64,000 bases of DNA from Candidatus Magasanikbacteria bacterium RIFOXYC2_FULL_42_28 (GTDB lineage: Bacteria; Patescibacteriota; Patescibacteriia; Magasanikbacterales; GWA2-37-8), in assembly GCA_001784435.1 (NCBI GenBank), contig MFQZ01000002.1, forward strand, positions 12,502-76,501, read 5' to 3'. The notes below the pieces were generated by a model. The model searched no databases. It had not been told where the DNA came from and saw only the letters and a list, made by a program, of their open reading frames with translations. A program made the position numbers and the translations under genes. Shown one piece after another: positions 1 through 64,000 of this stretch (the first letter of the stretch is position 1; the number at the start of each line of letters is the position of its first letter).

Positions 1-24
1 CCTTCAAAGGGAGGTGTCCTGCCG

Positions 25-729
25 TTAGACGACCTCGGAATAATTAATAAATTGTTCATGAGCTGCAAATACCCAACCCATAATCTTTCTATTTAAATTA
101 GTGCTTCGACGAACTTTAATCCTTAACACCCCATGATAATCAATGCCTTTATTTCGCCTATAACTATTAATATTACCCTTCTTAAAATACACTTTATCAA
201 AATACTGAAGACCAATTCCTAAAACATTGCTCCAGTATCTTTTTTGCTCACTAACGACTGGACCGTTTTTGTGAACATAAATTTCAAAGTGTAAATCTTC
301 CAGTGGTATTTTACAAATTTTTACCAACCATTGATAAAAAAATTTAATCATTTTATCATCACTGTTTGAAAAAATTACTTTGGCTGAAACATTATGTGTT
401 TTTTGCTTACTACCTTCCGCCCAATAAAGCGCGGCACCCATTAACAATAATGTCTGATTACTCAATTTATCAATGTCTTTTGCGGCATCTTCTCTGATAT
501 TTTTTTCAACTGAAATTCTTGCGTCCTTTTTAATTTTTGCACCTCTTAAAATTCCTTCGCGACTAATTCGTATTAATCGTTTTTTTGCTTCATCATCTAA
601 ATTAACATCTCTTAGCCACAAAGACAAAGACGCTTGAGACACAGACACTGATTTCAAAATTTCTGAATATGACAACCCTTGTTTACGCAATTTTATTGCT
701 AACTCTTTTTCTAGTGGCTTTGCTAACAT
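25..729 (-). CDS. HTH-domain protein with a single LAGLIDADG-like motif (putative free-standing homing endonuclease)
   Basis: N-terminal resolvase-like HTH (LSYSEILKSVSVSQASLSLWLRDV). The motif LLLMGAALYWAEGSK aligns to LAGLIDADGS with the conserved acidic residue and Gly-Ser. Size fits a single-motif enzyme. Inferred from motif only. Confidence 0.35.
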   Translation of the reverse strand: MLAKPLEKELAIKLRKQGLSYSEILKSVSVSQASLSLWLRDVNLDDEAKKRLIRISREGILRGAKIKKDARISVEKNIREDAAKDIDKLSNQTLLLMGAALYWAEGSKQKTHNVSAKVIFSNSDDKMIKFFYQWLVKICKIPLEDLHFEIYVHKNGPVVSEQKRYWSNVLGIGLQYFDKVYFKKGNINSYRRNKGIDYHGVLRIKVRRSTNLNRKIMGWVFAAHEQFINYSEVV

Positions 730-794
730 AATTAAACCAAGGTTATAATATTCTGTATTATATCACCTTGGTTTTATTGTGTCAACTACCCTAC

Positions 795-1748
795 TTACAC
801 CTTCAACTGCCTTCGCATTGCCAAACCACTGGACAATATGGTCAAAAGCAATACCGCCACGGCTTGGACACCGAATATAGAGAGAATATGCGAAAAATAG
901 TAATTTGTCAAGGAGAAGGCGCTGGGGAAAACTACGGCCAGATATTTATCCACAAAATTTAAGCCCCAAAATACCACTCCGGCTGTTAACGCTACACTTA
1001 CCACCGTAAACACCAATGACTCCAAAACATATGGTCCACGGATAAACCAATTGGAAGCGCCCACCAAACGTTTGATACTAATTTCCATGCGCTGACCTTG
1101 AATCGCCACCCGCACGGTGTTGAAAATAACCAAAAACGAAATAATGGCAAACAACACGGCCAGACCCAAAACCATTGTTTCCAAACGTTTGGTAATGTTA
1201 TGAATTTTATCAATCGCCTCACGATTCTCGTCAAAACTTTTGGCTTCAATTAAATTATTGTATTCCGGCAAATCCAGAGCCGTAATAATTTTTTGATAAT
1301 CATTTGGTTCGCGCGTTTTAATTATGGCCGTCGGACCAAAAGGATTATCACCCAATTCATCAAGCGCCTGCAAGACCTCGCCGTTTAAACTATGGCGCTG
1401 ACGAAATGACTCTAACACTTGCTCACGATTTAAAAGCGTAAAATCAATTACCTCCGGAAAACTTTTCACGTATTTTTGAATATCTTCAACATTTTTATCA
1501 GTGGCGTCCGCGCTAAAATACACGCTCACATTAATTTGTTCTTTTACCAATTTTATCGCTTCGTTAGTAACCACATCCACCGACCATAAGGTATTTACCG
1601 ACAACAACATTAAAACCAAAATAAACACGGTCATAAACGACATGCCGAAATTGCGACCAATGTCTTGAAAAGCGTATTTTATTGAGCGAACAAATAAAGC
1701 CATATATTGATTAGTGATAATTTCAAAATCCAAATTTCCAATTTCCAA
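795..1748 (-). CDS. ftsX: cell division ABC transporter permease FtsX
   Basis: Four-TM FtsX-like topology with a periplasmic loop. It lies immediately downstream of ftsE on the same strand. Confidence 0.85.
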   Translation of the reverse strand: MEIGNLDFEIITNQYMALFVRSIKYAFQDIGRNFGMSFMTVFILVLMLLSVNTLWSVDVVTNEAIKLVKEQINVSVYFSADATDKNVEDIQKYVKSFPEVIDFTLLNREQVLESFRQRHSLNGEVLQALDELGDNPFGPTAIIKTREPNDYQKIITALDLPEYNNLIEAKSFDENREAIDKIHNITKRLETMVLGLAVLFAIISFLVIFNTVRVAIQGQRMEISIKRLVGASNWFIRGPYVLESLVFTVVSVALTAGVVFWGLNFVDKYLAVVFPSAFSLTNYYFSHILSIFGVQAVAVLLLTILSSGLAMRRQLKV

Positions 1749-1850
1749 TTAATATCAAATTTCTAATAATAAATACCAAATTTGATATTTTGATTTTGGA
1801 TTTGATTTGATATTGGAAATTTGATATTTGACATTTCACAACACGTATTT
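1715..1850. repeat. AT-rich imperfect palindromic element, TTTCCAATTTCC/GGAAATTGGAAA word family, copy 1 (ftsE-ftsX intercistronic)
   Basis: Left arm gataatttcaaaatccaaatttccaatttccaat and right arm attggaaatttgatatttgacattt are read directly. It shares its 5' end with copies at 34298, 42571 and 57152. Confidence 0.7.
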
Positions 1851-2546
1851 ACCCTCGCTTTGATCCATAATAATTTCGCCGTTTTGTAAAGTAATAACGC
1901 GCCGGCGCAAACGATTGACCACATCGCGGTTGTGGGTCATAAGCAAAATTGTCGTGCCAAACTCATTTATCTTTTTTAAAATTTGCATCACTTCTTCGGT
2001 GTTAATAGTGTCTAAATTTCCGGTCGGTTCATCGGCGACAATTAATTTCGGCCGGTGCGCCAAAGAGCGGGCGATGGCCACGCGCTGTTGTTCCCCGCCG
2101 GATAATTGATACGGGTAGCGATTGCCTCGCCCAGACAAATTTACAATCTCCAATAACTCCGGCACGACTTGTTTAATGCGTCGTGAAACTTCACCGGCCA
2201 CCTCCAAAGCAAACGCCACATTTTCCGAAACGGTTTTTTTGGGTAATAATTTAAAATCCTGAAAAATTACGCCGATTTGGCGACGCAAAAACGGAATTTC
2301 GTCCGAACCAATGCCAGTGATATCCCAATCCCCGATTTGAATTTGCCCCTTGGTCGGCCGTTCTTCGGCAATCAAAAGTTTGGCCAGCGTGGTTTTGCCG
2401 CTACCGCTTTGACCAATTAAAGAAACGAATTCTCCGGATTTGATGTCTAAATTAACATCACGCAAAGCCACCGAAGTCGTAGAATAAATTTTACTAACGC
2501 CGTTGATTTTAATCATGTTAATAGTATACCATATCCACGAAAACAA
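1836..2546 (-). CDS. ftsE: cell division ATP-binding protein FtsE (ABC ATPase)
   Basis: Walker [13 protein letters not shown] signature [15 protein letters not shown] and Walker B LIVADEPT. Confidence 0.9.
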
Positions 2547-2589
2547 AAAAACCCCTCGGCTGGGGAAAAGTCAATATGAGTAAACTGTG

Positions 2590-2660
2590 AGCCCCCGATC
2601 AGAATCGAACTGATGTCTGCGGTTTACGATACCGCCGTTCTGCCACTGAACTATGGGGGC
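2590..2660 (-). tRNA. tRNA-Thr (anticodon CGT)
   Basis: The reverse complement folds as a cloverleaf. Acceptor is GCCCCCA/CGGGGGC, anticodon stem GCGGT/ACCGC, loop ATCGTAA and T-loop TTCGATT. CCA is not encoded. There is one A-C mismatch at the base of the acceptor stem. Confidence 0.8.
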
Positions 2661-2783
2661 ACGGCTTCGCTACGCTACGCCGTGTAAACTACGGTAGAAA
2701 ATTTCATTATTTACTGGCTAATAATAGGGCATAACGTAGTGAAGCCCTATTTTAACTCATAATAAGGCGAGATGTCAAACATG

Positions 2784-3491
2784 CTATTCAACAACTTCTA
2801 CTTTTGTCATTACGATTTCTTCTGTTGGTCGATCAGAAAAATCCACTTCACTTTTGGCAATCACATCCACCGTTTCAATTCCGCTAATAACGCGCCCAAA
2901 AATTGTATAATTGTGTGGTAACGGATAATTGGCGTGCATGATAAAAAATTGACTACCATTGGTATTGGGGCCGGCGTTGGCCATTGCCAAAACGCCACGT
3001 TCGTAACCGCGACCGTATGATTCTGTTTCCGCCCAGAGTTCATCTTCAAATTGATAACCGGGCCCGCCACTGCCCGTGCCGGTCGGATCTCCGCCTTGGA
3101 TCATAAAACCGGGAATGACCCGATGAAAAATCACGCCATCGTAAAAACCTTTTTTCGCCAGAGTTAAAAAATTTTCTACGGTTTTCGGAGCGTCGGTGAG
3201 AAATAGTTCTAAGGTAATTTCACCTTTGTTGGTTTTGATTTTTATCATAGGTTTTGTATTCTTTTTAGTAATTAAATTTGTTGGTGTGGTGGTGGGCGTT
3301 GGCGTTGTATTTTTGGCAGTGGTAGTCATCGGCTCCGGGGTTGACTCCACGACATTCTCTGGTATTGTTGTCGGTGTACCAATTATTCTCAAGTCATCTG
3401 TTTTGGGCGGTGAATAATATAATTTTATTAATCCGCCTCCGACTAAAATTACTACTGATACTCCGATTGAAGTTTTATAATAATTATTCAT
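2784..3491 (-). CDS. ppiB: peptidyl-prolyl cis-trans isomerase, cyclophilin type, with N-terminal TM and Thr/Pro-rich linker
   Basis: Cyclophilin core FHRVIPGFMIQGGDPTGTGSGGPGYQFEDE. The start is placed at the internal Met (MNNYYK), because the longer ORF to 3542 would overlap tRNA-Gly. Confidence 0.85.
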   Translation of the reverse strand: MNNYYKTSIGVSVVILVGGGLIKLYYSPPKTDDLRIIGTPTTIPENVVESTPEPMTTTAKNTTPTPTTTPTNLITKKNTKPMIKIKTNKGEITLELFLTDAPKTVENFLTLAKKGFYDGVIFHRVIPGFMIQGGDPTGTGSGGPGYQFEDELWAETESYGRGYERGVLAMANAGPNTNGSQFFIMHANYPLPHNYTIFGRVISGIETVDVIAKSEVDFSDRPTEEIVMTKVEVVE

Positions 3492-3510
3492 AAAAATAAT
3501 AAAAAATCTG

Positions 3511-3581
3511 AGCGAGTGAAGGGAATCGAACCCACGCCTCAACCTTGGGAAGGTCGCGTACTACCATTATACTACACTCGC
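3511..3581 (-). tRNA. tRNA-Gly (anticodon CCC)
   Basis: The reverse complement GCGAGTG...CACTCGC forms a perfect 7-bp acceptor. Anticodon stem is CGACC/GGTTG, loop TTCCCAA and T-loop TTCGATT. CCA is not encoded. Confidence 0.8.
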
Positions 3582-3670
3582 AGTGAGCGGAAAGAAAAGA
3601 AACTTGTTTATTTTCTTTCCCGAACTAAAAAGGCAGACCAAATGATCTGCCTTCATTATACTATATTTGG

Positions 3671-4663
3671 TTATTTTTTCAAGTCCGCAAACGGGTCGTG
3701 AATTCGCAAATATAAATTGATATTGGCCTGTTTGGAAGCATCATTTAAGTAAGTATCAATGGATGGCAAACGGAATAAAATATGGCTGGCCTGAACCGAC
3801 TCTACCTTTTCTTTTTTCTTGGTGTCAGGATTAACAACCTCTTCGGTTTTTTTATCAATCACTTTAATGACGTGATAACCAAACTGAGTTTCCACTAAAC
3901 TATCTACAACAGTACCCGTGGCAGTGGCAAAAGCGGCAATTTCAAATTCCGGTACCATTTCACCGGCTTTAAAAAATCCCAAATCACCGCCGGTAGCCGC
4001 TGTGCCGTCCTGGCCGTATTGCTTGGCCATCTCGGCGAAATCCGCGCCGGCTTTAATTTCACCCAATACTTTTTCGGCTAAAGCACGCGTATCGGTTAAT
4101 AATTTTTGGTCAGTGCCGATTTTATCAGTTAATTTTTGTTGCAAGACATAACCGTTAATAACTTTTTTCTCATAATCAGCCAAAGTCCAACCATAACGCT
4201 CCAGCAGGGCTTTGTCTAATTCCGCCGTATTGGCAAATTGTTGAAGTAATTCTGTTTTTAGCGCGTCCACGTCGGTCGCTTCCACCTTTACTCCATAGGC
4301 CTTGGCCGCGTCATCGATTAAAATATTGTTGACAGCGCGCCACAACACTTGATCAGATAAATTTTCTTCGGTCAAACTTGCGGTCGGACCGTTATTGGTT
4401 TTGTCAAACTCTCGCAAAGTTTGAATGGCTTTCATATCATCGGCATAATCAGCATACAAAATTGGCGTGCCATTCACTTTGCCGGCCGGTAAGCGCAAAA
4501 TTTTCGCCACTCCAACGGTAAACGGATCAGTCGCGGCTTTGGCATAAACCCGAAACACTGCGGTAAATACCACCACGAGTAAAACCACGCCGACAAGGGT
4601 GAGCGCGCCATAGCCAAACAGACGTAAATTTTTTCCCTCCAAAGATGTGTTGTTTTCAGTCAT
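3671..4663 (-). CDS. parvulin-type (PpiC) peptidyl-prolyl isomerase, SurA/PrsA-like, N-terminal TM anchor
   Basis: C-terminal rotamase motif GGDLGFF...FGYHVIKV and one N-terminal TM helix. Confidence 0.7.
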   Translation of the reverse strand: MTENNTSLEGKNLRLFGYGALTLVGVVLLVVVFTAVFRVYAKAATDPFTVGVAKILRLPAGKVNGTPILYADYADDMKAIQTLREFDKTNNGPTASLTEENLSDQVLWRAVNNILIDDAAKAYGVKVEATDVDALKTELLQQFANTAELDKALLERYGWTLADYEKKVINGYVLQQKLTDKIGTDQKLLTDTRALAEKVLGEIKAGADFAEMAKQYGQDGTAATGGDLGFFKAGEMVPEFEIAAFATATGTVVDSLVETQFGYHVIKVIDKKTEEVVNPDTKKKEKVESVQASHILFRLPSIDTYLNDASKQANINLYLRIHDPFADLKK

Positions 4664-4685
4664 AGAGTAAACTTAATTATTAGTT

Positions 4686-5096
4686 TTAATTTTTATTATC
4701 GGGTTTATGTAAAAAGTAGTTTAACCATTTAATCGGATTGGCCAAGTTTTTAAATTCTAACATATTATTGTTTTCCTGTCCAACTTTTATTCCCGCCACG
4801 TTGGGGATAATTCCGATTTGTTCACCCGGTTTAGCCAAATTCAATTCCAAACGAGCTTTTTCTTCAATAAAATCCTCGGATTTAACATATGCCAAAGCAT
4901 CCAAAGTGCTTAATTTTTTTACTTCCAAACGTTTAACATCTTCTTGTAAACGCGCGATTTCTTGACGCACCTGATAATCCTCATAAAAAGCGCGAGCAAA
5001 AGCGGTAATAACAAAAATAGCTACCAAAAAACCAATGGCTAAAAACCAACGCGACCAAAAGAAATTACGCCATTTTTTGTTTGTTACTCCGGCCAT
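4686..5096 (-). CDS. septum formation initiator FtsB/DivIC-like protein
   Basis: Single TM followed by a coiled coil (QVRQEIARLQEDVKRLEVKK), with the size typical of FtsB. Confidence 0.45.
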   Translation of the reverse strand: MAGVTNKKWRNFFWSRWFLAIGFLVAIFVITAFARAFYEDYQVRQEIARLQEDVKRLEVKKLSTLDALAYVKSEDFIEEKARLELNLAKPGEQIGIIPNVAGIKVGQENNNMLEFKNLANPIKWLNYFLHKPDNKN

Positions 5097-5103
5097 ATCA
5101 CCG

Positions 5104-6372
5104 CTATTTTTTTATTTTTAAAAGCAATTCCCGCGCCACTTGCCTGTCATCCCAAGGAATTTTTACGCCACCACTAACGCAAATTACCGGCTCGGTTCCT
5201 TTGGCGGTAAATACCACCACATCGCCAACTTTTGCCAATAAGTATGATAACGCAAAAGCGCGTTTACGGTCAACCTCAATAAATAAATTTTGATTATCAA
5301 TTTTACCGGCCGAACGCGCGCCCGAAGCGAGCATTTCTGCAATCTGGGTCGCGTCTTCATCAAAACAATTTACATCGGTAACAATGACAATGTCGCATAA
5401 CCGGCCGGCCACTTCGCCCATTTTGGAACGTTTACCCACGTCCCGACCACCGCCATCCGAACCAATGACGCCAATAATTTTTTTATCTTTGGCGAGCGCG
5501 CGCAACGATTTAAACAGCGCGGTCAAACTAATTGGTTCATGCGCGTAATCAACTATCACGGTAAAATTTTGTCCGGCTTTAATAAATTCCATGCGTCCGG
5601 CGATTTCTTTAACACTCGCTAAACCTTGAGCAATTTTATCGTCGGGCATGCCTTGCGACTTACCAACTTCGATTGCCAAGACAGCATTAATAACATTAAA
5701 TTCTCCCGCGACATTTATTCGGTAGCCATAACTGCTATAATCAAATTCAATTCCCGACGCATCGCTATTTTTTATTTTAGCTGAACTGGGTCGGGCTTGA
5801 ATTCTTTTGTCAGCCGTAAATTGCGCGTAAAAAGGCGCGTGTTCGTCGTCGGAATTGACAATGCTAATTTTTTGAACCGTTTGACCGCCAAAAACTTTTC
5901 GGAATGATTGTAGACTTTTAAATAATTTTCCTTTGGCAGATTTCAAATTTTCAAAACCGCCGTGGCGTTCGGAATGTTCTGTGCCGAGATTAGTAAAAAC
6001 GGCAATGTCGTAATTTAAACCATAATGGCGATATTGGGCAATGCCTTCCGAAGAAGTTTCGACAACTGCGTAACGACAGCCCGCCGTAACCATATCGCGC
6101 AACATTTTATGAATTTGCCCTAAACCCAGCATGGTCATTTTTTTGTCATTCAACCAACGTTTTTCCGCAATCTGGAATTCCACGGTGGTGAGTAGGCCGA
6201 CTTTGTGCCCGGTGGCCTCTAACACGCTCGCTATAAAACGACAGGTGCTGGATTTACCTTTGGTGCCGGTAACGCCGACGACAATTAGTTTGCGGCTAGG
6301 GCGACCGTAATACCAATAGGTGGCGACGGCGATTAGATAATGTTTTAGTTCGTTTAGTTTTTGTTTTAACAT
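5104..6372 (-). CDS. Mur ligase family protein (MurE/MurF-like central and C-terminal domains; N-terminal domain absent)
   Basis: The P-loop GVTGTKGKSST lies about 35 aa from the N-terminus, and the Mur ligase central and C-terminal domain pattern follows. Confidence 0.65.
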   Translation of the reverse strand: MLKQKLNELKHYLIAVATYWYYGRPSRKLIVVGVTGTKGKSSTCRFIASVLEATGHKVGLLTTVEFQIAEKRWLNDKKMTMLGLGQIHKMLRDMVTAGCRYAVVETSSEGIAQYRHYGLNYDIAVFTNLGTEHSERHGGFENLKSAKGKLFKSLQSFRKVFGGQTVQKISIVNSDDEHAPFYAQFTADKRIQARPSSAKIKNSDASGIEFDYSSYGYRINVAGEFNVINAVLAIEVGKSQGMPDDKIAQGLASVKEIAGRMEFIKAGQNFTVIVDYAHEPISLTALFKSLRALAKDKKIIGVIGSDGGGRDVGKRSKMGEVAGRLCDIVIVTDVNCFDEDATQIAEMLASGARSAGKIDNQNLFIEVDRKRAFALSYLLAKVGDVVVFTAKGTEPVICVSGGVKIPWDDRQVARELLLKIKK

Positions 6373-6386
6373 AAATTATTATCAAT

Positions 6387-6466
6387 TGTCATCCCGGACT
6401 TGATCCGGGATCTCTGTCCAACGATTTTACGAACGGACAGGGATCCCGATTTTCATCGGGATGACA
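6387..6466. repeat. GC-rich palindromic element (GPE), two units head-to-head
   Basis: TGTCATCCCGGActtgaTCCGGGATCTCTGTCC-spacer-GGACAGGGATCCCGAttttcaTCGGGATGACA. The left half is the reverse complement of the right half. Confidence 0.8.
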
Positions 6467-6480
6467 AAACGAGTGAACGA

Positions 6481-7053
6481 CTAAGCTCGCAACGATGTCT
6501 CATACACCACCTGCTCCAATTTATGCAACGCCTGTTTCGCCTGATCAAATTTATTGCGATTGTATCCGGTCAAATCCATATCTACCAGTTCACCAATAAT
6601 TTCTTCCGCTACCGCATGGCATCTTTTTACCATTGGAAAATTTTTAGCAGTCGCGGATTTAATGGCATAACGATAAAGCTCGCCCGGCAAATCACACATG
6701 CCACCAATATAGGTATCGGGCTCAATTGGCAAACCGGAAATTTTCCCCAATTCCTTGCCATCACAAAATTGCTTAAATAAATATGCTTCCACATATTCTT
6801 CCACACCGGCCAAATATGCGCCTTCATCAAACAATGCACTATCGCCTTTAAATTGTTTTTGCAAAGCCAACAACATTTTTTCCGATTGCGCCAAACATTC
6901 TTCACCAACTTTTTTATCATCGCGCTGAAAGGCAAAAATCGCTTTTTTGGCAAAATGCTGGGCATCGCCAGCGGACTTAATTACCTCCCGACGTTTGGTG
7001 CGATAGCCCAAAATTTGGGTGCGGATGGTGGCGAGATATTTTTTGTTAATCAT
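6481..7053 (-). CDS. Translin-family-like protein (tentative)
   Basis: The C-terminal motif YIGGMCDLPGELYRYAI resembles the translin/TRAX DLTGELMR catalytic-Glu motif, and the ~190 aa helical size fits. Recalled from memory, not verified. Confidence 0.35.
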   Translation of the reverse strand: MINKKYLATIRTQILGYRTKRREVIKSAGDAQHFAKKAIFAFQRDDKKVGEECLAQSEKMLLALQKQFKGDSALFDEGAYLAGVEEYVEAYLFKQFCDGKELGKISGLPIEPDTYIGGMCDLPGELYRYAIKSATAKNFPMVKRCHAVAEEIIGELVDMDLTGYNRNKFDQAKQALHKLEQVVYETSLRA

Positions 7054-7094
7054 ACGGATATCTTAAATATTAAACTTATCCACTCGCGTGGGTC

Positions 7095-7123
7095 TTGATA
7101 TTTTCTTAATAATAGTGTATCAT
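7095..7123 (+). promoter_or_regulatory. candidate sigma70-like promoter for tRNA-Lys
   Basis: TTGATA, a 17-nt spacer, then TATCAT, about 70 nt upstream of the tRNA 5' end. Confidence 0.3.
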
Positions 7124-7194
7124 ATAAACCAATGTTTTGTCTAACTCTAATTGCTTGCCACACGAGCTTGCTCGGCGTAGCGAAGCGAAGACGA

Positions 7195-7267
7195 GACCTG
7201 GTAGCTCAGCTGGTAGAGCGGCTCCCTTTTAAGGAGAAGGTCCCGGGTTCGATCCCCGGCCGGGTCA
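7195..7267 (+). tRNA. tRNA-Lys (anticodon TTT)
   Basis: Acceptor GACCTGG/CCGGGTC (one G-U pair), D-arm GCTC-AGCTGGTA-GAGC, anticodon stem GCTCC/GGAGA with loop CTTTTAA, and T-arm CCGGG-TTCGATC-CCCGG. Confidence 0.85.
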
Positions 7268-7312
7268 CTCAAAAAATCTTCACATTTATGTGATGATTTT
7301 TTTATATAGGTC
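7268..7312. terminator. candidate bidirectional terminator hairpin between tRNA-Lys (+) and the deaminase gene (-)
   Basis: A-tract, imperfect stem tcttcacat/atgtgatga, then a T-tract. Confidence 0.35.
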
Positions 7313-7325
7313 GAGTCGCATCGAC

Positions 7326-8045
7326 TTATTCCAAATCCGGCATCAAATCCTCAATGTATGTTTTATAATCACCCGCGAATTTTTTCGTATCTCCATGGCT
7401 TTTTAATAAATCTTCAATACTTATATCTTCAACAACTAGATGTTTTCGATCAACGTCGTTAACCATTACAATTCTCGTCCAAGGTTTTACCAAACCATCA
7501 TGACTCAACAGATTTAAGCATTGTCCGCAAGGATGTAACACTGCCCGCTCTTCTTTATAGGCATGTTCTGGTTGTTCTCCAGACCGCACTGTAGTGGTCT
7601 GATCTGAAGCAACAACTAAACCCACCACATCTAAGTTAGGTTCATATATATTTAATTCATCCTCCCTTTTACTTTCAAATTTTCCTTCTTGAGAAATCAA
7701 TGATCCTAAATGTAATTGTCGCAGCAGTCTTCTCTCGGCACACATTTTTGGTGGTGGCTGATTAACACTTCCCTTTAAATTCGCGTCAAAAGTTACTTTT
7801 CCTCTATCTAATCTCCGATCCCAGTAACACATACTTCCACCAACATGAAAATTTCGTGGAGATTCTGCAAACCTTTTCATGCTCATTGCAGCAGCGATTA
7901 AAGAATAATATTTATTACGCCAAAAATCAACATATTCCTGTGGCATTCCAGTAGTAATAATGTCTCTCGAAACTTGCGACTCAACTAACTTTATTAATTG
8001 TTGTATCGGCGTATATTCTTGACCTGCACCCTCTCTAATAAACAT
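7326..8045 (-). CDS. cytidine-deaminase-fold zinc enzyme with atypical architecture
   Basis: CAE (MCAERRLL) and PCGQC zinc-ligand motifs of the CDA superfamily. The inter-motif spacing is about 70 aa rather than about 30 aa, and there is a ~100 aa N-terminal extension. Confidence 0.5.
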   Translation of the reverse strand: MFIREGAGQEYTPIQQLIKLVESQVSRDIITTGMPQEYVDFWRNKYYSLIAAAMSMKRFAESPRNFHVGGSMCYWDRRLDRGKVTFDANLKGSVNQPPPKMCAERRLLRQLHLGSLISQEGKFESKREDELNIYEPNLDVVGLVVASDQTTTVRSGEQPEHAYKEERAVLHPCGQCLNLLSHDGLVKPWTRIVMVNDVDRKHLVVEDISIEDLLKSHGDTKKFAGDYKTYIEDLMPDLE

Positions 8046-8078
8046 ATAATTTAAAATATTACAGACATTATTGAAATT

Positions 8079-8480
8079 TTACCTCACCATCCTAATCGCC
8101 TCCCAATGATCAAAACCAATTTCATCAGGTGTAAGCTCGCTTAAATTTTTTATAATTACTTCTTTCGCATCGGTATCAGCTTTCAATTCCGGCATACTTT
8201 CTAAATCGATATGATATACAACTGAAATTCTTTTACCGGGTCGAGGGTCGCGATCGGGATAATCTAAAATTGTAAGTAATTTCAAATTTTCTGGTTTAAT
8301 TTTCAAACCAATTTCTTCTTCTAATTCACGCGCGCATGCACCCGCGACATTTACATCATCTTCATCAACATGTCCACCCGGCATAACAAATTTATTCATG
8401 AACGGTTCTTTAGCACGTTTAATTAAAATTATTTTTTGCTTATTAATTGTTATTAGGCCATCAGTCGTGAGAATTGGCAT
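8079..8480 (-). CDS. NUDIX hydrolase
   Basis: Nudix box GGHVDEDDVNVAGACARELEEEIGL. Confidence 0.8.
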   Translation of the reverse strand: MPILTTDGLITINKQKIILIKRAKEPFMNKFVMPGGHVDEDDVNVAGACARELEEEIGLKIKPENLKLLTILDYPDRDPRPGKRISVVYHIDLESMPELKADTDAKEVIIKNLSELTPDEIGFDHWEAIRMVR

Positions 8481-8490
8481 ACTATAAATA

Positions 8491-9048
8491 TTATTTAATC
8501 AAAAACTCTAATAAAATCTTCACCCCAATCGCAATCAAAATAATTCCACCAATTAGTTCCGCATGTTTACCCCAACGTCGTCCGATATTTATTCCGACAT
8601 AAACTGAACTCAAACAAAGTCCAAAAGTAATTAAGCCGATGAGCGATGACCCCAGCCAAATATTTACTGATACTAACGCGAGCGAAACACCTACGACTAG
8701 CGCATCCACACTTGTCGCAAATGACAATAAAATCAAAACTTTCCAATTATCCAAATCAACTTCTTTTTCACCCTTTGGTTTTTGCGATTCCAAAATCATT
8801 TTTGATCCTAAAATAACAAGTAAAATAAAAGCAATCCATGGGCCAAAAGTGCTGGCGATTTTTTCCAATCCCGTACCCATCATCCAGCCAATTATGGGCA
8901 TCAGCGCTTGAAATAATCCGAAAAAAAATGCGACTCGACAAGCACGCAAAAAAGACATCCTGGGATAACGCGCGCTATTGGCGGCAGAAACGGCCATTGC
9001 GTCGAGCGATAGTGTGACGGCGATTAGAATGATATTCAGAATTGACAT
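8491..9048 (-). CDS. mntP: manganese efflux pump MntP family
   Basis: Duplicated LSLDA/SVDA motifs with six TM segments, typical of MntP (DUF204). Confidence 0.75.
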   Translation of the reverse strand: MSILNIILIAVTLSLDAMAVSAANSARYPRMSFLRACRVAFFFGLFQALMPIIGWMMGTGLEKIASTFGPWIAFILLVILGSKMILESQKPKGEKEVDLDNWKVLILLSFATSVDALVVGVSLALVSVNIWLGSSLIGLITFGLCLSSVYVGINIGRRWGKHAELIGGIILIAIGVKILLEFLIK

Positions 9049-9104
9049 ATATTTATGCTTCTATTGTATCGTATTTCTCGTTATTAGTAAATGATTAATT
9101 ATTA

Positions 9105-9136
9105 GACAGAGATCCCGAATCAAGTTCGGGATGACA
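9105..9136. repeat. GC-rich palindromic element, single unit
   Basis: GACAGAGATCCCGAatcaagtTCGGGATGACA, followed by a separate terminator-like hairpin at 9145-9180. Confidence 0.8.
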
Positions 9137-9194
9137 GTTAAAACAAAAAAAATCCCTCCGAAATTCGGAAGGATTTTTGAGTCAAGGTTAAAAT

Positions 9195-9551
9195 TTAACC
9201 GTTGCGTCTCGCCTGCATGCAGTCCCGGCAGTAAACTGGTTTGTCACCAGACGGCTGGAACGGCAATTGGGTGATAGCACCGCCACAGGAGGCGCAGGTC
9301 AAATTGACCGAGAACATCTGGCGTGGGCCGGAAGAGAAACCTCCGCGAGCGCCACCACGAGAAGCGCCACGATCATCGCCACGAGTCGCGCGAAAAGCGC
9401 GGTTGCACTCGTTGCAATAAACTGGGCGATCACCAGACGGTTGAAAAGGCAATTGTGAGATGTGTGTCCCGCATTTTGCGCAGGCCAAATCCACATCAAA
9501 CATTTGTCTGTCAGTACCAAAAGCCATAGTATTTGTTGTTTTTGCTCTCAA
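9195..9551 (-). CDS. tandem zinc-ribbon protein with Arg/Gly-rich linker
   Basis: Two internal repeats, each C-x2-C-x18-C-x2-C with a conserved QLPFQPSGD(R/K)PVYC. They are separated by RGDDRGASRGGARGG. Confidence 0.5.
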   Translation of the reverse strand: MRAKTTNTMAFGTDRQMFDVDLACAKCGTHISQLPFQPSGDRPVYCNECNRAFRATRGDDRGASRGGARGGFSSGPRQMFSVNLTCASCGGAITQLPFQPSGDKPVYCRDCMQARRNG

Positions 9552-9675
9552 AATGTTGTTTGAGAATTTATAAAACGACCTATTTGGGGACTCTAACTTA
9601 CGCTAAAATTGCTATGGTTTTTGTTCCCAACTACATACAGTATAGCACAATTTTGACTTTTTGTCAAGATGTCCC

Positions 9676-10653
9676 CTATTTCTTTAAAGTTGTAATCGGC
9701 CGGCTCTGGGTAATGTAAAATTTTCCGCCTTCATATGCCCATTCAATATCGCAGGGGAATTTATAATGTTTTTCAATATTGGCGCTAATTTTCGCCAGTT
9801 CAATAATTTGTTTGCCGGATAATTTTTGCTTCTCACCTTCCGTGCCTAACTCAATCCACTCGTTCGCACTATCATCTTCTTTACCTTTAAATTCACCTTT
9901 TGATTTTTTTACTTTTACTAATTTTTTTGACTGCGCCCCAACATTTATATCAATGATACTCATTTCATTTTTACCGACCACATAACTATCAGGGGTAACT
10001 TGCCCCGACACTATCGCCTCCCCCAGGCCATAACCCGCTTCAATAATCATTTGATCGCGGTCTTCGGTAACCGGATGAACCGTAAAAGCAATTCCGGCAA
10101 TTTCCGATTGTATCATTTTTTGTACGACGACCGCCACGGAAACATAATGGTCAATCAGATTTTTCTCATGGCGATAAAAAATTGCGCGCGGCGTAAACAG
10201 CGACGACCAGCAGGTACGCACGGCTGCCGTAACATTTTTGCGTTCAATGTTTAAATATGTTTCTAACTCCCCCGCCCAACTGGCAATCGCGCTGTCTTCG
10301 GCCGTAGCGCTACTTCGCACCGCGACAAATTTCGCTTCCAATTTATCAAACGCCGTTAAAATTTCTTTTTCTAAATCTTTCGGAAATGGCCGATCATGAA
10401 TAGTATCGCGAATAACATTGCTGGCACGGTCAACCGAATTAGTATCATCAGGGTTAACTTCTTTCAAACGCGCAATAATTTCTTCTTCTAATTGTGTTTC
10501 TTTTAAAAATCGGTCAAACGCCGAAGCCACCACCACAAACCCGGGCGGAACCGGAATTTTTGCGTTCGTCATCTCGCCCAAAGACGCGCCTTTACCGCCG
10601 GCTTCGGGGACGGATTTTTTGGTGAGGTCTTTGAAAAATTTGATGTGGGGCAT
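9676..10653 (-). CDS. stand-alone PPDK_N / PEP-synthase N-terminal ATP-grasp (PEP/pyruvate-binding) domain protein
   Basis: Matches the PEP synthase N-domain throughout (GGKGASLGEM, AVRSSATAEDS, DIEWA...QSRP). There is no swivel or TIM-barrel domain. The start ATG lies 4 nt after the stop of 10658-11794. Confidence 0.85.
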   Translation of the reverse strand: MPHIKFFKDLTKKSVPEAGGKGASLGEMTNAKIPVPPGFVVVASAFDRFLKETQLEEEIIARLKEVNPDDTNSVDRASNVIRDTIHDRPFPKDLEKEILTAFDKLEAKFVAVRSSATAEDSAIASWAGELETYLNIERKNVTAAVRTCWSSLFTPRAIFYRHEKNLIDHYVSVAVVVQKMIQSEIAGIAFTVHPVTEDRDQMIIEAGYGLGEAIVSGQVTPDSYVVGKNEMSIIDINVGAQSKKLVKVKKSKGEFKGKEDDSANEWIELGTEGEKQKLSGKQIIELAKISANIEKHYKFPCDIEWAYEGGKFYITQSRPITTLKK

Positions 10654-10657
10654 AATA

Positions 10658-11794
10658 TTATTTTTTAATTAATGTTACAATTCCTTTATTCGCATCAACT
10701 TCTACCCAATCCCCGGTTTTTAAAATTTCCGTAGCATTTTTTACGCCAATAATCGCTGGAATTTTCAGTTCGCGAGCAACAACAGCCGCGTGCGAAAGGA
10801 CGCCGCCTTCGTTCGCAATAATTGCTTGAAATTTTTTAATAATGGCAACATCGTTAGGGTGCGTCGCACTCACCACTAATATTAAATCATTCCCAGGGAG
10901 TAATGTCAAAAGACGCGCGTCCAGACGATTGATAAATTTTACCGCTCGACCAATCACTTTTCCGCCCCCCCCCACCCCCTTACCGACAAGCCGGCGGTGG
11001 CTTGGGACGTTAACTTTTAAAAATTTCCGATTAATTTTGTCCACTATTTTTTTATTGGAAATAGTTAATTCTTCTTTATTTTCCGATGAAAAGAAAAAAT
11101 ATCCATTTTTTCGGTGACACAATTCTTGCAACTGATTATTATTCAAATTTAAATTGTCGTGTAAATTGACGCGTAATTCACTAATGGTAAAATACCGCAA
11201 GAGATCACCATCATAATTATATCGCCGACCGATTTGTTCGCAACAATTACTAACTATTTTCTCCACGCGCGGATAAATTTTGGCCATCTGCTCGCGCCGC
11301 GCGCTAATTCGCTCGATCAATTTTGCCTGATCCATCCTTTCATTTTTTGGGACACTGAAATACCTCCAAAAAACATTATATACTCCGATACCAGCGAGGT
11401 AACGCGAATAATGTTTAATTATTAAACACAAACATTTAATTGGATCGGCTTTTGCCAATACTTGCGCCTCTTTTTTCCAAATTAAACTATCATAATATAT
11501 TTTATAAGATAAAGCCAAAATTTTTGATAATTTTTGCTCATCATTTTGCTTCAACCAATCCGCAACTGATTTAATAATATAATTTTCATTAAACAAAAAT
11601 TTTAGTTCATTATCGCCACCACAAACCGCGACTGCTCGATAGGAAAAACCCATTATCCGACGCAACTGTCCCAGATATCCTTTTGCCACCGCGCTGGCAA
11701 AAAATAATGATAAATTTCTTTGACTGGCGAGCGCCAAGCCATATTTTTTAAGCTGTTTTGATAAATAATAATAGTCGCACGCGATTGGTTTCAT
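10658..11794 (-). CDS. swivel-domain paralog 1 (short N-domain plus C-terminal PEP-utilizing phosphohistidine domain)
   Basis: C-terminus GKGVGGGGKVIGRA...GGVLSHAAVVARELKIPAIIGV...GDWVEVDANKG is the PEP-utilizers mobile domain with the catalytic His. Confidence 0.7.
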   Translation of the reverse strand: MKPIACDYYYLSKQLKKYGLALASQRNLSLFFASAVAKGYLGQLRRIMGFSYRAVAVCGGDNELKFLFNENYIIKSVADWLKQNDEQKLSKILALSYKIYYDSLIWKKEAQVLAKADPIKCLCLIIKHYSRYLAGIGVYNVFWRYFSVPKNERMDQAKLIERISARREQMAKIYPRVEKIVSNCCEQIGRRYNYDGDLLRYFTISELRVNLHDNLNLNNNQLQELCHRKNGYFFFSSENKEELTISNKKIVDKINRKFLKVNVPSHRRLVGKGVGGGGKVIGRAVKFINRLDARLLTLLPGNDLILVVSATHPNDVAIIKKFQAIIANEGGVLSHAAVVARELKIPAIIGVKNATEILKTGDWVEVDANKGIVTLIKK

Positions 11795-11852
11795 AAATGA
11801 ATCTATTTTGTATACTCTGTTTCCAACCCTTATAATTGCCTATCAATTAATT

Positions 11853-12782
11853 TTATTCCTCTAACCTTTCGCCTCTTTTGAATCTAGAAACACGATTTTC
11901 TCGCGTAGCCATTCGCTCTTCAAACTTATAAAATAATTCTTCCACTTTGGACCAATCTAAACTCAACTTCTTGCCTTCAAATATTGCCTGTCTGTTAGGA
12001 TCAGTAAAAGAGCACTCAACTTTTTCATTACTGCCATTCCGTTTTATTTTAATCTTAAACGCTTCGGCTGGGGCAAAAAACCCGCCAATATCATCAACAT
12101 CCGATAATTTAACTTTTTTACCATTTTCATCCTCCACCTCCAATGTTTCTAATAAAAATGATTCATTAAAAAGACCATGGTTTACAATTGGCATAGCGAC
12201 CTTATTATCTGGGGTTACTCCCTTTTCAGCAAACTGTTTTAATAACCATAGATTAAAGGCGAGCCCTTCGGCTGCTTCCGCGCGAAAAGCCATATCTTTC
12301 AAACCCTCACGCAAGCCAACCTCTTGGGCACCCTGTCTTACTGTGGCACGCTCTTCTGGCGACAGACGACCATATTCGGGATGAGAACCAGCTTTGGCTT
12401 GAATTAAAGGTTTGGCGGCTTTAAGCATCGCTTGACCGTCTGGCCCTAATTCTTTATATGTAATTCCGCTTGCTTGATTAACCTGTCCGCGTTCTTGGCC
12501 AAACCCCTCTTCAATATCACTGGCAGTTTCGGCCGCGCGCCCTTCCATACTACCCACGCCTACTACACTATTATGTTCACCGCGTAAATCTAGACCAAAT
12601 TCCCGCGCTCGCGCTTTACCTTCTGGAGTTAAATCTTCAGTGTCGTTCCATTTAATAACTTCGCTAGTAGCCGGGTCAGTCCACTCACCTTTGCCACCAA
12701 AACGGTTAGAATGACGCATTAAATAAATATCCGTTTCGGTATTGTGTGTTAATTTTTCACTACTTCCTATATGTTCTGACAT
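11853..12782 (-). CDS. histidine phosphatase superfamily (PGAM-like) protein, paralog A
   Basis: LMRHS...LTPEGKARAREFG matches the RHG catalytic motif context. It is paralogous to 28438-29367. Confidence 0.5.
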   Translation of the reverse strand: MSEHIGSSEKLTHNTETDIYLMRHSNRFGGKGEWTDPATSEVIKWNDTEDLTPEGKARAREFGLDLRGEHNSVVGVGSMEGRAAETASDIEEGFGQERGQVNQASGITYKELGPDGQAMLKAAKPLIQAKAGSHPEYGRLSPEERATVRQGAQEVGLREGLKDMAFRAEAAEGLAFNLWLLKQFAEKGVTPDNKVAMPIVNHGLFNESFLLETLEVEDENGKKVKLSDVDDIGGFFAPAEAFKIKIKRNGSNEKVECSFTDPNRQAIFEGKKLSLDWSKVEELFYKFEERMATRENRVSRFKRGERLEE

Positions 12783-12793
12783 ATTTTTATATG

Positions 12794-13396
12794 TTAGTTA
12801 ATTAATAAATTAATTGATTGTTTTAATTTATCCATATTACCATCAAACACGATTCCTTTCATACCAATACTTTCACAATTAATCAGCATATCTTCTCGAT
12901 CATCAACATAAGCCGCTTCCTTTGGGTTGACGTGTGCTTTTGCGCAGGCCCCCACAAACATCTTTATATCAGGTTTGCGTAAATGTTCATAGCCAGATAC
13001 CATTCGCGCGGTTAAAACTTTTTCCAAGCCGGTTTTTTGGACAAAACGCGCGTACCACTCGGCCGGATGATTAGAAATAATGCCAGTGGCCAGTTGTTTA
13101 GAAATATCCTTGATATATTGTATCATGGCGACATTGGGTATTGTCAAATCATCAATTACCCTCACATAACATTCACTGTCAAATGGTATTTGTCCGGCTC
13201 GTTGCGCGCACATATTCAGATATTCTTTTTCGGTTATCAAACCCATGGTAAAATCTTTCCAACCTTGAAAATCATGTACCACGCGATAAAATTCTCCTTC
13301 GGGAATATTTTTCTCAATTTCATATTGTCTAATCCCAGATCTGAATCCTTCTTCACAAATCACTCCACCCATGTCAAAAAAAATGGCTTTAATCAT
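12794..13396 (-). CDS. HAD-like hydrolase (atypical motif I)
   Basis: N-terminus IFFDMGGVI (DxG rather than DxD) and a C-terminal YVDD motif. Confidence 0.5.
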   Translation of the reverse strand: MIKAIFFDMGGVICEEGFRSGIRQYEIEKNIPEGEFYRVVHDFQGWKDFTMGLITEKEYLNMCAQRAGQIPFDSECYVRVIDDLTIPNVAMIQYIKDISKQLATGIISNHPAEWYARFVQKTGLEKVLTARMVSGYEHLRKPDIKMFVGACAKAHVNPKEAAYVDDREDMLINCESIGMKGIVFDGNMDKLKQSINLLIN

Positions 13397-13402
13397 ATTT
13401 TC

Positions 13403-14881
13403 TCACTTAATCTTTCTTACCACCCCCGCGTACGCGTCAACTTCAACCAAATCACCTGTTTTTAAAAACTGAGTAGCAATCTTGGTCCCAATAACACAAG
13501 GGATTCCTAGTTCTCGAGAAATAATAGCGGCGTGGCAAGTAATACCGCCGTCGCTCGTGACAATAGCGGCGGCTTTTTTCATCGCCACTACAAACGATGG
13601 CGTGGTCATCATCGTAACCAATATCTCTCCTTCTCTCATTTCTGAAACTCGAGACGTTTCTAAAATAACTCTAACCAAACCCTGCGCTTTCCCCGACGAT
13701 GCCACTACGCCCTTAATTTCTTTTAAGGTTGGATCAATACGCGTTTCGCGATACTTATCAACTTCCTTGCCCCAAAATGATTTAAAAACATCTGTTCGTG
13801 AATCAAAATAAAAACCATGCATTTCATCTCTTGCCTCCAAGACACTCTCATCTGGTAATTTTCCAGTTTTTAAACCTTTGATGATTTCATCAATGCTAAG
13901 AAATACAACTTTGTCAAAACTCAATCCAAACTTCTCACCAATTGCGCACAATAATGGATAACCAAAATAATCAGTCCTCTGATAAAAGCGAACCAACTCG
14001 GTTTCAACAAAACTACTTTCAGCCAATAAATCTAATATTTTCTTATCGGCCACTTTAATTTTTAAGCGCCTAATCAATGCCTCTCTTTTTTCTCGTGACT
14101 TCTGACGATCAAAGGCCATAGTTCGCAATTTTGCTACTGGGTCACCCTTCTTGATATCATCAACAACTTCAATGTAAATATCCTCGGCAGTAGTATCTTT
14201 ACGAAGTAGAAACATGCTGTTGGCCCAATCGTATTTATTCTTAAATTCAACCAGTTCTTTTTTAACCGCCACCGGTAACTGAGAATATTTTAAATTTTGA
14301 AGTTTTAACTGTTTAATTTTTTTTGCCAAATGCAATATTTCAATTTCACGACGATAAAAAACTGACTCTCTATCAGAAAAAGAAATTTCAATCAATGTCT
14401 GCTTGGCCTCTTCTGGAGGCAGATGTCTTAGAATGTCAAAAAAAATACTTTCTAACAAATTACTTAAGCCACGGACAATATAATTACCGACCAACAAACT
14501 ACATACCGTTCTCCCGCGCAAATCAACATATTTTTTAAAATAATCTACCAAATCTTCGTTGTCGGCATTTTTCAATTTTTTATTTATTTCCACCATTACC
14601 AACGCGTTCTCTTCATCTTTCTGTCTGCGAGCATTATAAAAATCATCGAAGGTTCCTTTTTTTAATATGCGCCTAACAATTGACTTGGTATTTTTTTCAA
14701 AATCACTCTTATCATAATAATGTGCCCAATCCACATATTTATACCTTGATACTTTAAAACCAAAATCCGGGACATCTAACGTGGCTTTTTTAAGACAGAG
14801 ATAACGAATAAAAATATCGCGTGCCAAAAAAGCCCCCTTCCTTCTGGCAATCGCATACCATTTTATTTTTACTCTTGACAT
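13403..14881 (-). CDS. swivel-domain paralog 2
   Basis: C-terminus SDGGITCHAAIISRELGIPCVIGTKIATQFLKTGDLVEVDA. The N-domain carries the shared YDWANS-type motif. Confidence 0.7.
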   Translation of the reverse strand: MSRVKIKWYAIARRKGAFLARDIFIRYLCLKKATLDVPDFGFKVSRYKYVDWAHYYDKSDFEKNTKSIVRRILKKGTFDDFYNARRQKDEENALVMVEINKKLKNADNEDLVDYFKKYVDLRGRTVCSLLVGNYIVRGLSNLLESIFFDILRHLPPEEAKQTLIEISFSDRESVFYRREIEILHLAKKIKQLKLQNLKYSQLPVAVKKELVEFKNKYDWANSMFLLRKDTTAEDIYIEVVDDIKKGDPVAKLRTMAFDRQKSREKREALIRRLKIKVADKKILDLLAESSFVETELVRFYQRTDYFGYPLLCAIGEKFGLSFDKVVFLSIDEIIKGLKTGKLPDESVLEARDEMHGFYFDSRTDVFKSFWGKEVDKYRETRIDPTLKEIKGVVASSGKAQGLVRVILETSRVSEMREGEILVTMMTTPSFVVAMKKAAAIVTSDGGITCHAAIISRELGIPCVIGTKIATQFLKTGDLVEVDAYAGVVRKIK

Positions 14882-14919
14882 ATTATTTTGACTGTCAGTT
14901 AAATTTTAAATATCATCAT

Positions 14920-16413
14920 TTAGGCCCGTCCTAAAATTTTAACTAGGCCGGTGGCCGCATTGACTTCCAATAAATCACCATCGTGAATTATCCGAGTTCC
15001 ATTCATCGTAGCGATAACGCAAGGCACGCCCAGTTCGCGCGACACAATCGCCGCGTGCGAAGATAGCCCACCTTGGTCCGCCACAATCACCACTGCTTTT
15101 TCCATCGCTGGCACAAAATCGGGTGTGGTAAATTGCGCCACAAGAATATCCCCACGCAAAACTTTGTTAATTTCTTTTTTATCCATACAAATTTTCGCTC
15201 GACCAGTAATAATTCCACCAATGCAAGCGACTCGCCCTTGAATTGAATTCACCGCCGTATTGTCAACGGAATATTCTTTTTCCAATTCTTTTATTTTAAC
15301 CGGATCAGTAATCAAGGTAGTTTCAGAATCGCGTGCTAACATCGCGTAATTATGAAAACGAGCGTTCATTTCTTTTTCATCGGGTAGTGGCTTACCGGCC
15401 AAAGCACCAAACATTTCCGGAATTGATACCTCCATTATCCAATCAGGGTTAAAATGCGCGCGCTTGGCAATTTCCGCGTACATAAAACTGGCACCATAAT
15501 CCGCATTGAAAAATGCTTCCACGCGACGATTGCGAACATAGGAGTGAAGCTTGGCTTGGTCAATAATATGTTGGAAGTCAGGACGCGGTTTAATTTTATC
15601 TAATGCCCACGCATATTCATCGGCAACTTTTTGCTCGGAAGCATCATAAATCAAATCATCAATCTTTTTACCTTCACTAACCTGATGTTTCATTTCTTTC
15701 AAGCGATCGACAATATCGTCAAAATCATATGGCTTACTTGTAGCCAAACCACGGTTAATATAAGCAAACCTATCTAAATGCACGTCAATTTTTGCTGTCG
15801 CCTCGGCGGATAAATTATCCAAATCTTCATTGGCTGAAAAAAAATCTTTTGCAATCTGGGCTAATTTCCAACGTTCCTCACTGACTTCGGTCATCTGTTT
15901 TGGGTCAGTAAAAATCAAAACACATTTACGAAAATCGGGATCAGAAGCGGAAATATACTCCAACAACTTTGTTTCAATAGTTGATTCAAAATATTCATCC
16001 AAAGGATATTGCGCATACCAAGGGCCAGCCAAAACACGATACTCTTGCAATAATGGCTCTAAAATGCCAGCTATTTCCTCATTTGTTTTTTCTAACCAAT
16101 CAGTTTTCTTATATACCAAACCTTGTTTATACAAATGTTCATCTTGCTTTAACTCGCGATCGCAATATTTTTCAAACCAACCATCATCGGCTTGAGCATG
16201 CCCGATAATTTCCGCTTCAAATGGATCATATTCTTCTTGACGCCAATACATCATGTGATTTAAATAGGTACGATTAGGCATTGAAGTGCGTATGTCGGCT
16301 TTTTCCATGATTTCCTTCGTAAATGCCGAATTTATCATAAAACGAAGAAAAATGGGGAGTTTCCCCGATGGTTTAATTCTGTATTTTCCCGAACGCATTA
16401 CTGCTCCTGGCAT
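14920..16413 (-). CDS. swivel-domain paralog 3
   Basis: C-terminus DQGGLSSHAAIVSRELGVPCVIAT...GDLLEVNA. Confidence 0.7.
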   Translation of the reverse strand: MPGAVMRSGKYRIKPSGKLPIFLRFMINSAFTKEIMEKADIRTSMPNRTYLNHMMYWRQEEYDPFEAEIIGHAQADDGWFEKYCDRELKQDEHLYKQGLVYKKTDWLEKTNEEIAGILEPLLQEYRVLAGPWYAQYPLDEYFESTIETKLLEYISASDPDFRKCVLIFTDPKQMTEVSEERWKLAQIAKDFFSANEDLDNLSAEATAKIDVHLDRFAYINRGLATSKPYDFDDIVDRLKEMKHQVSEGKKIDDLIYDASEQKVADEYAWALDKIKPRPDFQHIIDQAKLHSYVRNRRVEAFFNADYGASFMYAEIAKRAHFNPDWIMEVSIPEMFGALAGKPLPDEKEMNARFHNYAMLARDSETTLITDPVKIKELEKEYSVDNTAVNSIQGRVACIGGIITGRAKICMDKKEINKVLRGDILVAQFTTPDFVPAMEKAVVIVADQGGLSSHAAIVSRELGVPCVIATMNGTRIIHDGDLLEVNAATGLVKILGRA

Positions 16414-16530
16414 ATAATTTTAGGTTAAATGTTGATTATATATTACACCTATATTTATATTACACCTTTTTTAAAATTCTGACAAATCAATTAACACGGT
16501 GGCCTGATAAATCCAAGTTATAAAAAATAA

Positions 16531-17760
16531 TCAAGAATAAGTATAGCCAGGGACAATTTGAATATCTTGAATTTCTGTTTCTTTAAGGCTATTCATTAAC
16601 GAACCGAGACATCCTGACGTTTTCGTCGGTAATTCTGTTACTATGTCAAAATCAACACCTGGATCATCACGCCAATCAAACCCGCCGACAAATTTAATAT
16701 CTTGTAAACCAAATGATTTTAGTAAGCCAGTAAATTCGTTAAAATACGTATACGGAAGCCTTGATGTGGCTTCGGCTGATATCACAAAGTAAGTATCTCC
16801 TTGCCTACCAACGCGCTTCACCCTTTCGATGGTTTGTGCCATTTTTGACTCTTCTTCAACAATGACGAGCGGCCCGCGATGTTCACTAAAAACGCGGTCA
16901 AACTTTGCTATGAGCTCCGAGCGTTCGGCTGGGGTCTTAGCATTTTTTTTACCAAATTGATCATAGTAATCCAAAAAATATGGATGTACTGCTCCCAAAA
17001 TATGCTCCGGTTCTTTTTTTTCAGTTGATTCCTGTTGTTGATTATGTTCCAATTTTAAAATTGCGCCAGGCACTTCCACCAAACCCATTGATTCATATTT
17101 TCGAATAAGCTCGCGAAACTTTTCATTTTGACGTACCGCAGTCTTAGTATCAGGATTAAGAACAGTTGTCTCGCTTGGAATACTATTCGCTAATTCAATT
17201 AAAAATTTATATTCAGTTGGTGACAATAGAACTGCATCTTCAAAAAATCTGGAAAAATGATCGGGGTCACGGTCAATGCCAAAAAGTTTTGGCACAAAAT
17301 TTTTTCCAAAATGCATGTAGATAACGAGGTCATTCGAAATACGAAACTGGCCGGGTAAATTTGGATCACTTGAAACTTTGCCGATCTCTATTATGGCTGG
17401 CACGCCCCGATCATTTCCTTTGTCTTCAAGGACAACCGCAAACGACCCTTCCAAACTATCACGATCCAATCTTGAATAATTATGAGATTTTTTTACAATT
17501 TCTACAAACGTTTTACTGATACGGGGATCTAAATTTTCCGGCTTGATAAAGCGGGTAAATAATGAACAACGACCAACATTATTTCCATCGATATCGCGAT
17601 CTTTAAGCGAACTTGAGCAGTAAACGTCGGAATATTCTCTAGTTCTATCAAATGTCCAGCCCGGATCAGGCACCGTTGTGATGGTGCCTTTTTGATCTGC
17701 CGGCGCAATATCAACCAAACTTTTTTCATCTGTTGGATGTCCAATATCACGTCTGCGCAT
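16531..17760 (-). CDS. hypothetical protein embedded in the swivel cluster
   Basis: 409-aa ORF with no motif I can recognise. Confidence 0.3.
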   Translation of the reverse strand: MRRRDIGHPTDEKSLVDIAPADQKGTITTVPDPGWTFDRTREYSDVYCSSSLKDRDIDGNNVGRCSLFTRFIKPENLDPRISKTFVEIVKKSHNYSRLDRDSLEGSFAVVLEDKGNDRGVPAIIEIGKVSSDPNLPGQFRISNDLVIYMHFGKNFVPKLFGIDRDPDHFSRFFEDAVLLSPTEYKFLIELANSIPSETTVLNPDTKTAVRQNEKFRELIRKYESMGLVEVPGAILKLEHNQQQESTEKKEPEHILGAVHPYFLDYYDQFGKKNAKTPAERSELIAKFDRVFSEHRGPLVIVEEESKMAQTIERVKRVGRQGDTYFVISAEATSRLPYTYFNEFTGLLKSFGLQDIKFVGGFDWRDDPGVDFDIVTELPTKTSGCLGSLMNSLKETEIQDIQIVPGYTYS

Positions 17761-17794
17761 ATGATAATATATATTTTACCAAAGTGAAATTAAT

Positions 17795-19243
17795 TTAATT
17801 TAAAATTCTAACAACCCCATGTTCGGCATCAACTTCAATTAAATCTCCATTTTTAATAATACTGGTAGCAAACTTAGTGCCAACAATACACGGCTTACCT
17901 AATTCGCGCGACACAATCGCCGCATGGCAAGTGGCACCACCATCATCGGTAACTATCGCCCCAGCGCGTTTCATCGCCGGCAAAGCATCGGGCAAGGTCG
18001 TGGTGGTTACCAAAATTTCACCTTCGACAATTTTCGCGTTCGCCTCTTTGGCATCTTTAGTAACAAACGCCCGACCCTTGCACTTGCCCTTGCCGGCAAC
18101 CAAACCTTTAATTTCTGCACTTTGATTTTTATGGTGAGACCACACCAATTTATCCGCCACTGCTTTGACGCGTATCCCCTCATATTTGTACAATTTACCG
18201 GAGTTAAAATACCACAGCATCCCCTGCTTACGTTTTTTAATTATTTTTTCCAGCACAAATTGTTCGCGCAATAGTAAATTTTCTACCTCCTGATTTTCAT
18301 AATACATCAAATCGTTAAAAGCAATCTTAAATCGACGTGATACCTCGCGCAAAACCCGATAGATAACTTGGTTGCTCCGCATCTGAATTTCTTTACGATA
18401 ATCATGATAAAGATTAAATTTATCCAATAAATCAAAATATACTTTAAACCGCGCCAACGGGATTTTATATTTAGCCAAAATTCTTTTACGTTCGCGTTTG
18501 ACCTTAATCGCAGTCAATTTTAAATCGTTTAATTCTCGCCGACGTGCCACCATCGCTTTCTTTTTTTCCAAAGCCACGTCCTTCGCCACTACATCAGAAG
18601 TAAGTTCGCCACTGCCATCCCAACTCATTTTCACCCAATCAAACTTATTCACAACTTTTAAAATATCCACTTTAGACGCCGACCGCCGCAATGACAATTG
18701 CAAAATTTCTTTATGATACGCGGCCACTGTTGACAAGGTCGCGGGATAAACCAAAGTCGCTAAATCTGGCGCGGATAATTCGCGCTTACTAAGCGAATTA
18801 ACCTTTTCTTTAAAAATAGTAGCGACATAATCATCAAACAGATCAACCGTGTACTCCGCATATTTAAGGTGGTCAACTGCTAGGCCAATAGCGCTGAAGC
18901 GAACTTTTAACAAATATTCCTTGTCAATTTTTTTTACATCAATTAACTTTAATTTTGACGTCTGTTCAAAAGTTTTTTTGCGATCCTTCTCAAATTGATA
19001 ATAAAGTTTTAGACGGGCGTTTTTGTTAGTTGACCATTTTTTAAACCAACCTCGAAATGATTTTTCTAAAATATCGGTTTTTCGCGCCCAAAAAAACTGA
19101 TCGCCAAAAAACATCACCGACCAACGGTTGATAATATAAGGATTTTTATCCAAAGGCAAACACAAAAAAACTAAATAATAGGAAATTGACTGCGGATACA
19201 AGTGGTCGCGTTCGTAAATTCTTAAATTATATTCTTTGCTCAT
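17795..19243 (-). CDS. swivel-domain paralog 4
   Basis: C-terminus DDGGATCHAAIVSRELGKPCIVGT...GDLIEVDA. The likely start is the internal Met (MSKEYNL), giving an ATGA overlap with the stop of 19240-19860. Confidence 0.7.
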   Translation of the reverse strand: MSKEYNLRIYERDHLYPQSISYYLVFLCLPLDKNPYIINRWSVMFFGDQFFWARKTDILEKSFRGWFKKWSTNKNARLKLYYQFEKDRKKTFEQTSKLKLIDVKKIDKEYLLKVRFSAIGLAVDHLKYAEYTVDLFDDYVATIFKEKVNSLSKRELSAPDLATLVYPATLSTVAAYHKEILQLSLRRSASKVDILKVVNKFDWVKMSWDGSGELTSDVVAKDVALEKKKAMVARRRELNDLKLTAIKVKRERKRILAKYKIPLARFKVYFDLLDKFNLYHDYRKEIQMRSNQVIYRVLREVSRRFKIAFNDLMYYENQEVENLLLREQFVLEKIIKKRKQGMLWYFNSGKLYKYEGIRVKAVADKLVWSHHKNQSAEIKGLVAGKGKCKGRAFVTKDAKEANAKIVEGEILVTTTTLPDALPAMKRAGAIVTDDGGATCHAAIVSRELGKPCIVGTKFATSIIKNGDLIEVDAEHGVVRILN

Positions 19244-19860
19244 ACTTTTTCGATTTTTAAAATATACATTAACCCGCCGATTTCGCAATACCAATCTTTC
19301 GGCCGTGCCCCTCCCTCGTCATTTAAAATATGATAAAACCGATAACTAAAATCAGGATTTTTTGCTTTCACGGTTTCGGCCGCGTTTTTGAAAAATACCC
19401 CATCAGCGAATTTGTCATCAGTATACACAACTGTATCATAACCCTCTAATACTTTTTTAGAAAGATAATCAACTAACATTGCTTCAGTTTTAACATTAGT
19501 CTCGCCATAATCAAAAGTGGAGTTAATTTTTTGAAAAAAAGAACGAATGTTAAAACCGACTTTCGGATTCAAATACTCCGCGCGCCAATCCATGCACTCC
19601 GCCAAACCCGTGCTGAAAGCTTCGTTATTTTTAGTCAAACTTAAAACTTCCTTAAAACCTTTGGCAGTTTGTAAGTTAAAATAATTTCCTAACTTGTAAA
19701 CTTCTTCATAGCCTTCTTCAAATTTTCTGGGCTCTGTCGCGTTATCAACTCCTTTTAATTTAATATATTCCTCGTAACTATCAAAATGAGTTAATTCTTT
19801 ATTCCACTTTTCAGGAAAAAGGGTGCCTGCCAAATCCCAAAGGTACAAAATTTTATTCAT
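19240..19860 (-). CDS. hypothetical protein, possibly a degenerate HAD-like fold
   Basis: The N-terminal LYLWDLAGTLF resembles the DxxGTL haloacid-dehalogenase motif I. The match is weak. Confidence 0.3.
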   Translation of the reverse strand: MNKILYLWDLAGTLFPEKWNKELTHFDSYEEYIKLKGVDNATEPRKFEEGYEEVYKLGNYFNLQTAKGFKEVLSLTKNNEAFSTGLAECMDWRAEYLNPKVGFNIRSFFQKINSTFDYGETNVKTEAMLVDYLSKKVLEGYDTVVYTDDKFADGVFFKNAAETVKAKNPDFSYRFYHILNDEGGARPKDWYCEIGGLMYILKIEKV

Positions 19861-21364
19861 ATCGTTTAATTATTTTTACTAAACCAATATTGGCGTTAAC
19901 TTCTACCAAATCGCCGTCTTTTAAAACATCCGTCGCAATAATTGTACCAATAATACAAGGGACACCAAGCTCGCGCGCGATAATAGCGGCGTGACAAGTA
20001 ATTCCGCCATCATCAGTAATAATAGCTTTGGCTTTTTTCATGGCCGGTAAATGTTCTGGTCTAGTCATAGAAGTCACCATAACATCACCTGAATTTATTT
20101 TATGATTATCACTACTGCTTAAAACTAATTTAACTCGACCGCGCGCGAACCCCAAAGAAGCAGGCATCCCTTTAAATTCAGAAATTTTAGATTCAGATTT
20201 TTTATATATTTTATCTAAAATTTTTCTAACCTCTTTTTTGGCGGTAATCACTCTTAAAATTTTTCCCCGACTAACCAAATACAGGCATCCGTTTTGGCGG
20301 ATTTTTAATTGTCTAATTATGTTATGATTGGATTTATGTGATAACAAACTCACAACATCTTTCGACGTACTATTAATTAATAAATTAAAATCCACACCAG
20401 CTCGCTTGGCCACTTCCCGCAAAAACCGATCATACAAAGTAGCAAAAGTAAGAGTAAATTCTTTGCGCTCATCTTGCCATTTAACAAAAATTTCGGTCAA
20501 ACGCGCAATGGCAATTATCTCCGGAGTAAACTTGTATCTTTTGAATAATGCCAATTTTCGTTTTTTTATTGCCACAATACTTTCGGGCGCTTTGATGTCC
20601 ACTAAAATGTGTTTAATTGATTCCTCTAAATTTTCTAACGTATATTCCTTCCAACCACGATAACTGCTTTTTATCCAAGAATACTTTTTTAGGTGTTTAT
20701 TTATCAATTCATTAAACTTTTTATTTTCACTTTTTTTAAGCCAATCTGCCAATTTATCATCAGTATTAAATCCAACCCGTCGCAATTTTATTACTATCTT
20801 TTTTAATTCGCTTTCCTCTCTGTTAATAAATGAAAAATCAGCGGAGGCAGTTAAGGGAGAAAAAATGCCGGCAAAATCCGAAATTCTATTTTTTTTACAA
20901 AAATCTTGTAGTAATCCCGACAAGCGTCTTTCCGCATAGAACACATACCCGTCAATAAATCCAGGCATAGAAACCTTGAACTCATAAAAATTTATAAACT
21001 TTTTTTGCCAAATGATCAATTGTTTCTCGCTTAATTTAGATAAATCATAATCATAATAAAAAGAATACCTTTTCATCATCAATTGATAATTTTTCTCCCA
21101 ACGCGCGCGCAAATTGATAATTGTCGCTGGATTACGCAAAAACTCTTTTATTACAAAAGAGCCGATGCGATTTTGGTCTTCCACCAAAGTTATCCAGTCA
21201 CCTTTTCCATCTCGGTAATTACACATGCAGAAACGAAAAGGTGGAATTTTTGTATTATAAAGCCGGCTGGTAAATCCGGTTCTGGTCATTGACAAAAACG
21301 CCAGATAGACATCAATATTTTTTTCAATATTTAACGGTTGTTTTACAAAACTATCTAAATTCAT
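19853..21364 (-). CDS. swivel-domain paralog 5
   Basis: C-terminus DDGGITCHAAIIARELGVPCIIGT...GDLVEVNA. The N-domain carries the KKYSWIKSSY motif. Confidence 0.7.
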   Translation of the reverse strand: MNLDSFVKQPLNIEKNIDVYLAFLSMTRTGFTSRLYNTKIPPFRFCMCNYRDGKGDWITLVEDQNRIGSFVIKEFLRNPATIINLRARWEKNYQLMMKRYSFYYDYDLSKLSEKQLIIWQKKFINFYEFKVSMPGFIDGYVFYAERRLSGLLQDFCKKNRISDFAGIFSPLTASADFSFINREESELKKIVIKLRRVGFNTDDKLADWLKKSENKKFNELINKHLKKYSWIKSSYRGWKEYTLENLEESIKHILVDIKAPESIVAIKKRKLALFKRYKFTPEIIAIARLTEIFVKWQDERKEFTLTFATLYDRFLREVAKRAGVDFNLLINSTSKDVVSLLSHKSNHNIIRQLKIRQNGCLYLVSRGKILRVITAKKEVRKILDKIYKKSESKISEFKGMPASLGFARGRVKLVLSSSDNHKINSGDVMVTSMTRPEHLPAMKKAKAIITDDGGITCHAAIIARELGVPCIIGTIIATDVLKDGDLVEVNANIGLVKIIKRYE

Positions 21365-21365
21365 A

Positions 21366-22853
21366 TTATTTTTGTATAATTTTCACGACTCCACGGTCGG
21401 CATCGACTTCCACCAAATCACCATCTTTTAAAACTTTGGTCGCGACTTTAGTGCCAATAATACAAGGAATGCCTAGCTCACGCGCTATAATAGCGGCATG
21501 ACACGTAAGACCGCCCTCATCAGTAATTATCGCTTTTGCTTTTTTCATCGCCGGTAAAAATTCCGGCTGGGTCATGCAGGCAACTAGGATATCACCTTGA
21601 CGCATTTTAGAGATTTCTTTTTCTCCTCGGCATACCTTGGCTATGCCAATCACCTTTCCCGAAGACGCACAGGCGCCTTTCAGTTCGGTTATTATACCAC
21701 CGTCTTGTTGCTGATTCATTTCTAAAATTTTGAAATACTTTTTCGCTTGCGCGCCAGAAAATACCAATCCTTTGAGGCCAGGCAAAAGAACAAATAAGCT
21801 TGTCTTTCGGCGTTTTTTTAATTCCGGCATAATACCCGGCAACTTCTCCAATTCTAACGCACGAATATAGCGCAGATCGTTCATAGAGACATTAAATCTA
21901 CGACTAATCTCTAACAACAAAGAATCAAGGTAGTGAATTGTTCGTGTCAGACATTCTTTACGCCGATCGTGAATTTGAAAAATTTTGTCACCGATGGTTA
22001 ATAAATTTTTTAATTCCTTATTTTTTATTTTTTTTCGTAGGGCATCACGCTTCTTAACACGAATAGATAACGATTGATAATCAAAGATAATTTTATCCAA
22101 ATCAACTTTCTTGGATAATAACTCCCTGATTTCATCTACAAAATCTTCCGGTAATAATTTTTTGGCCGAAGTATATCCATTTAATTTCCAAAAATATTTT
22201 TGCTGATGTTTTATTAATTTTTTCAGTATGTCGGGATATTTTTTTAAATCTGTGACTGATGAAAGAGTAATTTTTTTATTCTTAATTAAACGAGCCAGCA
22301 AACACAATTCATAATGCTCGATTATCATAAACGAATGGAGACGCGGGGTCGTTAAGAGTATTGTTTTATCTAAAATATCATCTTTAAATTCTTCTGCGAT
22401 TAATTTTCTGATTTTATCTTCAGTAGTCAAACTAAACCCTTCAACGATGTGTGACACACTGCACAAATAAGCAGACAAATCATTAATTTGCCGCCAAAAA
22501 GAAAAAAGCTGTTTGACACTTGCTGTTTGCCAGTTTTTTCGTTCAATTCTATCGTAAGCAGACAAAACTTCGTGGCAAATTTTTTCATTTTCACGAACCA
22601 AATAACCTGGATAATTTTTGTTACCTGCGCATTTTTTCAACAATATCTCTAAAATAGCGCAAAGATCATCCCAAGCATAAGCATAGTAACAGACATCATC
22701 TTTAAAATATTCAATACAGGCGCAATAACCAAATCCCAAAGCTTTTGGCATATCGCGCACCATGGAAAACGCCGGACCATAAAGCATCGCTGGAGTAGCG
22801 TTAAACCCTTGCAAATACCAATTCTTTTTCAATAAATTATCTACATTTATCAT
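21366..22853 (-). CDS. swivel-domain paralog 6
   Basis: C-terminus DEGGLTCHAAIIARELGIPCIIGT...GDLVEVDA. The N-domain carries QQKYFWKLNGY. Confidence 0.7.
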   Translation of the reverse strand: MINVDNLLKKNWYLQGFNATPAMLYGPAFSMVRDMPKALGFGYCACIEYFKDDVCYYAYAWDDLCAILEILLKKCAGNKNYPGYLVRENEKICHEVLSAYDRIERKNWQTASVKQLFSFWRQINDLSAYLCSVSHIVEGFSLTTEDKIRKLIAEEFKDDILDKTILLTTPRLHSFMIIEHYELCLLARLIKNKKITLSSVTDLKKYPDILKKLIKHQQKYFWKLNGYTSAKKLLPEDFVDEIRELLSKKVDLDKIIFDYQSLSIRVKKRDALRKKIKNKELKNLLTIGDKIFQIHDRRKECLTRTIHYLDSLLLEISRRFNVSMNDLRYIRALELEKLPGIMPELKKRRKTSLFVLLPGLKGLVFSGAQAKKYFKILEMNQQQDGGIITELKGACASSGKVIGIAKVCRGEKEISKMRQGDILVACMTQPEFLPAMKKAKAIITDEGGLTCHAAIIARELGIPCIIGTKVATKVLKDGDLVEVDADRGVVKIIQK

Positions 22854-22855
22854 AA

Positions 22856-24388
22856 CTATTTCAAAATTTTCATTACCCCCCTATCAGCATCAACTTCAAT
22901 TCTATCGCCTGTTTTTAAAACTCTAGTAGCATCTCTCACTCCTATTATACAGGGCATGCCAAGCTCGCGCGATAGCACCGCTGCGTGCGAAGTAATGCCA
23001 CCTTGTTCTGTCACAATCGCCGCCGCTTTTCTCATTATGGGCACAAATTCAGGCGTAGTGTTATTGGTGACTAAAATTTCTCCGGTTTTAAACTTAACCA
23101 TTTCTTTGGTTTTTTTAATTACCCGCACAATTCCCGCAACTTTTCCTTTACAAGCGGCGACACCATATAAATATCCCGCCTCGGCAATAGTTGTTGCCGG
23201 AAAAAATTTAAAAAACTTATCGGCATCCGCACCAGATGATAAAACATATTCACCTTTATGAGTGACAGCCCAAAACACTTTTTGTTTGCGCTTGGAAATT
23301 TCATCTTTATAATCTATTTTTCGCAGCAATATTCCGGCTATTTCTGGTAAAATCACAAATGACAAATCACGTTTAGAATAATTCGCGCGCCGCCCAACTT
23401 CTCCTAAAAATTTATCAAAACCAGCCATACCCATACATACCCCACTTTTACGAATATCCTTCCATTTGCTAAATAGATTTGCTGTCTTAATGATATTTTT
23501 ATATTTTGAAGGAAGTTCAATTTCTTTTTCCGCTTGCTGTCGAGCTTTTTTTGCTTTTAATAAATACGCTTGCTTAACACGCCAATCATTGAACGCCCAC
23601 GAACCACTTCGATTATTATTTAATAATTTTAATATTTTTTCATAAATTTCTAACGCGCCATATCGTTCGACATGAAAATAATTATTCCGCATCCAGTGAT
23701 AGTTTTGTTCGTGGCGATTGATTAACTTTTGAAAAGCGATTGATAATTTATTAAACTCTGGTAATTTATCACCATACGCTTTATAAAATTTGGCTGTCAA
23801 AGCCAACAAATCATGTTCTTCTTGCAAAGTAAAAGATAGATGAATAGGCGCGACTAATTCAGCAATTATTTTTTCAAAACTATCGGAATGGGTCTTTTTT
23901 AATTCTTTGCCTAATAATTCTTGTAACCAATCACTCTTGCCGGTGGACATAAACGAATCGCAAATATAGGCAACACCCCCGGCTTTTACGTACAACTCAT
24001 AATAATTTTTAAACAAATTGTATAATTGCTTATCGGATAATTTTTGTAAATCTAATTCATCAGCTTTTTTATCTAAAATCAAAAACTTATGCCAATCCTT
24101 TAGCCATTTATTATAATAACGCAAAATCCAGTCATACTTTTTTGAAACATTTTTTATAATAAATTGGCGAACTGCCAACGAACTATTCGAATCGGCAAAC
24201 CAACGCGCATGATCTTCGCGCAAAAAACAAAAGCAGTGTTTGTAGTGCCGAGGAAAATCCTTGGCTTTTTGAAACACATCACTTTCAGAAGAAGCAAACA
24301 AAGTAAAAACTTTGGAATGAAAATCTTTACTAAACTGTCCGGTTTCTCGTTTTAATATTTGTACGGAAAATTTTTTTATTTCTTTCAT
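22856..24388 (-). CDS. swivel-domain paralog 7
   Basis: C-terminus EQGGITSHAAVLSRELGMPCIIGV...GDRIEVDA. The N-domain carries EQNYHWMRNNY. Confidence 0.7.
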   Translation of the reverse strand: MKEIKKFSVQILKRETGQFSKDFHSKVFTLFASSESDVFQKAKDFPRHYKHCFCFLREDHARWFADSNSSLAVRQFIIKNVSKKYDWILRYYNKWLKDWHKFLILDKKADELDLQKLSDKQLYNLFKNYYELYVKAGGVAYICDSFMSTGKSDWLQELLGKELKKTHSDSFEKIIAELVAPIHLSFTLQEEHDLLALTAKFYKAYGDKLPEFNKLSIAFQKLINRHEQNYHWMRNNYFHVERYGALEIYEKILKLLNNNRSGSWAFNDWRVKQAYLLKAKKARQQAEKEIELPSKYKNIIKTANLFSKWKDIRKSGVCMGMAGFDKFLGEVGRRANYSKRDLSFVILPEIAGILLRKIDYKDEISKRKQKVFWAVTHKGEYVLSSGADADKFFKFFPATTIAEAGYLYGVAACKGKVAGIVRVIKKTKEMVKFKTGEILVTNNTTPEFVPIMRKAAAIVTEQGGITSHAAVLSRELGMPCIIGVRDATRVLKTGDRIEVDADRGVMKILK

Positions 24389-24418
24389 ACCGCCATGAAT
24401 TCTTAGTCGGCGATTTAA

Positions 24419-25459
24419 TTAAAAATAGTTTTTAACCGCAAATTCAAATTGTTGAATAAATAATTCTTTTAAATATGCCAAACTATTTTGCTCATAAAAT
24501 AATAACATGGCTTTTTTGTATTCAGTTTCATCTAAACTGCGCAGAGACATCGGACACCAATCATTGGCCAACAGCAAAGCATTCGCGACAATACGACTTG
24601 TGCGTTTATTGCCATCAACAAACGGCTGGGTGTAGGCAATGAGAGCCAGAGCAAACAGCGCTTTTTCTGGCGGACTTTTAGTTTTATTTATTACTTCAAC
24701 TATTTTTGCTACCGCGTCTTCGATTTGGAAGCGATTATCAATCGGCTGATAGTTGGTACCAATAATCCGCACTAAAATACTGCGCCAGTTATCAGGCACG
24801 TCCAAATCTTTTATAAGCAACGAATGAACGTCGCGTATTTTGATTGGCTTTAATAATTTAAATTTGGTCGGATCGGACAAAATATAATCAAAAGCGACTT
24901 TGTGATTTAAAATCATTATCGCTTCTTTTTTATTATGCCCACTCGCTTCACGTGCTTCTTTAATTAAAGTTTCCGTTTCAAAAAGCGAATAGGTATTACC
25001 TTCCAAACGCGATGATTTCCAGCTAATTTCAATTGTCAGCCGTTCTAATTCTTTTTTTAAGGCGATTGGACTTAAGCGCGTGCGTTTAGTTTGATATTCA
25101 TTGTTTATCTTTTCCAAACGCGTCAATTCCGATGAGGTAAATACATTTTCAAACCAATTAAAAATTTCCCAATTAAATTTTTCTTTAATATCGCGTTGAT
25201 CTTGTGATTTTTTAAAATACACATCTGGAGAATAATAATATAACAATGGATTACTAATTTTGGGCAAATAGACCACTGCTCTCGCCTTCCCCTTTTTAAT
25301 AATCAAATTAGCGATTAACAACGCTTCCAAATCACGTAAAATCGTTGGTTTGGAAATTGCATCAAATTTAGTGGCGATTTCAGCTAAAATTGAACTTTGG
25401 GGCGCCTCGCCATTTTTTTGAAGATACTCTAAAATAGCGTTTTGTCGCTGTGTTAACAT
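24419..25459 (-). CDS. Fic/Doc family protein with N-terminal wHTH. The motif is Doc-type (NKR) with His replaced by Gln
   Basis: The Fido motif reads QPFVDGNKRTSR where the canonical form is HPFx(D/E)GN(G/K)R. An HTH-like N-terminus is present. Confidence 0.55.
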   Translation of the reverse strand: MLTQRQNAILEYLQKNGEAPQSSILAEIATKFDAISKPTILRDLEALLIANLIIKKGKARAVVYLPKISNPLLYYYSPDVYFKKSQDQRDIKEKFNWEIFNWFENVFTSSELTRLEKINNEYQTKRTRLSPIALKKELERLTIEISWKSSRLEGNTYSLFETETLIKEAREASGHNKKEAIMILNHKVAFDYILSDPTKFKLLKPIKIRDVHSLLIKDLDVPDNWRSILVRIIGTNYQPIDNRFQIEDAVAKIVEVINKTKSPPEKALFALALIAYTQPFVDGNKRTSRIVANALLLANDWCPMSLRSLDETEYKKAMLLFYEQNSLAYLKELFIQQFEFAVKNYF

Positions 25460-25508
25460 AAAAAATTAAGGTTAAATATAATCGTCTCATTTTTATGTCT
25501 TAATTGTA

Positions 25509-26927
25509 TCATTTTGATACGATTTTTACAATCCCTTTTAAAGCATCAACTTCCACTTTATCCCCATCCTTGAAAATTTTTGTAGCAGTTTTAGTATTAA
25601 CAATACACGGAATACCAAGTTCACGCGAAACAATCGCGGCGTGACATGTAAGCCCGCCAAAATCAGTCACAATCGCCAACGCCTTTTTCATTGCAAAAAT
25701 ATATTCTGGACTGGTCATTGGTGCTAACAGAATTTCGCCAACTTTAAATTCACCTACTTGATTTGGGTCAAGTAATATTCGGGCGTGACCAATAACTTTT
25801 CCACCTTTTCCTTTACTCACAACTAACCCCTTTACTTCTGTCTGGCTAACAATTTTTTCTTCACCATATAATTGCCAAAATGATTTTGTTTCATTTTCGT
25901 CTAAAATCTTACAATTTTTATAAAAATTTACCCCAAAACCACTGCGACGATTATCCAATATGTTGTGCAAATCTTTCCCATCGATAATCTCTCCTATCTC
26001 CCAATACCAAGTGTTTAACAAATCATCAACTGGATAGTCAAACCGGCGCGCTACCTCAACAAGAAGCCGATCTTGGTAGTGCAAAGCCATAAATATATAC
26101 TTTTTACGCTCATCTTGCACAGTAATCCCCTCGCTAATTGCCTGCCCAATATTAATAATTGATTTTGATAAATTATACTGTTTTATTACCGCAACTTTAT
26201 TTCTTCTTGTTTCCGCCAATCTCTGACGCGTCTCTAACTTAATATTAGATGTGATCTCTTTTTTGCGTTCAACAAAAAAACTCAACGGTAACACTTGTGT
26301 TCCAGCATAACTATTTTTTAACCAATAAAATTTTTGTTGATGCTTTTTTAAATTTTCACTCGTCGCTAGAGCCATTTCTTCTTCTTGATAAAACGATGGT
26401 TTTTCCGGTGTTGTTAATATTTGAACAACTTGTTTTAAGTTCGTCTTATCCTTAATATATTTAGACAACTCCTTTTCTATATATTTATCCGCGCCATAAT
26501 TTGCCAATTCCGGCACTGTCCCGTAAATCCAAAAATTAATATAATCATGACTATAATCCGCCCAAAACTGATTAAATTGCTTATCGGTCAATTTTGCCAA
26601 ATCAATATTATCCAAATAGCGATGCCAACGCTCTAACTTAACAACCTCTTCTTTCCAGCGTTTATAAATATTATTTCGCGATTTTGGTGGCAACCAATAC
26701 TTTACAAATACTTTTTGCCCAGCACTGCGCAGAGTGGCGTATTCATTCAACCACAACATCTGACGATTGCGGAACAAGAATAAACTTCGCGACCAATTCA
26801 GCCCCAAAAACTTTTGACAAAAATACTTATAATTTACCTCGGTAAAAAATGAAGTATAAAAAAATCTGCCCGGAATCGGCCCCCAGCGAAAAATTTCTTT
26901 TTTAGGATTAAGTGGTAATTTGTTCAT
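25509..26927 (-). CDS. swivel-domain paralog 8
   Basis: C-terminus DFGGLTCHAAIVSRELGIPCIVNT...GDKVEVDA. The N-domain carries QQKFYWLKNSY. Confidence 0.7.
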   Translation of the reverse strand: MNKLPLNPKKEIFRWGPIPGRFFYTSFFTEVNYKYFCQKFLGLNWSRSLFLFRNRQMLWLNEYATLRSAGQKVFVKYWLPPKSRNNIYKRWKEEVVKLERWHRYLDNIDLAKLTDKQFNQFWADYSHDYINFWIYGTVPELANYGADKYIEKELSKYIKDKTNLKQVVQILTTPEKPSFYQEEEMALATSENLKKHQQKFYWLKNSYAGTQVLPLSFFVERKKEITSNIKLETRQRLAETRRNKVAVIKQYNLSKSIINIGQAISEGITVQDERKKYIFMALHYQDRLLVEVARRFDYPVDDLLNTWYWEIGEIIDGKDLHNILDNRRSGFGVNFYKNCKILDENETKSFWQLYGEEKIVSQTEVKGLVVSKGKGGKVIGHARILLDPNQVGEFKVGEILLAPMTSPEYIFAMKKALAIVTDFGGLTCHAAIVSRELGIPCIVNTKTATKIFKDGDKVEVDALKGIVKIVSK

Positions 26928-26932
26928 AATTG

Positions 26933-28432
26933 TTATTTTACTATCACTACGCCGTGATCAGCGTTGACTAACACCCAATCACCGTCTTTTAATTTCTTGG
27001 TTGCTGCTTGGGTGCCGATAATACAAGGAATTTTTAATTCTCGGCTGACTACGGCCGCGTGCGAGGTGATTCCGCCCTCGTCCGTCACTATGGCCACGGC
27101 GTTTTTCATAAGAGGTACAAATTCCGGGCGAGTGCTAACAGTCACCAGCACATCGCCTTGCGACATTTTTGAAAATTCACTCATTTTATTAATTACCACC
27201 ACTCTTCCCTCCGCTTTACCAGTACAAGCAATCACACCTCTAATTTCCGTGACAGCTGAATCAATTGACTTTTCAATAATTTTTTCAAGTTTGCTACTAA
27301 GTGCTGGATTAAGGTGATACTCGCTTTTACCGTTCCAAGCCAACATGTAACTCTTCTTAAACAAGGTCTCATATTTTTTGGTGAGCGACCGCTTAACCGG
27401 CAAACTCTTAATAGCCAGCGGATCGCATTTCTTAATATCTTCCCAATTCAAATTACTCCGACGCGCCATTTCTGTGCCCACGAGCTCTAAATAATGATTT
27501 AAGCGTTGCACTTGCACCTTGCGCTCATCGCGCCAAAAAGAAATTACTCCGAAAAAATGAAACATTTGCTTGCCCCATTTGGAAAGATGGTAATACTTGA
27601 AAATTTTAGTTTTTTTATCTTTAATCTCTTTGCTAAAATTTACTAGCATGTCTAATTCTTTGTGAGTATCTCTCGGACCAGATAAAATTTGTTTGATATT
27701 TTCTACTATTTCAAATGCGGTTAACACCTGTGTATGCCCCCAACTGTTGTAAATCCAAAAATAAGATGATTGATAATTCTCAATAGCTTTTTCTATTTCT
27801 GGGTACAATTTTAAACGATGTAAATTTTGCGGTGATGAAATATACAAAAAAGTGTTAAGTGCGCCGGGAGTTTTTTTGATATCTTCGACAATTTTTAACA
27901 AATCACGCTCACTACGCTGGTGACTGATTAATTTTTCTTGCGACATCAAATCCGCTATCTCGGCGTCTTCTAAAACTACATTCTCTTCAATTAATTCCTT
28001 CTTTACCAATCCTTCCGCGTCTAAATCATAAATATCAATATAAAATAAATTCCACATGAAAAAATTTGCCGAAGCCAATCGGTGATTAATTCGTAAGAGC
28101 GCTGAGTCACTAAATTTTTTAACTCCACTTTTATTTATCTCTTCAAAAATCTTTTCGCTTGCGACCCGTACTTTCTGGTACCAATCGTTGTAAAGATTAT
28201 CAATAAAACCAAAGTCTTCACGCTCTTTAAGTAAATATTTTTCCGCCAATTGTCGCATTAAGTCTTTACTAAAATAAGCCTTGGCTAAATCATTACGACA
28301 TAACCAAAAAATATTACTATCTTGATCGTGAAACCAATACAAACAACCACAACAAGGCCGATAAATAAAATAAGGCGCACTCTCGGTTTCCTGACGATAC
28401 CAGTCAGTGGTTCTAATTTTATCTAAATCCAT
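26933..28432 (-). CDS. swivel-domain paralog 9
   Basis: C-terminus DEGGITSHAAVVSRELKIPCIIGT...GDWVLVNA. The N-domain carries QSSYFWIYNSW. Confidence 0.7.
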   Translation of the reverse strand: MDLDKIRTTDWYRQETESAPYFIYRPCCGCLYWFHDQDSNIFWLCRNDLAKAYFSKDLMRQLAEKYLLKEREDFGFIDNLYNDWYQKVRVASEKIFEEINKSGVKKFSDSALLRINHRLASANFFMWNLFYIDIYDLDAEGLVKKELIEENVVLEDAEIADLMSQEKLISHQRSERDLLKIVEDIKKTPGALNTFLYISSPQNLHRLKLYPEIEKAIENYQSSYFWIYNSWGHTQVLTAFEIVENIKQILSGPRDTHKELDMLVNFSKEIKDKKTKIFKYYHLSKWGKQMFHFFGVISFWRDERKVQVQRLNHYLELVGTEMARRSNLNWEDIKKCDPLAIKSLPVKRSLTKKYETLFKKSYMLAWNGKSEYHLNPALSSKLEKIIEKSIDSAVTEIRGVIACTGKAEGRVVVINKMSEFSKMSQGDVLVTVSTRPEFVPLMKNAVAIVTDEGGITSHAAVVSRELKIPCIIGTQAATKKLKDGDWVLVNADHGVVIVK

Positions 28433-28437
28433 ATGGT

Positions 28438-29367
28438 CTATTTGTCACTCGTCTGAAATTTCTTATTAAACTCATCGCGGTCGGCCACTAATTCCTCTAA
28501 AACTACTTTAGGGGCGACCAGATCTATATCCTCATCACCCAGCTTAACTTTAATGTGAATTTCTTGTTGCGCAGGACCTGTGTTCTCAATCTCTACCCGA
28601 AAACCTTGCAATTCTTTAAACATCGGCCCAATTTTTGCCATCACTTCATTACGCCGATCCACCCCTTGTAATTTTTCAACCAACCTCAGAAGAAATGATT
28701 CATTTATAGTTGCGTGCGTTCCCAAATATCTTTCCATTTGGCTTTTTAATGGCTCATATTTTTCAGGCTTACGACCGACTAAGCGATTAAAATTTCCACC
28801 CATCTCTACATAGCGCAAAATTAAATCAGCAACATTACCAGCCACTCGGGTAATACTGGTCATTTGGGGATCGTTATCGGCTATCGCCACCTGATCACTA
28901 TTCTCCACCATAAATTTAGTTACCCAACCCTCGGCATAGGCCTTATCTAATAAACCACCCTTATCAGTGAAAAAATCCAATCGTGAATCAGGAATAATTT
29001 TTTTGCCATATTTAAGCTGTTTGGCAATTTCCGCTTCAATTTCTTCCATACTCATTCCCGTGGTATCGGGCTGGCCGGAAAGCATTACGTGCGTAGCCGA
29101 CTCCTGCGCCCGTTTACGCGGACTGGCAACGACCGCGGAAACTTCTAATTGTGGGGCAAGTCCCAGCCCTTTTTCTCTAGCGGCTGTTCTGGCAGACGGA
29201 ATTAAACGAACATCTTCGTCTGTCTGTCCGTCTGCGGTTTTTTCCTTTTTACCATGACGCATAAATTCCAACACGATTCTGGAGCGCGTTTTGCCCTCAA
29301 ACTCACTAATGCCACCATTCTTTCTCTCTGAACCAGGCATCTCAAAAGGATTCCTTGAGCTACACAT
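28438..29367 (-). CDS. histidine phosphatase superfamily (PGAM-like) protein, paralog B
   Basis: FMRHG...LIPSARTAAREKGLGL. Same length (309 aa) as paralog A, with a shared C-terminal region. Confidence 0.5.
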   Translation of the reverse strand: MCSSRNPFEMPGSERKNGGISEFEGKTRSRIVLEFMRHGKKEKTADGQTDEDVRLIPSARTAAREKGLGLAPQLEVSAVVASPRKRAQESATHVMLSGQPDTTGMSMEEIEAEIAKQLKYGKKIIPDSRLDFFTDKGGLLDKAYAEGWVTKFMVENSDQVAIADNDPQMTSITRVAGNVADLILRYVEMGGNFNRLVGRKPEKYEPLKSQMERYLGTHATINESFLLRLVEKLQGVDRRNEVMAKIGPMFKELQGFRVEIENTGPAQQEIHIKVKLGDEDIDLVAPKVVLEELVADRDEFNKKFQTSDK

Positions 29368-29385
29368 ATATTTTATGGTTAAAAA

Positions 29386-30837
29386 TTAAACCTTTTTAAT
29401 TACTTTTATTATACCACTATTAGCATCAACTTCAACCATGTCACCATCTTTCAAAATTGAAGTTGCGACTTGAGTGCCAATTACGCATGGAATACCAAGT
29501 TCTCGCGCTACTATCGCGGCGTGGCATGTTATACCACCCTCATCAGTTATAATAGCGACCGCCTTCTTCATAAGCGGTAAATACTCCGGTCTGGTCATTG
29601 GCGCCACTAAAATATCACCTGATTTCATTTTATTAAAATCTGCAGGAATTTTAATAACTTTAACAGTGCCAACGATAATACCCCGACTGGCCGATTGACC
29701 CTTTAATTCCTTAAATTGATTGTTAAATTGTTGTTCAAGTATTTTTAAAAACTCAACACATTCCCTACCGGTTAATACCACAGTTTTGTTATTGCGATCA
29801 CAATAATATATACTTTTTTTCGCGCGATTGGCTAATTCTTTTTTATAAGATTGGCCAAAATTCAAACGAGTAGAAAATATTTCTTCCGGCACAGCAAACA
29901 AAACATGTTTGTAAGGCGTACCGGCACGACGAGCAAATTCCTGCGCAAATAAATAATAATAACCAACCCCAATCATCGCTTCCCTTTTTCGTTCATCACG
30001 CCAATAACCCATACGGCGAAAAAAATAAAAAATATTATCCACCTCTTTGGGTAAACGCAATTCTTTCAACAAATTTCGACGATTCTCATTTTTATTTGAA
30101 TGTTCTAATTTAATCTTTTTAATTTTTCGTGTAATTTCTGACAGATGAATTTTTAACAATTTTTCAAAATTTTTAGTAAAATAATCTAATTTCAAAGTAG
30201 TCGCATGCGCCCAATCACGTTGAAGCCAAAAATATTTCTGTTGATGAAATTGTAGTAATGTGCCTCGCTTATTTACTGGAGACATCCTAACGTTTAACAA
30301 ACCTAATTCTTCTTGCTGTGTTAACGTCATCTCCTTCGGGGTCGTAATTAAAACCAGATCATCTGGTTTAATAGTTAAATTATATTTATTTATAACATCA
30401 TTAATTATTTTATCCCCCCATGGGTCAAACGCTTCAATATGAACACTAATAACCCACGACTGGTAATCAGCATTAACAAATTTCTTATACAAATTCAATA
30501 AATGCGACAAACTAAGTTTTGATAAATCTCTCAATTCTATATACTTAACAAGTGAATTTCTTTCATTTATGCAATTTTCCCAAGTAGTTATTTTAGAATC
30601 TATATAACGGCGATCGCGACTTTGTTTGACGATATCCGCATTTCCAGCTTTCAGCTCAGCTAAACTGTTAAAATACCCACGATGCATAACCCCATCTTGA
30701 TGGACTATAAGGTTTTTTTTGCCCCACAATTTCATACCAGAATAAAATGGAACAATAAAATAAAATGGCACGCCTGCTCCACCTTGCCGATACCAATTCA
30801 CTGTTTTAATATAATTTAAATCAATACCCGAAAGCAT
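29386..30837 (-). CDS. swivel-domain paralog 10
   Basis: C-terminus DEGGITCHAAIVARELGIPCVIGT...GDMVEVDA. The N-domain carries QQKYFWLQRDW. Confidence 0.7.
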   Translation of the reverse strand: MLSGIDLNYIKTVNWYRQGGAGVPFYFIVPFYSGMKLWGKKNLIVHQDGVMHRGYFNSLAELKAGNADIVKQSRDRRYIDSKITTWENCINERNSLVKYIELRDLSKLSLSHLLNLYKKFVNADYQSWVISVHIEAFDPWGDKIINDVINKYNLTIKPDDLVLITTPKEMTLTQQEELGLLNVRMSPVNKRGTLLQFHQQKYFWLQRDWAHATTLKLDYFTKNFEKLLKIHLSEITRKIKKIKLEHSNKNENRRNLLKELRLPKEVDNIFYFFRRMGYWRDERKREAMIGVGYYYLFAQEFARRAGTPYKHVLFAVPEEIFSTRLNFGQSYKKELANRAKKSIYYCDRNNKTVVLTGRECVEFLKILEQQFNNQFKELKGQSASRGIIVGTVKVIKIPADFNKMKSGDILVAPMTRPEYLPLMKKAVAIITDEGGITCHAAIVARELGIPCVIGTQVATSILKDGDMVEVDANSGIIKVIKKV

Positions 30838-30838
30838 A

Positions 30839-32314
30839 CTATTTCCTTATAATTCGAACTGAATTATGGTTGGCGTTAACTTCTACCAAATCACCATCTT
30901 TTAATAATTTAGTGGCAAATTTTGTGCCCACCACACAGGGAATTCCGAGCTCGCGCGAAACAATCGCGGCGTGACACATTACCCCGCCTTCGTCTGTTAT
31001 AATCGCACCGGCACGACGCATTGCCGGCACATAATCAGGACTCGTCATCGAGGCTACTAAAATATCACCCTGTTCAACTTTATTTACTTCATTAGCGCTA
31101 TGAAGCACTTTCACTTTACCACTGCAAAATCCCGCCGAGGCAATTATCCCATCGAGTTTGCCGGTACTAACTTCTTCCGGCAATAAATATTCTGCCATGC
31201 GAGCATCAGGATCGTTTAATTTAACATCGATATTCTTGCCTTGCCACCAAACATAACAATGCTTTTGGCGCTGTTCTAAAATTTCTTTTAAAATAATTTT
31301 GCCTGTTTTCAAAGCTAAAAATACTTCTTGCGGTAAATAATACTGCACTAACTCCCTTTTTATTCCTAAACGTCGACCAGTTTCAGCTAATATCCTCTCC
31401 GCCCAAAAATGTACTTGGGTAAATATTTCTTTTTTATAATCCATCAAATATCCACCTTGGCGCATAATTTTAAAATATGCGCGATACTCTGGTGAAATTT
31501 TTAATTCTTTTTCTAAACCCCGCTGGCGGATTGATAAATTTTTAAAATATTTTTCGCTCGATTTTATTTTTTCTGCCAATTTAGGATTTTTTATCATTAA
31601 ACGTAAAACTTCGGTAAAATATTTTTCATTCCAGATATACATTCCATAATCAAATGGTACCCAAAAATATTGACGGGTGTGATTTTTTATTACTAATTTT
31701 TTATTTTTTATTTTGTTATTACGAATTTTTAATGCCAACTTCGTCAAATCATCTTCTTCGCGTTTTACAAATGATTTTTCTGCTGGCGATACTAATATGT
31801 TATACATCGCCGAGTAATCTTGTCGATCGCCGTTTATCAATTTTTTCAGATAGTCAAATAATAACGGAGAAAGTTTTTCTTCTAATAATATTACTAACGG
31901 TTCGCTACAGATATAAGCGGCTTCATACATCTGTAAATATTGTTTCCAAAATTGAGATAATTCTGCATTAGAAAATTTTGACAAATCTTTCGTACTGACA
32001 TTTTTAACAAAAGTTAATAAACTATTAGACAACTTTGTGAATAATTTACTATTTTTTTTAATTAAATTTGGATCACTTTTTAGCTGATAAATTAATTCTT
32101 CAGCTGAACTTTTAATTTGACTACTTGAGGCGTACCAATACATAACATTATCCCGGTACACACATCTCGTCTCGCCAAAACTTTTCCCGCGCAATACGTT
32201 TTTCAAACCATAAGTAAAAACATGCCCGATGACATAAACATTGGGAAATATAAATACATTTTCTTTTCTTTGTTTAAAGATATAATCTCTTAACATACTT
32301 AAATATAATATCAA
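30839..32314 (-). CDS. swivel-domain paralog 11
   Basis: C-terminus DEGGVMCHAAIVSRELGIPCVVGT...GDLVEVNA. The N-domain carries TRQYFWVPFDY. Confidence 0.7.
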   Translation of the reverse strand: MILYLSMLRDYIFKQRKENVFIFPNVYVIGHVFTYGLKNVLRGKSFGETRCVYRDNVMYWYASSSQIKSSAEELIYQLKSDPNLIKKNSKLFTKLSNSLLTFVKNVSTKDLSKFSNAELSQFWKQYLQMYEAAYICSEPLVILLEEKLSPLLFDYLKKLINGDRQDYSAMYNILVSPAEKSFVKREEDDLTKLALKIRNNKIKNKKLVIKNHTRQYFWVPFDYGMYIWNEKYFTEVLRLMIKNPKLAEKIKSSEKYFKNLSIRQRGLEKELKISPEYRAYFKIMRQGGYLMDYKKEIFTQVHFWAERILAETGRRLGIKRELVQYYLPQEVFLALKTGKIILKEILEQRQKHCYVWWQGKNIDVKLNDPDARMAEYLLPEEVSTGKLDGIIASAGFCSGKVKVLHSANEVNKVEQGDILVASMTSPDYVPAMRRAGAIITDEGGVMCHAAIVSRELGIPCVVGTKFATKLLKDGDLVEVNANHNSVRIIRK

Positions 32315-32362
32315 ATAAACTCAAAAAAAACAACCTTGCTATTCGCGAGGTTGTCTATATAA

Positions 32363-34288
32363 CTATTCATCTATATTCTCCACTCGATTTGGCAAAATTG
32401 TTCTTGGCTGGGTTGGACGAGTGATTGACATGTTTCTAGGCTCGCTTTGCTCGCTCGGAACACCAAGGCTTCGCCGTGCTACGCCCCGCGAACCAGGACC
32501 AACAGAGTTTGATTTTGGTTGAAGTGATGACAGTGACATCCCCTTTTCGTTTGGATCTGTTAAAATTATTGGAGTGGGGCTACCAAAAGAATTACTGGCT
32601 TGATCATTTTTATGGCGATTGCGGTGGCGTTTTTTTTTAGGTGGTTGCGTGCCGAATTGAGGTTGTGCAATAGGTCGCGGTAAGGAATTGCTTACCGACT
32701 TAGTTGGGATCGGAATGATAGTTGAGCCAGAGATCCCGACTTTCGTCGGGATGACAGGCGAAGTTGGTGCACGGGATAGAGATTCCTCCTTCGGCGTCGG
32801 AATGACAAACGCATGCTTAACCGAAACCACCCCCTCGCCCCCTCCTTGAAAAGGAGGGGAAATTGACGGCGATTTAATTGGTACCGGTGCTTTTTCAAAC
32901 ATCGCCTCGTCATCATCTACTTCCAATTCCGATGCATCGTCATCGTTCATAATCACCATCCCACTCCAGCGCGCAATTTTATCTTCAATCTTATCTTTCG
33001 GCACGGCATAGCGTTCACGCGACACGCGCACTACTTTTTCTTGGCTATGCGTGGTTTGAGCAATGGGTGGCAAAGTTAAGGCGGAAAAGGGTTTACTCGC
33101 AATCCCATCAATCATTAATTTTAAATAAATATGATACTTGGGCAAATTCACCAGGTCCTCTTCAATAAAAGTTGGAATAAATTCTTTGGCCAAAATTTCC
33201 GCGTCCGTGGATCCAACCCGAAATGTTACCATCGTGCCCACGTTGCCGATGACCGCGGCCAACACTTCTTCTTCTAACTGTTCCATATACTGATGCGCCA
33301 TAATCAAATCCAAACGATATTTACGCGCTTCGGATAAAATATTAGCAAAACTTTCCGTGGCAAAATTTTGAAATTCATCAACATACAAAAAGAAATCTTT
33401 GCGATCTTTTTCCGGCGTGTCTACCCGCTCCATCGCGGCCAACTGTAATTTAGTGATAAGCATGCCACCCAAAAGCCGTGAATTATCTTCACCAATTCGG
33501 CCTTTAGCCAAATTCATGATTAAAATCTTTTTGTTATCCATTATTTCGCGAATATCAATGCGCGATTTAACCTGCGCCACAATATTGCGAATAACCGAGG
33601 CGGATAAAAATTGACCGATTTTATTTTGAATAGGGGCAACAGCTTCCTGGCGATATTTATCATTGTAAGCGGCGAATTCTGTCTGCCAAAACGCTTTCAC
33701 CACCGGATCTTTTAAATTGGCCACGACGCGTTTACGATAATCCGCGTCCGCGAGCAAGCGGTTGATACCAAGTAAAGTCGTACCGGGAAAATCCAATAAC
33801 GCCAAAATAGTATTGTTCAAAATATATTCCATACGCGAACTCCAAACATCCGGCCAGATTTTTTTAAACACACCCATTAGCCCCGACGCGACCAAATGTT
33901 TGTATTCCGGGCGCACGGTTTCTAAAATATTAAAACCGATTGGAAAATCAATGTCCGAGGGATTAAAATATATCACATCGTTGATGCGATGAGGCGGAAT
34001 GAAATCAATAATTTTTTCCGCGAAATCGCCGTGCGGATCAACTAACCCCACACCATGCCCGGCATAAATATCGTTCAAAACCATGTTTTCCAAAATCGTC
34101 GTCTTACCCATGCCAGTTTTGCCCACCACATACATATGGCGACGACGGTCATCAACTTTAATGCCAAATTTACGATTTTGATTACGATAATTTACCAAAC
34201 CAAAAAAATTGATCTCGGGGTTAATCGCGACCAAGGATTTTGGTTCTGCCGGAGCTGGTGTTATCGGTTGATCAAATTCGTCGGACAT
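32363..34288 (-). CDS. soluble VirD4/TrwB-like (type IV coupling protein family) P-loop ATPase with low-complexity C-terminal tail
   Basis: Walker A YVVGKTGMGKTT followed by GLVDPHGDF, compared with TrwB GxTGxGKS...VDPNGD. No N-terminal TM. The C-terminal ~200 aa is Pro/Ser-rich and hosts in-frame GPE copies. Confidence 0.5.
   Translation of the reverse strand: MSDEFDQPITPAPAEPKSLVAINPEINFFGLVNYRNQNRKFGIKVDDRRRHMYVVGKTGMGKTTILENMVLNDIYAGHGVGLVDPHGDFAEKIIDFIPPHRINDVIYFNPSDIDFPIGFNILETVRPEYKHLVASGLMGVFKKIWPDVWSSRMEYILNNTILALLDFPGTTLLGINRLLADADYRKRVVANLKDPVVKAFWQTEFAAYNDKYRQEAVAPIQNKIGQFLSASVIRNIVAQVKSRIDIREIMDNKKILIMNLAKGRIGEDNSRLLGGMLITKLQLAAMERVDTPEKDRKDFFLYVDEFQNFATESFANILSEARKYRLDLIMAHQYMEQLEEEVLAAVIGNVGTMVTFRVGSTDAEILAKEFIPTFIEEDLVNLPKYHIYLKLMIDGIASKPFSALTLPPIAQTTHSQEKVVRVSRERYAVPKDKIEDKIARWSGMVIMNDDDASELEVDDDEAMFEKAPVPIKSPSISPPFQGGGEGVVSVKHAFVIPTPKEESLSRAPTSPVIPTKVGISGSTIIPIPTKSVSNSLPRPIAQPQFGTQPPKKKRHRNRHKNDQASNSFGSPTPIILTDPNEKGMSLSSLQPKSNSVGPGSRGVARRSLGVPSEQSEPRNMSITRPTQPRTILPNRVENIDE
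32706..32807. repeat. GC-rich palindromic elements inserted in-frame in a CDS (two or three units)
   Basis: cagAGATCCCGActttcgTCGGGATGACAgg and GGATAGAGATTCCtccttcggcgtcGGAATGACAaa, translated on the minus strand as ...FVIPTPKEESLSRAPTSPVIPTKVGISGS... Confidence 0.75.
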
Positions 34289-34297
34289 AGTTGCTAT

Positions 34298-34392
34298 AAA
34301 ATTTCAAAATCCAAATTTCCAATTTCCAATCAAATCAAAATGTCAAATATCAAATTTTGACATTGGAAATTGGAAATTTGACATTATCGTAT
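34298..34392. repeat. AT-rich palindromic element, TTTCCAATTTCC family, copy 2
   Basis: aaatttcaaaatccaaatttccaatttccaat...cattggaaattggaaatttgacatt. Confidence 0.7.
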
Positions 34393-34417
34393 ATTATACC
34401 ACACTTCCCCTATTTTA

Positions 34418-34990
34418 TCACCTCCATCTATCCTTTTTTCTACTTTCGCAAATTTTTAAAACCATACCACGCGCCAGCGCCCAGGCCGACAAGGTGGAGC
34501 CGTCCATAATTTCGCCCCGTTTAATCATTTCTTCAAATTCATCAACGCGTCGAATGATAACTTCCGTAGTTTCGCGCGCCGACTGTTCCGGCGCGCCCGC
34601 CTGTGTTAATTCATCGGCCACAAAAACATGCAGTGGACTTTTGACATAACTAATACTACCGTGGAATGATCCTACCTTTAAAAAATTACTGGATTGGTAT
34701 CCGCTTTCTTCCAATAATTCTCGCTGTGCGCCTGCTTGCGGGGCTTCACCATCGTCAATTCGTCCGCACGGAAATTCGACGCTAATTTGATCACACAAAT
34801 ATCGATATTGCGCCACGAGCACCAGCCGACCATCATCTAAAATTGGCACGGTTAAAGCGCCGCCATTGGACTCGCCGTAATAATATTCGCTTTTCGTGCC
34901 GTCTGGCAATTCAATTAAATCACGCTTGTATTCCCACCAAGCGTTTTTGTTTATGATTTCTTCGGAAATTTTTTTATAGCGACCATTCAT
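34418..34990 (-). CDS. NUDIX hydrolase (ADP-ribose pyrophosphatase-like)
   Basis: Nudix box GRIDDGEAPQAGAQRELLEESGY. Confidence 0.8.
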   Translation of the reverse strand: MNGRYKKISEEIINKNAWWEYKRDLIELPDGTKSEYYYGESNGGALTVPILDDGRLVLVAQYRYLCDQISVEFPCGRIDDGEAPQAGAQRELLEESGYQSSNFLKVGSFHGSISYVKSPLHVFVADELTQAGAPEQSARETTEVIIRRVDEFEEMIKRGEIMDGSTLSAWALARGMVLKICESRKKDRWR

Positions 34991-34994
34991 ATTT

Positions 34995-35105
34995 TTAGTT
35001 CATAGTTCAAAGTTCACAGCCAATAGTCATAAATAATTCTACCAATAGTGTGTCACTCGCTTCATCACTCTATTGGCTCAGAACTATTGGCTATGAACTA
35101 CGAAA
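34995..35105. repeat. AT-rich palindromic element, CCAATAG/CTATTGG word family, full copy
   Basis: tagttcatagttcaaagttcacagccaatagtcat...ctattggctcagaactattggctatgaactacg. Confidence 0.65.
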
Positions 35106-36279
35106 ACATCACCCACTCGGGTTTAAAAATTAACAGCACGCCTAAAATTAAAATTAGCGCGCCGGCGACCAAATTAGTATATTTCGCGTATTTCGTGCCA
35201 AACACTTTTTGTTTCAATGTGACCATAGCGACCGCAAACACAATCATGTCATCTAACATGTAAAAAATTATATAACCAACCATGTATAGATATTTTTGCC
35301 AAGTTGGAATACCGGACATTGCCAAAACTTGTGTGTAAATCGCGGGAAATCCGGCCGAGCAGGCCATTTCTACTAAATTTACGGAAAAGCCAAGCAAAAT
35401 TATCCCTAAAACCGACCACCACAAACTTTGGCGATGGACAATATCTTTTATTTTGGCAAAAATTTTCTGATTCCACGATTGATTGCTTACTTCGCAAACA
35501 ACACCATCGGCTTTACGATTTTTCCAAAAATCATATAAATTTTTTCCACCGATGCCAACCGCCACCGCACCAATTAATGCTCTGATGGCAAAAACCGAAC
35601 CAATGAAAGTGATAAAATTAAACCACGCGGCCATGAACGCGAAATACACAACGCCGGAGGTGATAATAAATATTCCGCCCAAGAGTAACATCCGTTTGCG
35701 ACTTTCCATGCCGAGTAAAAGCGTGATTAAAAATAACAGCACCCACATCGCACAGGGATTAAAACCATCCAACAGCCCCACCACTACTGTTAAAAGTGGT
35801 AAAGAAAATTTCTGGGGATTAATTTCACCCAAAATTGGCACATTTACTTTTGGCCCACTGTCAGTAACCACGTTGTCTTGAGTTTTCTCGTGCGTTTTAA
35901 TCGCTTTTTCAATGGCACCAATTAAATCATCGCCGGTACTCACATCACTACTGTATCCGTAAAAAACTTTATCATCAATAAAAGTAATCGGCACACTCGT
36001 CGTCTTGGCACCGATGCGCGCGACAAATTCTTTTAATTTTTCTAGCGAAGCGGGTTCGGTCAATTCGTATAAACTAAAATTAACTTGCTCGCTATATTTT
36101 GGTTTTAAAGTGGAATTAATAAAAGCGATTTCCGCGCGACAATGCGGGCAGGTTTCCAAATGAAATAAAGTAAAATCAACTTTGTCGGCGCGCGGACCGG
36201 ACGAAATTGGTTGTGTCCAAACTACGGTCGGCGCAAGCGCTATCACTGTTAAAAAAATAATTACTAAACGTTTGAACAT
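35098..36279 (-). CDS. thioredoxin-fold (CPHC) domain fused to CcdA/DsbD-type transmembrane disulfide transporter
   Basis: N-terminal HLETCPHCRAE in a thioredoxin-like fold, then multiple TM segments with GFNPCAMW, a CcdA-type Cys motif. Confidence 0.65.
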   Translation of the reverse strand: MFKRLVIIFLTVIALAPTVVWTQPISSGPRADKVDFTLFHLETCPHCRAEIAFINSTLKPKYSEQVNFSLYELTEPASLEKLKEFVARIGAKTTSVPITFIDDKVFYGYSSDVSTGDDLIGAIEKAIKTHEKTQDNVVTDSGPKVNVPILGEINPQKFSLPLLTVVVGLLDGFNPCAMWVLLFLITLLLGMESRKRMLLLGGIFIITSGVVYFAFMAAWFNFITFIGSVFAIRALIGAVAVGIGGKNLYDFWKNRKADGVVCEVSNQSWNQKIFAKIKDIVHRQSLWWSVLGIILLGFSVNLVEMACSAGFPAIYTQVLAMSGIPTWQKYLYMVGYIIFYMLDDMIVFAVAMVTLKQKVFGTKYAKYTNLVAGALILILGVLLIFKPEWVMFS

Positions 36280-36289
36280 AAATATATAA

Positions 36290-36425
36290 AAATTCTAATT
36301 TCTAAATACTAAATCCTAAACAAGTTTAAAACCCAAAACTCAAATAAACAATCGATTTGAAACTTGAATTTTATTATTTGGATTTGTTTAGAATTTAGAG
36401 TTTGGGGTTTAGGATTTAAACTTAC
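36290..36425. repeat. AT-rich palindromic element, CTAAAT/ATTTAG word family, copy 1
   Basis: ctaatttctaaatactaaatcctaaac...gtttagaatttagagtttggggtttaggattt. Confidence 0.65.
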
Positions 36426-36828
36426 TTGCTAAATCCTTAACACTAATCTCACCTGGATTTTTAATTATAGAATGGACACTGCCACCACCATCACCGGTAT
36501 AGCGTGGCAAAATGTGCCAGTGCACATGCGGCACAGCTTGACCAGCAACTGGCGCATTATTAATGCCGATATTCATACCATCCGGATTTAAGCGCGCTTG
36601 CACTCGCCCGGCGGCAGCGCGCAACCCAACTGATAAAAGTTGAAAATCCTCTACGCTCATACTCCAAATATTTTCAAAATGTTTTTTGGGGACTACCACG
36701 GTATGGCCTTGGGCGTGCGGAAATACGTCTAAAAATGCTAAACAATTTTCATCTTCATAAACGGTGTAATTGGGAATTTGACCAGCGATGATTTTGCAAA
36801 ATATACAATCCATACAATTAATTTTCAA
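36409..36828 (-). CDS. HIT family protein (histidine triad nucleotide-binding)
   Basis: HIT motif HVHWHILPR. Confidence 0.85.
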   Translation of the reverse strand: MKINCMDCIFCKIIAGQIPNYTVYEDENCLAFLDVFPHAQGHTVVVPKKHFENIWSMSVEDFQLLSVGLRAAAGRVQARLNPDGMNIGINNAPVAGQAVPHVHWHILPRYTGDGGGSVHSIIKNPGEISVKDLASKFKS

Positions 36829-39037
36829 TTACTAAAATATCTCCAAATTTTTTAACAATTGCTTTATTATTATACCTCACTTCTCCTTCTTTTACCACCC
36901 CAAAACAACGACTCGCGCCGGTCAGTATTTTACTGTCCGCGAGTATTGCTTCGGCACTGCGCATTTTAAATTTATTAAATAATTGGACGCGTTCGGGTTG
37001 AGCAAAATTTTGGCCCATGGGAAATCCACCACCGATTATGGTTTTTGCGGAAATTGCTTCCAGGGCTAGTAGCGGATAAGTGTCAGCCAAGACACAGGGG
37101 CGCCGAGATTGCTTCTCTTCGCTCGCAATGACAGAATATACATAATCCATGGCCTGATATTCATCACGGCTGACCGTTTTAGCGTCTGGACCGAGAGAAT
37201 ATGAGGCGGTAATCGCGAGAGAGATAATAAAAATAATAAACAACAACGCGATAGATTGCTCCCCGCCAGAGGCGGACAGGCGTCTGATCCTCGCAATGAC
37301 AAAGTTGATTGCACCCGCTACCATTATGATGGCAAGCCAGGCCAAAACCACATCTAACCGGCGCGCTAATAAATTATCGCCAGTTAAAAAATAACGAGAA
37401 ATAATATTGCCGGACATTAGACCGAGAAATAATAGGGCAAGTAATTTTTGTCGCGGGCGATAGATTGCTTCGTCAGCGCCGGTGGCACCTCCTCGCAATG
37501 ACAAAAAGGCACCGAACAATGTCACGAACCAAAATAAAATCGCAAATCCAACCAGCCACCAGCGCCATTGCATTAGAATATTCACGACAAACGCGTAAGA
37601 CGGCGCTTGATTAAATAAAATATTTCCGGACGCGATGTCATGCGGACGCGGGCCACTTGCAAAATAATACGCGGAAAAATTACCAACGGTCTGTTGCGCT
37701 TGGCCGAGCCAATTTATATTAGGATTAAATTGTGAGTAATTGGTGATGAGTTCAATAATGGGGATGGATAGAGCAACGAGAATAAAAACCAACGGAAAGA
37801 TAAAAATAGATTGCCGCGTCGCTGCGCTCCTCGCAATGACAAAGTAAACCATCCACGCCAACCAAAATAAAATAAAATATAACGTATAACCAAAAATTAA
37901 TAACACGCCGGCAATTGCCAAAAATAGTATCCCTAATTTTTCGCCAACCGGACGCTTAACAATCATTAACAATAAAAACAGCCAAAATAAAAAATCGATA
38001 TTAACCGGCAAGGTGGTGGCGCCGGCAATTTGCAAGCCAAATGGCAAAAATCCCAACCAAACTAAAAATAATGATTCGGATTTCTTCCACCCCAAAGCCC
38101 TCCCCCATTCAAACGCCAAAATCGGAAAAAATAACGCCCACAAAATCGGCCCGAACCAGCGATTAAAACTCATTAAATCAAAATTGAAAAAAGTTTTGCC
38201 GATTATGCCCAATGACCAAAATTGCGCGTAACCCAATCGACCAATATCTAATTTTTGCCAAAAATTGGATTCGCCTATGGGAGCAACAGTTGAAAAACTA
38301 TTTCCCGCCACCAAATTTAATTCCTGTCCCAAATGCCGCCAACTATCGGCATTATAAAAATACTCATGTGTGGCTGGCAAATAACTGGTAAGCAAAAATG
38401 CGTGCGCGCAAAGTAAAAACAACACCACCTTGGCTGGTAATTTCGCAAAACATAAAAATCCTAAAACTAAAGTAGCGGCGCCGAACCAATAAATATAGGC
38501 GGACGGTAAAATTTGCCAAGGGGTAACAGGGCTTGGCTGCGTTACACCCTGTAAACCGTCAGTGCCAATTGTAAATAATTGATGGGCGGTAATTAACCAC
38601 AAAACAACATACAAAAACACCCCAGCTTTGTTGCGTGGCATTTCCTGCAAAATTTTCAAATTATCATCAAACCAAGCCAGCATTTCTGACTCCTCTTGAT
38701 TCTCTCTCCAAAAAATCAAAGGCAATAACCCTGCCCCAAATAGCGCCAAAGCCACGCTAAGGGGCGTAAAATGATAGAAACACAGCGAAAGCCCAATGAT
38801 CCACCCGGCGCTCATAAGCGCTCCCAAGGCCGCCAAGAGCCGTACACGCAAAGCGCGTGGTGAAAAATCAAATCTAACAACTAAAATTCGGCGCCACCAT
38901 TTGGCTGTAATTAGCCAATAAAATAAAAAAATGGCGCTTTTTTGCCAAGTAGGCGCGTTATAAAATAATAAAAAAAATATCAAACCGGATATAATAAATA
39001 GGCCCAATAACTTTTTGGAAAACACGCGAAAATTCAT
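36818..39037 (-). CDS. large polytopic membrane protein (about 20 TM; possible lipid-linked glycosyltransferase-like) carrying four in-frame GPE insertions
   Basis: Hydrophobic throughout. No catalytic motif recognised. Confidence 0.4.
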   Translation of the reverse strand: MNFRVFSKKLLGLFIISGLIFFLLFYNAPTWQKSAIFLFYWLITAKWWRRILVVRFDFSPRALRVRLLAALGALMSAGWIIGLSLCFYHFTPLSVALALFGAGLLPLIFWRENQEESEMLAWFDDNLKILQEMPRNKAGVFLYVVLWLITAHQLFTIGTDGLQGVTQPSPVTPWQILPSAYIYWFGAATLVLGFLCFAKLPAKVVLFLLCAHAFLLTSYLPATHEYFYNADSWRHLGQELNLVAGNSFSTVAPIGESNFWQKLDIGRLGYAQFWSLGIIGKTFFNFDLMSFNRWFGPILWALFFPILAFEWGRALGWKKSESLFLVWLGFLPFGLQIAGATTLPVNIDFLFWLFLLLMIVKRPVGEKLGILFLAIAGVLLIFGYTLYFILFWLAWMVYFVIARSAATRQSIFIFPLVFILVALSIPIIELITNYSQFNPNINWLGQAQQTVGNFSAYYFASGPRPHDIASGNILFNQAPSYAFVVNILMQWRWWLVGFAILFWFVTLFGAFLSLRGGATGADEAIYRPRQKLLALLFLGLMSGNIISRYFLTGDNLLARRLDVVLAWLAIIMVAGAINFVIARIRRLSASGGEQSIALLFIIFIISLAITASYSLGPDAKTVSRDEYQAMDYVYSVIASEEKQSRRPCVLADTYPLLALEAISAKTIIGGGFPMGQNFAQPERVQLFNKFKMRSAEAILADSKILTGASRCFGVVKEGEVRYNNKAIVKKFGDILVIEN
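37105..37842. repeat. four GC-rich palindromic element copies (ATTGC/GCAAT stem variant) inside a CDS
   Basis: Copies at 37105-37134, 37251-37302, 37460-37504 and 37806-37842. Each reads (G)ATAGATTGC-variable GC-rich hairpin-CTCGCAATGACA(A)AG. Three are translated as FVIAR... (a shortened VIAS version at the first copy), and the third copy in a different frame as FLSLRGG.... Confidence 0.8.
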
Positions 39038-39102
39038 ACCACCCTATTATACAAAACTATGCACACTTTATCAACACCACTCCCCTTGCGGGTAAATGAT
39101 GG

Positions 39103-40581
39103 ATGAGATACTATATACAAACTATGGCCACTGACGAACTTAATAAAATTCCACCGCAAAGTTTGGAAGCCGAGATGTCACTACTCGGTTCTATTTTGTT
39201 GGACAAAGACGCGATGCTTAAAATCGCGGATATTACCCAGCCGGATGATTTTTATAAAGACGCGCATTTTAAAATTTTTGAAACTATCGCCGAGCTGTAT
39301 TCCAAAAATGAACCAATTGATATTTTAAGTTTGAGCAACCGCTTGGAAGAAACCGGTACTTTGGAAAAAGTGGGCGGACGATCTTATCTCGCCACGCTGG
39401 CCAATTCCACGCCGACCGCCGCCAATATCGTCAACTACGCTAATATCGTTCACAAAAAAGCCGTACGCCGCCGCTTGCTCGGCGCGTCGCACGAAATTTC
39501 GCGTTTGGGTTATGAAGAAGTGGAGGATATTGAAACCATTTTAGATCAAGCCCAGCGCTCACTGTTTGGCGTATCGCAAATTTATTTTAAACAAACTTTC
39601 GCGCCCATTCGGAGTGTGCTGACGGACGCGTTTGACCGCATTGACGAGTTGCACCGTAACAAAGGGCAGATGCGCGGACTGCCGACCGGTTTTACGCAAT
39701 TGGATAATCTGCTGGCCGGTCTACAAAAATCCGATTTGGTAATTTTGGCCGCGCGCCCTTCTGTGGGTAAAACCTCTTTGGCTTTGGATATGATTAGGAA
39801 TATCGGTGTTAAACAAAAAAAACCGGTCGCGATATTTTCTTTGGAAATGAGTAAAGAACAATTGGTGGACAGATTGCTGTGCGCCGAAGCCGGTATTGAT
39901 TTGTGGCGGATGCGCACCGGCAAATTATCCGACCGACCGGAAGATGATGATTTTCCGCGTATTGGCCACGCGATTGGCGTGTTGTCCGAGGCGCCGATTT
40001 TTATTGATGACTCCCCCAATGTTAACATCATGCAAATTCGGACCAAGGCGCGCCGTTTGCAAGCCGAGCATGGTTTGGGTTTAATTGTCATTGATTATTT
40101 GCAACTGATGGAATCGCGCGGTAATATTGAAAACCGCGTCCAAGAAGTCGCGGAAATTACCCGTGGACTTAAAAGCATCGCCCGCGAATTAAATATTCCG
40201 GTAATGGCGCTATCGCAGTTATCGCGCGTGGTAGAACAAAGCAAGCCGGCGATTCCAAAATTGTCGCATTTGCGTGAATCCGGCTCTATTGAACAGGACG
40301 CGGATGTCGTTATGTTTATTTACCGCAAAGCCGCGGACAGAAATTATCGTCCCGAAGATGTGGCGCCCGATGAAAAAAACATCGCCGAAATTCACATTGC
40401 CAAACACCGCAATGGTCCAACCGGCGTGGTCAAGTGTATTTTCCGCGAACAATTGGCATCGTTCCGTAATTTGGATACTACTTACAGCACACCCACGCCC
40501 AGTGGCCCGCCAACGTTAAAACCTAAATCAGCGTTTGTGAAAATTCCACCCCAACGACCGCCGGAGGAACCAGAGTTTTAG
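39103..40581 (+). CDS. dnaB: replicative DNA helicase DnaB
   Basis: DnaB N-domain (PPQSLEAEMSLLGSIL), Walker A ARPSVGKTSLAL and RecA-like C-domain. The true start may be the internal Met at 39124. Confidence 0.9.
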   Translation: MRYYIQTMATDELNKIPPQSLEAEMSLLGSILLDKDAMLKIADITQPDDFYKDAHFKIFETIAELYSKNEPIDILSLSNRLEETGTLEKVGGRSYLATLANSTPTAANIVNYANIVHKKAVRRRLLGASHEISRLGYEEVEDIETILDQAQRSLFGVSQIYFKQTFAPIRSVLTDAFDRIDELHRNKGQMRGLPTGFTQLDNLLAGLQKSDLVILAARPSVGKTSLALDMIRNIGVKQKKPVAIFSLEMSKEQLVDRLLCAEAGIDLWRMRTGKLSDRPEDDDFPRIGHAIGVLSEAPIFIDDSPNVNIMQIRTKARRLQAEHGLGLIVIDYLQLMESRGNIENRVQEVAEITRGLKSIARELNIPVMALSQLSRVVEQSKPAIPKLSHLRESGSIEQDADVVMFIYRKAADRNYRPEDVAPDEKNIAEIHIAKHRNGPTGVVKCIFREQLASFRNLDTTYSTPTPSGPPTLKPKSAFVKIPPQRPPEEPEF

Positions 40582-40594
40582 CGCAACACACGCC

Positions 40595-40688
40595 TGTCAT
40601 TTCGAATCCCCCGTCGCAGTGGGGTGAGAAATCTCCATCTCGACGGGATAGAGATCCCTCGTCGGTGCGAACCTCGCTCGGGATGACA
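40595..40688. repeat. GC-rich palindromic element, complex copy
   Basis: TGTCATTTCGAA...cgacGGGATAGAGATCCCtcgtcg...CTCGGGATGACA. Confidence 0.7.
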
Positions 40689-40721
40689 AAATAAAAAAAT
40701 TAATTTTTAAATTAAAAATAT

Positions 40722-41027
40722 ATGAGCATGCTAGGAAAACTCAAGCAGTTTAAAGATTTACGCGAACAGGGTAAAAAAATGCAATCGTTATTAAAAGATG
40801 AAGCTACGACCGCAACTTCGGCCGGTGGAAAAGTCGCAGTGACCTTGGATGGAAATTTGCAAATGTCCGGATGTGCGATTGATACCAGCCTGTTAGTTGC
40901 GTCCGAAAAATCGAAATTAGAAAATGCAATAAAAGACGCACACAACGATGCTTTGAAAAAAATCCAGCGCGTGATTGCGACCAAGATGCAAGAGTCAGGT
41001 GATTTTAAAATGCCAGGTTTTAATTAA
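40722..41027 (+). CDS. ybaB: nucleoid-associated protein YbaB/EbfC
   Basis: About 100 aa, KLKQFKDL...MQ start and a C-terminal ...FKMPGF motif typical of YbaB. Adjacent to recR. Confidence 0.8.
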   Translation: MSMLGKLKQFKDLREQGKKMQSLLKDEATTATSAGGKVAVTLDGNLQMSGCAIDTSLLVASEKSKLENAIKDAHNDALKKIQRVIATKMQESGDFKMPGFN

Positions 41028-41624
41028 ATGTATTCCCAATCCATCGACAAACTAATTGCCGAATTAAAAAAATTGCCATCGGTGGGCCAACATACCGCCG
41101 AACGGTATGTTTTTCATTATTTAACTCGGGGCAAACGCGAAGTGGCGGATTTGATTTTGAGTTTAAATGGATTAATTAATAATGTAAAAAGTTGCGAAGT
41201 GTGCTGGGATTTTACCGATACGAGCCCGTGCAGAATTTGTTCGGATCCAAAACGTGATCAATCCGTGCTGTGCGTGGTCGCGGATTCGCAATCAGTTGTT
41301 GCATTACAAAAAACCGGCGCCTTTATCGGACGCTATCATGTTTTGCGCGGGGTATTAGATGGTAGTGACCCGGAAAGTTTTAGACGAATTAAATTAAAAG
41401 AATTATTTAATCGATCTGTAAAAGATAAAAATTTGAAGGAAATTATTTTGGCGCTTAATCCGGATTTGTCTGGTGAGACGACGATGTTGTATTTGGAAAA
41501 AGAATTACGTACAAAAAATCCAACAATCAAAATTGTGCGCCTGGCACGCGGATTACCATCGGGTAGTGATTTGCAATACGCCGATGAGATTACCTTGGAG
41601 AGCGCGTTGAAAAATAGGAGGTAA
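41028..41624 (+). CDS. recR: recombination protein RecR
   Basis: HhH LPSVGQHTAERYVFH, a C4 zinc finger CEVCWDFTDTSPCRIC and a Toprim domain. Confidence 0.9.
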   Translation: MYSQSIDKLIAELKKLPSVGQHTAERYVFHYLTRGKREVADLILSLNGLINNVKSCEVCWDFTDTSPCRICSDPKRDQSVLCVVADSQSVVALQKTGAFIGRYHVLRGVLDGSDPESFRRIKLKELFNRSVKDKNLKEIILALNPDLSGETTMLYLEKELRTKNPTIKIVRLARGLPSGSDLQYADEITLESALKNRR

Positions 41625-41628
41625 AAAA

Positions 41629-41647
41629 ATCCCGACTAAGTCGGGAT
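41629..41647. terminator. bidirectional rho-independent terminator, CCCGACTAAGTCGGG family
   Basis: aaaaaaATCCCGACTAAGTCGGGATtaaattttt, between convergent recR and rplU. Confidence 0.7.
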
Positions 41648-41667
41648 TAAATTTTTCTATTGCTTCT

Positions 41668-41973
41668 TTACGCGAATTTCACTTCGGTAAATCTTTGGCG
41701 CTGACCGTGGACTTTATGGTAGCGCACTTTGCGTTTGAATTTTTCTACGCGCAAGGTTCGGTTCTTGCCTTGGCGCACGACATTGGCTTCTACTTTGACG
41801 CCATCCAAATACGGCGTGCCGACTTTGGCATTACTGCCATCGTCGTCAGCCATAAGCAAAACTTTATCAAAATTAACTTTGTCGCCGGCAACGACTTCTA
41901 ATTTTTCAATTTTTAACACTTCGCCATTCTTGACTAAGTATTGTTTTCCGCCGGTTGCAATTACTGCTAACAT
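41668..41973 (-). CDS. rplU: 50S ribosomal protein L21
   Basis: MLAVIATGGKQYLV...RQGKNRTLRVEKFKRKVRYHKVHGQRQRFTEV. Confidence 0.9.
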   Translation of the reverse strand: MLAVIATGGKQYLVKNGEVLKIEKLEVVAGDKVNFDKVLLMADDDGSNAKVGTPYLDGVKVEANVVRQGKNRTLRVEKFKRKVRYHKVHGQRQRFTEVKFA

Positions 41974-41993
41974 ATAATAATATCAACTTAATT

Positions 41994-42059
41994 GTCATGC
42001 TGAACTTGTTTCAGCATCTCCTGAAAATCACGGGATCCTGAAACAAGTTCAGGATGACA
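41994..42059. repeat. GC-rich palindromic element, ATGCTGAA/ATCCTGAA stem variant, double hairpin
   Basis: TGTC-ATGCTGAActtgtTTCAGCAT-ctcctgaaaatcacggg-ATCCTGAAacaagTTCAGGAT-GACA. Confidence 0.75.
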
Positions 42060-42098
42060 CGAATAATGGGCTAATTATAATACACTTCTATGTTTTTG

Positions 42099-42566
42099 TC
42101 AATTGCCAACGGCAAAGCTATCCCCAATCTTGATATTTCGCGCCAAAACCTGCCCCGCCGGCATCTCTAAAACAAAATCCGAATCCTGGCGAGCAAAATA
42201 CACAATTAAGTCGGTTTCGGCCCGATTGGGCTCAATGGGCACGTTGGGAGCGATGTCTATTACTTTACCGTCACGAATCCACAGGATATCAATGGGGAAT
42301 TTCATATCGCGCATTACAATGCTGTGCTGGTCTTCGCTGGGAAATACAAAAAGCATGCCATCGTATTTATCTAGATTCTCTCGACCACCTAATCCTTTGT
42401 ACAAACGGGTTGATTCTTTGGCAACTAAAACTTTTAAATCATTATTATTAATTTTAACTTCTATACTTGGCCAGTGATAGGAATATAGTTTGACCACCAA
42501 AGCAAATAATATTATTCCGCCAAATAATATAATACTGCGCTTATTGCTATTTTTTTTATCAGACAT
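42099..42566 (-). CDS. DUF192-family protein (COG1430) with N-terminal TM
   Basis: GLGGRENLDKYDGMLFVFP...MRDMKFPIDILWI matches the DUF192 pattern. Confidence 0.6.
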   Translation of the reverse strand: MSDKKNSNKRSIILFGGIILFALVVKLYSYHWPSIEVKINNNDLKVLVAKESTRLYKGLGGRENLDKYDGMLFVFPSEDQHSIVMRDMKFPIDILWIRDGKVIDIAPNVPIEPNRAETDLIVYFARQDSDFVLEMPAGQVLARNIKIGDSFAVGN

Positions 42567-42570
42567 ATAT

Positions 42571-42690
42571 TGATAATTTCAAAATCCTAATTTCCAATTT
42601 CCAACCAATGCCAAAGCCAAAATATCAAATTTGTCATTATGATTTTGGATTTGATTTGACATTGGAAATTGGAAATTTGACATTATTATC
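42571..42690. repeat. AT-rich palindromic element, TTTCCAATTTCC family, copy 3
   Basis: tgataatttcaaaatcctaatttccaatttccaa...cattggaaattggaaatttgacattattatc. Its reverse complement is about 90% identical to the copy at 57152-57262. Confidence 0.75.
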
Positions 42691-43692
42691 GCCCCGTCCT
42701 ATCGCCAATGCTACCACACCCATAAGCGCAATAGCAAATAACAACGCCACCAACTTCCCCACACTTTGCAAAAACCACGCGAGTGATCCAAATCCGGCGG
42801 CGACTACATACAACATTAAAACAATCGTGCGCTCGGAAATTTTGAATTTATCCGCCAGCCAATAATATATATGTTCGCGATCGCCTTGAAAAATTGACTG
42901 GTGGCGACGGACGCGAACAATTATTACCCGAATTAGATCTAAAATCGGCACCGCCATCACGAGTAAGGCAGTGGCAATTTTACCACCGGAAATTACCGCT
43001 AAAATTCCCAAAATATATCCCAAAAACATTCCGCCACCTTCTCCTAAAAATATTTTCGCCGGTTGAAAATTAAAAATTAAAAAACCGAGAATCGCGCCAA
43101 CAAAAATTAATGCCAGTAGCGCCATATCGGGTTGATGCCAACGCTCGCCACTCGCCACGCCGTAAATGACGAGAGCCCCAATGGCCGTGATGCCGGCCGC
43201 GAGGCCATCTAAACCATCTAAAATTTTTACCGTGCTGGTCATCCCAAAAATCCAAACAAATACTAAAGCGCTCGCCCCCAAACCACTCAGACCAATTACC
43301 CCGCCCAAAGGATTGGTAATTTTGTCTATTCCCACTCCCCCACCAATTGCTAAAAAGCACGCCAAAGCAATTGCGGTTAAACGAGCAACCGGAGACAAGC
43401 GTTGTTTGTCGTCAAATAATCCAACAATTAATAATACCAAACTGCCAAAAAATACGCCCACTAAGTCAACCGGATGTAAATTTTTACCAAATAAATTAGT
43501 AAAATTTATAATATACCCAACCACCAGCCAAAAAGCCAAAAAAATCGCTATTCCACCTCCCAAAGGCACCGGCCGGCTATGCAGTTTACGCCCACCGTCC
43601 GGAATATCAAAAAGTTTTATGGTGGTGAATAATTTTATGGCACCAAAAGTAAAAAGTGCTGACAGTGCCAATGAAACAAGAAAAAAATACAT
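42637..43692 (-). CDS. polyprenyl-phosphate N-acetylhexosamine-1-phosphate transferase (MraY/WecA family, GT4)
   Basis: DIPDGGRKLHSRPVPLGGGIAIF signature and 10-11 TM segments. The last ~18 codons lie within the AT-rich element. Confidence 0.7.
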   Translation of the reverse strand: MYFFLVSLALSALFTFGAIKLFTTIKLFDIPDGGRKLHSRPVPLGGGIAIFLAFWLVVGYIINFTNLFGKNLHPVDLVGVFFGSLVLLIVGLFDDKQRLSPVARLTAIALACFLAIGGGVGIDKITNPLGGVIGLSGLGASALVFVWIFGMTSTVKILDGLDGLAAGITAIGALVIYGVASGERWHQPDMALLALIFVGAILGFLIFNFQPAKIFLGEGGGMFLGYILGILAVISGGKIATALLVMAVPILDLIRVIIVRVRRHQSIFQGDREHIYYWLADKFKISERTIVLMLYVVAAGFGSLAWFLQSVGKLVALLFAIALMGVVALAIGRGDNNVKFPISNVKSNPKS

Positions 43693-43697
43693 AAAAT

Positions 43698-46478
43698 TTA
43701 CTCAACTCTCAATTCCCCTCCCGCACCTATTACGACCACATCGCGTCGTTTTAACTTACCAGACAAAATCAAATCTGCTAATTTATTTTCCACTCGCTCC
43801 TGCAAAGCGCGACGCATTGGACGAGCGCCAAATTCGGGATCAAAACCAACTTTTGCCAAAAAATCTAAGGCCTCCTCTTCAACTTTCAAATCAATTCCTT
43901 TTGCTTCCAAATCTTTCGCCACGCGTTTTAACATCAATCCGGCAATTTTACGAATCGCGTCCTCGTCCAAACCGTGAAACAATACAATTCCATCAAACCG
44001 ATTTAAAAATTCCGGTTTAAAATATTGGCCTAATTCGCCGTGCAAGAGCCGTTCTTTAATTGCTTCACTGGATAATCCTTCGCGCATTTTATCTGTTACA
44101 TACGCGGTGCCGGCATTGGTGGTCGCGATTAAAATCACATTGGTAAAATCCGCCACTCGCCCGACACTGTCGGTCAAGCGCCCGTCGTCCATCACTTGTA
44201 AAAATAAATTCAAAATATCTTTATCCGCTTTTTCAATTTCATCTAACAACAATAACGCGAACGGATTTTGGCGCACGGCTTCGGTCAAAATTCCACTTCC
44301 CTTTTCTCCGGGCGCGCCCAGCAAACGATAAATGCCGGATTTATCTTGATACTCACTCATATCCAACCGAATCATCCGCTCTTCACCGCCAAAATATACT
44401 TGCGCGATGGTTTTGGCTAATTCGGTTTTGCCCACGCCGGTCGGACCCATAAATAAAAAGTTGGCAATAGGTTTATTTTGCGATCGAATTTCCGCGCGCG
44501 CCCGCCGGAGAGCACTCGCGACCATCCCGACCGCTTCGTCTTGGCCAATGACGCGTTCGTGCATTTTTGTTTCTAAATTAATTAATTTTGTGCTTTCATC
44601 GGCCGATACGGTTGATGCCGGAATATGGGTTTTTTCTGCCACCACCGCTCCGGTTTCTTCGGCCGTAACGAGCGAATTCGCGCCTTTGGTATTGCGAGTA
44701 TGCACCGCGGTTTCGCTCATCACTTCCAAAGCGCTCCCGGGTAAACAAGAGTCGTGAATAAAACGTTTTGACAGTTGCACGGCCTTGGCAATCGCGTCAT
44801 ACGAAAAAAAGACATTATTTTTGTATTCCGCGTAACCAACTTTTGATTCCAAAACTTGAATCGCCTGATTTTCATCCATTTCTTTAATTTCCACTTTGGT
44901 AAATACGCCACTTAAGGCCGAATTGGCAAAATTACGCGCGTACTCGTCGGTTGAGGTCGTCGCGAAAGTAAAAAAACGCCTGCTGGACAAATGTTCGGCC
45001 ATGGCATTGGCAACATCCAAGCCCCCTTCCGCGCCGGCCGAAACACCGATTAAATCATGAATGTTGTGAATAAATAAAATAATATTTTTTGCCCGCGCGA
45101 CTTCGTACATGATATTTTGTAATCGTTCGACCGCGCCGGACGGCGACGCGCCGGCCAACAATGCCGAGGTGCTGATGCGTACCAATCGTTTATCTTTCAA
45201 GCGGGGTGGCACATCTTCGGCCACCATTTTTTGCGCCAATCCTTCCATCACACTTTTTTTACCAACCCCATGTTCACCCACTAAAATTACATTTTCTCGT
45301 CCACCGTCCACCACGCGAAAAATTTCTTCAATTTCTTTATCACGCGCCACACAATTTTCCAAACGCCCAAATTGCGCCATTAAGGTCAAATCCTCGCTAA
45401 ATTGATTTAAAAATGGTGTTTGCACGGCCGTCATTGCCCGGTCCATTCCTTTGGTAGAACGTCGCCAAGCGGCTTTTCTAAATTCTTGATGTTGCCGATA
45501 CAGTCGTTCGCGAATTCGCACCCACTCTACCACATTTTCTAATTTTTGTTTGTTAATATCTAATCCAAATAAAATATCCTGCAAAACCGGCGCTTGTTTT
45601 ACAACCGCGAGCAATAATTCCGTCACACTGACATAATCTTGATGGGCGTGAAACGCTTCTTCATAGGCCTGAAAAATCACCTGCTGAAAATCGGCCGATG
45701 GCAACGGCAATAAATTTTTTGATTTATTTTTTGCTTTGGGAAATAATTTTCCTAATTCGGATTGAATTGATTTGGCCGGAACACTCAAACGAATAAAAAT
45801 ATTGGCGATGCGATTAAATGATAATAAGGTATAAAATAAATGAATCGGCTCGATCGCGGTGGAGCCGGCCCTGTCGGCAAAACGATAAGCATTGGCTAAA
45901 ACAATTTTGGCCTCGTCGGTATAGGATTCGGAAATATTAATGCGTCGCGCGCGCCGAATTTTAAACGCGGATTTCCAATCATCAATTTTGCGATCACTGC
46001 CACCTTCGTCACCTTGATAAGAATGACGCTCTACCAAACCAACCTGTTGTTTTTGGCGAATTAAACGATATTGAAAATACAAAACCAGTAGCGCGCCAAC
46101 CCAAAACAACGGCTCATTAAAAAACATTTTTAAACCGACCAACGGATCAATTTTCCATAATTGAATAAAAACCAGATGGCTTTTACTTTCATAAGAAAAC
46201 CACCCAAACCAAAGCCAACAAACCGCGATCAGAACTCCCACGGTAATAAAACGAATGATATTAAAAATTCGGCGACCACGCGCGAGTGACAAATGATAGC
46301 GAGTTAAAGGAAATTTCCAAAACAACCATTTTCCGCGAATCAAATGCCCCATTGCCAGGCCACGACAATTTGAACAGCGCAAAAAATTCTTAGTGCCGGT
46401 GGATTGACAATCCGGGCAAGTTACCAGATTTAGTGATGGCTGTTTTTCGAACATCATACAGACAAAATCAAAATGCAA
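43698..46478 (-). CDS. Clp/Hsp100 AAA+ ATPase (ClpA/ClpC-like) with N-terminal zinc ribbon and TM anchor
   Basis: N-terminal CPDCQ...CSNCRG and two or three TM helices, a Clp N repeat region, AAA1 GEHGVGKKS and AAA2 GPTGVGKTELAK. Confidence 0.8.
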   Translation of the reverse strand: MHFDFVCMMFEKQPSLNLVTCPDCQSTGTKNFLRCSNCRGLAMGHLIRGKWLFWKFPLTRYHLSLARGRRIFNIIRFITVGVLIAVCWLWFGWFSYESKSHLVFIQLWKIDPLVGLKMFFNEPLFWVGALLVLYFQYRLIRQKQQVGLVERHSYQGDEGGSDRKIDDWKSAFKIRRARRINISESYTDEAKIVLANAYRFADRAGSTAIEPIHLFYTLLSFNRIANIFIRLSVPAKSIQSELGKLFPKAKNKSKNLLPLPSADFQQVIFQAYEEAFHAHQDYVSVTELLLAVVKQAPVLQDILFGLDINKQKLENVVEWVRIRERLYRQHQEFRKAAWRRSTKGMDRAMTAVQTPFLNQFSEDLTLMAQFGRLENCVARDKEIEEIFRVVDGGRENVILVGEHGVGKKSVMEGLAQKMVAEDVPPRLKDKRLVRISTSALLAGASPSGAVERLQNIMYEVARAKNIILFIHNIHDLIGVSAGAEGGLDVANAMAEHLSSRRFFTFATTSTDEYARNFANSALSGVFTKVEIKEMDENQAIQVLESKVGYAEYKNNVFFSYDAIAKAVQLSKRFIHDSCLPGSALEVMSETAVHTRNTKGANSLVTAEETGAVVAEKTHIPASTVSADESTKLINLETKMHERVIGQDEAVGMVASALRRARAEIRSQNKPIANFLFMGPTGVGKTELAKTIAQVYFGGEERMIRLDMSEYQDKSGIYRLLGAPGEKGSGILTEAVRQNPFALLLLDEIEKADKDILNLFLQVMDDGRLTDSVGRVADFTNVILIATTNAGTAYVTDKMREGLSSEAIKERLLHGELGQYFKPEFLNRFDGIVLFHGLDEDAIRKIAGLMLKRVAKDLEAKGIDLKVEEEALDFLAKVGFDPEFGARPMRRALQERVENKLADLILSGKLKRRDVVVIGAGGELRVE

Positions 46479-46508
46479 ATATCAAAATGAAAAATGACAA
46501 TATAAAAT

Positions 46509-46895
46509 TTAAAATTTACGACCGGCCACTGCCCCACTTGCGACCTGAAAACTATTATAAAATCCCCAGATAACAAAAATCGGCAACAATAACCAGAACG
46601 AAAATAAAATTACACACGCGCCAAGCCAAACCGCCAACGCAAACGCGCGCGCGATAATTTGCACTACCCGCATGAAAAACGAAATCACCCTCCCCTGCCA
46701 GTCCGACTGCCCATACATCGGCACAAAAATATTTTTTAACCACAGTCCGGGAGCGAAAGTCCGATTGCCCCAAGCTAAAATCGCCAAACAAAAACGCGCG
46801 GCGCGTAAGGTGCCGAGTGTGTACCACCAAAATGGAAAATACAATATGTCTACAATGGCTTCAATAAATAGACGTTGTAGGACGAGGATAAACAT
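46509..46895 (-). CDS. hypothetical small membrane protein
   Basis: 128 aa with three or four hydrophobic segments. Confidence 0.3.
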   Translation of the reverse strand: MFILVLQRLFIEAIVDILYFPFWWYTLGTLRAARFCLAILAWGNRTFAPGLWLKNIFVPMYGQSDWQGRVISFFMRVVQIIARAFALAVWLGACVILFSFWLLLPIFVIWGFYNSFQVASGAVAGRKF

Positions 46896-46934
46896 AGTAA
46901 TTCTCTATAAATAGTATACCATATTTTTGAAAAA

Positions 46935-46985
46935 TAAAAAACCCGATGCTTAGCGTCGGGCATGGCACGCTAAGCGTGCCACCAA
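46935..46985. terminator. tandem hairpins with CTTAG/CTAAG loops
   Basis: CCCGAtgCTTAGcgTCGGG followed by GGCACGCtaaGCGTGCC. Confidence 0.4.
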
Positions 46986-47003
46986 AAATCTAACTGAAAC
47001 TGA

Positions 47004-47363
47004 CTATCGCAACGCCACCACCGCACCCACCGGAGTCAAATGTTTAACTTGCGCCACGGCGACCATATTCAATTCCGGCACGCGCTTTTTGATGTAGACG
47101 AGCGAGCTGTAATCTGCTACGGTAACTTCTAAATTTTTAATTTCATCAACCAAATCAGTCGATTGACGTTCTAAATCGTGAATTTGATAGCCGGCCGCCG
47201 CGGTATCACCAGTCTGAAATAAATACAATATGCCGAACATCGCGACACACATAACGAGCGACACGCGCGCTCCTAAACCAGACAGCCAAGACGGAGTGTC
47301 AATGGAAGTTAAAGAATCAATTAATCCAGAATAATGATTTTGAATTTGGTGTTTGAGTGTCAT
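47004..47363 (-). CDS. FtsL-like cell division protein
   Basis: Single TM plus coiled coil, positioned immediately downstream of rsmH as in dcw clusters. Confidence 0.4.
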   Translation of the reverse strand: MTLKHQIQNHYSGLIDSLTSIDTPSWLSGLGARVSLVMCVAMFGILYLFQTGDTAAAGYQIHDLERQSTDLVDEIKNLEVTVADYSSLVYIKKRVPELNMVAVAQVKHLTPVGAVVALR

Positions 47364-47367
47364 AGTA

Positions 47368-48273
47368 TTAAATTTTTTCCACGACTCGCAATTTGGCGCT
47401 CCTTGCGCTCGCGTTTTCGGCCACTTCGGCCTCGGTCGCGATTATGGGTTTTTTATTGATTAAATAAATTTCTTTGTTTTCAATTTTTTGAAAATATTGT
47501 TTGACGATCCGATCTTCCAACGAATGAAATGAGATTACTGCTAATCGTCCGCTTGGTGCCAATAATTTTACTGCGATTGGTAAAACTTCTTTTAGCACCT
47601 CCAATTCTTCGTTCACCGCAATTCGTAATGCTTGAAATATTTTTGTGGCCGGATGTAATCCTCCCACCCACGGAATTTCTTTGGTGCTCTTTAATTTTTG
47701 GCGATAAACTTGTAAAACTATTTCACTTAATTCGCTTGATCGTGCAATTAATTTGATTTTTCTGGCTTCGACAATTGCGCCGGCAATTTGTTCGGATAAT
47801 TCTTCTTCGCCAAATCTTTTAAAAATTCCATTCAATTCGTCTTCTGGCAACCTGTTTACCAGTTGTCCGGCCGTCGGAGTATCAGCGCTCGGATCAAATC
47901 TCATGTCTAATGGTTCGTCGGTTTTAAAACTGAATCCGCGTCCCCTTTCTTCAAATTGCGGTGTAGACCAGCCCAAGTCCATTAAAATCGCGTCCGCTTT
48001 ATCAAATTTATTTTCTAAAACAATTTTTTCTAAATTTCGAAAATTGCCTCTACTGAAAATTACTCGTTCGCCAAACCGGTATAAATTTCTTTTAGCGCGC
48101 AATAATGATTCCGAATCAGTGTCAATGGCTAATAATTTTCCTTTTGGGCCGATTTTTTCGAGTATTACTTCGCTATGGCCGGCATCACCAACCGTGCAGT
48201 CAATTACCTTGGAACCATTTTTCAGATTTAAACTTTCTAATACTTCATTTAATAAAACAGGAATGTGCCTCAT
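47368..48273 (-). CDS. rsmH: 16S rRNA (cytosine1402-N4)-methyltransferase RsmH (MraW)
   Basis: MRHIPVLLNEVLE...GHSE with the SAM-binding motif. Confidence 0.9.
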   Translation of the reverse strand: MRHIPVLLNEVLESLNLKNGSKVIDCTVGDAGHSEVILEKIGPKGKLLAIDTDSESLLRAKRNLYRFGERVIFSRGNFRNLEKIVLENKFDKADAILMDLGWSTPQFEERGRGFSFKTDEPLDMRFDPSADTPTAGQLVNRLPEDELNGIFKRFGEEELSEQIAGAIVEARKIKLIARSSELSEIVLQVYRQKLKSTKEIPWVGGLHPATKIFQALRIAVNEELEVLKEVLPIAVKLLAPSGRLAVISFHSLEDRIVKQYFQKIENKEIYLINKKPIIATEAEVAENASARSAKLRVVEKI

Positions 48274-48725
48274 ACGCCTAACTCAGCCATTTTTTCGGCA
48301 ATACCATTGCTATTCGTTTCGGTACGTGTTTTGTACTCATTCCATTTCGTTTCGTCCCAGATTTCCACTCGGCTATACAAACCGGCGACAGTCACATTCT
48401 TTTTTAAGCCGGCAAAAGTTCGTAGATATTCCGGTAAAACCGCTCGGCCTTGTTTATCTACTTCTAACTCCATCGCCCCACCGAGCATTGAGCGAGCAAA
48501 AGCGCGACTGTCAGAATTAGTTAATGGTAAAGCGGCTAATTTTTCCGCGAGTTTTGTCCACTCTGATTTAGTATAAAGAAACAAACAATTATCTAAACCG
48601 CGCGTGACAACTGAACCTTTTTTTAATTCATTGCGAAATTTAACCGGTATTGCTAATCGGCCTTTGTCATCCAAATTGTGCGCGTATTCGCCGATAAACA
48701 TATTGGCTATTTTTATTTTCCCCAC
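48270..48725 (-). CDS. mraZ: transcriptional regulator MraZ
   Basis: Duplicated DDKGRLAIP/DKQGRAVLP MraZ motifs. Confidence 0.85.
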   Translation of the reverse strand: MGKIKIANMFIGEYAHNLDDKGRLAIPVKFRNELKKGSVVTRGLDNCLFLYTKSEWTKLAEKLAALPLTNSDSRAFARSMLGGAMELEVDKQGRAVLPEYLRTFAGLKKNVTVAGLYSRVEIWDETKWNEYKTRTETNSNGIAEKMAELGV

Positions 48726-48823
48726 TGTTCCCCACCTATATCCATTTTACACCACTTTAAAACACCTGTCAACATTTTAAACCAAAAATTGCCCTTTAAA
48801 TTTTGGCTAAAATATAACAAAAA

Positions 48824-48842
48824 GTCCCGACTAAGTCGGGAC
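48824..48842. terminator. rho-independent terminator, CCCGACTAAGTCGGG family
   Basis: caaaaaGTCCCGACTAAGTCGGGACtgtgg, downstream of the beta-CASP RNase gene and upstream of mraZ. Confidence 0.6.
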
Positions 48843-48868
48843 TGTGGATAAGTTTTTATACTTTTATT

Positions 48869-50236
48869 TTATACCTTTACTTTTAACCCAAAATCCACAA
48901 CCGTGGCTTTCACGCCTAATTCAGTTTTCAGTAATTTAGCGAACGCTTCAGCCGGACCGGGTTCGCCGTGATTTAAATAAACTTTTTTGGGCAAAGTCGG
49001 GCCACCACCAATCCAATCTAACAATTTTTCCTGATCGGCGTGCGCCGAAAGCGCCCCGACCGCCTCTACATGACAGCGTACATTTACCGTCTCGCCTAAA
49101 ATATGCACGCGTTTATCACCATTAAAAATTTTTCTACCCAAAGTGCCTTCGGCTTGGTAACCGATAAATAATAACGTGCTATTTGGGTCTTCCAGATAAC
49201 GCAAAGCGTGATAAATAATGCGCCCACCGTTCATCATACCGGAACCGGCAATAATAATTTTGGGGCTGGGTACGGCGTTAATATGTTTGGAATCTTCGCG
49301 CGTTAAGCACATTTTTAAACCGGGAAAATTAAATAGGTCATCATCAGCTTGTAATAATTTTATTGATGCCTCATCGTAATACTGCGGATATTTTCGATAC
49401 ACAGCGGTGGCTTTTATAGCCAAAGGACTATCCACAAAAATCGGCACGCGTGGCAAACGTTTTTTTCTATCAACCAAATCATTTAAATCGTACAAAAGTT
49501 CTTGGGTGCGCTCCAAAGAAAACGCCGGCATCATCAACGTGCCACCCCGATCAATCGCTTCTTTTACCTTTTTTTCAATATAGGTCTGGCGGTCAAACTC
49601 ACGTTCGTGCAAACGATCACCATAAGTTGATTCGCAAATTAACGCGTCAATATCGGCTGGCAAGGAATCGGTCTCCCGAATTATCGGCATCTTGGCATTG
49701 CCAACATCGCCGGAAAATACCACCCGCTTGCCTTCGGCGCAAATTTCCACCGCAGCCGCGCCAAAAATATGCCCGGCATCGCGCAATTTTATTTTTATTC
49801 CGCCACTCACCGTTCCCGCCAAAATTAATTCTTCATAATAATCCAACGGCTTAAAATGAGCGGCGCACTCGGCGACCGCGATTTCATCGTATAAAATCGG
49901 CGTGCCATAATTAATGGAGTTATGTTCCATTACCGATACCGCGTCTTCCAAAATCAACCGCGCCAATTCCAAAGTTGCCGGCGTGCCATAAATCCAACCG
50001 GTGAAACCACGTTTGACTAATAACGGCAAACGACCAATATGATCCAAATGAGCGTGGGTAATTACCACGGCGTTTATTTCGGATGGAACAAAAAGAAACT
50101 GTTCGCCGTTGCGTTTTTCCATTTCCGACCCGCCTTGAAACATCCCGCAATCCACTAAAATTTTCTGACCGGTGGCCTCAACGAGCGAACAAGAACCGGT
50201 TACCACTCGCGCCGCTCCACAAAAAGTTATATTCAT
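48869..50236 (-). CDS. beta-CASP family MBL-fold ribonuclease (CPSF/TTHA0252-like)
   Basis: MBL motif HAHLDHIG, N-terminal FCGAARVVTGSCSLVE and a ~450 aa beta-CASP layout. Confidence 0.7.
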   Translation of the reverse strand: MNITFCGAARVVTGSCSLVEATGQKILVDCGMFQGGSEMEKRNGEQFLFVPSEINAVVITHAHLDHIGRLPLLVKRGFTGWIYGTPATLELARLILEDAVSVMEHNSINYGTPILYDEIAVAECAAHFKPLDYYEELILAGTVSGGIKIKLRDAGHIFGAAAVEICAEGKRVVFSGDVGNAKMPIIRETDSLPADIDALICESTYGDRLHEREFDRQTYIEKKVKEAIDRGGTLMMPAFSLERTQELLYDLNDLVDRKKRLPRVPIFVDSPLAIKATAVYRKYPQYYDEASIKLLQADDDLFNFPGLKMCLTREDSKHINAVPSPKIIIAGSGMMNGGRIIYHALRYLEDPNSTLLFIGYQAEGTLGRKIFNGDKRVHILGETVNVRCHVEAVGALSAHADQEKLLDWIGGGPTLPKKVYLNHGEPGPAEAFAKLLKTELGVKATVVDFGLKVKV

Positions 50237-50394
50237 ATATAGTTAGAATTATAATAATTATACCAGATATCACCCGACTATACAAATAACCCAAAATTTG
50301 TTATAATTACTAGGTGTGAAGAAATAAAAATTAAGATTTTTATTTCTAAGCACCGACGTAATTTCAAGCTCCGCTTATAATACTCTCAATTAAT

Positions 50395-51051
50395 ATGGTA
50401 CGCAGAAATTTAGACGACATTCAAATCGTAGAACCGCCTTTGGAAGAATTAACCAAACAACACTCACATAAACGTGGTTGTTTTTTGAGTTGCGTTTTTA
50501 TAATTTTTTTAATTGTGAGCAGTGTCATTGGCATCAGATTTTATTTGGGCGCCGGTCCGCAAACAATCAAAGCCGTCCCTCCTAATTTTCCGGCTGACAT
50601 TCCGCTTTATGACAAAAATAACATTGAACAGATAACTTTTATACCGGGGCAATACAAAGACCGCGGTTTGGAAATCGCCACTTTTATCCCCAAAATTTTA
50701 TTAGCCCCGTTTATTTCCCGTTTAAGCACCGGCACTACTACTGCCGGAGTAACGGAAACAGATTCATATTGGAATGGCTTGCGCCAAGTGATTTCTCGTC
50801 CACCCGGCGACTATCACGATACTGTTCAAATTGAATGGCGTAGTATTGACGCTGATTATGGTTTTATTATTTCTTATTATAAAAAAGAACTCTTAAAAAA
50901 GAATTTTATTATCGAGACAGAATCAGAGGGTCAAAACACCAAACAATTCTCTTTTAAACGCGATAACGCCAGTGGGTCAATTTACACTCGCGGTCATATT
51001 GACTCTTTGTCCGGCACGGAATATCTGATTTTAACCGTGAATTTGCCTTAA
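50395..51051 (+). CDS. hypothetical protein with N-terminal TM
   Basis: One TM (CFLSCVFIIFLIVSSVIGI). No recognised motif. Confidence 0.3.
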   Translation: MVRRNLDDIQIVEPPLEELTKQHSHKRGCFLSCVFIIFLIVSSVIGIRFYLGAGPQTIKAVPPNFPADIPLYDKNNIEQITFIPGQYKDRGLEIATFIPKILLAPFISRLSTGTTTAGVTETDSYWNGLRQVISRPPGDYHDTVQIEWRSIDADYGFIISYYKKELLKKNFIIETESEGQNTKQFSFKRDNASGSIYTRGHIDSLSGTEYLILTVNLP

Positions 51052-51052
51052 C

Positions 51053-52666
51053 ATGTTAAAAATTTTTCATTCATCTTACAAAACCGTCACCGCGGCCGCC
51101 ATTATGCTTTCGGGAGCAAGTTTGATTTCACGTCTAGTCGGCATTGTGCGCGACCGAGTTTTGGCGCATAATTTTGGCGCCGGACCGATTATGGATGCCT
51201 ACTACACCGCGTTTAAAGTACCGGATTTAATTTATAATTTATTAATTGTGGGCGCGCTCACGGCCGGATTTATCCCCACTTTTACCAAATTATTTCAATC
51301 AGACGATAAAAACCCGGCCTGGAAACTTGCCAATAATTTATTAAATATTTTAGCGATTGGGTTGATTGTTTTATGCGGAATTGGCGCGCTAACTGTTCCC
51401 TATTTCGCGCATTTCATCGCGCCCGGATTTACCGGAGAAAATTTAGCCCGCGTCATCAACTATACTCGCATAATGTTTTTATCGCCGTTAATTTTGGGGG
51501 TTTCCATGATTACCGGCGGAATTTTACAATCTCTGCGTCGGTTTACTTTATATTCTTTCGCGCCGGTATTTTACAACTTTGGTATTATTGTCGGCGCGGT
51601 TGGACTAGTGCCTATTATTGGCGACATTGGTTTGGCTTGGGGTGTGATTTTGGGTGCCGCCCTTCATTGCGCTTTGCAAATTTATGGCGCAAGCCATGCC
51701 GGCTACCGATGGAAATTTTGGTTTGATTTAAAAGACGCCAATACTCGCTTGATGGGAAAATTAATGGTACCACGAACGCTCGGCGTCGCTGCCACCCAAA
51801 TCAGCCAGGTCGCCTTCACCATGATCGCGACTTTGTTGCCAATTGGCAGTGTGGCGGTTTTTAATTACGCCAATAATTTACAGGGCTTGCCCATTGGCAT
51901 AATCGGCATTCCTTTCGCGCTCGCGGTCTTTCCTCTTTTATCCGAAGCGGTAGCCAAAAATGATGATCGGCAATTTATCGCCTACGTCTCCGGCACCGCG
52001 CGCAAAATTATTTTATTAATTGTTCCTTTTACAATTTTATTTTTATTATTGCGCGCGCAAATTGTGCGGGTAGTTTTAGGAAGTGGCAGTTTTGATTGGA
52101 CCGCGACTATTAGCACCGCCGACACTTTGGCTTTTTTTGCTTTAGGCATGCTCGCGCAATCATTAATCCCACTGTTAGCGCGGGCATTTTACGCTCTGTC
52201 CGATACCAAGACGCCGTTTATCGCCGGCGTGATTGCCGAACTCATCGGCATCATCTTCGCTCTTCTACTATATAAACGACTGGGCACGCCGGGATTGGCG
52301 CTGGCCACCACCATCGCTGCCACCTTAAATTTAATTTTTTTAACCGCATCATTCCGACATCTGGCCAAAGGGCTGGAAGAAAAAATATTATTACCAATGT
52401 TATTTAAAACCAGTGTCGCCGGACTAATTATGGCGGTCGTGGTGCAATATTTAAAAACCCCGTTGGCAAAAATATTCAACCAGGACTATTTCTGGGGCAT
52501 ATTTGGCCAAGGCGCGGTCGCGGGAATTGTCGGGGTTGCGGTTTACGCGTTATTATGCTATATATTAAGGATTCAAGAGTTTGTGGAAATTGCTGGATCG
52601 TTGCGTAAACGCTTCTTAAAAGCAGAAAATATACCTACAAGCGAAGGGATTACACTTATTGAATAG
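51053..52666 (+). CDS. murJ: lipid II flippase MurJ (MviN)
   Basis: N-terminal SRLVGIVRDRVLAHNFGAG...DAYYTAFKVPDL with 14-TM MOP-superfamily layout. Confidence 0.85.
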   Translation: MLKIFHSSYKTVTAAAIMLSGASLISRLVGIVRDRVLAHNFGAGPIMDAYYTAFKVPDLIYNLLIVGALTAGFIPTFTKLFQSDDKNPAWKLANNLLNILAIGLIVLCGIGALTVPYFAHFIAPGFTGENLARVINYTRIMFLSPLILGVSMITGGILQSLRRFTLYSFAPVFYNFGIIVGAVGLVPIIGDIGLAWGVILGAALHCALQIYGASHAGYRWKFWFDLKDANTRLMGKLMVPRTLGVAATQISQVAFTMIATLLPIGSVAVFNYANNLQGLPIGIIGIPFALAVFPLLSEAVAKNDDRQFIAYVSGTARKIILLIVPFTILFLLLRAQIVRVVLGSGSFDWTATISTADTLAFFALGMLAQSLIPLLARAFYALSDTKTPFIAGVIAELIGIIFALLLYKRLGTPGLALATTIAATLNLIFLTASFRHLAKGLEEKILLPMLFKTSVAGLIMAVVVQYLKTPLAKIFNQDYFWGIFGQGAVAGIVGVAVYALLCYILRIQEFVEIAGSLRKRFLKAENIPTSEGITLIE

Positions 52667-52669
52667 TGA

Positions 52670-52790
52670 TAATTTTCAATTATCAATTTACAATTTTCAT
52701 TGAATTTTCAATTTCGAAATTTTCAAACACGAATTGGAAATTGATCATTGTAAATTGAGTGAAAATTGAAAATTGGACATTGAACATTAT
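52670..52790. repeat. AT-rich palindromic element, GAAAAT/ATTTTC word family
   Basis: aattttcaattatcaatttacaattttcattgaattttcaatttcgaaattttc...gaaaattgaaaattggacattgaac. Confidence 0.6.
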
Positions 52791-54597
52791 GAACGACAAA
52801 ATTCGAAACTTTTGCATTATTGCCCATATCGATCACGGGAAATCTACTCTCGCCGATCGCTTTTTGGAATTGACCGGCACGGTGTCTAATCGCGATATGA
52901 AAGCGCAGATGTTGGATTCAATGGATTTGGAACGTGAGCGTGGCATTACCATTAAACTGACTCCTGTACGAATGAGTTACAAGGATTATATTTTAAATTT
53001 AATTGACACTCCCGGACATGTGGATTTTAATTATGAGGTATCACGCTCGCTCGCGGCGGTGGAAGGCGCGGTATTACTTGTGGACGCCACCCAAGGCGTG
53101 CAAGCCCAAACTATCGGCAATCTATATCTGGCGCTGGAACAAAATTTAACCATTATTCCGGTCATCAACAAAATTGACATGCCGGCGGCGGATATTAAAA
53201 AAACCATTGCCGAAATTATTCATTTAATCGGTTGCGCCGAAGCCGATATTTTACTGGCCTCTGGGAAAACCGGCCAAGGGGTCCCAGAAATTTTGGAAAA
53301 AATTATTGAAAAAATTCCTCCCCCACCCGACTTGAGCGCCGAACCGGCGCGCGCGCTAATTTTTGATTCGGAATATAATGAATACAAAGGCGTGGTCGCG
53401 GCTATCCGCGTGGTGGATGGCGAATTAAAAAAAGGTGATAAAATTTTGCTAATGGGCACAACGACGGTGGCGGATATTTTAGAAATTGGCTATTATAAAC
53501 CAAAATTTGTTCCGGCGCAATGTCTCAAAAACGGCGAAATCGGTTATGTCGTTACCGGGCTAAAAGCCGTAGTTGACTGTCGGGTGGGCGATACTATCAC
53601 CACCTTAATTGACGTTCCCAATTTAATCGCCACAGCTAAAAATGCTTTGCCGGGCTACAAAGAAGTCAAGCCGATGGTCTTTGCCGGCGTCTTTCCGAGA
53701 GAAGGTGATGCGTATCAAGAATTACGCAATGCAATTGAACGGTTAAAATTAAATGATTCAGCGCTGTATTATGAACCGGAACAATCCGCTGTCTTGGGCT
53801 TTGGTTTTCGCTGTGGATTTTTGGGAATGTTGCATTTGGATATTTTTCAAGAACGGTTAAAACGCGAACACAATTTAGATATAGTAATTACCACCCCGAG
53901 CGTCGCTTATAATATTACTAAAATTAACAAAGAACAGCTTACTATTCACAGCCCGCAAGAAATGCCTAACCCCAGCGCGATTTTAGAAATGTCCGAGCCG
54001 TGGATGAATTTGGATATTATTACACCCAAAGATTATGTTGGCAATATTATGGGCTTGATTGCCGAGCGCAAGGGTCGCTACGTAAATACCGAATATTTAA
54101 GCACTGGTGTTGATCAACGCGCGTTGTTACACTACAAAATTCCCTTGGCATCGCTTGTTACGGACTTTTATGATAAACTAAAGACATTGACCTCGGGCTA
54201 TGCCAGCATGAATTACGAAGTGTGTGGCTATGAAAAAACCGACGTGGTCAAATTAGATATTTTAGTAGCCGAAGAACCGGTGGAAGCATTGTCAATCTTG
54301 GTTTGGCGCGATGACGCGTTTAAAGTTGGCAAAAAAGTGGTGGAGTCATTAAAAGAAGCACTCCCCCGCCAACAATTTGAAGTAAAAATCCAAGCGACCA
54401 TTGGTGGTAAAGTCATCGCGGCCGAACGCTTGTCGGCTTTGCGTAAAGATGTTATTGCGACATTGTCCGGCGGAGATTATTCCCGCAAAAGAAAATTATT
54501 AGAAAAACAAAAAGCCGGTAAAAAGAAAATGAAAGCACATGGCGCTGGTAAGGTGGAAATTCCAACCGAGGCGTATTTGGCGGTGTTGAAAAGATAG
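52788..54597 (+). CDS. lepA: elongation factor 4 (LepA)
   Basis: MNDKIRNFCIIAHIDHGKSTLADR. The ORF-table start at 52759 lies inside the palindromic element, so I use the internal ATG at 52788. Confidence 0.95.
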
Positions 54598-54645
54598 TGA
54601 AGTTCAAAGCCAATAGTTCATAGCCAATAGCACGAATGGGGCTGA
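54598..54645. repeat. half copy (one arm) of the CCAATAG family element
   Basis: gtgaagttcaaagccaatagttcatagccaatagcac. Confidence 0.5.
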
Positions 54646-54681
54646 GCGATCTATTACAAAATATAATATAAATTTGTCATT

Positions 54682-55020
54682 ATGGAAATTATTTTAAAAA
54701 GTTTAATATCGGCGGTAATAACAGGACTAATTTTAGTTGTTTCAAATTATGCTAGCCCAAAATTGGCTGGGGCGCTTGGTGGCATACCGATTGTATTCGC
54801 AGTGTCGTATGTTCTGATAACAATGCAAAACAAATCGGTTGCCAAAGATTTCTTGGCGGGGGGGGTATACGGCGCCATTGCGGCCATATTTTTCAGTATA
54901 ATTCTGATACTATTCAATTACTTATTCCCCAAATATCACTGGGTTAATTTTATAATTGCTTACGCGCTTTGTTTTTTAGCCGCGTTTGGCATGTCATATT
55001 TTACAACAAAAAATGTATGA
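54682..55020 (+). CDS. hypothetical small membrane protein
   Basis: Four hydrophobic segments. Confidence 0.3.
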   Translation: MEIILKSLISAVITGLILVVSNYASPKLAGALGGIPIVFAVSYVLITMQNKSVAKDFLAGGVYGAIAAIFFSIILILFNYLFPKYHWVNFIIAYALCFLAAFGMSYFTTKNV

Positions 55021-55038
55021 AACACAAAACCATAAAAT
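55016..55038 (+). repeat. 23-bp direct repeat, copy 1
   Basis: TATGAAACACAAAACCATAAAAT, identical to 57046-57068. It encodes a truncated MKHKTIKLP*. Confidence 0.7.
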
Positions 55039-55042
55039 TACC

Positions 55043-55075
55043 ATAAAAAAAACAACCCTTATAAAAAGAGTTGTT
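55043..55075 (-). terminator. rho-independent terminator of the tRNA-like RNA
   Basis: On the minus strand, AACAAC-13 nt loop-GTTGTT followed by T8, immediately after the encoded CCA. Confidence 0.5.
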
Positions 55076-55080
55076 TAACT

Positions 55081-55169
55081 GGTGGACGGAGGGGGAATCG
55101 AGCCCCGAAACTAGAGTAGCAATTCTAGACGTGGAGCCATCCACTCTCCGCCCTCGAGTCCACCGTCCA
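55081..55169 (-). ncRNA. tRNA-like small RNA (89 nt, encoded CCA; non-canonical fold)
   Basis: The 5' GGACGG pairs with the 3' CCGTCC-A-CCA. T-arm GGGG-CTCGATT-CCCC. The internal segment forms GTGGA-TGGC-TCCAC and CTAGA-ATTGCTAC-TCTAG hairpins instead of a canonical anticodon arm. Confidence 0.5.
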
Positions 55170-55170
55170 C

Positions 55171-55179
55171 ATTATATCA
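55171..55179 (-). promoter_or_regulatory. extended -10 promoter (TGaTATAAT) for the tRNA-like RNA
   Basis: On the minus strand, TGATATAAT ends about 6 nt before the first G of the RNA. Confidence 0.45.
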
Positions 55180-55367
55180 TAATTACAGACAAACAAAAAG
55201 AACTCCCTTGCGGGAGTTCCGAGATCGGAGTGGATATAGATTCCACGCCTGAATTGCTACTAATGATAGTATATTCTAAACTAAATATTTTGTCAATCCA
55301 TTTATCCACACCTTATAAAACACAAAATCATAAAATACCGGAACATTCCTAACAAATTCAACATTCT

Positions 55368-56534
55368 ATGTACAAACAAATAACCGAAATTTTTACTTAC
55401 AATTTTACTGTCGCCACTGACGGCCTGTATGCAATTTATTTATCCGCCTCTTGTGGTAGAAAAAATTACTTACGCACGGAACTTGACGGATCGGCTTTAA
55501 AAAGTCTTACGCCAAAAAGAAAAAATAAATATTTTAATATTCCCCCATCGTGGAACGGCAACGAATTGAAAGGGACTTCCAAAACAATTGTTTTTGTTAT
55601 AAAATTGCTCAAAGGCAATCATGGATTAAATTTCATTCCCAAAGGAAAAGTGGAAATAACAACGGAGCCGAAAATTACAGAAATAAATGATGCCGGTCTG
55701 GTAGCGCTTTTCAGTGATATTCAAAGCGAAAATAAAAATTGCCAACCATGGATTACGGTCGCACTGATTAATTTGCCTTTAAGATTTTTTGATGCTTCAA
55801 TAATGTGTAAAAAGAAATTTTTAGACAGCGACGATGTAAAATTGATAATTGATGAACAGATTCAAAAAAATCCACTCAAATCTATCTGGCGCGGCAAGAA
55901 CTGGTTTTGGCGTGGCGCGGAAATAAAAGGCAATGCTCAAACTAACAGGTTTTACCCTGACTTGCCGACAGGTACCCATTATATAGATCTGTGGTCAGAT
56001 GGCACACCAATTTTAAAAAGTTTGGATATTTTGTTGATTAGAGAGGACGCAATAAAAAGAATTCCGACCGTAGATAACCCAGAGTGGACCGGCGATTTTT
56101 TAGACGATCCCGAAGAAATTATTTTAGCCAGATTGATATTCGGCGAAGCCAATAGTGAGCCACAAAAGACCAAAGAATGGGTCGGCTGGTCGGTGATTAA
56201 CAGGACTAAAGCAAAATCGTGGTGGCCGAATACTATTCATGGCGTAATTCTGCAGGCGGGACAGTATGATCCATTTAAAACCAAGGATCCGAATTTTGAA
56301 AAAATAATCAATCCTCTTAATTATAAAAATGTCGGCGAGACGGACAAAAAAAACTGGTTCGAATGTTATGATGTCGCAAAAAGTATTATCTTAAAACAAA
56401 GCGCTAATCCCACGGAAGCTACACATTTCCACGGCGCTGGCGTCACCGAAGATTGGTTTCGAAGACACATAGTACCAAAAGGCAAATTTATTAAAAAAAT
56501 CGGCAATACTTATTTTTACTGGAGTCCAAATTAA
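55368..56534 (+). CDS. protein with C-terminal SleB/CwlJ-type cell-wall hydrolase domain
   Basis: C-terminal ARLIFGEANSEP...VILQAGQYDPF...ATHFHG matches Hydrolase_2 (SleB) motifs. The ~250 aa N-domain is unknown. Confidence 0.5.
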   Translation: MYKQITEIFTYNFTVATDGLYAIYLSASCGRKNYLRTELDGSALKSLTPKRKNKYFNIPPSWNGNELKGTSKTIVFVIKLLKGNHGLNFIPKGKVEITTEPKITEINDAGLVALFSDIQSENKNCQPWITVALINLPLRFFDASIMCKKKFLDSDDVKLIIDEQIQKNPLKSIWRGKNWFWRGAEIKGNAQTNRFYPDLPTGTHYIDLWSDGTPILKSLDILLIREDAIKRIPTVDNPEWTGDFLDDPEEIILARLIFGEANSEPQKTKEWVGWSVINRTKAKSWWPNTIHGVILQAGQYDPFKTKDPNFEKIINPLNYKNVGETDKKNWFECYDVAKSIILKQSANPTEATHFHGAGVTEDWFRRHIVPKGKFIKKIGNTYFYWSPN

Positions 56535-56537
56535 GAT

Positions 56538-57035
56538 ATGTTTTTTAGAATTACCAAAATTATTATTTTTTTTACGATTGTCGCAATTTTTGAAATCATC
56601 GGTATTTATCTATACCGCCCGTCTTTGATGATTGACACTTACCGCGGAGACGACGAATCCAGTATTTGGATTACAACCAGATATTTTGATTTTCAGAAAA
56701 AAATTTCTGATACAGATATGTACAAGTTTGACGACATCCAATGGTCGCCAAATGGCAGATATTTTTCTTATTATGATTTTGTGAGATTAGAATGGGCGGA
56801 TAAAGAATGGGCATTAAAAATTGTTGATGCCAGATTTTTTATCACAAAAATATTATTTATCGGCGATTATCATACGGGTTCTTATGATTGGCTCGATGAT
56901 AATACAATAAGAGTTTGCGCCAACGCCGGCAGTGGAGTAAGACAGTGCCGAAATATTGATATACACGAAAAACAGCCGGTGGTCGCGATAGACGATTATG
57001 GCTCTGACGCATGGCAAATGATTAAAACTTTTTGA
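56538..57035 (+). CDS. hypothetical protein with N-terminal TM
   Basis: 165 aa with one TM. Confidence 0.3.
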   Translation: MFFRITKIIIFFTIVAIFEIIGIYLYRPSLMIDTYRGDDESSIWITTRYFDFQKKISDTDMYKFDDIQWSPNGRYFSYYDFVRLEWADKEWALKIVDARFFITKILFIGDYHTGSYDWLDDNTIRVCANAGSGVRQCRNIDIHEKQPVVAIDDYGSDAWQMIKTF

Positions 57036-57045
57036 TTTATTAAAT

Positions 57046-57068
57046 TATGAAACACAAAACCATAAAAT
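57046..57068 (+). repeat. 23-bp direct repeat, copy 2
   Basis: TATGAAACACAAAACCATAAAAT, here starting an intact 31-codon ORF. Confidence 0.7.
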
Positions 57069-57143
57069 CACTTTGGACAGTAGTTGCTATAATTGGAATT
57101 TTGGCGATGCTATTTTTTACGATGTTGCCGATATTTCAGTAAA
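57048..57143 (+). CDS. small hydrophobic peptide (31 aa), not in the ORF track
   Basis: ATG AAA CAC ... CAG TAA translates to MKHKTIKSLWTVVAIIGILAMLFFTMLPIFQ. Its first 21 nt are duplicated at 55018. Confidence 0.3.
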
Positions 57144-57151
57144 CCAGGATG

Positions 57152-57262
57152 AAATGTCAAATTTCCAATTTCCAATGTCAAATCAAATCCAAAATCCTAA
57201 TATCAAATTTGACATTTTGGCTTTGACATTGATTTGAAATTGGATATTTGGATTTTGAAATT
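57152..57262. repeat. AT-rich palindromic element, TTTCCAATTTCC family, copy 4 (inverted orientation relative to 42571-42690)
   Basis: The first 44 nt are identical to the reverse complement of copy 3 (aatgtcaaatttccaatttccaatgtcaaatcaaatccaaaatc). The remainder is about 85% identical. Confidence 0.75.
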
Positions 57263-57268
57263 ATCACT

Positions 57269-57673
57269 ATGCACATCTTGCGCAAATACCAACTAGACAT
57301 CGTTTTCTTATTTTTTGCGCTCACAATTTTACTTTGGGCATTTTTTTATGCGTTGGAATATTTTGGCGTTGATCCGCGCGACTACGAATGGTACGTGGCC
57401 GGGCCATTGTTAATTTTTTATGGCGTTTTTATCTGGCAAATACGCGGTAAAATAAGTATCGCCGACCGACGCGCGCTAACGACCAAATCAATGCTGTATT
57501 GGATCACGCTTGGTGTAATTATGTTCTTAACCTTTGATACACCAGTTTCAGCAATTGACTTCTGGAGCGTGCGGGTATTTTTCATAATTTTCACTTTACT
57601 GTTAGCAGATTCTTATTGGGATTTTAAAAAAATAAGTATTAGGTGTTTGGCAAGGGAAAAAAATAAATGCTAA
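57269..57673 (+). CDS. hypothetical membrane protein
   Basis: Four TM segments. The ORF-table start at 57248 lies within the repeat, so I use the internal Met (MHILRKY). Confidence 0.3.
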   Translation: MHILRKYQLDIVFLFFALTILLWAFFYALEYFGVDPRDYEWYVAGPLLIFYGVFIWQIRGKISIADRRALTTKSMLYWITLGVIMFLTFDTPVSAIDFWSVRVFFIIFTLLLADSYWDFKKISIRCLAREKNKC

Positions 57674-57677
57674 TTCT

Positions 57678-57800
57678 GTCAAATTCTAAACACTAAACTC
57701 TAAATCCTAAACAAATACCAATTTCAAAATCCAAATTAATTTTTATATATTTGAATTTAGAGTTTGTTTAGAATTTAGTATTTAGAATTTAGAGCTTAAA
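57678..57800. repeat. AT-rich palindromic element, CTAAAT/ATTTAG word family, copy 2
   Basis: caaattctaaacactaaactctaaatcctaaac...gaatttagagtttgtttagaatttagtatttagaatttagagc. Confidence 0.65.
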
Positions 57801-57810
57801 AAATTCACCT

Positions 57811-59592
57811 ATGAAGCAGTGGAATATACTACCGACACCGAGCCCGGAATTTTTAACTTCTCACCCGGAATTACCAAATATTATCGCGCGCTTACTTTGG
57901 AACCGCGGATTACAAACTCAAATTCAAATTGATGAATTTTTAAATCCGGATTATTTGGGCGATTTACACGACCCGGCTTTATTTCGCGACATGGAAAAAG
58001 CCGTGGATATTTTGTTTGACGCAATTAAAACCGACAAACGAATTGTCGTGCACGGCGACTATGACGCCGACGGTGTGTGCGCGGCGGCGATACTCGTCAA
58101 TACTTTAAAAAAATTAGGACACAAAAATGTCGGCGTATTTTTGCCCCACCGCGAAACCGATGGTTATGGCTTAAATTTAAATACGGTAAAATATCTGGCC
58201 GAACAAAAAACTGATATTATTATTACCTGCGACTGCGGTATTAGCAATGTCGCCGAAATTACCGCGGCCAAAACGGCCGGTATGAAAGTGATAGTCACCG
58301 ACCATCATACTATCCCACCGACACTTCCGCCCGCTGACGCGATTATTCATCCGCTCATAGAAGGGGAAACTTATCCGGACAAAGGCCTATCGGGCGGAGG
58401 CGTGGCTTTTAAATTAATGCAAGCACTTTTGAATCGTCATCATTTGGAAAATGAATTTTTGCCAGACGGTAAAACCCACGAATCATTTGAAAAATGGCAA
58501 TTGGATTTGGCGGCTATTTCCACGGTTGGCGATATGGTGCCATTAATTGGCGAATCCCGCACCATTGTGCGTTACGGCCTAACCGTGTTAAACAAAACCC
58601 GCAATTTGGGATTACAAAAATTATTACGCGTTATCGGCATTCACGACGAGAACGGCGAACCAAAACGTGGCACGATCACGGCCGAAACATTATCGTTCCA
58701 AATCGTCCCACGCATTAATGCCGCTGGCCGGATGGATCACGCTAATACCGCTTTCCAATTATTAACCGCCGAAACCGAAGCGGAAGCCAAAAAATTAGCC
58801 GAACTGTTAAATCAAAATAATTTAGACCGCCAAAAATTAACCGAAACGATTGTAACAGCGGCACGGGCACAAATCAAAGCCAATTCCCTCCCCGCCGACC
58901 CGGTGTTATTTGCTTACGACGAAAAGTGGATTACTGGCATTTTGGGTTTGATCGCTGGAAAAATTAAAGACGAATTTAATAAACCAACCATCATCATGGG
59001 AAAAAATAGTGGCGAAATTACTGGCTCGGGTCGCAGTATTCCGGAATTTAGTTTAATCGGGGCACTCCAAAAAATGCCGGAACATTTTCATAAATTCGGT
59101 GGCCACCCGATGGCTTGCGGTTTTTCTTTGAAATCAGAGGACGGGTTAGAAAATTTTAAAAAGGACTTGATAAAGTTGGCAAATGAGACAATCGCGGACG
59201 CTAATAAATTAGTACCGACAATAATTGTGGACGCGGAAGTAAATTTGGAAGATATCCACTGGGAATTATACGATTTATTACAAAAATTTGAACCATTTGG
59301 CCAAAAAAATGAAGAGCCAAAATATCTGGCACGCGGTTTAACTATTGTAAGCGTTGACCCGCTCGGCCAAACCGGCAAACATTTACGTCTGATGGTCAAG
59401 CACAACAATCAAACTGTTCGCAAAACTATCGCCTTTGGCCTAGGCGATATTAATAAGCATCCGGACGATTGGAAGGTGAATTTAAAACCAAATGATAAAG
59501 TGGATTTGGTGTTTACGGTGGGAGTAAACGAATGGAACGGCAATCGTGAGCTGGAATTAAAAATAATTGATATTAAAAAATCCCCCGACTAA
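57811..59592 (+). CDS. recJ: single-stranded-DNA-specific exonuclease RecJ
   Basis: DHH motifs (VVHGDYDADGVCAAAIL, DHH at TDHHT) and a DHHA1 region with GGHPMACGFSL. Confidence 0.85.
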   Translation: MKQWNILPTPSPEFLTSHPELPNIIARLLWNRGLQTQIQIDEFLNPDYLGDLHDPALFRDMEKAVDILFDAIKTDKRIVVHGDYDADGVCAAAILVNTLKKLGHKNVGVFLPHRETDGYGLNLNTVKYLAEQKTDIIITCDCGISNVAEITAAKTAGMKVIVTDHHTIPPTLPPADAIIHPLIEGETYPDKGLSGGGVAFKLMQALLNRHHLENEFLPDGKTHESFEKWQLDLAAISTVGDMVPLIGESRTIVRYGLTVLNKTRNLGLQKLLRVIGIHDENGEPKRGTITAETLSFQIVPRINAAGRMDHANTAFQLLTAETEAEAKKLAELLNQNNLDRQKLTETIVTAARAQIKANSLPADPVLFAYDEKWITGILGLIAGKIKDEFNKPTIIMGKNSGEITGSGRSIPEFSLIGALQKMPEHFHKFGGHPMACGFSLKSEDGLENFKKDLIKLANETIADANKLVPTIIVDAEVNLEDIHWELYDLLQKFEPFGQKNEEPKYLARGLTIVSVDPLGQTGKHLRLMVKHNNQTVRKTIAFGLGDINKHPDDWKVNLKPNDKVDLVFTVGVNEWNGNRELELKIIDIKKSPD

Positions 59593-59601
59593 GTCGGGGG
59601 A
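59581..59601. terminator. bidirectional rho-independent terminator, CCCGACTAAGTCGGG family
   Basis: aaaaaaTCCCCCGACTAAGTCGGGGGAttttttg, between convergent recJ and 59616-59924. Confidence 0.7.
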
Positions 59602-59615
59602 TTTTTTGCAATTAT

Positions 59616-59924
59616 TTAACCACGGACTTCTTTTTCCAACTGCGCCCATTTCTTTTTCAAACGACGAACCAAAATCATTTTCACATCATCGGCCAATTCT
59701 TTTTTAGCGCCATATTCTTCTACCGCCCGCTCGACGAGGGCATTATACATTTCTTTGGTCGGGCCATCTAACTGCTTAATACTTACCTTCAACTCGTTAT
59801 ACAGTGGCTCCAAATGCGCCAATAATTTCGCGCGCATTTCTTTGCCTTTCGGGGTGGCGTTAAGCCACATCGCGGCGGCGCCAACTAAACCACCAAACAA
59901 CAGTCCGCGTTTGAAATTACCCAT
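59616..59924 (-). CDS. YtxH-like small protein (tentative)
   Basis: N-terminal GLLFGGLVGAAA glycine zipper followed by an amphipathic helical region. Confidence 0.3.
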   Translation of the reverse strand: MGNFKRGLLFGGLVGAAAMWLNATPKGKEMRAKLLAHLEPLYNELKVSIKQLDGPTKEMYNALVERAVEEYGAKKELADDVKMILVRRLKKKWAQLEKEVRG

Positions 59925-59951
59925 ATAATTGAAATTAATTTATTGAGCTAT

Positions 59952-60806
59952 TTACACTCCACAATCAACCGGCGCGTCTTGGCCGGAAGAACTAACCCAA
60001 CCAAACCCGGATTGAAAGCCAATATTGGGCAGGGCTTCATCACATTCAGACGGTGGATTTTCAAACCCGGCACAAATCGCCTGTTTGACCGCTTCCGGTG
60101 TACGCGATACCTGGGCTTCTACGCCATTTATTATCAAAGTCGGCGAGCCCTGCACTCCATATTTTTGCGCTAACTCGGTATGGATCGGATAAATTGGATA
60201 ATTACCAGATAACCAAGAAGCCTTATCATCAAATTTGGCGGTAATACCAAATTGTTTATCAGCCGAAGCCATACAGGTGTTAACCTTACTTTCGGAAATT
60301 TTCGCTTCTTTCAAGCAAGCGGCTGAGTCATCTTTACCGGAAAAACACTGCAAGTACGAAATCAATTCTTCTTCAGAGTGGGTTTCGCCAACACAATACT
60401 GGCGAGTATTTTCATCGATTTCTTTTTTACCATGCATGGCGTAATCCACATATTTTACAGAAATATCCGCCTCATTTCGGAGCAATCCCCAAGCCGGTAA
60501 ATAGGCCTTTTGCATTTGCAAACCATAAGGGCAATATGACATTACAAACAATTCCACGACCGGTTTTTTGGTTTTAGGAACGGTTGGTGGTGGCGGTAAG
60601 GGTTGACCGGCAGTATCTTGGGCCGTAGCGATAGCGGCGTTATAACCCGCCGACCCTGAACCACCCAAACTTACTTTACCTCCGAAGACCAAACCCAACA
60701 TTATAAAAAATCCCAAAGTACACAAAACTAACAGCCCGCCTACTCCCCCTAAAATTAAGGCGCTTTTAGAATCCAAAAGCGCAAAAAATGATTTTTTTTC
60801 TTCCAT
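59952..60806 (-). CDS. membrane-anchored DsbA/thioredoxin-fold protein with degenerate CPYG active-site motif
   Basis: N-terminal TM, a Pro-rich linker and FVMSYCPYG, which is CxxG rather than CxxC. The C-terminal GVQGSPTLIING is DsbA-like. Confidence 0.5.
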   Translation of the reverse strand: MEEKKSFFALLDSKSALILGGVGGLLVLCTLGFFIMLGLVFGGKVSLGGSGSAGYNAAIATAQDTAGQPLPPPPTVPKTKKPVVELFVMSYCPYGLQMQKAYLPAWGLLRNEADISVKYVDYAMHGKKEIDENTRQYCVGETHSEEELISYLQCFSGKDDSAACLKEAKISESKVNTCMASADKQFGITAKFDDKASWLSGNYPIYPIHTELAQKYGVQGSPTLIINGVEAQVSRTPEAVKQAICAGFENPPSECDEALPNIGFQSGFGWVSSSGQDAPVDCGV

Positions 60807-60857
60807 AGAAAAATTAAATTAATAAATGTTTAAAACTTAAAAAAGAAATTAATACAG

Positions 60858-61484
60858 TTAATCCCCCACTAATTCATTATACATTATAATCAAATTCTCC
60901 GCAACCGTTTCAGGCGAAAGGGGGTGTGGATAATCCGGATTGGTGGTTTTGTCAAGGCCAAGCATATATACTTTACTGCCAAATTTGGTGGTTTGTTCCC
61001 GAGTGGCGGCTTTGGGCTCAATCAACAAAATCGCATCTGCTAAAGTAAAAAATTCTGGTAGATAATAGCGATTATAAAAATAAATATAAACTGAAATCAA
61101 GTCAACAAACTTTACCGGCCGATGGTGAGTGACGACCAAATGAGCATTAGGCCGTGATTTGATAAATTTAAATATCTCACCACCGCCACCTAAAAACGGC
61201 GTGTGGAGATGAATTATTTCCGGTTCTTTACGAGTAATCTTGGTAGCCATTATTTTAGTCATGGCTTGAACCGACGCGGTTTTTTCATAATTGCGCGAAG
61301 GCGCGACCGTGGCCACCTCTTCTCGAACAGTGATAGGCGGTTTGCCGCCATATTGCAAAGTAAACACATCAACCTCAACTCCCAAATTATTTAATGCTTC
61401 CACCCACGAAAACGCGCGATCGCGAATATCATCGAAATATTCAAAGGCCGATGGAATGATATGGGTAAGTTTCATACAACGCAT
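60858..61484 (-). CDS. glycosyltransferase N-terminal (GT4-like) domain-only protein
   Basis: 208 aa resembling the N-half of GT-B enzymes (IIHLHTPF). It overlaps the upstream full-length GT4 gene by 13 nt. Confidence 0.35.
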   Translation of the reverse strand: MRCMKLTHIIPSAFEYFDDIRDRAFSWVEALNNLGVEVDVFTLQYGGKPPITVREEVATVAPSRNYEKTASVQAMTKIMATKITRKEPEIIHLHTPFLGGGGEIFKFIKSRPNAHLVVTHHRPVKFVDLISVYIYFYNRYYLPEFFTLADAILLIEPKAATREQTTKFGSKVYMLGLDKTTNPDYPHPLSPETVAENLIIMYNELVGD

Positions 61485-62617
61485 TGGTAAAACTTTTCTA
61501 ATTTATTCACAATTTTTTCCCAAGAATAATCCGTTGACCAAACGTGGGCGCGCTCGCCAATACTTTTTGCTTGTTCAGGATTGTCTAATAATTTTTTAAT
61601 TTTTTCAGACAAATCTTGACTGTCACCGGGTTTAAATAAAAATTCATTACCAAAATTATTAAAAATAGCTTGTAAGCTTGACAAGTCGCTGGCCACCGTC
61701 GGCTTGGCGCAAGCTGATGCTTCCAAAAGCACCATCGGCAATGATTCGGATAATGACGGAATGATAAGTGCCGTGCTTAAATTATATAATTGCGCCAATT
61801 TCGCTGGTGATTTACGGCCTAAAAATCGGACACTATCAGACACCCCTAAATCTTGAGCTAAGTTTTCGTATCCCGACCGTAATTCCCCCTCCCCGACCAT
61901 AAACAAAAAAACATTATTATAAATTGCCTGTTTTTTTAAAATTGCCCAGGCGCGCAATAAAACCTCCGCACCTTTATAAAAATACGCCTTACTCATGCCG
62001 GCCACAAACAATAAAACCCGCGCGTTTTCCGGCAAATTATACTTACTAAATTCCCCGCCAACGGAATGCGGTTTAAAAATATCCAAATCCACGCCATTGG
62101 GCAGAATTGAGTAATTAATTTTTTTAGCAACTACTAAATTTTTTATCGCGCTTTCGTCCGGTTGATCGGGACGCAAAAATAAAACTTGGTCGCAGACAGA
62201 AACTAAACGCGGGGTAATATGACGACCATACCAACTAAAAAATCTACCCAGTAGTCCCCCATTTATCACCGGATCGTTATGATAATGTAAGATTACTTTT
62301 GCCTTAATTTTTTTACGAAACAACCAAATTAATTCCGCCACGCCAAAAAACGGATAATGGAGATGAACAATATCAAAGTTTTTTAATTCACTAATTATCC
62401 CCGGCAAAAAAGCGGCGTTACCATAACTAAACAACGGTTTTAAAGGTTTTATTTTGAAAGGTAATTCCGGTGACGCGCCCAACTCAAGGTGATAATCCGG
62501 CGTAATCACTGTCACATCGTGCCCGCGCTCATGTAAATTACACGCCAAATAATACGCCACGCTCGTCATGCCACTTTGATAAGGTAAAAATGTACAGACC
62601 ACTTGAGCAATTTTCAT
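61472..62617 (-). CDS. glycosyltransferase family 4 (GT-B fold)
   Basis: The N-terminal Glyco_trans_4-like region plus the C-terminal ESLPMVLLEASACAKPTVASD (E-x7-E-type motif). Confidence 0.8.
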   Translation of the reverse strand: MKIAQVVCTFLPYQSGMTSVAYYLACNLHERGHDVTVITPDYHLELGASPELPFKIKPLKPLFSYGNAAFLPGIISELKNFDIVHLHYPFFGVAELIWLFRKKIKAKVILHYHNDPVINGGLLGRFFSWYGRHITPRLVSVCDQVLFLRPDQPDESAIKNLVVAKKINYSILPNGVDLDIFKPHSVGGEFSKYNLPENARVLLFVAGMSKAYFYKGAEVLLRAWAILKKQAIYNNVFLFMVGEGELRSGYENLAQDLGVSDSVRFLGRKSPAKLAQLYNLSTALIIPSLSESLPMVLLEASACAKPTVASDLSSLQAIFNNFGNEFLFKPGDSQDLSEKIKKLLDNPEQAKSIGERAHVWSTDYSWEKIVNKLEKFYQCVV

Positions 62618-62681
62618 TTGATACGGAATATGTATTTAAATATATATTCAAGTATATACTTGAATATATACTTTTTAAAAA

Positions 62682-63014
62682 CTATTTATTTTTATCAGCG
62701 CGCAAACCTAACGCGCGCGTCAAAATCGTAATCTCGCGTTTCATTTTCTCCATTCGCACATTTAATCTAAACAATAAATAAAACATTAGCGCCAACGCCA
62801 AATACACCACCAAATCCGCGCCCCGCCCCACGCCGAATAATTTTGCCAACGCCGAAGCACTGTCAGGCAAAATCGCCACCACCATTACTAAAAACCAAAA
62901 CAACGACCAACCCGCCAATTCCAACGCGGACAATTGCGCGACGCGAAATTTTTGAATAGTTTTAAAAATGGCGAATACAGAAAAGGCAACAAGTAAAATT
63001 TGGATTAGGTACAT
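62682..63014 (-). CDS. DUF2304-like small membrane protein
   Basis: 110 aa with three TM segments, adjacent to a GT2 gene as is typical for this family. Confidence 0.35.
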   Translation of the reverse strand: MYLIQILLVAFSVFAIFKTIQKFRVAQLSALELAGWSLFWFLVMVVAILPDSASALAKLFGVGRGADLVVYLALALMFYLLFRLNVRMEKMKREITILTRALGLRADKNK

Positions 63015-63019
63015 ATTTT

Positions 63020-63685
63020 TTATTTAACAAATAAACTAATCAACCAATCAAAAATAATTTTAACCCCCCCGCCGGTTCCTTGGCCAAATTCGTGGTAAAC
63101 AACTTTCACGGGATATTCGGCAAAAGGCAATTTTAATTTTTTAATTTGGCGCAAAATATCGGAATTGTGCGCCATGCCGTCTTGAGTGATGACAATTTTT
63201 TCCGTTGCCAAGGGCGTCAAAACCCGAAAACCGTTATGAACATCAGTCAACCAAACTCCGGTCATTAAAAAATTTACCACCCGACCAATCGGAATTATAA
63301 AATATTTTTTAAGTCCGGGAATTAATGAGCGATTGTCTAAAATTTTTGATCCCAATACAACATCCAAACTATTATTTTGCAACAATTCTACCGCCCCTTT
63401 AATATCGCCCGCGTCAAATTGATCATCGCCGTCAAAATGCACGATAATTTCCGCGCTCTGCGCCCAGGCATATTCATTGCCGGTTTGCAAAGCCGCGCCC
63501 TGTCCGCGATTTATTTCGTGTCGTACCAAATTCACACCTTCAGCCCGCGCCACCTCCGCCGTATTATCACTTGACCCATCATCAACCACCACCACATTTT
63601 TCCACCCATGTTCAAAAAGGCCGCGAATAACGCGACCAATTCGCTCGGCTTCGTTGTGAGCGGGAATAATAACCCAAACTAACAT
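63020..63685 (-). CDS. glycosyltransferase family 2 (dolichyl-phosphate mannose synthase-like)
   Basis: VIIPAHNEAERIG...VVVVDDGSSDNT DxD-type GT-A motifs. The start is placed at the internal Met (MLVWVII). Confidence 0.8.
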   Translation of the reverse strand: MLVWVIIPAHNEAERIGRVIRGLFEHGWKNVVVVDDGSSDNTAEVARAEGVNLVRHEINRGQGAALQTGNEYAWAQSAEIIVHFDGDDQFDAGDIKGAVELLQNNSLDVVLGSKILDNRSLIPGLKKYFIIPIGRVVNFLMTGVWLTDVHNGFRVLTPLATEKIVITQDGMAHNSDILRQIKKLKLPFAEYPVKVVYHEFGQGTGGGVKIIFDWLISLFVK

Positions 63686-63689
63686 AAAA

Positions 63690-64000
63690 TTACCTTTTGC
63701 GATCAAACAACAGCGCCTCCTTATTAGCCATAGTATAATCAATCGTGCTTTGCAAACCATCTTCCAAGCGCGTCAAAGGCATCCAATCCAAAACATCTTT
63801 CGCGTAAGCCAAATCCGGCAAACCTTTTTTAGTGGCGAATAAAAGCGCCGGCTCAAAGGCCACAGTAGACGACGAACCAGTCAGGTTGATAATTTTTTGC
63901 GCGACTTCAATAATCCGATGATTGGTGTCCCCGCCCAAATTAATGAGCCAGACATCCGGTGGCGCGGACATCAAGCGCACCAAACCGTCAATCATATCAT
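63690..64000 (-). CDS. NAD-dependent sugar epimerase/dehydratase (SDR, UDP-sugar 4-epimerase-like), C-terminal fragment running off the window
   Basis: The C-terminal segment resembles the GalE/UDP-glucuronate decarboxylase family. The N-terminus lies beyond the window edge. Confidence 0.5.
   Translation of the reverse strand, partial: DMIDGLVRLMSAPPDVWLINLGGDTNHRIIEVAQKIINLTGSSSTVAFEPALLFATKKGLPDLAYAKDVLDWMPLTRLEDGLQSTIDYTMANKEALLFDRKR

Follow-up and report, generated by a model that had tools for sequence, protein, structure and literature searches.

A single stand-alone ATP-grasp gene at the end of an 11-gene phospho-histidine swivel array in a Candidatus Magasanikbacteria genome: a probable split dikinase with a shared phosphoryl donor

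The window, i.e. the whole stretch of 64,000 nucleotides analysed here (contig MFQZ01000002.1 of Candidatus Magasanikbacteria bacterium RIFOXYC2_FULL_42_28), contains a co-directional gene cluster on the minus strand, in which genes for swivel-domain proteins (H proteins) come first and a gene for a stand-alone ATP-grasp (PPDK_N) protein comes after them. In a six-frame HMM search of the whole window, swivel paralogs numbered exactly 11 and there was a single PPDK_N ORF, so the ATP-grasp gene is indeed the only one of its kind, as the first-pass annotation had stated. The features are as follows:

9195-9551, minus strand: CxxC-x17-CxxC zinc-ribbon protein, 118 aa (TIGR04272, 95.8 bits)
9676-10653, minus strand: stand-alone ATP-grasp (PPDK_N) protein, 325 aa (PF01326, 332 bits)
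10654-10657, minus strand: 4-nt spacer TATT, from the swivel TAA to the ATP-grasp ATG
10658-11794, minus strand: short-form H component with a PEP-utilizers swivel domain (PF00391, residues 304-371, E 6e-24), 378 aa
11853-12782, minus strand: His_Phos_1-like protein, 309 aa, accessory and phosphatase-like, in the stretch that separates the terminal pair from the other H genes
12794-13396, minus strand: HAD hydrolase, 200 aa, likewise accessory and phosphatase-like, in the same stretch
13403-32314, minus strand: the array with the other 10 full-length H paralogs, 472-510 aa, PF00391 in each, and accessory genes scattered among them
13403-14881, 14920-16413, 17795-19294, 19853-21364, 21366-22853, minus strand: H paralogs of the array, part 1 (PF00391)
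22856-24388, 25509-26927, 26933-28432, 29386-30837, 30839-32314, minus strand: H paralogs of the array, part 2 (PF00391)
28438-29367, minus strand: second His_Phos_1 paralog, within the array
32363-34288, minus strand: VirD4/TrwB-like P-loop ATPase, 641 aa (PF10412 and PF12696), the conserved upstream anchor

The terminal pair had been described as a swivel gene followed after 4 nt by the ATP-grasp gene, and this was borne out: on the minus strand, the swivel gene ends in TAA at 10660-10658 and the ATP-grasp gene begins with ATG at 10653. Each ORF is uninterrupted, complete and in possession of its motifs. The two are separate genes, with neither a frameshift nor a pseudogene, as had been proposed. 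A single fused ORF in the canonical order, which the first-pass annotation had set against its own reading, was found in none of 80 species-level related Patescibacteria (0/80), and the TAA-TATT-ATG junction was identical in the nearest relative (L004, of L004/L005).

The 325-aa protein has PF01326 only, covering positions 2-313 of the 328 in the profile, and it matched PEPS 8a8e (1.8e-70), rifampin phosphotransferase (RPH) 5fbs (residues 3-316, 1e-55) and the 387-aa stand-alone chain 9goj (1.8e-47), which we take to be HpeI. The best-scoring 120 homologs listed were all stand-alone proteins of 312-413 aa with PF01326 only, 67-100% identical. From this we infer that the protein is the ATP-dependent phosphoryl donor ('I' component).

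In the 378-aa protein, roughly residues 1-260 form a helical N-domain, which a Gly-rich linker joins to the phospho-histidine swivel domain at the C-terminus; the catalytic motif of the latter is GGVLSHAA, in which H335 is the catalytic His. The Gly-rich stretch noted earlier ahead of the swivel was confirmed as VGKGVGGGGKVIG (approximately residues 268-282). No paralog is shorter than this protein, as had also been said; compared with the 495-aa paralogs, it is without profile positions 1-78 and 218-268. The best Foldseek matches of its structure model (pLDDT 87.6) were RPH 5hv2/5fbt (E about 1e-9). The short form has 23 full-length orthologs (347-377 aa, 32-38% identity), which together with the confident fold led us to reject a truncated pseudogene.

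The catalytic His is invariant among the 11 paralogs, whose swivel domains have a mean pairwise identity of 51.5% vs 17% for the N-domains. Two positions ahead of this His, Thr is found in 8/11 paralogs; the 378-aa protein has Leu there, paralog 14920-16413 has Ser and paralog 30839-32314 has Met. The model of the 495-aa paralog (pLDDT 93.8, pTM 0.90) matched RPH with TMq 0.51-0.58 and E 1e-14, and RPH was the only PDB structure that matched the H models beyond the swivel domain, the match to PPDK being confined to that domain (TMq about 0.2). The full-length H profile aligned to RPH residues 456-866; however, the N-domain-only profile found no relative by sequence in the PDB, and sequence homology of the N-domain to the RIF-binding domain of RPH was dropped. 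The N-domain is thus predicted to resemble the substrate-binding domain of RPH in structure only. The family to which it belongs comprises 3,704 clusters at 50% identity (E<=1e-10), i.e. thousands of uncharacterised clusters across CPR bacteria and DPANN archaea.

The gene order was compared among the 80 species-level related Patescibacteria, in which 45 loci had at least 5 kb on both sides. H genes were mostly upstream of the ATP-grasp gene (114 upstream, 16 downstream, one on the opposite strand), and same-strand H genes were upstream in 37 of the 45 loci. Therefore, swivel genes first and ATP-grasp gene last is a conserved operon polarity in Patescibacteria, and the linkage is not obligatory, because 6/45 loci had no H gene within 10 kb of the ATP-grasp gene. 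The gene abutting the ATP-grasp gene was, depending on the species, a full-length swivel gene (495-aa type), a 104-aa swivel-only stub, His_Phos_1, toxin-antitoxin (MNT/HepT) or VirD4-like. The VirD4-like gene was upstream on the same strand in 25/80 loci and abutted the ATP-grasp gene directly where the array was absent, and the zinc-ribbon gene, the conserved downstream neighbour, was present in 24/80 loci. Flanked by the VirD4-like ATPase gene and the ATP-grasp gene, the array forms a variable island that holds 0-11 genes. The ATP-grasp proteins were 61-88% identical across species, and the best-matching H proteins of the same loci about 26-60% over partial alignments, the higher values coming from the swivel domain alone. 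A recombination breakpoint lies inside the ATP-grasp gene. Downstream, a promoter-like site (11/12 matches) is at 9667-9639 and a terminator with a 14-bp stem at 9178-9148, and the zinc-ribbon gene is probably a separate transcription unit.

According to the first-pass annotation, all known dikinases carry the ATP-grasp before the His domain in one polypeptide. This is wrong, since the characterised dikinases PpsAB, HpeHI, CreHI and AcvAB have two components (PMC12167813; bioRxiv 10.1101/2022.04.28.489975): HpeHI/AcvAB is an acetovanillone / 4-hydroxyacetophenone kinase and PpsAB a phenylphosphate synthase, and every characterised split relative has small phenolics as its substrates (PMC12167813). 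HpeH alone transfers phosphate, its His mutant is inactive, and among solved folds that of RPH comes closest to the H of two-component dikinases (PMC12167813). In Azoarcus KH32C, the ppsA-like gene is 13 nt ahead of the ppsB-like gene, and the acvABCDEF operon has acvA before acvB and includes the phosphatase gene AcvF. Phenol-degrading bacteria thus already provide examples of a split dikinase whose His component is encoded first, and this feature by itself changes no view.

The window has the same elements as these systems: a separate ATP-grasp I of about 325-390 aa without swivel or substrate domains, an H made up of a helical substrate-binding domain (a likeness that is only structural for the window N-domain) and a C-terminal His swivel, an H gene followed by an I gene after a short gap (4 nt here, 13 nt in Azoarcus), and a phosphatase gene in the cluster (AcvF there, His_Phos_1/HAD here). 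The differences are in H length (378 or 472-510 aa vs about 610-640 aa, the window proteins being 130-260 aa shorter than HpeH or PpsA), in the number of H genes per I gene (11 vs 1:1 in PpsAB/HpeHI/CreHI/AcvAB), in the surroundings (no carboxylase or aromatic-catabolism genes nearby) and in the hosts, which are Patescibacteria and DPANN with tiny genomes. Moreover, the residue two before the catalytic His is Met in HpeH, CreH, PpsA and RPH, unlike the PEPS-like T-C/S-H in 8/11 window paralogs, so the regulation or chemistry of the window H proteins may differ from that of RPH/HpeH. PpsA, CreH, HpeH and AcvA are about 40-45% identical among themselves; PRK08296 sub-models matched the window H proteins in the swivel region only (42-117 bits vs cutoffs of 578-730), none of the curated NCBIfam family cutoffs was reached by an H protein, and judged by sequence the H proteins are a distinct, distant clade.

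RPH (PDB 5HV1, 5FBS/T/U) shares the ATP-grasp, helical substrate-binding and C-terminal swivel His modules with the window, presumably also the swivel mechanism, and is the best whole-length structural match of both H models. It differs in being a single polypeptide of ~865 aa with the ATP-grasp first, whereas the window has a separate ATP-grasp gene after the H genes. RPH membership is defined as one polypeptide (ATP-grasp, RIF-binding, swivel) passing the NF041857 / NF000283 equivalog cutoff, and the window proteins lie outside it (NF041857, 271 and 54 bits vs cutoff 999). PEP synthase (PpsA; PDB 8A8E, 9DAE, 2OLS) gave the top sequence similarity, both for the ATP-grasp and for the swivel profile (E 3.7e-50), and has the GGxT[CS]HAA motif of the window swivels; however, its C-terminal PEP/pyruvate-binding TIM barrel is fused to the ATP-grasp and swivel, whereas the window is split with a helical and unrelated H N-domain, and the scores were 335 and 75 bits for TIGR01418 (cutoff 740) and far below the NF005057 cutoff.

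Taken together, we consider it probable that the pair consists of the final H gene and the only I gene in a split small-molecule dikinase system of the RPH/PpsAB type, with the ATP-grasp as a hub shared by the 11 H proteins. Domain content, intact catalytic motifs, fold similarity, synteny and polarity were observed directly; by analogy, phosphate would pass between the window proteins, one donor would be used by many acceptors and the substrates would be small molecules. By homology to PpsAB, HpeHI and RPH, the 325-aa ATP-grasp would bind ATP and dock transiently with the conserved C-terminal swivel of an H protein, phosphate would be transferred to the catalytic His (H335 in the 378-aa protein) with release of AMP and Pi, and the swivel would then swing back to its own helical N-domain and phosphorylate the substrate bound there. 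Both components would be needed for such a reaction, which would run through a His-phosphorylated intermediate. Because 11 H paralogs with conserved swivels and diverged N-domains stand against one ATP-grasp in the window, the latter is most likely a common hub charging all 11 H proteins, each with its own substrate, i.e. one ATP-grasp probably serves many specificity modules. Further, we tentatively suggest a wider scheme, which is possible but on balance doubtful: a highly conserved ATP-grasp 'charger' would serve a hypervariable set of phospho-histidine modules, up to 11 in number and each with its own substrate, located in a recombination hot-spot between ATP-grasp and VirD4-like genes. 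Widespread in the ultra-small symbiont radiations, CPR bacteria and DPANN archaea, this would be a modular, combinatorial kinase with which genome-reduced symbionts phosphorylate many scavenged, host-derived or toxic small molecules.

An unlikely alternative is that the cluster carries out phospho-relay or modifies proteins or other macromolecules (proteins, envelope or host-derived polymers), or consists of effector/immunity modules linked to the VirD4-like ATPase. The hypervariability of the island between conserved anchors with the VirD4/TrwB-like gene upstream, the breakpoint within the ATP-grasp gene and the PEPS/PtsI-type Thr of the swivel motif are consistent with it, as are the Fic and NUDIX genes found in or beside the cluster (Fic matches the PADLOC SoFic/PDC-S04 models) and the precedent of VadK, a PPDK-derived non-canonical kinase with a regulatory role in M. 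tuberculosis (PMC13400623). However, over the whole length the fold matches that of RPH, which is a small-molecule kinase, the characterised split relatives act on phenolics, the ATP-grasp and swivel proteins had no match among the PADLOC defence models, and Pfam showed neither a secretion signal nor a toxin domain. Membership in anti-phage defence was rejected, the PADLOC matches being limited to the Fic and VirD4-like neighbours and to generic models.

It is very unlikely that the ATP-grasp has the 378-aa protein as its dedicated partner, with the 4-nt coupling fixing a 1:1 ratio and the other 10 paralogs using a different donor or none. In its favour are the 4-nt adjacency with no terminator-like site found between the two genes, the junction kept in the closest relative, the short form being a conserved subfamily, and a swivel gene within 100 nt upstream of the ATP-grasp gene in 13/45 species, 4 of which have swivel-only stubs there. 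Against it, 9/18 junctions of the co-directional cluster are <=11 nt (-8, 1, 1, 2, 4, 5, 5, 6, 11), so tight junctions are the rule, and an SD-like sequence at -5 to -15 was found before none of the cluster's genes; translational coupling specific to the 4-nt junction was therefore rejected. The gap is ordinary operon compaction, not a device setting a 1:1 ratio. Moreover, the 378-aa orthologs in other genomes (L009, L010, L011) are solitary, mid-array or first in the array, and thus not consistently adjacent to the ATP-grasp gene, the abutting gene varies among species, the window holds no second PPDK_N gene for the other 10 paralogs, and HpeH does not enter into a stable complex with HpeI in vitro (PMC12167813). 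For the same reasons, and because the ATP-grasp gene comes after 11 acceptor paralogs, the earlier proposal that the pair fixes donor/acceptor stoichiometry is not supported; the pair is the end of an 11-paralog array, not a dedicated 1:1 unit.

A fission artefact, a pseudogenised remnant of a canonical PEP synthase/RPH gene or an assembly error has a negligible probability and is effectively refuted by the synteny data: the best sequence scores of both proteins are to PEP synthase models and no PEP/pyruvate TIM-barrel domain was detected in Pfam scans of the ORFs examined, but the gene order is the reverse of what simple fission would give, neither ORF is truncated or has lost its motifs, independent assemblies show the arrangement again, none of the 80 species has a fusion, the ATP-grasp is strongly conserved and the H N-domain is a distinct, large family.

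What would be new under the shared-donor reading is the many-to-one form in ultra-small bacteria. In the literature searched, we found no description of such an architecture for dikinases and no prior description of CPR arrays of this kind; a CPR resistome survey merely lists 'rph-like' hits (PMC8651080). A member of a reduced-genome lineage spends about 16 kb on 11 diverged acceptors which apparently share one ATP-grasp. If the hub model is true, the recently recognised subfamily of two-component dikinases reaches beyond aromatic catabolism and includes a modular, expandable kinase system of symbiotic 'dark matter' microbes, and the model yields a tractable experiment, i.e. one donor against many acceptors and a metabolite library, which could assign functions to a large family.

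When characterizing the longer relatives of the H proteins, we dropped a sugar-kinase idea taken from precomputed PF02350 (UDP-GlcNAc 2-epimerase) labels, because on re-scan these matches were below the gathering score and overlapped the swivel domain; the re-scan showed the longer relatives to be tandem H-H fusions. In addition, related genomes encode H modules as tandem H-H-H polyproteins. His_Phos_1 or HAD genes recur in the arrays of other species, and one protein (P0303) is a genuine swivel-HAD fusion.

The gene pair is made up of two genes on the minus strand:

10658..11794, minus strand: swivel protein, 378 aa (Pfam PEP-utilizers mobile, i.e. swivel, domain at residues 304-371, E 6e-24)
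9676..10653, minus strand: ATP-grasp protein, 325 aa (PPDK_N, profile positions 2-313 of 328, 332 bits)

A six-frame HMM search returned exactly one PPDK_N ORF and exactly 11 swivel-family ORFs in the window, and all sequence-level statements of the first-pass annotation (ORFs, junction, single PPDK_N, shortest paralog) were correct. The C-terminal swivel is the sole Pfam domain of the 378-aa protein, which is the shortest swivel paralog (the remaining ones have 472-510 aa), carries the Gly-rich stretch VGKGVGGGGKVIG and has the catalytic motif GGVLSHAA, with H335 as the His; the PPDK_N domain of the 325-aa protein is almost complete. The junction reads TAA (10660-10658), then TATT, then the ATG (10653) of the ATP-grasp gene. 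Since 9 of the 18 junctions in the cluster are ≤11 nt and no gene of the cluster has a Shine-Dalgarno-like sequence, the 4-nt gap is ordinary operon compaction. No terminator-like site was found between the swivel and ATP-grasp genes, and the ATP-grasp gene is probably the last of its transcription unit, because a strong promoter-like site precedes, and a strong terminator follows, the next gene downstream:

9667-9639, minus strand: promoter-like site of the zinc-ribbon gene, near-consensus extended -10
9195-9551, minus strand: zinc-ribbon protein with two CxxC-x17-CxxC repeats (TIGR04272; labelled PF23477 zf_Tbcl_2 in relatives)
9178-9148, minus strand: terminator of the zinc-ribbon gene, 14-bp stem

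Among the 26 minus-strand genes at 6481-36279, almost none had a Shine-Dalgarno-like sequence 5-15 nt 5' of the start, the upstream regions being merely A/T-rich, so the organism probably does not rely on SD-led initiation.

The ATP-grasp protein aligned end to end with the N-terminal ATP-grasp of the archaeal-type PEP synthase 8a8e (1.8e-70), with residues 3-316 of Listeria rifampin phosphotransferase RPH 5fbs (1e-55), and end to end with the 387-aa stand-alone chain 9goj (1.8e-47), which we take to be HpeI, the crystallised ATP-grasp component of HpeHI. All 11 swivel proteins share one architecture, a mostly helical N-terminal domain of ~260-400 aa followed by the swivel domain (alignment A1). 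The AlphaFold2 models of the 378-aa protein (pLDDT 87.6) and of the 495-aa paralog 21366..22853 (pLDDT 93.8, pTM 0.90) are both confident predictions. In Foldseek searches against the PDB, RPH entries alone matched the 495-aa model beyond the swivel (E 1e-14, TMq 0.51-0.58, 470-560 columns), PPDK and enzyme I matched the swivel alone (TMq ~0.2), and RPH topped the list for the 378-aa model (E ~1e-9). A profile of the N-domain only found no PDB relative by sequence; therefore, structure rather than sequence connects this domain with the substrate-binding domain of RPH. Neither the swivel nor the ATP-grasp protein reached a curated NCBIfam family cutoff.

Previous studies have described dikinases split in the same way. 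HpeI is the ATP-grasp component and HpeH bears a RIF-binding-like domain and a swivel domain, a His mutant of the HpeHI system is inactive, phosphotransfer is catalysed by HpeH alone, and a stable HpeH-HpeI complex was not detected (PMC12167813, in which 9GOJ is mentioned); Dexter et al. placed CreHI and phenylphosphate synthase PpsAB in the same HpeHI subfamily (PMC12167813). In the Sphingobium SYK-6 operon acvABCDEF, the gene for AcvA, the 71-kDa His component, comes first and that for the 40-kDa PPDK_N protein AcvB second; the operon also encodes a phosphatase, AcvF (bioRxiv 10.1101/2022.04.28.489975). Plasmid pAZKH of Azoarcus sp. KH32C has a 611-aa 'PEP-utilizing enzyme' gene, 13 nt, then a 375-aa 'PEP/pyruvate-binding domain-containing protein' gene, followed by a CBS-domain protein and ppcBDAG. 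The first-pass annotation took every known dikinase to be one polypeptide with the ATP-grasp ahead of the His domain, a premise that HpeHI, CreHI, PpsAB and AcvAB refute. The split, the 'inverted' order and the short gap thus all have counterparts in relatives that are characterised or directly annotated (HpeHI, AcvAB, Azoarcus), and the arrangement with the His component first is explained by known biology. Functionally, the pair probably groups with the two-component RPH/PpsAB-type dikinases, but in a distant clade that has shorter swivel/His components (H) and an 11-to-1 gene ratio. In addition, the residue two before the catalytic His is Met in RPH and HpeH, whereas it is Thr in 8 of the 11 paralogs (PEPS-like) and Leu in the 378-aa protein, so regulation may differ from that of RPH and HpeH.

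The best-scoring 120 ATP-grasp homologs listed were all stand-alone, PF01326-only proteins (312-413 aa, 67-100% identical). Synteny was examined in 80 loci, one per species, of GTDB genomes (Magasanik-, Falkow-, Kuenen-, Doudna-, Kerfeld- and Parcubacteria), and no ORF joining ATP-grasp and swivel domains was present among them, so the result that the first-pass annotation had named as refuting, one fused ORF in relatives, did not turn up; a canonical-order fusion (P0170, 597 aa) occurred only among distant relatives. In the 45 loci with ≥5 kb on either side of the ATP-grasp gene, same-strand swivel genes lay upstream in 37 and any downstream in only 5. In total, 114 swivel genes were upstream of the ATP-grasp gene against 16 downstream, and one was on the opposite strand. 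Swivel genes first and ATP-grasp last is therefore a strongly conserved polarity, and the arrangement as two genes is genuine, as had been proposed.

The two genes do not make up a dedicated unit: they close an array of 11 H paralogs with 1 ATP-grasp gene, and an identical 378-aa gene joined by TAA-TATT-ATG was found only in L004/L005, a near-identical relative. At other loci the immediate neighbour of the ATP-grasp was a 495-aa-type H, a swivel-only ORF of 104-108 aa, a His_Phos_1-like gene, a toxin-antitoxin pair (MNT/HepT) or the VirD4-like gene, and a swivel gene lay ≤100 nt from the ATP-grasp gene in 13 of 45 species. Short-form orthologs (n=23, 347-377 aa, 32-38% identity) had no constant place: that of L009 stood alone, its contig carrying genes for an archaeal-type ribosomal protein S6e and a NOG1 GTPase, that of L010 was mid-array, five genes from the ATP-grasp, and that of L011 opened its array. 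With 11 H genes to one ATP-grasp, a varying neighbour and an ordinary gap, the idea that the pair fixes stoichiometry between donor and acceptor was not upheld; of the first interpretation the genuine split stands, and it is neither unprecedented nor a stoichiometry device.

The N-domains of the 11 paralogs had a mean pairwise identity of 17% (11-24%) and their swivel domains one of 51.5% (37-66%), as expected if the swivel docks one common partner while N-domain specificity diverged. Across species the ATP-grasp was 61-88% identical; the best-matching H of the same loci reached ~26-60% over partial alignments, the higher values representing the swivel domain alone. The transient interaction reported for HpeHI (PMC12167813) is compatible with one donor serving many acceptors. 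By homology, the ATP-grasp would bind ATP, dock the swivel domain transiently and phosphorylate the catalytic His by dikinase chemistry as in PpsAB (beta-phosphate to His, AMP and Pi released), the swivel domain would swing back to its own N-domain and phosphorylate the bound substrate, and associated phosphatases may recycle products or reset His~P.

The window belongs to a metagenome-assembled genome of Candidatus Magasanikbacteria (Patescibacteria/CPR; homolog P0001 at 100% identity), and the array lies among chromosomal housekeeping genes (dnaB, recR, clpB, mraW, murJ, lepA, a Mur ligase, ftsEX). The Magasanikbacteria backbone runs from a VirD4/TrwB-like ATPase through the variable array and the ATP-grasp to the CxxC zinc-ribbon gene; of the 80 loci, 25 have the ATPase upstream and 24 have the zinc-ribbon gene downstream. 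In L020, L034 and L037 the ATPase gene adjoins the ATP-grasp with zero swivel genes between, and in L001 the anchors are kept (89% and 75% amino-acid identity) with five H genes only 27-38% identical to those of the window. A comparison of 9676-34288 with loci L012-L091 shows the swivel array to be a variable island of 0 to 11 genes, its members only ~27-38% identical between species, flanked by two conserved anchors, the ATPase gene and the ATP-grasp gene. Compared with L004, DNA identity was ~99-100% across the array and the first ~150 nt of the ATP-grasp gene, and dropped abruptly (transition at 10464-10764) to ~84-86% over the remainder of the gene and 82-87% downstream, which points to a recombination breakpoint within the conserved ATP-grasp gene. 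Smaller divergent patches were seen at 19762-19465 (68%), 17664-17365 (88%) and 16464-16165 (90%). Within 11039-13633, L004 also has a 2.5-kb insertion (248-aa, 156-aa and Band_7 genes) directly after the ATP-grasp gene, and behind the insertion the 3' end of the ATP-grasp gene is duplicated over 75 bp (window 9749-9675 vs L004 13559-13633, 90.7%). The window may instead carry a deletion, because Band_7 also follows the ATP-grasp in L006/L007.

The family is broad. At E≤1e-10, a search of 90%-identity clusters gave >5,000 relatives of the 495-aa paralog, in Patescibacteria and DPANN archaea (Woesearchaeota, Nanoarchaeota), and the N-domain-only profile found 5,298 (E≤1e-3), 3,704 (E≤1e-10) and 910 (E≤1e-30) representatives of 50%-identity clusters. 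Many N-domain relatives had 2-5 matched stretches per polypeptide (up to 2,648 aa), and such relatives (P0314, P0315, P0317, P0369, P0258, P0264) look like tandem H-H(-H) fusions; P0258 and P0264 have two PEP-utilizers domains each. Precomputed PF02350 (UDP-GlcNAc 2-epimerase) labels on P0265, P0269, P0273 and P0303 look spurious, being below the Pfam gathering score, and the P0265 match overlaps the swivel. No prior description of these arrays was found in the literature searched, where a CPR resistome survey merely lists 'rph-like' hits (PMC8651080); this apparently many-to-one hypervariable array of CPR and DPANN is experimentally tractable.

Phosphatase-type genes inside the array (two His_Phos_1 paralogs and one HAD hydrolase) recur in the arrays of other species. 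The following accessory genes lie in the array:

11853-12782 and 28438-29367, minus strand: His_Phos_1-like paralogs, 309 aa each (weak N-terminal His_Phos_1 match, E ~1e-5)
16531-17760, minus strand: unmatched ORF, 409 aa
19240-19860, minus strand: unmatched ORF, 206 aa (homologs in 5 loci)
24419-25459, minus strand: Fic/DOC-domain protein, 346 aa (PADLOC SoFic and PDC-S04 models match)

The 309-aa paralogs matched no curated family and could be phospho-histidine or product phosphatases. In L003/L012 a relative of theirs immediately precedes the ATP-grasp gene, and in L001, L008 and L011 relatives adjoin ATP-grasp or swivel genes. The Woesearchaeota protein P0303 is a genuine swivel-HAD fusion, with HAD_2 above threshold. 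Neither unmatched ORF had a Pfam, NCBIfam or PADLOC match, and the 409-aa ORF had no homolog among the 80 related loci. The 206-aa ORF is the gene most diverged from L004 (74% identity), and Fic/DOC homologs occur in 7 of the 80 loci, e.g. L008 at 57% identity. The listed TTG start of the H gene 17795-19294 (minus strand) overlaps the upstream 206-aa gene by 55 nt, and the gene call in L004 begins 17 codons later (482 aa), which probably puts the true start downstream of 19294.

Follow-up and report, generated by a model that had tools for sequence, protein, structure and literature searches.

The question raised by this locus is whether small palindromic repeats have built the long C-terminal tail of a TrwB/VirD4-like ATPase, or have rewritten part of a tail that was already present. 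The gene was analysed within a 64-kb stretch of DNA (64,000 nucleotides, hereafter the window), and a preliminary description had proposed that recurrent insertion of a hairpin element may itself generate the disordered tail.

The ATPase gene and its C-terminal tail

The ATPase (Table 1) matches the Pfam families PF10412 TrwB_AAD_bind (E = 1.7e-12, 47.4 bits against a cut-off of 20.5), TraG-D_C (24.6 against 22) and DUF87, with T4SS-DNA_transf falling slightly under its cut-off (19.6 against 20.1). The domain content of a type IV coupling protein (TrwB_AAD_bind/T4SS-DNA_transf) is thereby present, and the overall build recalls coupling proteins with C-terminal extensions such as the F plasmid TraD tail, in which a TrwB/TraG-D_C core runs on into a long tail with little order; the acidic segments and conserved extreme C-terminus of TraD-type tails also recur here. 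Unlike the coupling proteins, however, the ATPase lies outside any conjugation operon or T4SS gene cluster, its neighbours being NUDIX, HIT, AMMECR1 and PEP-utilising enzymes, and no named coupling protein could be assigned, every NCBIfam match, TraD/VirD4 included, scoring far under its cut-off (SXT_TraD 43 against 366). More than 8000 homologues were found, those with names belonging to Magasanikbacteria/Patescibacteria, and the ATPase is a conserved chromosomal gene of the Patescibacteria. Directly past its stop codon, the stem-loop with its T8 run is, as read from the sequence, likely the actual transcription terminator of the gene; a simple terminator scan, which allows loops of 3-8 nt, probably missed it because its loop has 11 nt. 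The same scan gave no terminator-like site within the tail, no in-tail hairpin being followed by a T (U) run.

Across 120 homologues the tail has a median length of 215 aa (range 12-340) and a common motif order, in which an acidic start (SGMVxxxDEAxELEVDxDExMF) is followed by a Pro/Ser/Gln linker, a KKRKRK patch, the motif PVxLVDxxQKGISLxxL, a second linker and PKTIxPGQVxKIDE, the last being found in similar form at the C-terminus of at least 77 of the 120. In a 32-sequence alignment G583, S585 and L586 of the QKGISL motif are almost invariant. The possibility that LVDPxQKGISL is itself an ancient domesticated unit, since it equals VIPxxxGIS in length and in the placing of V, G, I and S, was considered and rejected: VDP...GIS occurs in just 6 of 82 loci, the proline is variable (VD[PTSA]) and the codons carry no pairing bias. 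Among the peptides encoded in the tail is VGISGSTIIPIPTK. An AlphaFold2 model of the ATPase based on 32 close homologues contains no secondary structure past residue 441 and is poor overall (mean pLDDT 46.6), for which reason the tail is predicted to be disordered mainly from its composition and variability, the model adding little weight.

Table 1. Features of the ATPase gene and of the repeat family in the window.
Feature	Position	Strand	Basis or remark
ORF, TrwB/VirD4-like (type IV coupling-protein-like) P-loop ATPase, 641 aa	32363-34288	-	Pfam
ATPase core, aa 1-441	32966-34288	-	Near-invariant in 32-sequence alignment
ATPase tail, aa 442-641 (200 aa)	32363-32965	-	
Acidic tail start, conserved (SGMVIMNDDDASELEVDDDEAMFE)	32894-32965	-	In most of 120 homologues
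Family B hairpin ATTTCCCCTCCTTTTCAAGGAGGGGGCGAGGGGGTGGTTTCG, peptide ISPPFQGGGEGVVS, unrelated to GTCAT family	32822-32863	-	Inverted repeat
Unit 1 TTTGTCATTCCGACGCCGAAGGAGGAATCTCTATCCCGT, peptide FVIPTPKEESLSR	32771-32809	-	Flanks intact, 5-bp ATTCC/GGAAT closing stem
Unit 2 CCTGTCATCCCGACGAAAGTCGGGATCTCTGGC, peptide PVIPTKVGISG	32725-32758	-	Intact hairpin
Unit 3 ATCATTCCGATCCCAACTAAGTCGGTAAGCAATTCCTTACCG, peptide IIPIPTKSVSNSLP, decayed	32678-32719	-	Alignment with L081 unit
Basic patch KKKRHRNRHKN, conserved, 3' of units, same frame	32606-32638	-	Strict regex: 72/120
Most conserved tail motif PTPIILTDPNEKGMSLSSLQP, consensus PVxLVDxxQKGISLxxL, same frame	32516-32578	-	96/120
Possible fourth, fully decayed GTCAT-type unit GGTGTTCCGAGCGAGCAAAGCGAGCCTAGAAAC, peptide GVPSEQSEPRN	32432-32464	-	Low confidence
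C-terminal motif RTILPNRVENIDE and stop codon	32363-32404	-	Conserved
Stem-loop then T8 run, directly past ATPase stop codon	32324-32356	-	Read from sequence
Intergenic inverted doublet, TGTCAT...ATGACA composite, 84 bp	6385-6468	.	Copy 6387-6415 fits SRM regex
Intergenic single copy	9104-9138	-	Motif rule and covariance model
Four in-frame copies, ATTGC...GCAAT sub-type, membrane-protein ORF 36818-39037	37100-37843	-	
Intergenic inverted doublet, long-form units	40593-40690	.	Right unit shares GGGATCTCTATCCCGT with unit 1
Intergenic inverted doublet	41991-42061	.	Copy 42034-42058 identical to element on L133

Hairpin units in the tail and their relatives in the window

The tail carries three co-oriented units of the form TGTC-AT[stem]-loop-[stem]AT-CTCT, which represent successive states of decay. 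Unit 2 has a perfect 8-bp stem (ATCCCGAC/GTCGGGAT, 32733-32752) with the loop GAAA, and folds as single-stranded DNA at -11.2 kcal/mol (z = -5.0 against shuffles). The interior of unit 1 is no longer paired (-1.9 kcal/mol, z = +0.6), and its covariance-model score of 33.6 bits is that of a seed sequence. Unit 3, the 3' half of which is now an unrelated 7-bp hairpin (32678-32697), gave no covariance-model match and is recognised because it aligns position for position with the intact GTCATTCCGACCGAGCGTAGCGAGCGGAGGAATCCCTTACCG of L081, the closest orthologue with DNA. As the start-to-start spacings of 36 and 51 nt are multiples of three, all units share one frame and read IIP, VIP and VIP (V/I-I-P). 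Two clear units and a degenerate third, in frame within the tail, had been described before; sequence and folds confirm them, and the peptide then quoted is exactly the translation of the ORF. The ATCCCGA/TCGGGAT and ATTCC/GGAAT stems then assigned are both present, unit 1 keeping its closing stem alone, and the span of 32706-32807 given for the units needs extension, the third unit being real but running past 32706 to 32678. The possible fourth unit resembles long-form units such as VIPTERSERRNP of the orthologue P0002; it forms no hairpin (z = +1.4) and has no covariance-model match.

A second type of hairpin in the tail ('family B') has a 9-bp stem (CCCCTCCTT/AAGGAGGGG, 32839-32859; DNA fold -9.5 kcal/mol, z = -4.6) and is a single copy in the window. 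Its relatives in the orthologues P0002/P0003 and in L007 (NPLLPKEGRGVVA) are placed elsewhere in the tail and read in a different frame; in all, three lineages have family B hairpins, each at its own place in the tail.

The tail units and intergenic copies in the window are members of one family, as the preliminary description held, with the TGTCAT head and an ATCTCT(A/G)TC tail in common. In the window GTCATYCCGAC has 7 matches with at most one mismatch (1.2 expected) and GGRATCYCTRTC also has 7 (0.7 expected), while the rule GTCAT + 3 nt ... reverse complement + ATC yields 12 copies against 0.37 in 200 shuffles (maximum 3). The TGTCAT head is invariant in 10 aligned copies, units 1 and 2 included, unit 3 having ATCAT, and compensatory changes affect 4 of the 7 pairs of the family stem. 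Outside the seed, the covariance model recovers 40646-40690 (E = 4e-6, 27.9 bits), a copy which shares GGRATCTCTATCCCGT with unit 1, and 40593-40640 (E = 0.017, 16.4 bits). Weak matches of the same model at 19954-19998 and 21461-21505 were rejected as false positives because TGTCA(T/C)GCCGC in DNA of PEP-utilising genes imitates the head; these sites translate as xCHAAIIARELGxPC, a motif of the window's PEP-utilising ORFs.

Copies of the family are normally intergenic, where most form inverted doublets: seven lie in the approximately 7% of the window that is non-coding, against six in the approximately 93% that is coding, and all six are confined to two genes. The copies in the membrane-protein ORF 36818-39037 (37107-37132, 37254-37300, 37463-37502 and 37809-37840) are absent from its 61%-identical homologue, and an alignment with 11 homologues places lineage-specific extra residues in variable loops. 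In sense orientation the element has no stop codon in any frame, and in antisense a stop in one frame only. Taking the window together with two orthologue tails, 12 of the 13 copies are in sense orientation and most are read in the V-I frame, a bias not obviously predicted by a purely neutral filter. No homologue of the ATPase was present among the matches listed for metagenome loci with the same hairpin, and a full-text literature search for VIPAKAGIQ returned no papers. A protein search with the 49-aa element-rich segment of the tail yielded no candidate with enough words in common, and so says nothing on VIPTKVGIS in other proteins.

Turnover among orthologues and the origin of the linker sequence

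The two closest orthologues with DNA, 74% and 72% identical to the window's ATPase, carry different sets of elements at different places, so that the recurrence of insertion suggested earlier is upheld. The tail of P0002 contains a reverse-orientation unit (PRNDK) together with VIPAKAGIQ, VIPTKVGIS and VIPTERSERRNP, and that of P0003 contains VISNEREKSQ, VIPAQAGIQ and VIASEEKQSQ; the flanking tail sequence is common to these two and the window, only the element content differing. Unit 2 has an orthologous copy in L081/P0002 with one G-T change, and unit 3 is intact in P0002 as against decayed in the window. No site free of elements whose flanks could be aligned came to light, and insertion is accordingly deduced from presence and absence. 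As a separate observation, the intact stem of unit 2, kept across 74%-identical proteins, could reflect selection rather than youth.

Probably, the tail units are copies of an oriented hairpin repeat family that landed in frame in a permissive linker and have since been decaying and being replaced. The family, presumably genome-wide, is of SRM/NTS-like build, with a (T/C)GTCAT head, a stem starting at AT, a loop, and a returning stem ending in AT, followed by C(T/C)CT. Its copies would accumulate between genes, often as inverted doublets, and some would land in coding DNA or be copied there by recombination; of these, only copies that the protein can accommodate and that on balance leave the reading frame unbroken would persist. 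The tail would be a permissive site because its two sequence-agnostic Pro/Ser-rich spacers lie between conserved short motifs. Inserted units would be translated as VIPxxxGIS-like, presumably neutral peptides, and would then decay by point mutation, from the intact unit 2 through the half-decayed unit 1 to the decayed unit 3, while new units replace them. Related lineages hold different sets within a spacer of similar length, the linker being rewritten and the tail neither created nor lengthened.

The proposal that repeated insertion built the tail, on an ATPase otherwise ending near residue 441-465, draws on the fact that elements account for 50 of the 85 aa in the first variable linker of the window's tail (about 59%) and for about 25-30% of the whole tail in this clade, that the linker of P0002 is nearly all a row of four elements, and that a few homologues have very short tails (12-71 aa). 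The comparison of tail length and sequence among orthologues, however, does not bear it out and makes it decidedly unlikely. About 90% of the 120 homologues have tails of the same motif order, 110-340 aa long, in which no element peptide can be recognised, at least 11 of the 120 having such peptides in either variable linker, and the short-tailed proteins are few and in several cases seemingly truncated (P0071 ends inside the acidic motif). A strict element rule, which overlooks decayed units, found no element in the tails of 80 species-representative orthologous loci, one in the cores and 19 elsewhere, so that tail insertion is a minority event. The window's tail falls short of the median length, so that elements have not made it longer, and as tails are conserved without elements and close relatives differ in their sets, the repeats replace linker and do not create the tail. 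A distant origin of the linkers from old elements decayed beyond recognition has no support from anything tested. On these comparisons the tail is older than the repeats, and the elements rewrite its linker sequence.

It is also rather unlikely that the in-tail hairpins are selected as cis-acting DNA or mRNA signals with the peptide incidental, whether as an Ssn-type cut or recombination site making the 3' part of the gene an exchange hot spot, or as a ribosome-slowing or transcript-stabilising hairpin. Such a role would agree with the stem and loop of unit 2 on the mRNA strand, common to P0002, with the RNA fold of a 201-nt region (z = -2.7 against shuffles), with the co-orientation of nearly all genic copies with transcription, and with the finding that NTS repeats in Neisseria influence how transforming DNA is integrated (PMC11893778). 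The relative P0001 is moreover a mosaic, 87% identical to the window's ATPase over residues 15-374 and 100% identical over residues 375-641, but its breakpoint (about residue 375) does not coincide with any unit. Pairing has largely been lost in units 1 and 3, most orthologues lack any unit, positions and sequences vary among close relatives, none of the hairpins leads into a U run, and an Rfam search of 32200-33100 gave nothing at E <= 1. That selection for a V-I-P-x3-G-I-S peptide gave rise to the palindromes incidentally, their intergenic resemblance being coincidental, is extremely improbable; the D/I-P and G-I codons (ATCCC.../...GGGAT) are indeed partly self-complementary and the VDxxQKGIS motif has the same spacing, but that motif shows neither pairing bias nor a conserved proline, unit 2 follows the family type base for base in both stem and loop, and the reading is already largely refuted by the non-coding-type flanks shared with intergenic copies (TGTCAT, ATCTCTRTC and, in unit 1, ATCTCTATCCCGT). 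Hardly conceivable is an annotation artefact, in which the protein would end near its core and GC-rich, stop-poor repeats would keep the frame open: the G+C content of the tail (about 0.43-0.52) does exceed that of the DNA around it and a second frame stays open over 74 codons (32692-32916), but the motifs downstream of the units stay in frame across the family as far as the extreme C-terminus, and the terminator-like stem and T8 run come after the stop codon of the ORF.

Comparison with known repeat systems

[quoted passage not shown] The tail lacks this arrangement because its copies are direct repeats in one orientation. REPs are by definition extragenic, carry a GTAG-type head and are mobilised by RAYT transposases (PMC3116915; PMC3337134), whereas the window family has a GTCAT head and copies that are translated, the tail units and the four copies in ORF 36818-39037 lying within genes and the other seven between them. 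A phmmer search of the window with an approximate IS200 TnpA query gave no RAYT/IS200-like gene.

The build of the GTCAT-hairpin family fits SRM/NTS repeats, judged at the level of sequence. These are REP-like repeats recognised, and cut alongside, by small GIY-YIG single-strand DNA nucleases (Ssn), SRM having an oriented CGTCAT head and a 20-50 nt hairpin, NTS being CGTCATTCCCGCGMAVGCGGGAATCYRG, and the motif bracketing the single-domain GIY-YIG (cd10448) ssn genes (Chenal et al. 2025, PMC11893778). As in SRM/NTS, including Neisseria dRS3, a (C/T)GTCAT head stands directly before the hairpin, the stem starts with AT and the element ends in ...ATC, the stem varies with compensatory changes, and copies are many, here as counted and enriched within the 64-kb window. 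The head is non-palindromic and orienting, of the (H)GTCAT type; unit 2 and the intergenic copies form a 20-50 nt inverted repeat in single-stranded DNA, and units 1 and 3 have lost most pairing. The published search sequence, HGTCWYN(0-2)YYVSBRHN(0-5)WNVSBRGN(0-2)RNCYNB, is matched only by the window copy 6387-6415 and by the orthologue tail units L081_u1 and L083_u2 (VIPAKAGIQ and VIPAQAGIQ; GTCATTCCCGCGCAAGCGGGAATC and GTCATCCCCGCAAAAGCGGGGATC), the former sequence of which also matches the dRS3 pattern ATTCCC-N8-GGGAAT. Tail units 1-3 and most window copies fail it because their stem is ATCCCGA/ATTCCGA, and the expression is a weak criterion since it was built by hand from 29 genomes (PMC11893778). 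What sets the present family apart is its CPR/Patescibacteria host, its translated copies and a window with no ssn gene; the SRM paper makes no mention of CPR/Patescibacteria and does not discuss copies within coding sequences (PMC11893778).

A link to a nuclease comes from one metagenome contig, L133, where the sole two such elements in 13.5 kb stand on either side of a single-domain GIY-YIG gene of 99 aa (PF01541, E = 4.6e-16), an NTS-ssn-NTS-like architecture; the element at the 3' end of the gene is the one identical to window copy 42034-42058. A rough phmmer/HMM search with approximate queries found no GIY-YIG/Ssn-like gene in the window or in 85 orthologous loci, and dependence of the family on an Ssn nuclease in this genome is accordingly a conjecture from L133. 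GIY-YIG nucleases of 84 aa from another subgroup, retrieved with an approximate pseudo-consensus and, where named, from Omnitrophota or unclassified bacteria, are flanked on the three contigs inspected by a different inverted repeat (TACCCCCACACCAA/TTGGTGTGGGGGT) and not by GTCAT hairpins, so that not every small GIY-YIG gene pairs with the GTCAT hairpin.

These likenesses would widen the range of the Ssn-related hairpin repeats to include CPR genomes as well as coding sequence. Stretches resembling VIPxxxGIQ/S, VIARxxxxxQS or PPFQGGGEG in CPR proteins are translated repeat DNA, unfit as conserved protein motifs or for homology inference, and in the ATPase tail only the short conserved motifs are likely functional, the spacers tolerating wholesale replacement. 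A bolder generalization, to which we give a low probability, is that SRM-type repeats regularly supply CPR proteins with new peptide segments, continually overwriting spacers and loops, and are also hot spots of exchange between strains. Gene segments with repeats would be recombination hot spots because the repeats are substrates of ssDNA nucleases acting on incoming DNA; if true, this would account for the identity of P0001 from residue 375 to the end, and the repeat-nuclease system would shape protein evolution besides intergenic DNA.

The in-frame copies have their nearest precedent in the Rickettsia palindromic elements (RPEs), which are specific to Rickettsia, occur as in-frame insertions within coding sequence (Ogata et al. 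2000, summarised in PMC10969869) and comprise defined families of about 100-150 bp encoding a conserved peptide of about 30-50 aa (PMC10969869). Compared by description, both are palindromic, occur between genes as well as in frame within unrelated genes, and add a peptide segment without destroying the protein, after which mutational decay sets in. The units described here differ in their size (24-47 nt, 8-15 aa), in being clustered in one spacer and in their Patescibacteria host; they are outside the RPEs by size and organism, and the behaviour of in-frame insertion alone is common to both. The RPEs have already shown that palindromic repeats can insert in frame. No new kind of system is revealed, and because the tail predates the repeats the locus adds only a modest example to a phenomenon already described, offering a second parallel to the RPEs with much shorter units.

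Hairpin repeats in the tail of a conserved ATPase

The 641-aa product of ORF 32363-34288 (minus strand) is in its residues 1-441 a P-loop ATPase, which matches PF10412 (TrwB_AAD_bind, the signature of type IV coupling proteins; E = 1.7e-12), DUF87 and TraG-D_C, and scores far under every cut-off of the NCBIfam models of TraD/VirD4 type. Its neighbours encode NUDIX, HIT and PEP-utilising enzymes, and conjugation genes are not among them. As the named members of the at least 8000 homologues found by protein search come from Candidatus Magasanikbacteria and other Patescibacteria, the window is assigned to a CPR bacterium and the ATPase is a conserved chromosomal gene of the CPR group. The synteny of HIT, NUDIX, ATPase and two tandem paralogues with a PEP-utilising domain is kept between the window (29386-32314) and L081 and L083, the loci of the closest orthologues with DNA (P0002 and P0003, respectively). 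Both loci also carry an AMMECR1 gene upstream and a His_Phos_1 gene downstream of the ATPase, neither of which is present in the window. The 129-bp gap between the NUDIX and ATPase genes contains a large AT-rich inverted repeat, overlapping a promoter-like region, which is a possible operator or NUDIX terminator.

The tail of the protein (residues 442-641) contains three units of a GTCAT-hairpin repeat, which form a decay series from unit 2 through unit 1 to unit 3. As single-stranded DNA unit 2 folds at -11.2 kcal/mol (z = -5.0), while the interior pairing of unit 1 is lost (fold z = +0.6); unit 3 is accepted as genuine since an intact copy in the closest orthologue with DNA aligns with it, and a fourth, fully decayed unit may also be present. 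The start-to-start spacings of units 1-3 are 36 and 51 nt, and all three are therefore read in one frame (IIP, VIP, VIP), as the preliminary description had claimed; the tail peptide quoted there likewise agrees with the ORF translation. Among the predicted peptides of the tail are VGISGSTIIPIPTK and HAFVIPTPK. Besides these units the tail has another hairpin element (family B), unrelated to them, which is present once in the window and for which we know of no name. Its pattern is TCCCCTCCTT-N3-AAGGAGGGG followed by CGAGGGG(G)TGGTT. Translated copies of it occur in the ATPase tails of at least three lineages, where they occupy three different positions and are read in two frames.

The reading frame of the units continues downstream into a basic patch (KKKRHRNRHKN), then the motif PTPIILTDPNEKGMSLSSLQP and finally the C-terminal RTILPNRVENIDE. 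Of 120 homologues, 96 have a motif of QKGISL type and at least 77 have a C-terminal ending of PGQVxKIDE type. A stem-loop with a T8 run stands directly beyond the stop codon, none of the in-tail hairpins is followed by a T run, and Rfam gave no match for the tail region. On these grounds the tail is judged to belong to the protein. The structure model is poor overall (mean pLDDT 46.6) and predicts no secondary structure past residue 441 which, together with the composition and a tail length ranging from 12 to 340 aa among homologues, agrees with a disordered tail that carries short conserved motifs. The closest database relative (P0001) is a mosaic, with 47 differences from the window ATPase in residues 15-374 (87% identity) and 100% identity in residues 375-641, the whole tail and its units included, a pattern suggestive of either recent recombination or chimeric assembly.

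The repeat family across the window

The tail units belong to the same family as the copies elsewhere in the window, as had been proposed, since both have the head TGTCAT and the tail ATCYCTRTC; unit 1 even has GGRATCTCTATCCCGT in common with the copy at 40646-40690. A rule for the family (GTCAT plus 3 nt, then the reverse complement of those 3 nt plus ATC) finds 12 copies in the 64-kb window versus 0.37 in 200 shuffles. In a ten-copy alignment 97% of the cells of a 7-bp helix are paired and four pairs have changed on both sides, and a covariance model derived from this alignment detects the non-seed copies 40646-40690 (E = 4e-6) and 40593-40640 (E = 0.017). The window holds about 61 genes and is about 93% coding; seven family copies lie in the roughly 7% of intergenic DNA, some as inverted doublets, and the remaining six are confined to just two genes. 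The second of these, ORF 36818-39037 (minus strand), encodes a multi-pass membrane protein of 739 aa without a Pfam match. Its four in-frame copies are of an ATTGC...GCAAT sub-type (FVIARSAATRQSI, FVIARIRRLSASGGEQSI, FLSLRGGATGADEAIY and SVIASEEKQSR) and constitute, in an alignment with eleven homologues, lineage-specific extra residues in variable loops; they are missing from the closest relative (61% identical). One of these loops has a large extra segment, of about 20 aa, in another homologue (P0248). Three terminator-like hairpins in the window have a common core, CCCGACTAAGTCGGG, which equals the stem of the repeat family (ATCCCGAC/GTCGGGAT); these terminators and the family may be related.

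Coordinates of repeat elements and associated features (window positions unless a locus is named)
Feature	Position	Strand	Description
Unit 1	32771-32809	- (coding)	TTTGTCATTCCGACGCCGAAGGAGGAATCTCTATCCCGT; head, tail and 5-bp ATTCC/GGAAT stem kept
Unit 2	32725-32758	- (coding)	CCTGTCATCCCGACGAAAGTCGGGATCTCTGGC; perfect 8-bp stem, GAAA loop
Unit 3	32678-32719	-	Degenerate; its counterpart in L081 is intact
Possible fourth unit	32432-32464	-	Fully decayed
Family B	32822-32863 (hairpin 32839-32859)	-	ISPPFQGGGEGVVS; -9.5 kcal/mol, z = -4.6
Family B, orthologous loci	L081 about 3541-3600; L083 about 4792-4851; L007 4432-4470		
Intergenic inverted doublets	6385-6468; 40593-40690; 41991-42061		Composites of 66-98 bp bounded by TGTCAT...ATGACA; REPIN-like
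Membrane-protein copies	37107-37132; 37254-37300; 37463-37502; 37809-37840	-	In ORF 36818-39037
Terminator-like hairpins	41628-41648; 48823-48843; 59575-59607		The last between A6 and T6 runs, bidirectional-terminator-like
AT-rich inverted repeat	34298-34385		19-nt perfect arms CAAATTTCCAATTTCCAAT / ATTGGAAATTGGAAATTTG inside 30-nt imperfect arms
GIY-YIG gene with GTCAT hairpins	L133 6313-6703		Two inverted hairpins, the only such elements in 13.5 kb
84-85-aa GIY-YIG loci	L086 1440-1770; L089 1480-1770; L093 1480-1775		Named hit: P0143/L086, from Omnitrophota

Turnover in the first variable linker

Elements dominate the first variable linker of the tail in the clade of the window, where elements account for 50 of its 85 residues (14 from family B, 12 from unit 1, 10 from unit 2 and 14 from unit 3). 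The linker of P0002 (74% identical) is a row of four elements, namely a reverse-orientation unit ending in PRNDK, VIPAKAGIQ, VIPTKVGIS and VIPTERSERRNP. Past the basic patch the tail of P0003 (72% identical) hardly differs from that of P0002, yet the linker of P0003 is wholly different and contains VISNEREKSQ and VIPAQAGIQ. In both proteins the second linker has a unit of VIASEEKQSQ type as well as a copy of family B; in L007, a further locus, family B is found close to the C-terminus in another frame. In total, element peptides occur, in either linker, in at least 11 of the 120 homologues. The differing element sets of the window, P0002 and P0003, and this recurrence, support the recurrent insertion that had been suggested. 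The further suggestion, that such insertion may generate the disordered tail, is not supported. About 90% of the 120 homologues are without recognisable element peptides and their motif order is unchanged, a strict element was found in the tail at none of 80 species-representative loci, and the proposed comparison of orthologous tails places that of the window (200 aa) under the family median of 215 aa, with the element-free lineages sharing the motif order. The sequences argue for turnover within a spacer of conserved length and against growth of the tail.

New copies would come from the process, of whatever kind, that spreads the family, or from recombination among existing copies, and selection would retain only those arrivals which preserve the frame and are free of stops, in segments tolerant of them. 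No stop codon interrupts any of the three sense frames of the repeat, and the antisense strand contains a single TGA. Such a mechanism leaves unexplained why, of the 13 genic copies in the two orthologue tails and the window, 12 have the sense orientation and most are in the V-I frame, and why unit 2 is conserved intact in P0002 as well as in the window. For these two reasons a role in cis for the intact hairpin, as a nuclease or recombination site or as an mRNA structure, is kept as an alternative, although we consider it unlikely.

The 3' neighbourhood of the ATPase gene is often repeat-rich in Patescibacteria. At five of their loci (L013, L016, L024, L050 and L058) inverted doublets of long-form GTCAT hairpins lie in intergenic DNA a short way 3' of the ATPase or of the next small gene, beginning in L050 and L058 within about 10-70 nt past the stop codon.

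Relation to Ssn-related motifs and other palindromic repeats

The Neisseria dRS3 element, ATTCCC-N8-GGGAAT, is a portion of a longer oriented repeat, NTS (CGTCATTCCCGCGMAVGCGGGAATCYRG), of which divergent variants (NTSvar, CGTCATACTCGGG-N5-CCCGAGTATC) and, more generally, 'Ssn-related motifs' (SRM; hairpins of 20-50 nt) occur across bacteria; in ssDNA these motifs are bound and cut by Ssn, which are small GIY-YIG nucleases of a single domain, and copies of the motif often lie on both sides of the nuclease genes (PMC11893778). The window family likewise has a GTCAT head, a stem starting from AT, an ...ATC end and variable stems. The published hand-made SRM regex matches copy 6387-6415 of the window and two tail units of the orthologues, and none of tail units 1-3 of the window. 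A metagenome scan with GTCATCCCGA-N(4-7)-TCGGGATC retrieved 80 loci among the matches listed, one of which (L133) encodes a 99-aa single-domain GIY-YIG protein (PF01541, E = 4.6e-16) bracketed by two GTCAT hairpins. One is situated 49 nt upstream of the gene; the other, inverted and overlapping the stop codon, is identical in every base to window copy 42034-42058. Rough screens of the 64-kb window with approximate queries found neither a GIY-YIG gene nor an IS200/RAYT-like gene. Given the shared architecture, the partial regex matches and the bracketing in L133, the window elements are probably SRM-type hairpin repeats. At three further loci a perfect inverted repeat of another sequence (TACCCCCACACCAA ... 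TTGGTGTGGGGGT) closely encloses GIY-YIG genes of 84-85 aa, and extra hairpins lie close by; this appears to be a parallel case of a nuclease paired with a repeat, based on a different motif.

In arrangement the elements are REP/REPIN-like, and REPIN-like doublets are already known (PMC3116915). The insertion of palindromic repeats in frame in genes is also well known, from Rickettsia palindromic elements and some MITEs (PMC10969869). Limited literature searches returned no description of SRM/NTS-class repeats within coding sequence of CPR bacteria and clustered in the tail linker of a conserved ATPase. If, as is likely, the repeats belong to this recently described class, then both the class and in-frame insertion have precedents, and what appears to be new is the presence of SRM-class copies inside CPR coding sequence and their clustering in the ATPase tail linker.

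Follow-up and report, generated by a model that had tools for sequence, protein, structure and literature searches.

Rickettsia palindromic elements (RPE), said to have been described by Ogata in 2000, are reportedly inserted in frame in genes and translated. They are roughly 100-150 bp long and Rickettsia-specific. Di Nocera 2013 (PMC3733652), a source on intragenic CGTC-tagged REPs, grouped RPE, which end in CGTC, with these REPs.

A nuclease has been linked to a second kind of hairpin repeat. Chenal 2025 (Nat Commun 16:2388, PMC11893778) described Ssn, single-domain GIY-YIG ssDNA nucleases (CDD cd10448, GIY-YIG_unchar_3) flanked by hairpin repeats termed SRM, which include NTS/dRS3 of Neisseria, where the arrangement is NTS-ssnA-NTS. 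The Neisseria and Wolbachia enzymes recognise the forward hairpin strand and bind it solely in the form of ssDNA; the cut is made a few nucleotides to the 5′ side of the hairpin. Cutting depends critically on the GTC that precedes the palindrome, and binding on the C that follows the palindrome. Ssn specificity tracks the enzyme's own flanking repeats, and 81% of the genomes with >200 SRMs have an ssn homolog. Rickettsia is among the SRM-rich genomes. The published SRM pattern, HGTCWYN(0-2)YYVSBRHN(0-5)WNVSBRGN(0-2)RNCYNB, was derived from 29 genomes in 4 phyla (PMC11893778). Transposition by Ssn was only a hypothesis of these authors and has never been demonstrated; CPR bacteria and intragenic copies were not mentioned in that paper.

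Four in-frame copies in a membrane-protein gene

The locus studied here lies in a 64,000-nucleotide stretch of DNA (the window) from a Candidatus Magasanikbacteria genome, a CPR bacterium. The host gene (36818..39037, minus strand) encodes a polytopic membrane protein of 739 aa (GenBank OGH88459.1). It is a GT-C-like glycosyltransferase and is labelled 'Glycosyltransferase RgtA/B/C/D-like' in UniRef. A Pfam search with the protein gave no match. The AlphaFold (AF2) model is confident (pLDDT 88, pTM 0.91), and the top folds in a Foldseek search of the PDB with it were STT3/AglB/ALG9/Pmt4, at probability 0.96-1.0 with weak E-values and TM-scores; the similarity to GT-C folds was weak. The gene order DnaB, host gene, HIT is kept among 37 homologs.

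The pattern GATTGC-N(5-35)-CGCAATGAC had exactly four matches in the window, at 37107-37132, 37254-37300, 37463-37502 and 37809-37840, and none in 100 shuffles. All four were on the plus strand and within the minus-strand ORF. The first-pass annotation had claimed four in-frame copies of a palindromic element, and this is confirmed. The copies are 33-54 nt long and share the form TGTCAT-TGC-GAG…GCA-ATCT, which we call the TGC class (ends written GTCATTGCGAG…GCAATC). Copy 4 (37805..37843, minus strand) encodes residues 399-411, read as Y-FVIARSAATRQSI. Copy 3 (37459..37505, minus strand) encodes residues 511-526 in a different frame, read as FLSLRGGATGADEAIY, or F-LSLRGGATGADEAIY in its context. 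The longest, copy 2 (37250..37303, minus strand), encodes residues 579-596, read as N-FVIARIRRLSASGGEQSI, and the shortest, copy 1 (37103..37135, minus strand), residues 635-646, read as Y-SVIASEEKQSRR. The reading is VIA…QS in three of the four and SLR…EAI in the remaining one. Relative to the other copies, the head of copy 3 is shifted by +1 and its tail by +2, so that one DNA motif yields different peptides, just as had been proposed. One caveat to the earlier description is that copy 1 starts GAGATTGC, not ATAGATTGC.

The palindromic character of these copies was less pronounced than first described. A 5-bp stem, ATTGC/GCAAT, supports it weakly, but beyond this stem the DNA folded about as well as shuffled sequences (z -0.34, -0.43, +0.62 and +0.11), and folding as RNA was also no better than in shuffles. 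The GC-rich mini-hairpin reported inside every copy is clear in copy 2 (CCGCC/GGCGG) but not in copies 1, 3 and 4. The four copies have lost most of their hairpin potential and are degenerate as hairpins; their recognition by a nuclease today is therefore doubtful. All four retain (T)GTC-ATTGC…GCAAT-C, and with it the GTC and the C on which Ssn critically depends. They start with TGTC, not CGTC.

We considered whether the ORF itself might be a pseudogene or an assembly or sequencing artefact. The cluster of host-protein homologs has two aberrant members, P0039, which is truncated by a frameshift, and P0040, which has a deletion of 56 aa. Against this, the identical full-length 739-aa sequence was found on 5 contigs assembled independently, in different assemblies, as well as in GenBank OGH88459.1, and the family as a whole is conserved, keeps its synteny and has a confident fold model. 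A pseudogene or an artefact is extremely improbable, including sequencing error, named earlier as something that could overturn the observation.

Position of the copies in the protein model

In the AlphaFold model, copy 4 covers the end of helix 385-404, loop 405-409 and the start of helix 410-431. Copy 3 falls on helix 493-515, loop 516-522 and helix 523-550, and copy 2 on helix 562-587, loop 588-591 and helix 592-614. Copy 1, which is in the C-terminal soluble domain, covers the end of helix 624-640 and then loop 641-652. The turn at each copy is 4-12 residues long, with the start of the next helix included for copies 4, 3 and 2, and three copies directly follow TM helices. In this model, the element copies are translated as helix-turn connectors, which agrees with the earlier proposal that they are tolerated in loops.

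Other members of the family in the window

The four gene copies are not the sole members of their family: nine more elements, with other co-varying stems, are present in the window. The input of a covariance model (R1) consisted solely of 54 cassette termini, hairpins that flank small GIY-YIG nuclease genes in unrelated metagenomes. In the window, cmsearch with this model gave exactly 13 sites at E<0.01, the next match having E 0.9. The gene copies ranked 1, 2, 4 and 6 of the 13, with E-values from 8e-8 to 1.4e-4 (copy 4, rank 1, 8e-8; copy 3, 5.9e-7; copy 1, 9.2e-7; copy 2, 1.4e-4).

Among the other nine elements, seven are intergenic and two are in frame in a TrwB-like gene. The intergenic share of 7 of 13 is seen despite a coding fraction of 0.93 (p = 1e-5). 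Stem-matched sites of the form GAT-NNN…N′N′N′-ATGAC numbered 17 in the window and 2.3 in shuffles, and the co-varying stems were TGC/GCA, CCC/GGG, TCC/GGA, GCT/AGC, CCT/AGG and TTC/GAA. All TGC-class copies of the window, four in number, are in one gene (p about 3e-5), which simple random insertion does not explain.

The two elements in the TrwB-like gene (ORF 32363..34288, TrwB/VirD4-like; Pfam TrwB_AAD_bind) stand in tandem at 32728..32809 on the minus strand and belong to the CCC and TCC classes (cmsearch E 4e-4 and 1.5e-5). They are read in frame as part of the C-terminal tail of the protein. Both fall in alignment gaps relative to the 66%-identical ortholog in L002. The intergenic elements comprise one singlet and three tail-to-tail doublets. 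The doublet at 6385..6468 (cmsearch 6385-6416 on the plus and 6438-6468 on the minus strand) has its GTCAT ends outward and folds, as DNA, at -25.7 kcal/mol (z -7.4). A second doublet, just downstream of dnaB, is at 40593..40690 (40593-40637 plus, 40649-40690 minus; z -1.6), and a third is at 41991..42061 (E 7e-3 each; -24.3 kcal/mol, z -10.2). The singlet (9107..9138, minus strand; E 1e-3) forms an 8-bp hairpin (z -4.7).

A few other candidates were rejected. A regex match at 3829-3871 had no support from the covariance model and was taken as a chance match, as were regex matches in L058 (GidA) and L092, judged by eye from the encoded peptides.

The intergenic copies in the window, the use of two frames within the gene and the recognition by a model from unrelated genomes uphold the view that the repeat is an element of the DNA and not a peptide repeat under selection. 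The segments might instead be kept for a function of the nucleic acid within the gene, as ribosome-pausing mRNA or DNA hairpins after a TM helix, as RNase sites or in transcription termination. The position of three copies directly after TM helices would suit such a role, and so would the intergenic relatives, which are strong hairpins between gene ends, in the manner of REPs. We regard it as very improbable, given that the four gene copies fold no better than shuffles as DNA or RNA and that orthologs lack the copies or carry different classes. An Rfam scan of the whole window returned three tRNAs only and no family matching the elements. In the literature, DNA or peptide strings of the element led only to unrelated primers, and searches by subject, on CPR repeats and on GIY-YIG genes in mobile elements, gave nothing on it.

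The family in other genomes and its GIY-YIG gene

The consensus of the element is 5′-(T/C)GTCAT, a 3-nt stem, GAG… followed by a variable interior, …CGNNG, the complementary 3 nt and ATC(T/C)(C/T)-3′. The motif was found at at least 120 genome loci in many phyla, and 91% of the elements are outside long ORFs. Relatives of the window element in alignment A3 start with CGTCAT. Among the intragenic copies in low-GC genomes, 16 were sense and 3 antisense. Further in-frame copies were found in a Curtissbacteria DNA ligase and an Omnitrophica PfkB kinase.

Close adjacent pairs (n = 74) were tail-to-tail in 44 cases, head-to-head in 13 and tandem in 17. The ORFs within wide-spaced tail-to-tail pairs belong to PF01541 (GIY-YIG). 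These cassettes are IS-like and 340-620 bp long; two hairpins with their tails inward enclose the gene, whose product is a single-domain GIY-YIG nuclease of about 95 aa. The left and right hairpins of one cassette have a common stem class and a common sequence just inside the tails. In same-orientation pairs spaced 370-720 bp apart, the enclosed ORFs showed no recurrent cargo. A four-helix-bundle ('23S IVS protein'), DUF559 or GxxExxY as cargo was unsupported; the cargo found was GIY-YIG. NCBIfam gave no match for the cassette nuclease, and a sequence search of the PDB only a weak match to UPF0213.

When metagenomic loci were selected by the protein alone, an element in the right orientation lay no more than 200 bp away at 72 of 80, and 35 of 80 had one on both sides. 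Element density was 5.6 per kb adjoining the GIY-YIG ORF and 0.46 per kb far away, a 12-fold difference. The elements counted next to GIY-YIG genes (n = 188) included 85 of TGC, 45 of TCT, 23 of CCT and 20 of TCC class. No ssn or GIY-YIG gene was found within the 64 kb window or the orthologous loci examined, and an ssn gene of Magasanikbacteria was not identifiable among the best 120 of at least 7,994 homologs.

The family matches the Ssn/SRM system in several respects. Both have an oriented repeat with conserved (C/T)GTCAT at the 5′ and ATC at the 3′ side, an inverted pair of which brackets a GIY-YIG gene of about 95 aa, and hundreds of ORF-less copies in many phyla. SRMs are hairpin-forming inverted repeats of 20-50 nt; of the window elements, the intergenic ones form strong hairpins, and the four gene copies have only the 5-bp stem. 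At least one element was found at 90% of the loci here and elements on both sides at 44%, compared with 71% and 42% in Chenal 2025 (PMC11893778). Some of the retrieved cassettes have a near-exact NTS, TGTCATTCCCGCGAAAGCGGGAATCCAG, and the GIY-YIG homologs L165, L173 and L175, 51-59% identical to the query, have literal NTS-like SRMs alongside. All four gene copies have the oriented GTC(A/T)(C/T) 5′ and C 3′ of the palindrome. The SRM-ssn-SRM arrangement is seen for the element class in other genomes, most commonly with TGC, and not in the window. In contrast to this likeness, the literal SRM pattern was matched by none of the four gene copies, by one of the 13 window elements (6387-6415) and by 2 of the 54 cassette termini; a literal match was near 3 of the 80 GIY-YIG loci. 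The window copies further differ in their TGC-GAG… stem, their CPR host, their intragenic position with translation, and the lack of an ssn gene in the window.

It is possible, though we think it improbable, that the hairpins came first, as repeats or recombination sites that sustain themselves and are spread by slippage, gene conversion or another enzyme, and that the GIY-YIG gene is a guest homing into the middle of doublets already in place. Ssn would then have no part in spreading the repeats or in the origin of the intragenic copies. Doublets without an ORF are far more numerous than cassettes, as the gene was present at only 3-4 of the 120 motif-selected loci, and the doublet spacer is the exact position of the ORF in cassettes. 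The absence of ssn from the window, the demonstrated role of Neisseria SsnA, which is restriction of transforming ssDNA and not transposition, and the known use of dRS3 as a target by a phage recombinase could be read in the same way. However, the shared stem class and inner sequence of cassette hairpins resemble co-evolving ends of one unit, and the published correlations, namely the ssn homologs in 81% of SRM-rich genomes and the match between nuclease specificity and flanking repeats (PMC11893778), also speak against this alternative.

Comparison with other palindromic repeats

The first-pass annotation had drawn an analogy with RPE. The comparison fits, and in view of the published groupings (PMC3733652, PMC11893778) the relation probably goes beyond analogy, but the element itself is a short repeat of the Ssn/SRM type and not an RPE. 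Like RPE, the copies are palindromic repeats in frame, translated, tolerated at the surface or in loops and polymorphic in their insertion among orthologs, and the terminal CGTC of RPE overlaps the CGTCAT tag of NTS. Unlike RPE, they are about 30-55 nt long, occur across phyla, have a Magasanikbacteria host and start with TGTC.

With the REP/REPIN/BIME-RAYT systems, the elements share a short hairpin rich in GC, a tag that gives it an orientation, a location that is usually between gene ends and a frequent arrangement in inverted doublets, as well as a small nuclease gene flanked by repeats and a presumed action on ssDNA. The tag is GTCAT here and GTAG there, and the enzyme is of the GIY-YIG type rather than an HUH (Y1) tyrosine transposase like that of IS200/IS605; mobilisation of the elements here is something that we infer. 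Classical MITEs have terminal inverted repeats with a target-site duplication; no such duplication was seen when 35 cassette junctions and the gene copies were inspected by eye.

Comparison with orthologs

Insertion polymorphism among orthologs had been suggested as a check on these copies. The closest ortholog (66% identity) does lack copies 1 and 4, and its counterparts of copies 2 and 3 are of a different stem class, but clean pairs of filled and empty sites were not seen at the gene copies at the present ortholog divergence. In the majority of homologs, the copy positions fall in gaps or in unrelated sequence.

Copy 4 substitutes for a loop of similar length: it is missing in L001, L125 and L126, which have AT-rich loop sequence in its place, while L002 has a complete doublet in this loop. 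Compared with L125, L126 and L002, the protein is longer by a net 11 aa at copy 3; near this site, 5 nt away, L001 carries a CCC-class element in a third frame, read CHP. At the copy-2 site, L001 has a TCC-class element of matching position and frame, and L125 and L126 have heads that look decayed. Copy 1, with a net gain of 4 aa, is missing in all four close orthologs. The orthologs thus show presence and absence, as well as class turnover, of the elements.

These comparisons bear on the possibility of a selected peptide repeat, in which a helix-capping or turn motif was duplicated within the protein. The FVIA…QS reading common to three copies and the place of all copies as helix-turn connectors would fit it. 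The other frame of copy 3 and the third frame of the L001 element at site 3 do not, nor does the occurrence of the DNA motif between genes and in unrelated proteins and phyla, and the segments are missing in most homologs. Because of the frame differences and the intergenic copies, this explanation is effectively refuted.

Origin and significance of the in-frame copies

We think it quite likely that each of the four segments is a stand-alone copy of a hairpin repeat, short and oriented, that belongs to the Ssn/SRM system. Mobilisation by Ssn is a proposal. A cognate enzyme encoded elsewhere in the genome or lineage would act on ssDNA, such as transforming DNA or the template of the lagging strand, and repair or ectopic copying would then spread or replace hairpins in trans, as in RAYT-REP systems. 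Genic copies would survive only if their net length keeps the frame, if they bring no new stop codon and if the peptide is harmless; in sense orientation none of the three frames of the element is closed by a stop. The head, which is hydrophobic (FVIA or FLSL), may lengthen the helix and the Arg-rich middle may make short loops, those of copies 4, 3 and 2 being on one common side, probably the cytoplasmic one. After insertion, the hairpin would decay under coding constraint while the termini persist.

A more active role for the in-frame copies is rather unlikely. As they keep the GTC and C positions needed by Ssn, they would remain intragenic sites of ssDNA cleavage or recombination that drive loop turnover and in-frame deletions, and perhaps serve as a mark for Ssn restriction in transformation. 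The P0040 deletion equals a recombinant between copy 2 and copy 1. Such turnover, if real, would fit the different classes at sites 2 and 3 in the 66%-identical ortholog, and a gene for envelope glycosylation would be marked for restriction by Ssn when DNA is taken up in natural transformation, a process that CPR bacteria presumably rely on.

Rickettsia and other bacteria were already known to have such in-frame repeats, and the present gene is a real and clear case. For annotation, the element accounts for the ubiquitous peptides VIARS…QS, SLRG…SNL and …LAMT / …ARND in both real and spurious proteins, and the peptides FVIARSAATRQSIF and SLRGGATGADEAIYR are the products expected if element copies are translated. 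The published SRM pattern misses the commonest classes near this GIY-YIG branch (TGC, TCT and CCT), the NTS-like ones that it matches being within the TCC class; genome-wide counts of the repeat and of its intragenic copies are therefore probably large underestimates. The elements also provide concrete substrates on which new Ssn specificities can be tested. Translated palindromic repeats, the puzzle posed by RPE, are hereby tied to the Ssn/SRM ssDNA-nuclease system, and this system is extended to CPR bacteria.

Four in-frame repeats in a membrane protein gene

The ORF at 36818..39037 (-) encodes 739 aa and carries four copies of GATTGC…CGCAATGAC (+ strand notation), the only matches in the 64 kb, with none expected by chance. 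Read in the orientation of the gene, every copy is (T)TGTCATTGCGAG…GCAATCT. Numbered by rising + strand coordinate, copy 1 (37107-37132) encodes residues 635-646 (SVIASEEKQSRR), copy 2 (37254-37300) residues 579-596 (FVIARIRRLSASGGEQSI), copy 3 (37463-37502) residues 511-526 (FLSLRGGATGADEAIY), and copy 4 (37809-37840) residues 399-411 (FVIARSAATRQSI). The first-pass annotation had described four in-frame repeats with copy 3 in another frame, and translation confirmed the frames: both the head (the GTCAT end) and the tail of copy 3 are out of register with those of copies 1, 2 and 4. Sequencing error in the ORF, raised there as an objection, was excluded because five contigs from independent assemblies all encode the identical protein, which is in GenBank as OGH88459.1 (MAG of Candidatus Magasanikbacteria). 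Both the observation and its interpretation, a DNA element tolerated in loops of the protein, were essentially correct.

Within the 90%-identity cluster of the protein, two close variants, P0040 and P0039, stem from a single sequencing run (SRR3989339 for P0040). P0040 has 683 aa; exactly 56 aa (168 nt) are missing, the start-to-start distance of copies 2 and 1; the deletion corresponds to about 37122-37290. A simulated recombinant between copies 2 and 1 in the common GTCATTGCGAG reproduced P0040 except for one residue, at the junction. P0040 may represent a true allele with an in-frame deletion between two repeats, or else an artefact of assembly. The 402-aa P0039, a frameshifted truncation, translates copy 4 to SLRGAQRRGNL and has no connection with any insertion.

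A wider hairpin family associated with GIY-YIG genes

A relaxed stem search placed the four copies in a family (A/T)AGA-GAT-NNN…N'N'N'-ATGAC-A, with 17 stem-matched sites in the window versus 2.3 in shuffled sequence. Triplets on the two sides of the stem co-vary (TGC/GCA, CCC/GGG, TCC/GGA, GCT/AGC, CCT/AGG, TTC/GAA). Intergenic elements in the window are strong hairpins, among them three tail-to-tail doublets (DNA-fold z-scores -7.4, -10.2 and -1.6) and a singlet (-4.7). For the four gene copies, DNA folding did not exceed that of shuffled sequence (z -0.34, -0.43, +0.62 and +0.11), nor did RNA folding; what remains of the hairpin is just a 5-bp ATTGC/GCAAT stem. These hairpins have probably decayed under coding constraint.

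We scanned one genome per species for TGTCATTGCGAG-N(8-38)-GCAATCT and found at least 120 loci. Hosts among the matches listed include Chloroflexota, Planctomycetota, Patescibacteria, Bacillota, Proteobacteria, Nitrospirota, Omnitrophota and Bacteroidota, and close pairs at these loci were tail-to-tail in 44 cases versus 13 head-to-head and 17 tandem. Three of the four listed tail-to-tail pairs 300-510 bp apart enclose a small GIY-YIG ORF (PF01541, E 1e-16 and 3e-15), decayed in one case (Falkowbacteria, a CPR genome). The reciprocal test used 80 metagenomic loci, chosen solely for encoding a relative of the enclosed protein. A correctly oriented element lay within 200 bp of the GIY-YIG ORF at 72 of the 80, and at 35 such elements stood on either side of the ORF, their GTCAT ends pointing away from it, forming cassettes of 340-620 bp. 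Element density was 5.6 per kb adjoining the ORF versus 0.46 per kb beyond 400 bp. The elements are thus associated with GIY-YIG genes. By the rule GTCAT-NNN…N'N'N'-ATC, elements were found at 72/80 loci, with TGC, TCT and CCT the commonest stem classes.

At E<0.01, a covariance model trained on 54 cassette termini from these loci identified exactly 13 window sites, the following match having E 0.9. The gene copies ranked 1, 2, 4 and 6, so this independent model also assigns all four to the family.

Two unusual arrangements were seen elsewhere. Chloroflexus sp. has dense same-orientation arrays with a spacing of about 50 nt (L008 1371-1957 and L081 1626-2273), unlike the doublets at other loci. 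At L114 (2-2245), the C-terminal third of a 748-aa ORF is full of sequence that derives from the elements, in various frames and orientations.

Placement of the elements

Although 93% of the window is coding, 7 of its 13 elements are intergenic (p = 1e-5). The membrane protein gene makes up 3.7% of the coding DNA, yet holds four of the six intragenic copies and every TGC-class copy of the window (p about 3e-5). The other two intragenic copies, at 32728-32758 and 32777-32809, are in frame with a TrwB/VirD4-like coupling-protein homolog (32363-34288 (-)) and contribute FVIPTPKEESL and PVIPTKVGISG to its low-complexity C-terminal tail; both fall in gaps relative to the ortholog at L002, which is without them. 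At 13403-32314 (-), 10 or more paralogous ORFs, each of about 470-510 aa, follow one another in tandem; the sole domain of each is a C-terminal PEP-utilising-enzyme mobile domain (PF00391); their N-terminal ~400 aa had no Pfam match.

Of the 542 elements counted over all loci, 91% are not within long ORFs. Intragenic copies in low-GC genomes were sense in 16 cases versus antisense in 3, with gene sense and replication strand inseparable here. In the window, + strand GC skew is negative nearly throughout 1-52000. Up to 39 kb every singlet and nearly all genes are on the minus strand; element orientation is therefore confounded with the direction of replication and transcription.

In-frame elements were also seen in an ATP-dependent DNA ligase from Curtissbacteria (VIARNSKNDEAI; L060 2015-2050), a PfkB kinase from Omnitrophica (SLRGAKRRSNL; L067 947-978) and, antisense and read as …ARND, a PD-(D/E)XK nuclease (L033 2336-2369). 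These are well-defined enzymes from phyla other than that of the window.

Turnover among orthologs

In an alignment of 27 sequences, all four copy positions were gapped or without conservation. We compared the four closest orthologs (L001, L002, L125 and L126) at the codon level. Copy 1 is missing from all four, for a net gain of just 4 aa. Three lack copy 4 and have AT-rich sequence of like length in its place; in L002 the same loop contains a complete doublet, tail-to-tail and in frame (11220-11320; SLREVAQATKQSP…EIATAFGLAMT). The 11 additional aa at copy 3 are common only to L001 (66% identity), whose element there is of the CCC class, starts 5 nt off and is read in the third frame (CHP…). 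The copy-2 site of L001 is occupied by a TCC-class element in the identical codon and frame, while the heads in L125 and L126 look decayed. L001 also has an element near aa ~250 that is missing from the window. The insertion polymorphism proposed earlier was thus borne out as presence or absence and class turnover of elements; clean empty sites were not found among the four close orthologs at such divergence. The L002 locus has a further element within the last ~12 codons of a Glycos_transf_4 gene (4987-5009).

Position in the host protein

The protein has 37 homologs, those with names being Magasanikbacteria, and the synteny DnaB, host gene, HIT is conserved. A Pfam search with the protein gave no match; its UniRef name is RgtA/B/C/D-like glycosyltransferase. 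An AlphaFold model built from the family alignment was confident (pLDDT 88, pTM 0.91). Its best PDB matches were the GT-C enzymes STT3, AglB, ALG9 and Pmt4, with high probability and weak E-values and TM-scores. The suggested tolerance in loops agrees with the model, in which every copy spans a helix end and a short loop, and copies 4, 3 and 2 also the start of the next helix: H385-404, loop 405-409 and H410-431 for copy 4; H493-515, 516-522 and H523-550 for copy 3; H562-587, 588-591 and H592-614 for copy 2. For copy 1 (H624-640, loop 641-652), the next helix, from 653, is outside the element. By crossing count, copies 4, 3 and 2 are on one side of the membrane, opposite the conserved long loop 432-492 and the C-terminal domain. 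This shared side and the arginine content suggest that these three lie in cytoplasmic loops.

Relation to Ssn/SRM and REP elements

The single-domain GIY-YIG proteins known as Ssn (CDD cd10448) have flanking hairpins of 20-50 nt, the 'Ssn-related motifs' (SRM), called NTS in Neisseria (CGTCATTCCCGCGMAVGCGGGAATCYRG) (Chenal et al. 2025, PMC11893778). SsnA binds the forward strand alone, and this only when it is single-stranded; the cut lies a few nucleotides upstream. Cleavage depends most on the three bases before the palindrome and binding most on the C after it. That study described NTS-ssnA-NTS as IS-like and found that SsnA modulates natural transformation; it mentions neither CPR nor intragenic copies. 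GTC-ATTGC…GCAAT-C is retained in 4/4 of our gene copies, and the TCC-CGCG class resembles Neisseria dRS3. The literal published SRM pattern matches 0/4 gene copies, 1/13 window elements and 2/54 cassette termini, and occurs near only 3/80 GIY-YIG loci. The element belongs to the Ssn/SRM family of hairpin repeats, of which it is a divergent class.

Intragenic REPs have been described in several species, and the CGTC-tagged REP superfamily takes in the Rickettsia RPE (Di Nocera et al. 2013, PMC3733652). That repeats of this kind persist in frame is already known as a type of event. A cognate Ssn acting on ssDNA would provide for mobilisation or turnover of the elements.
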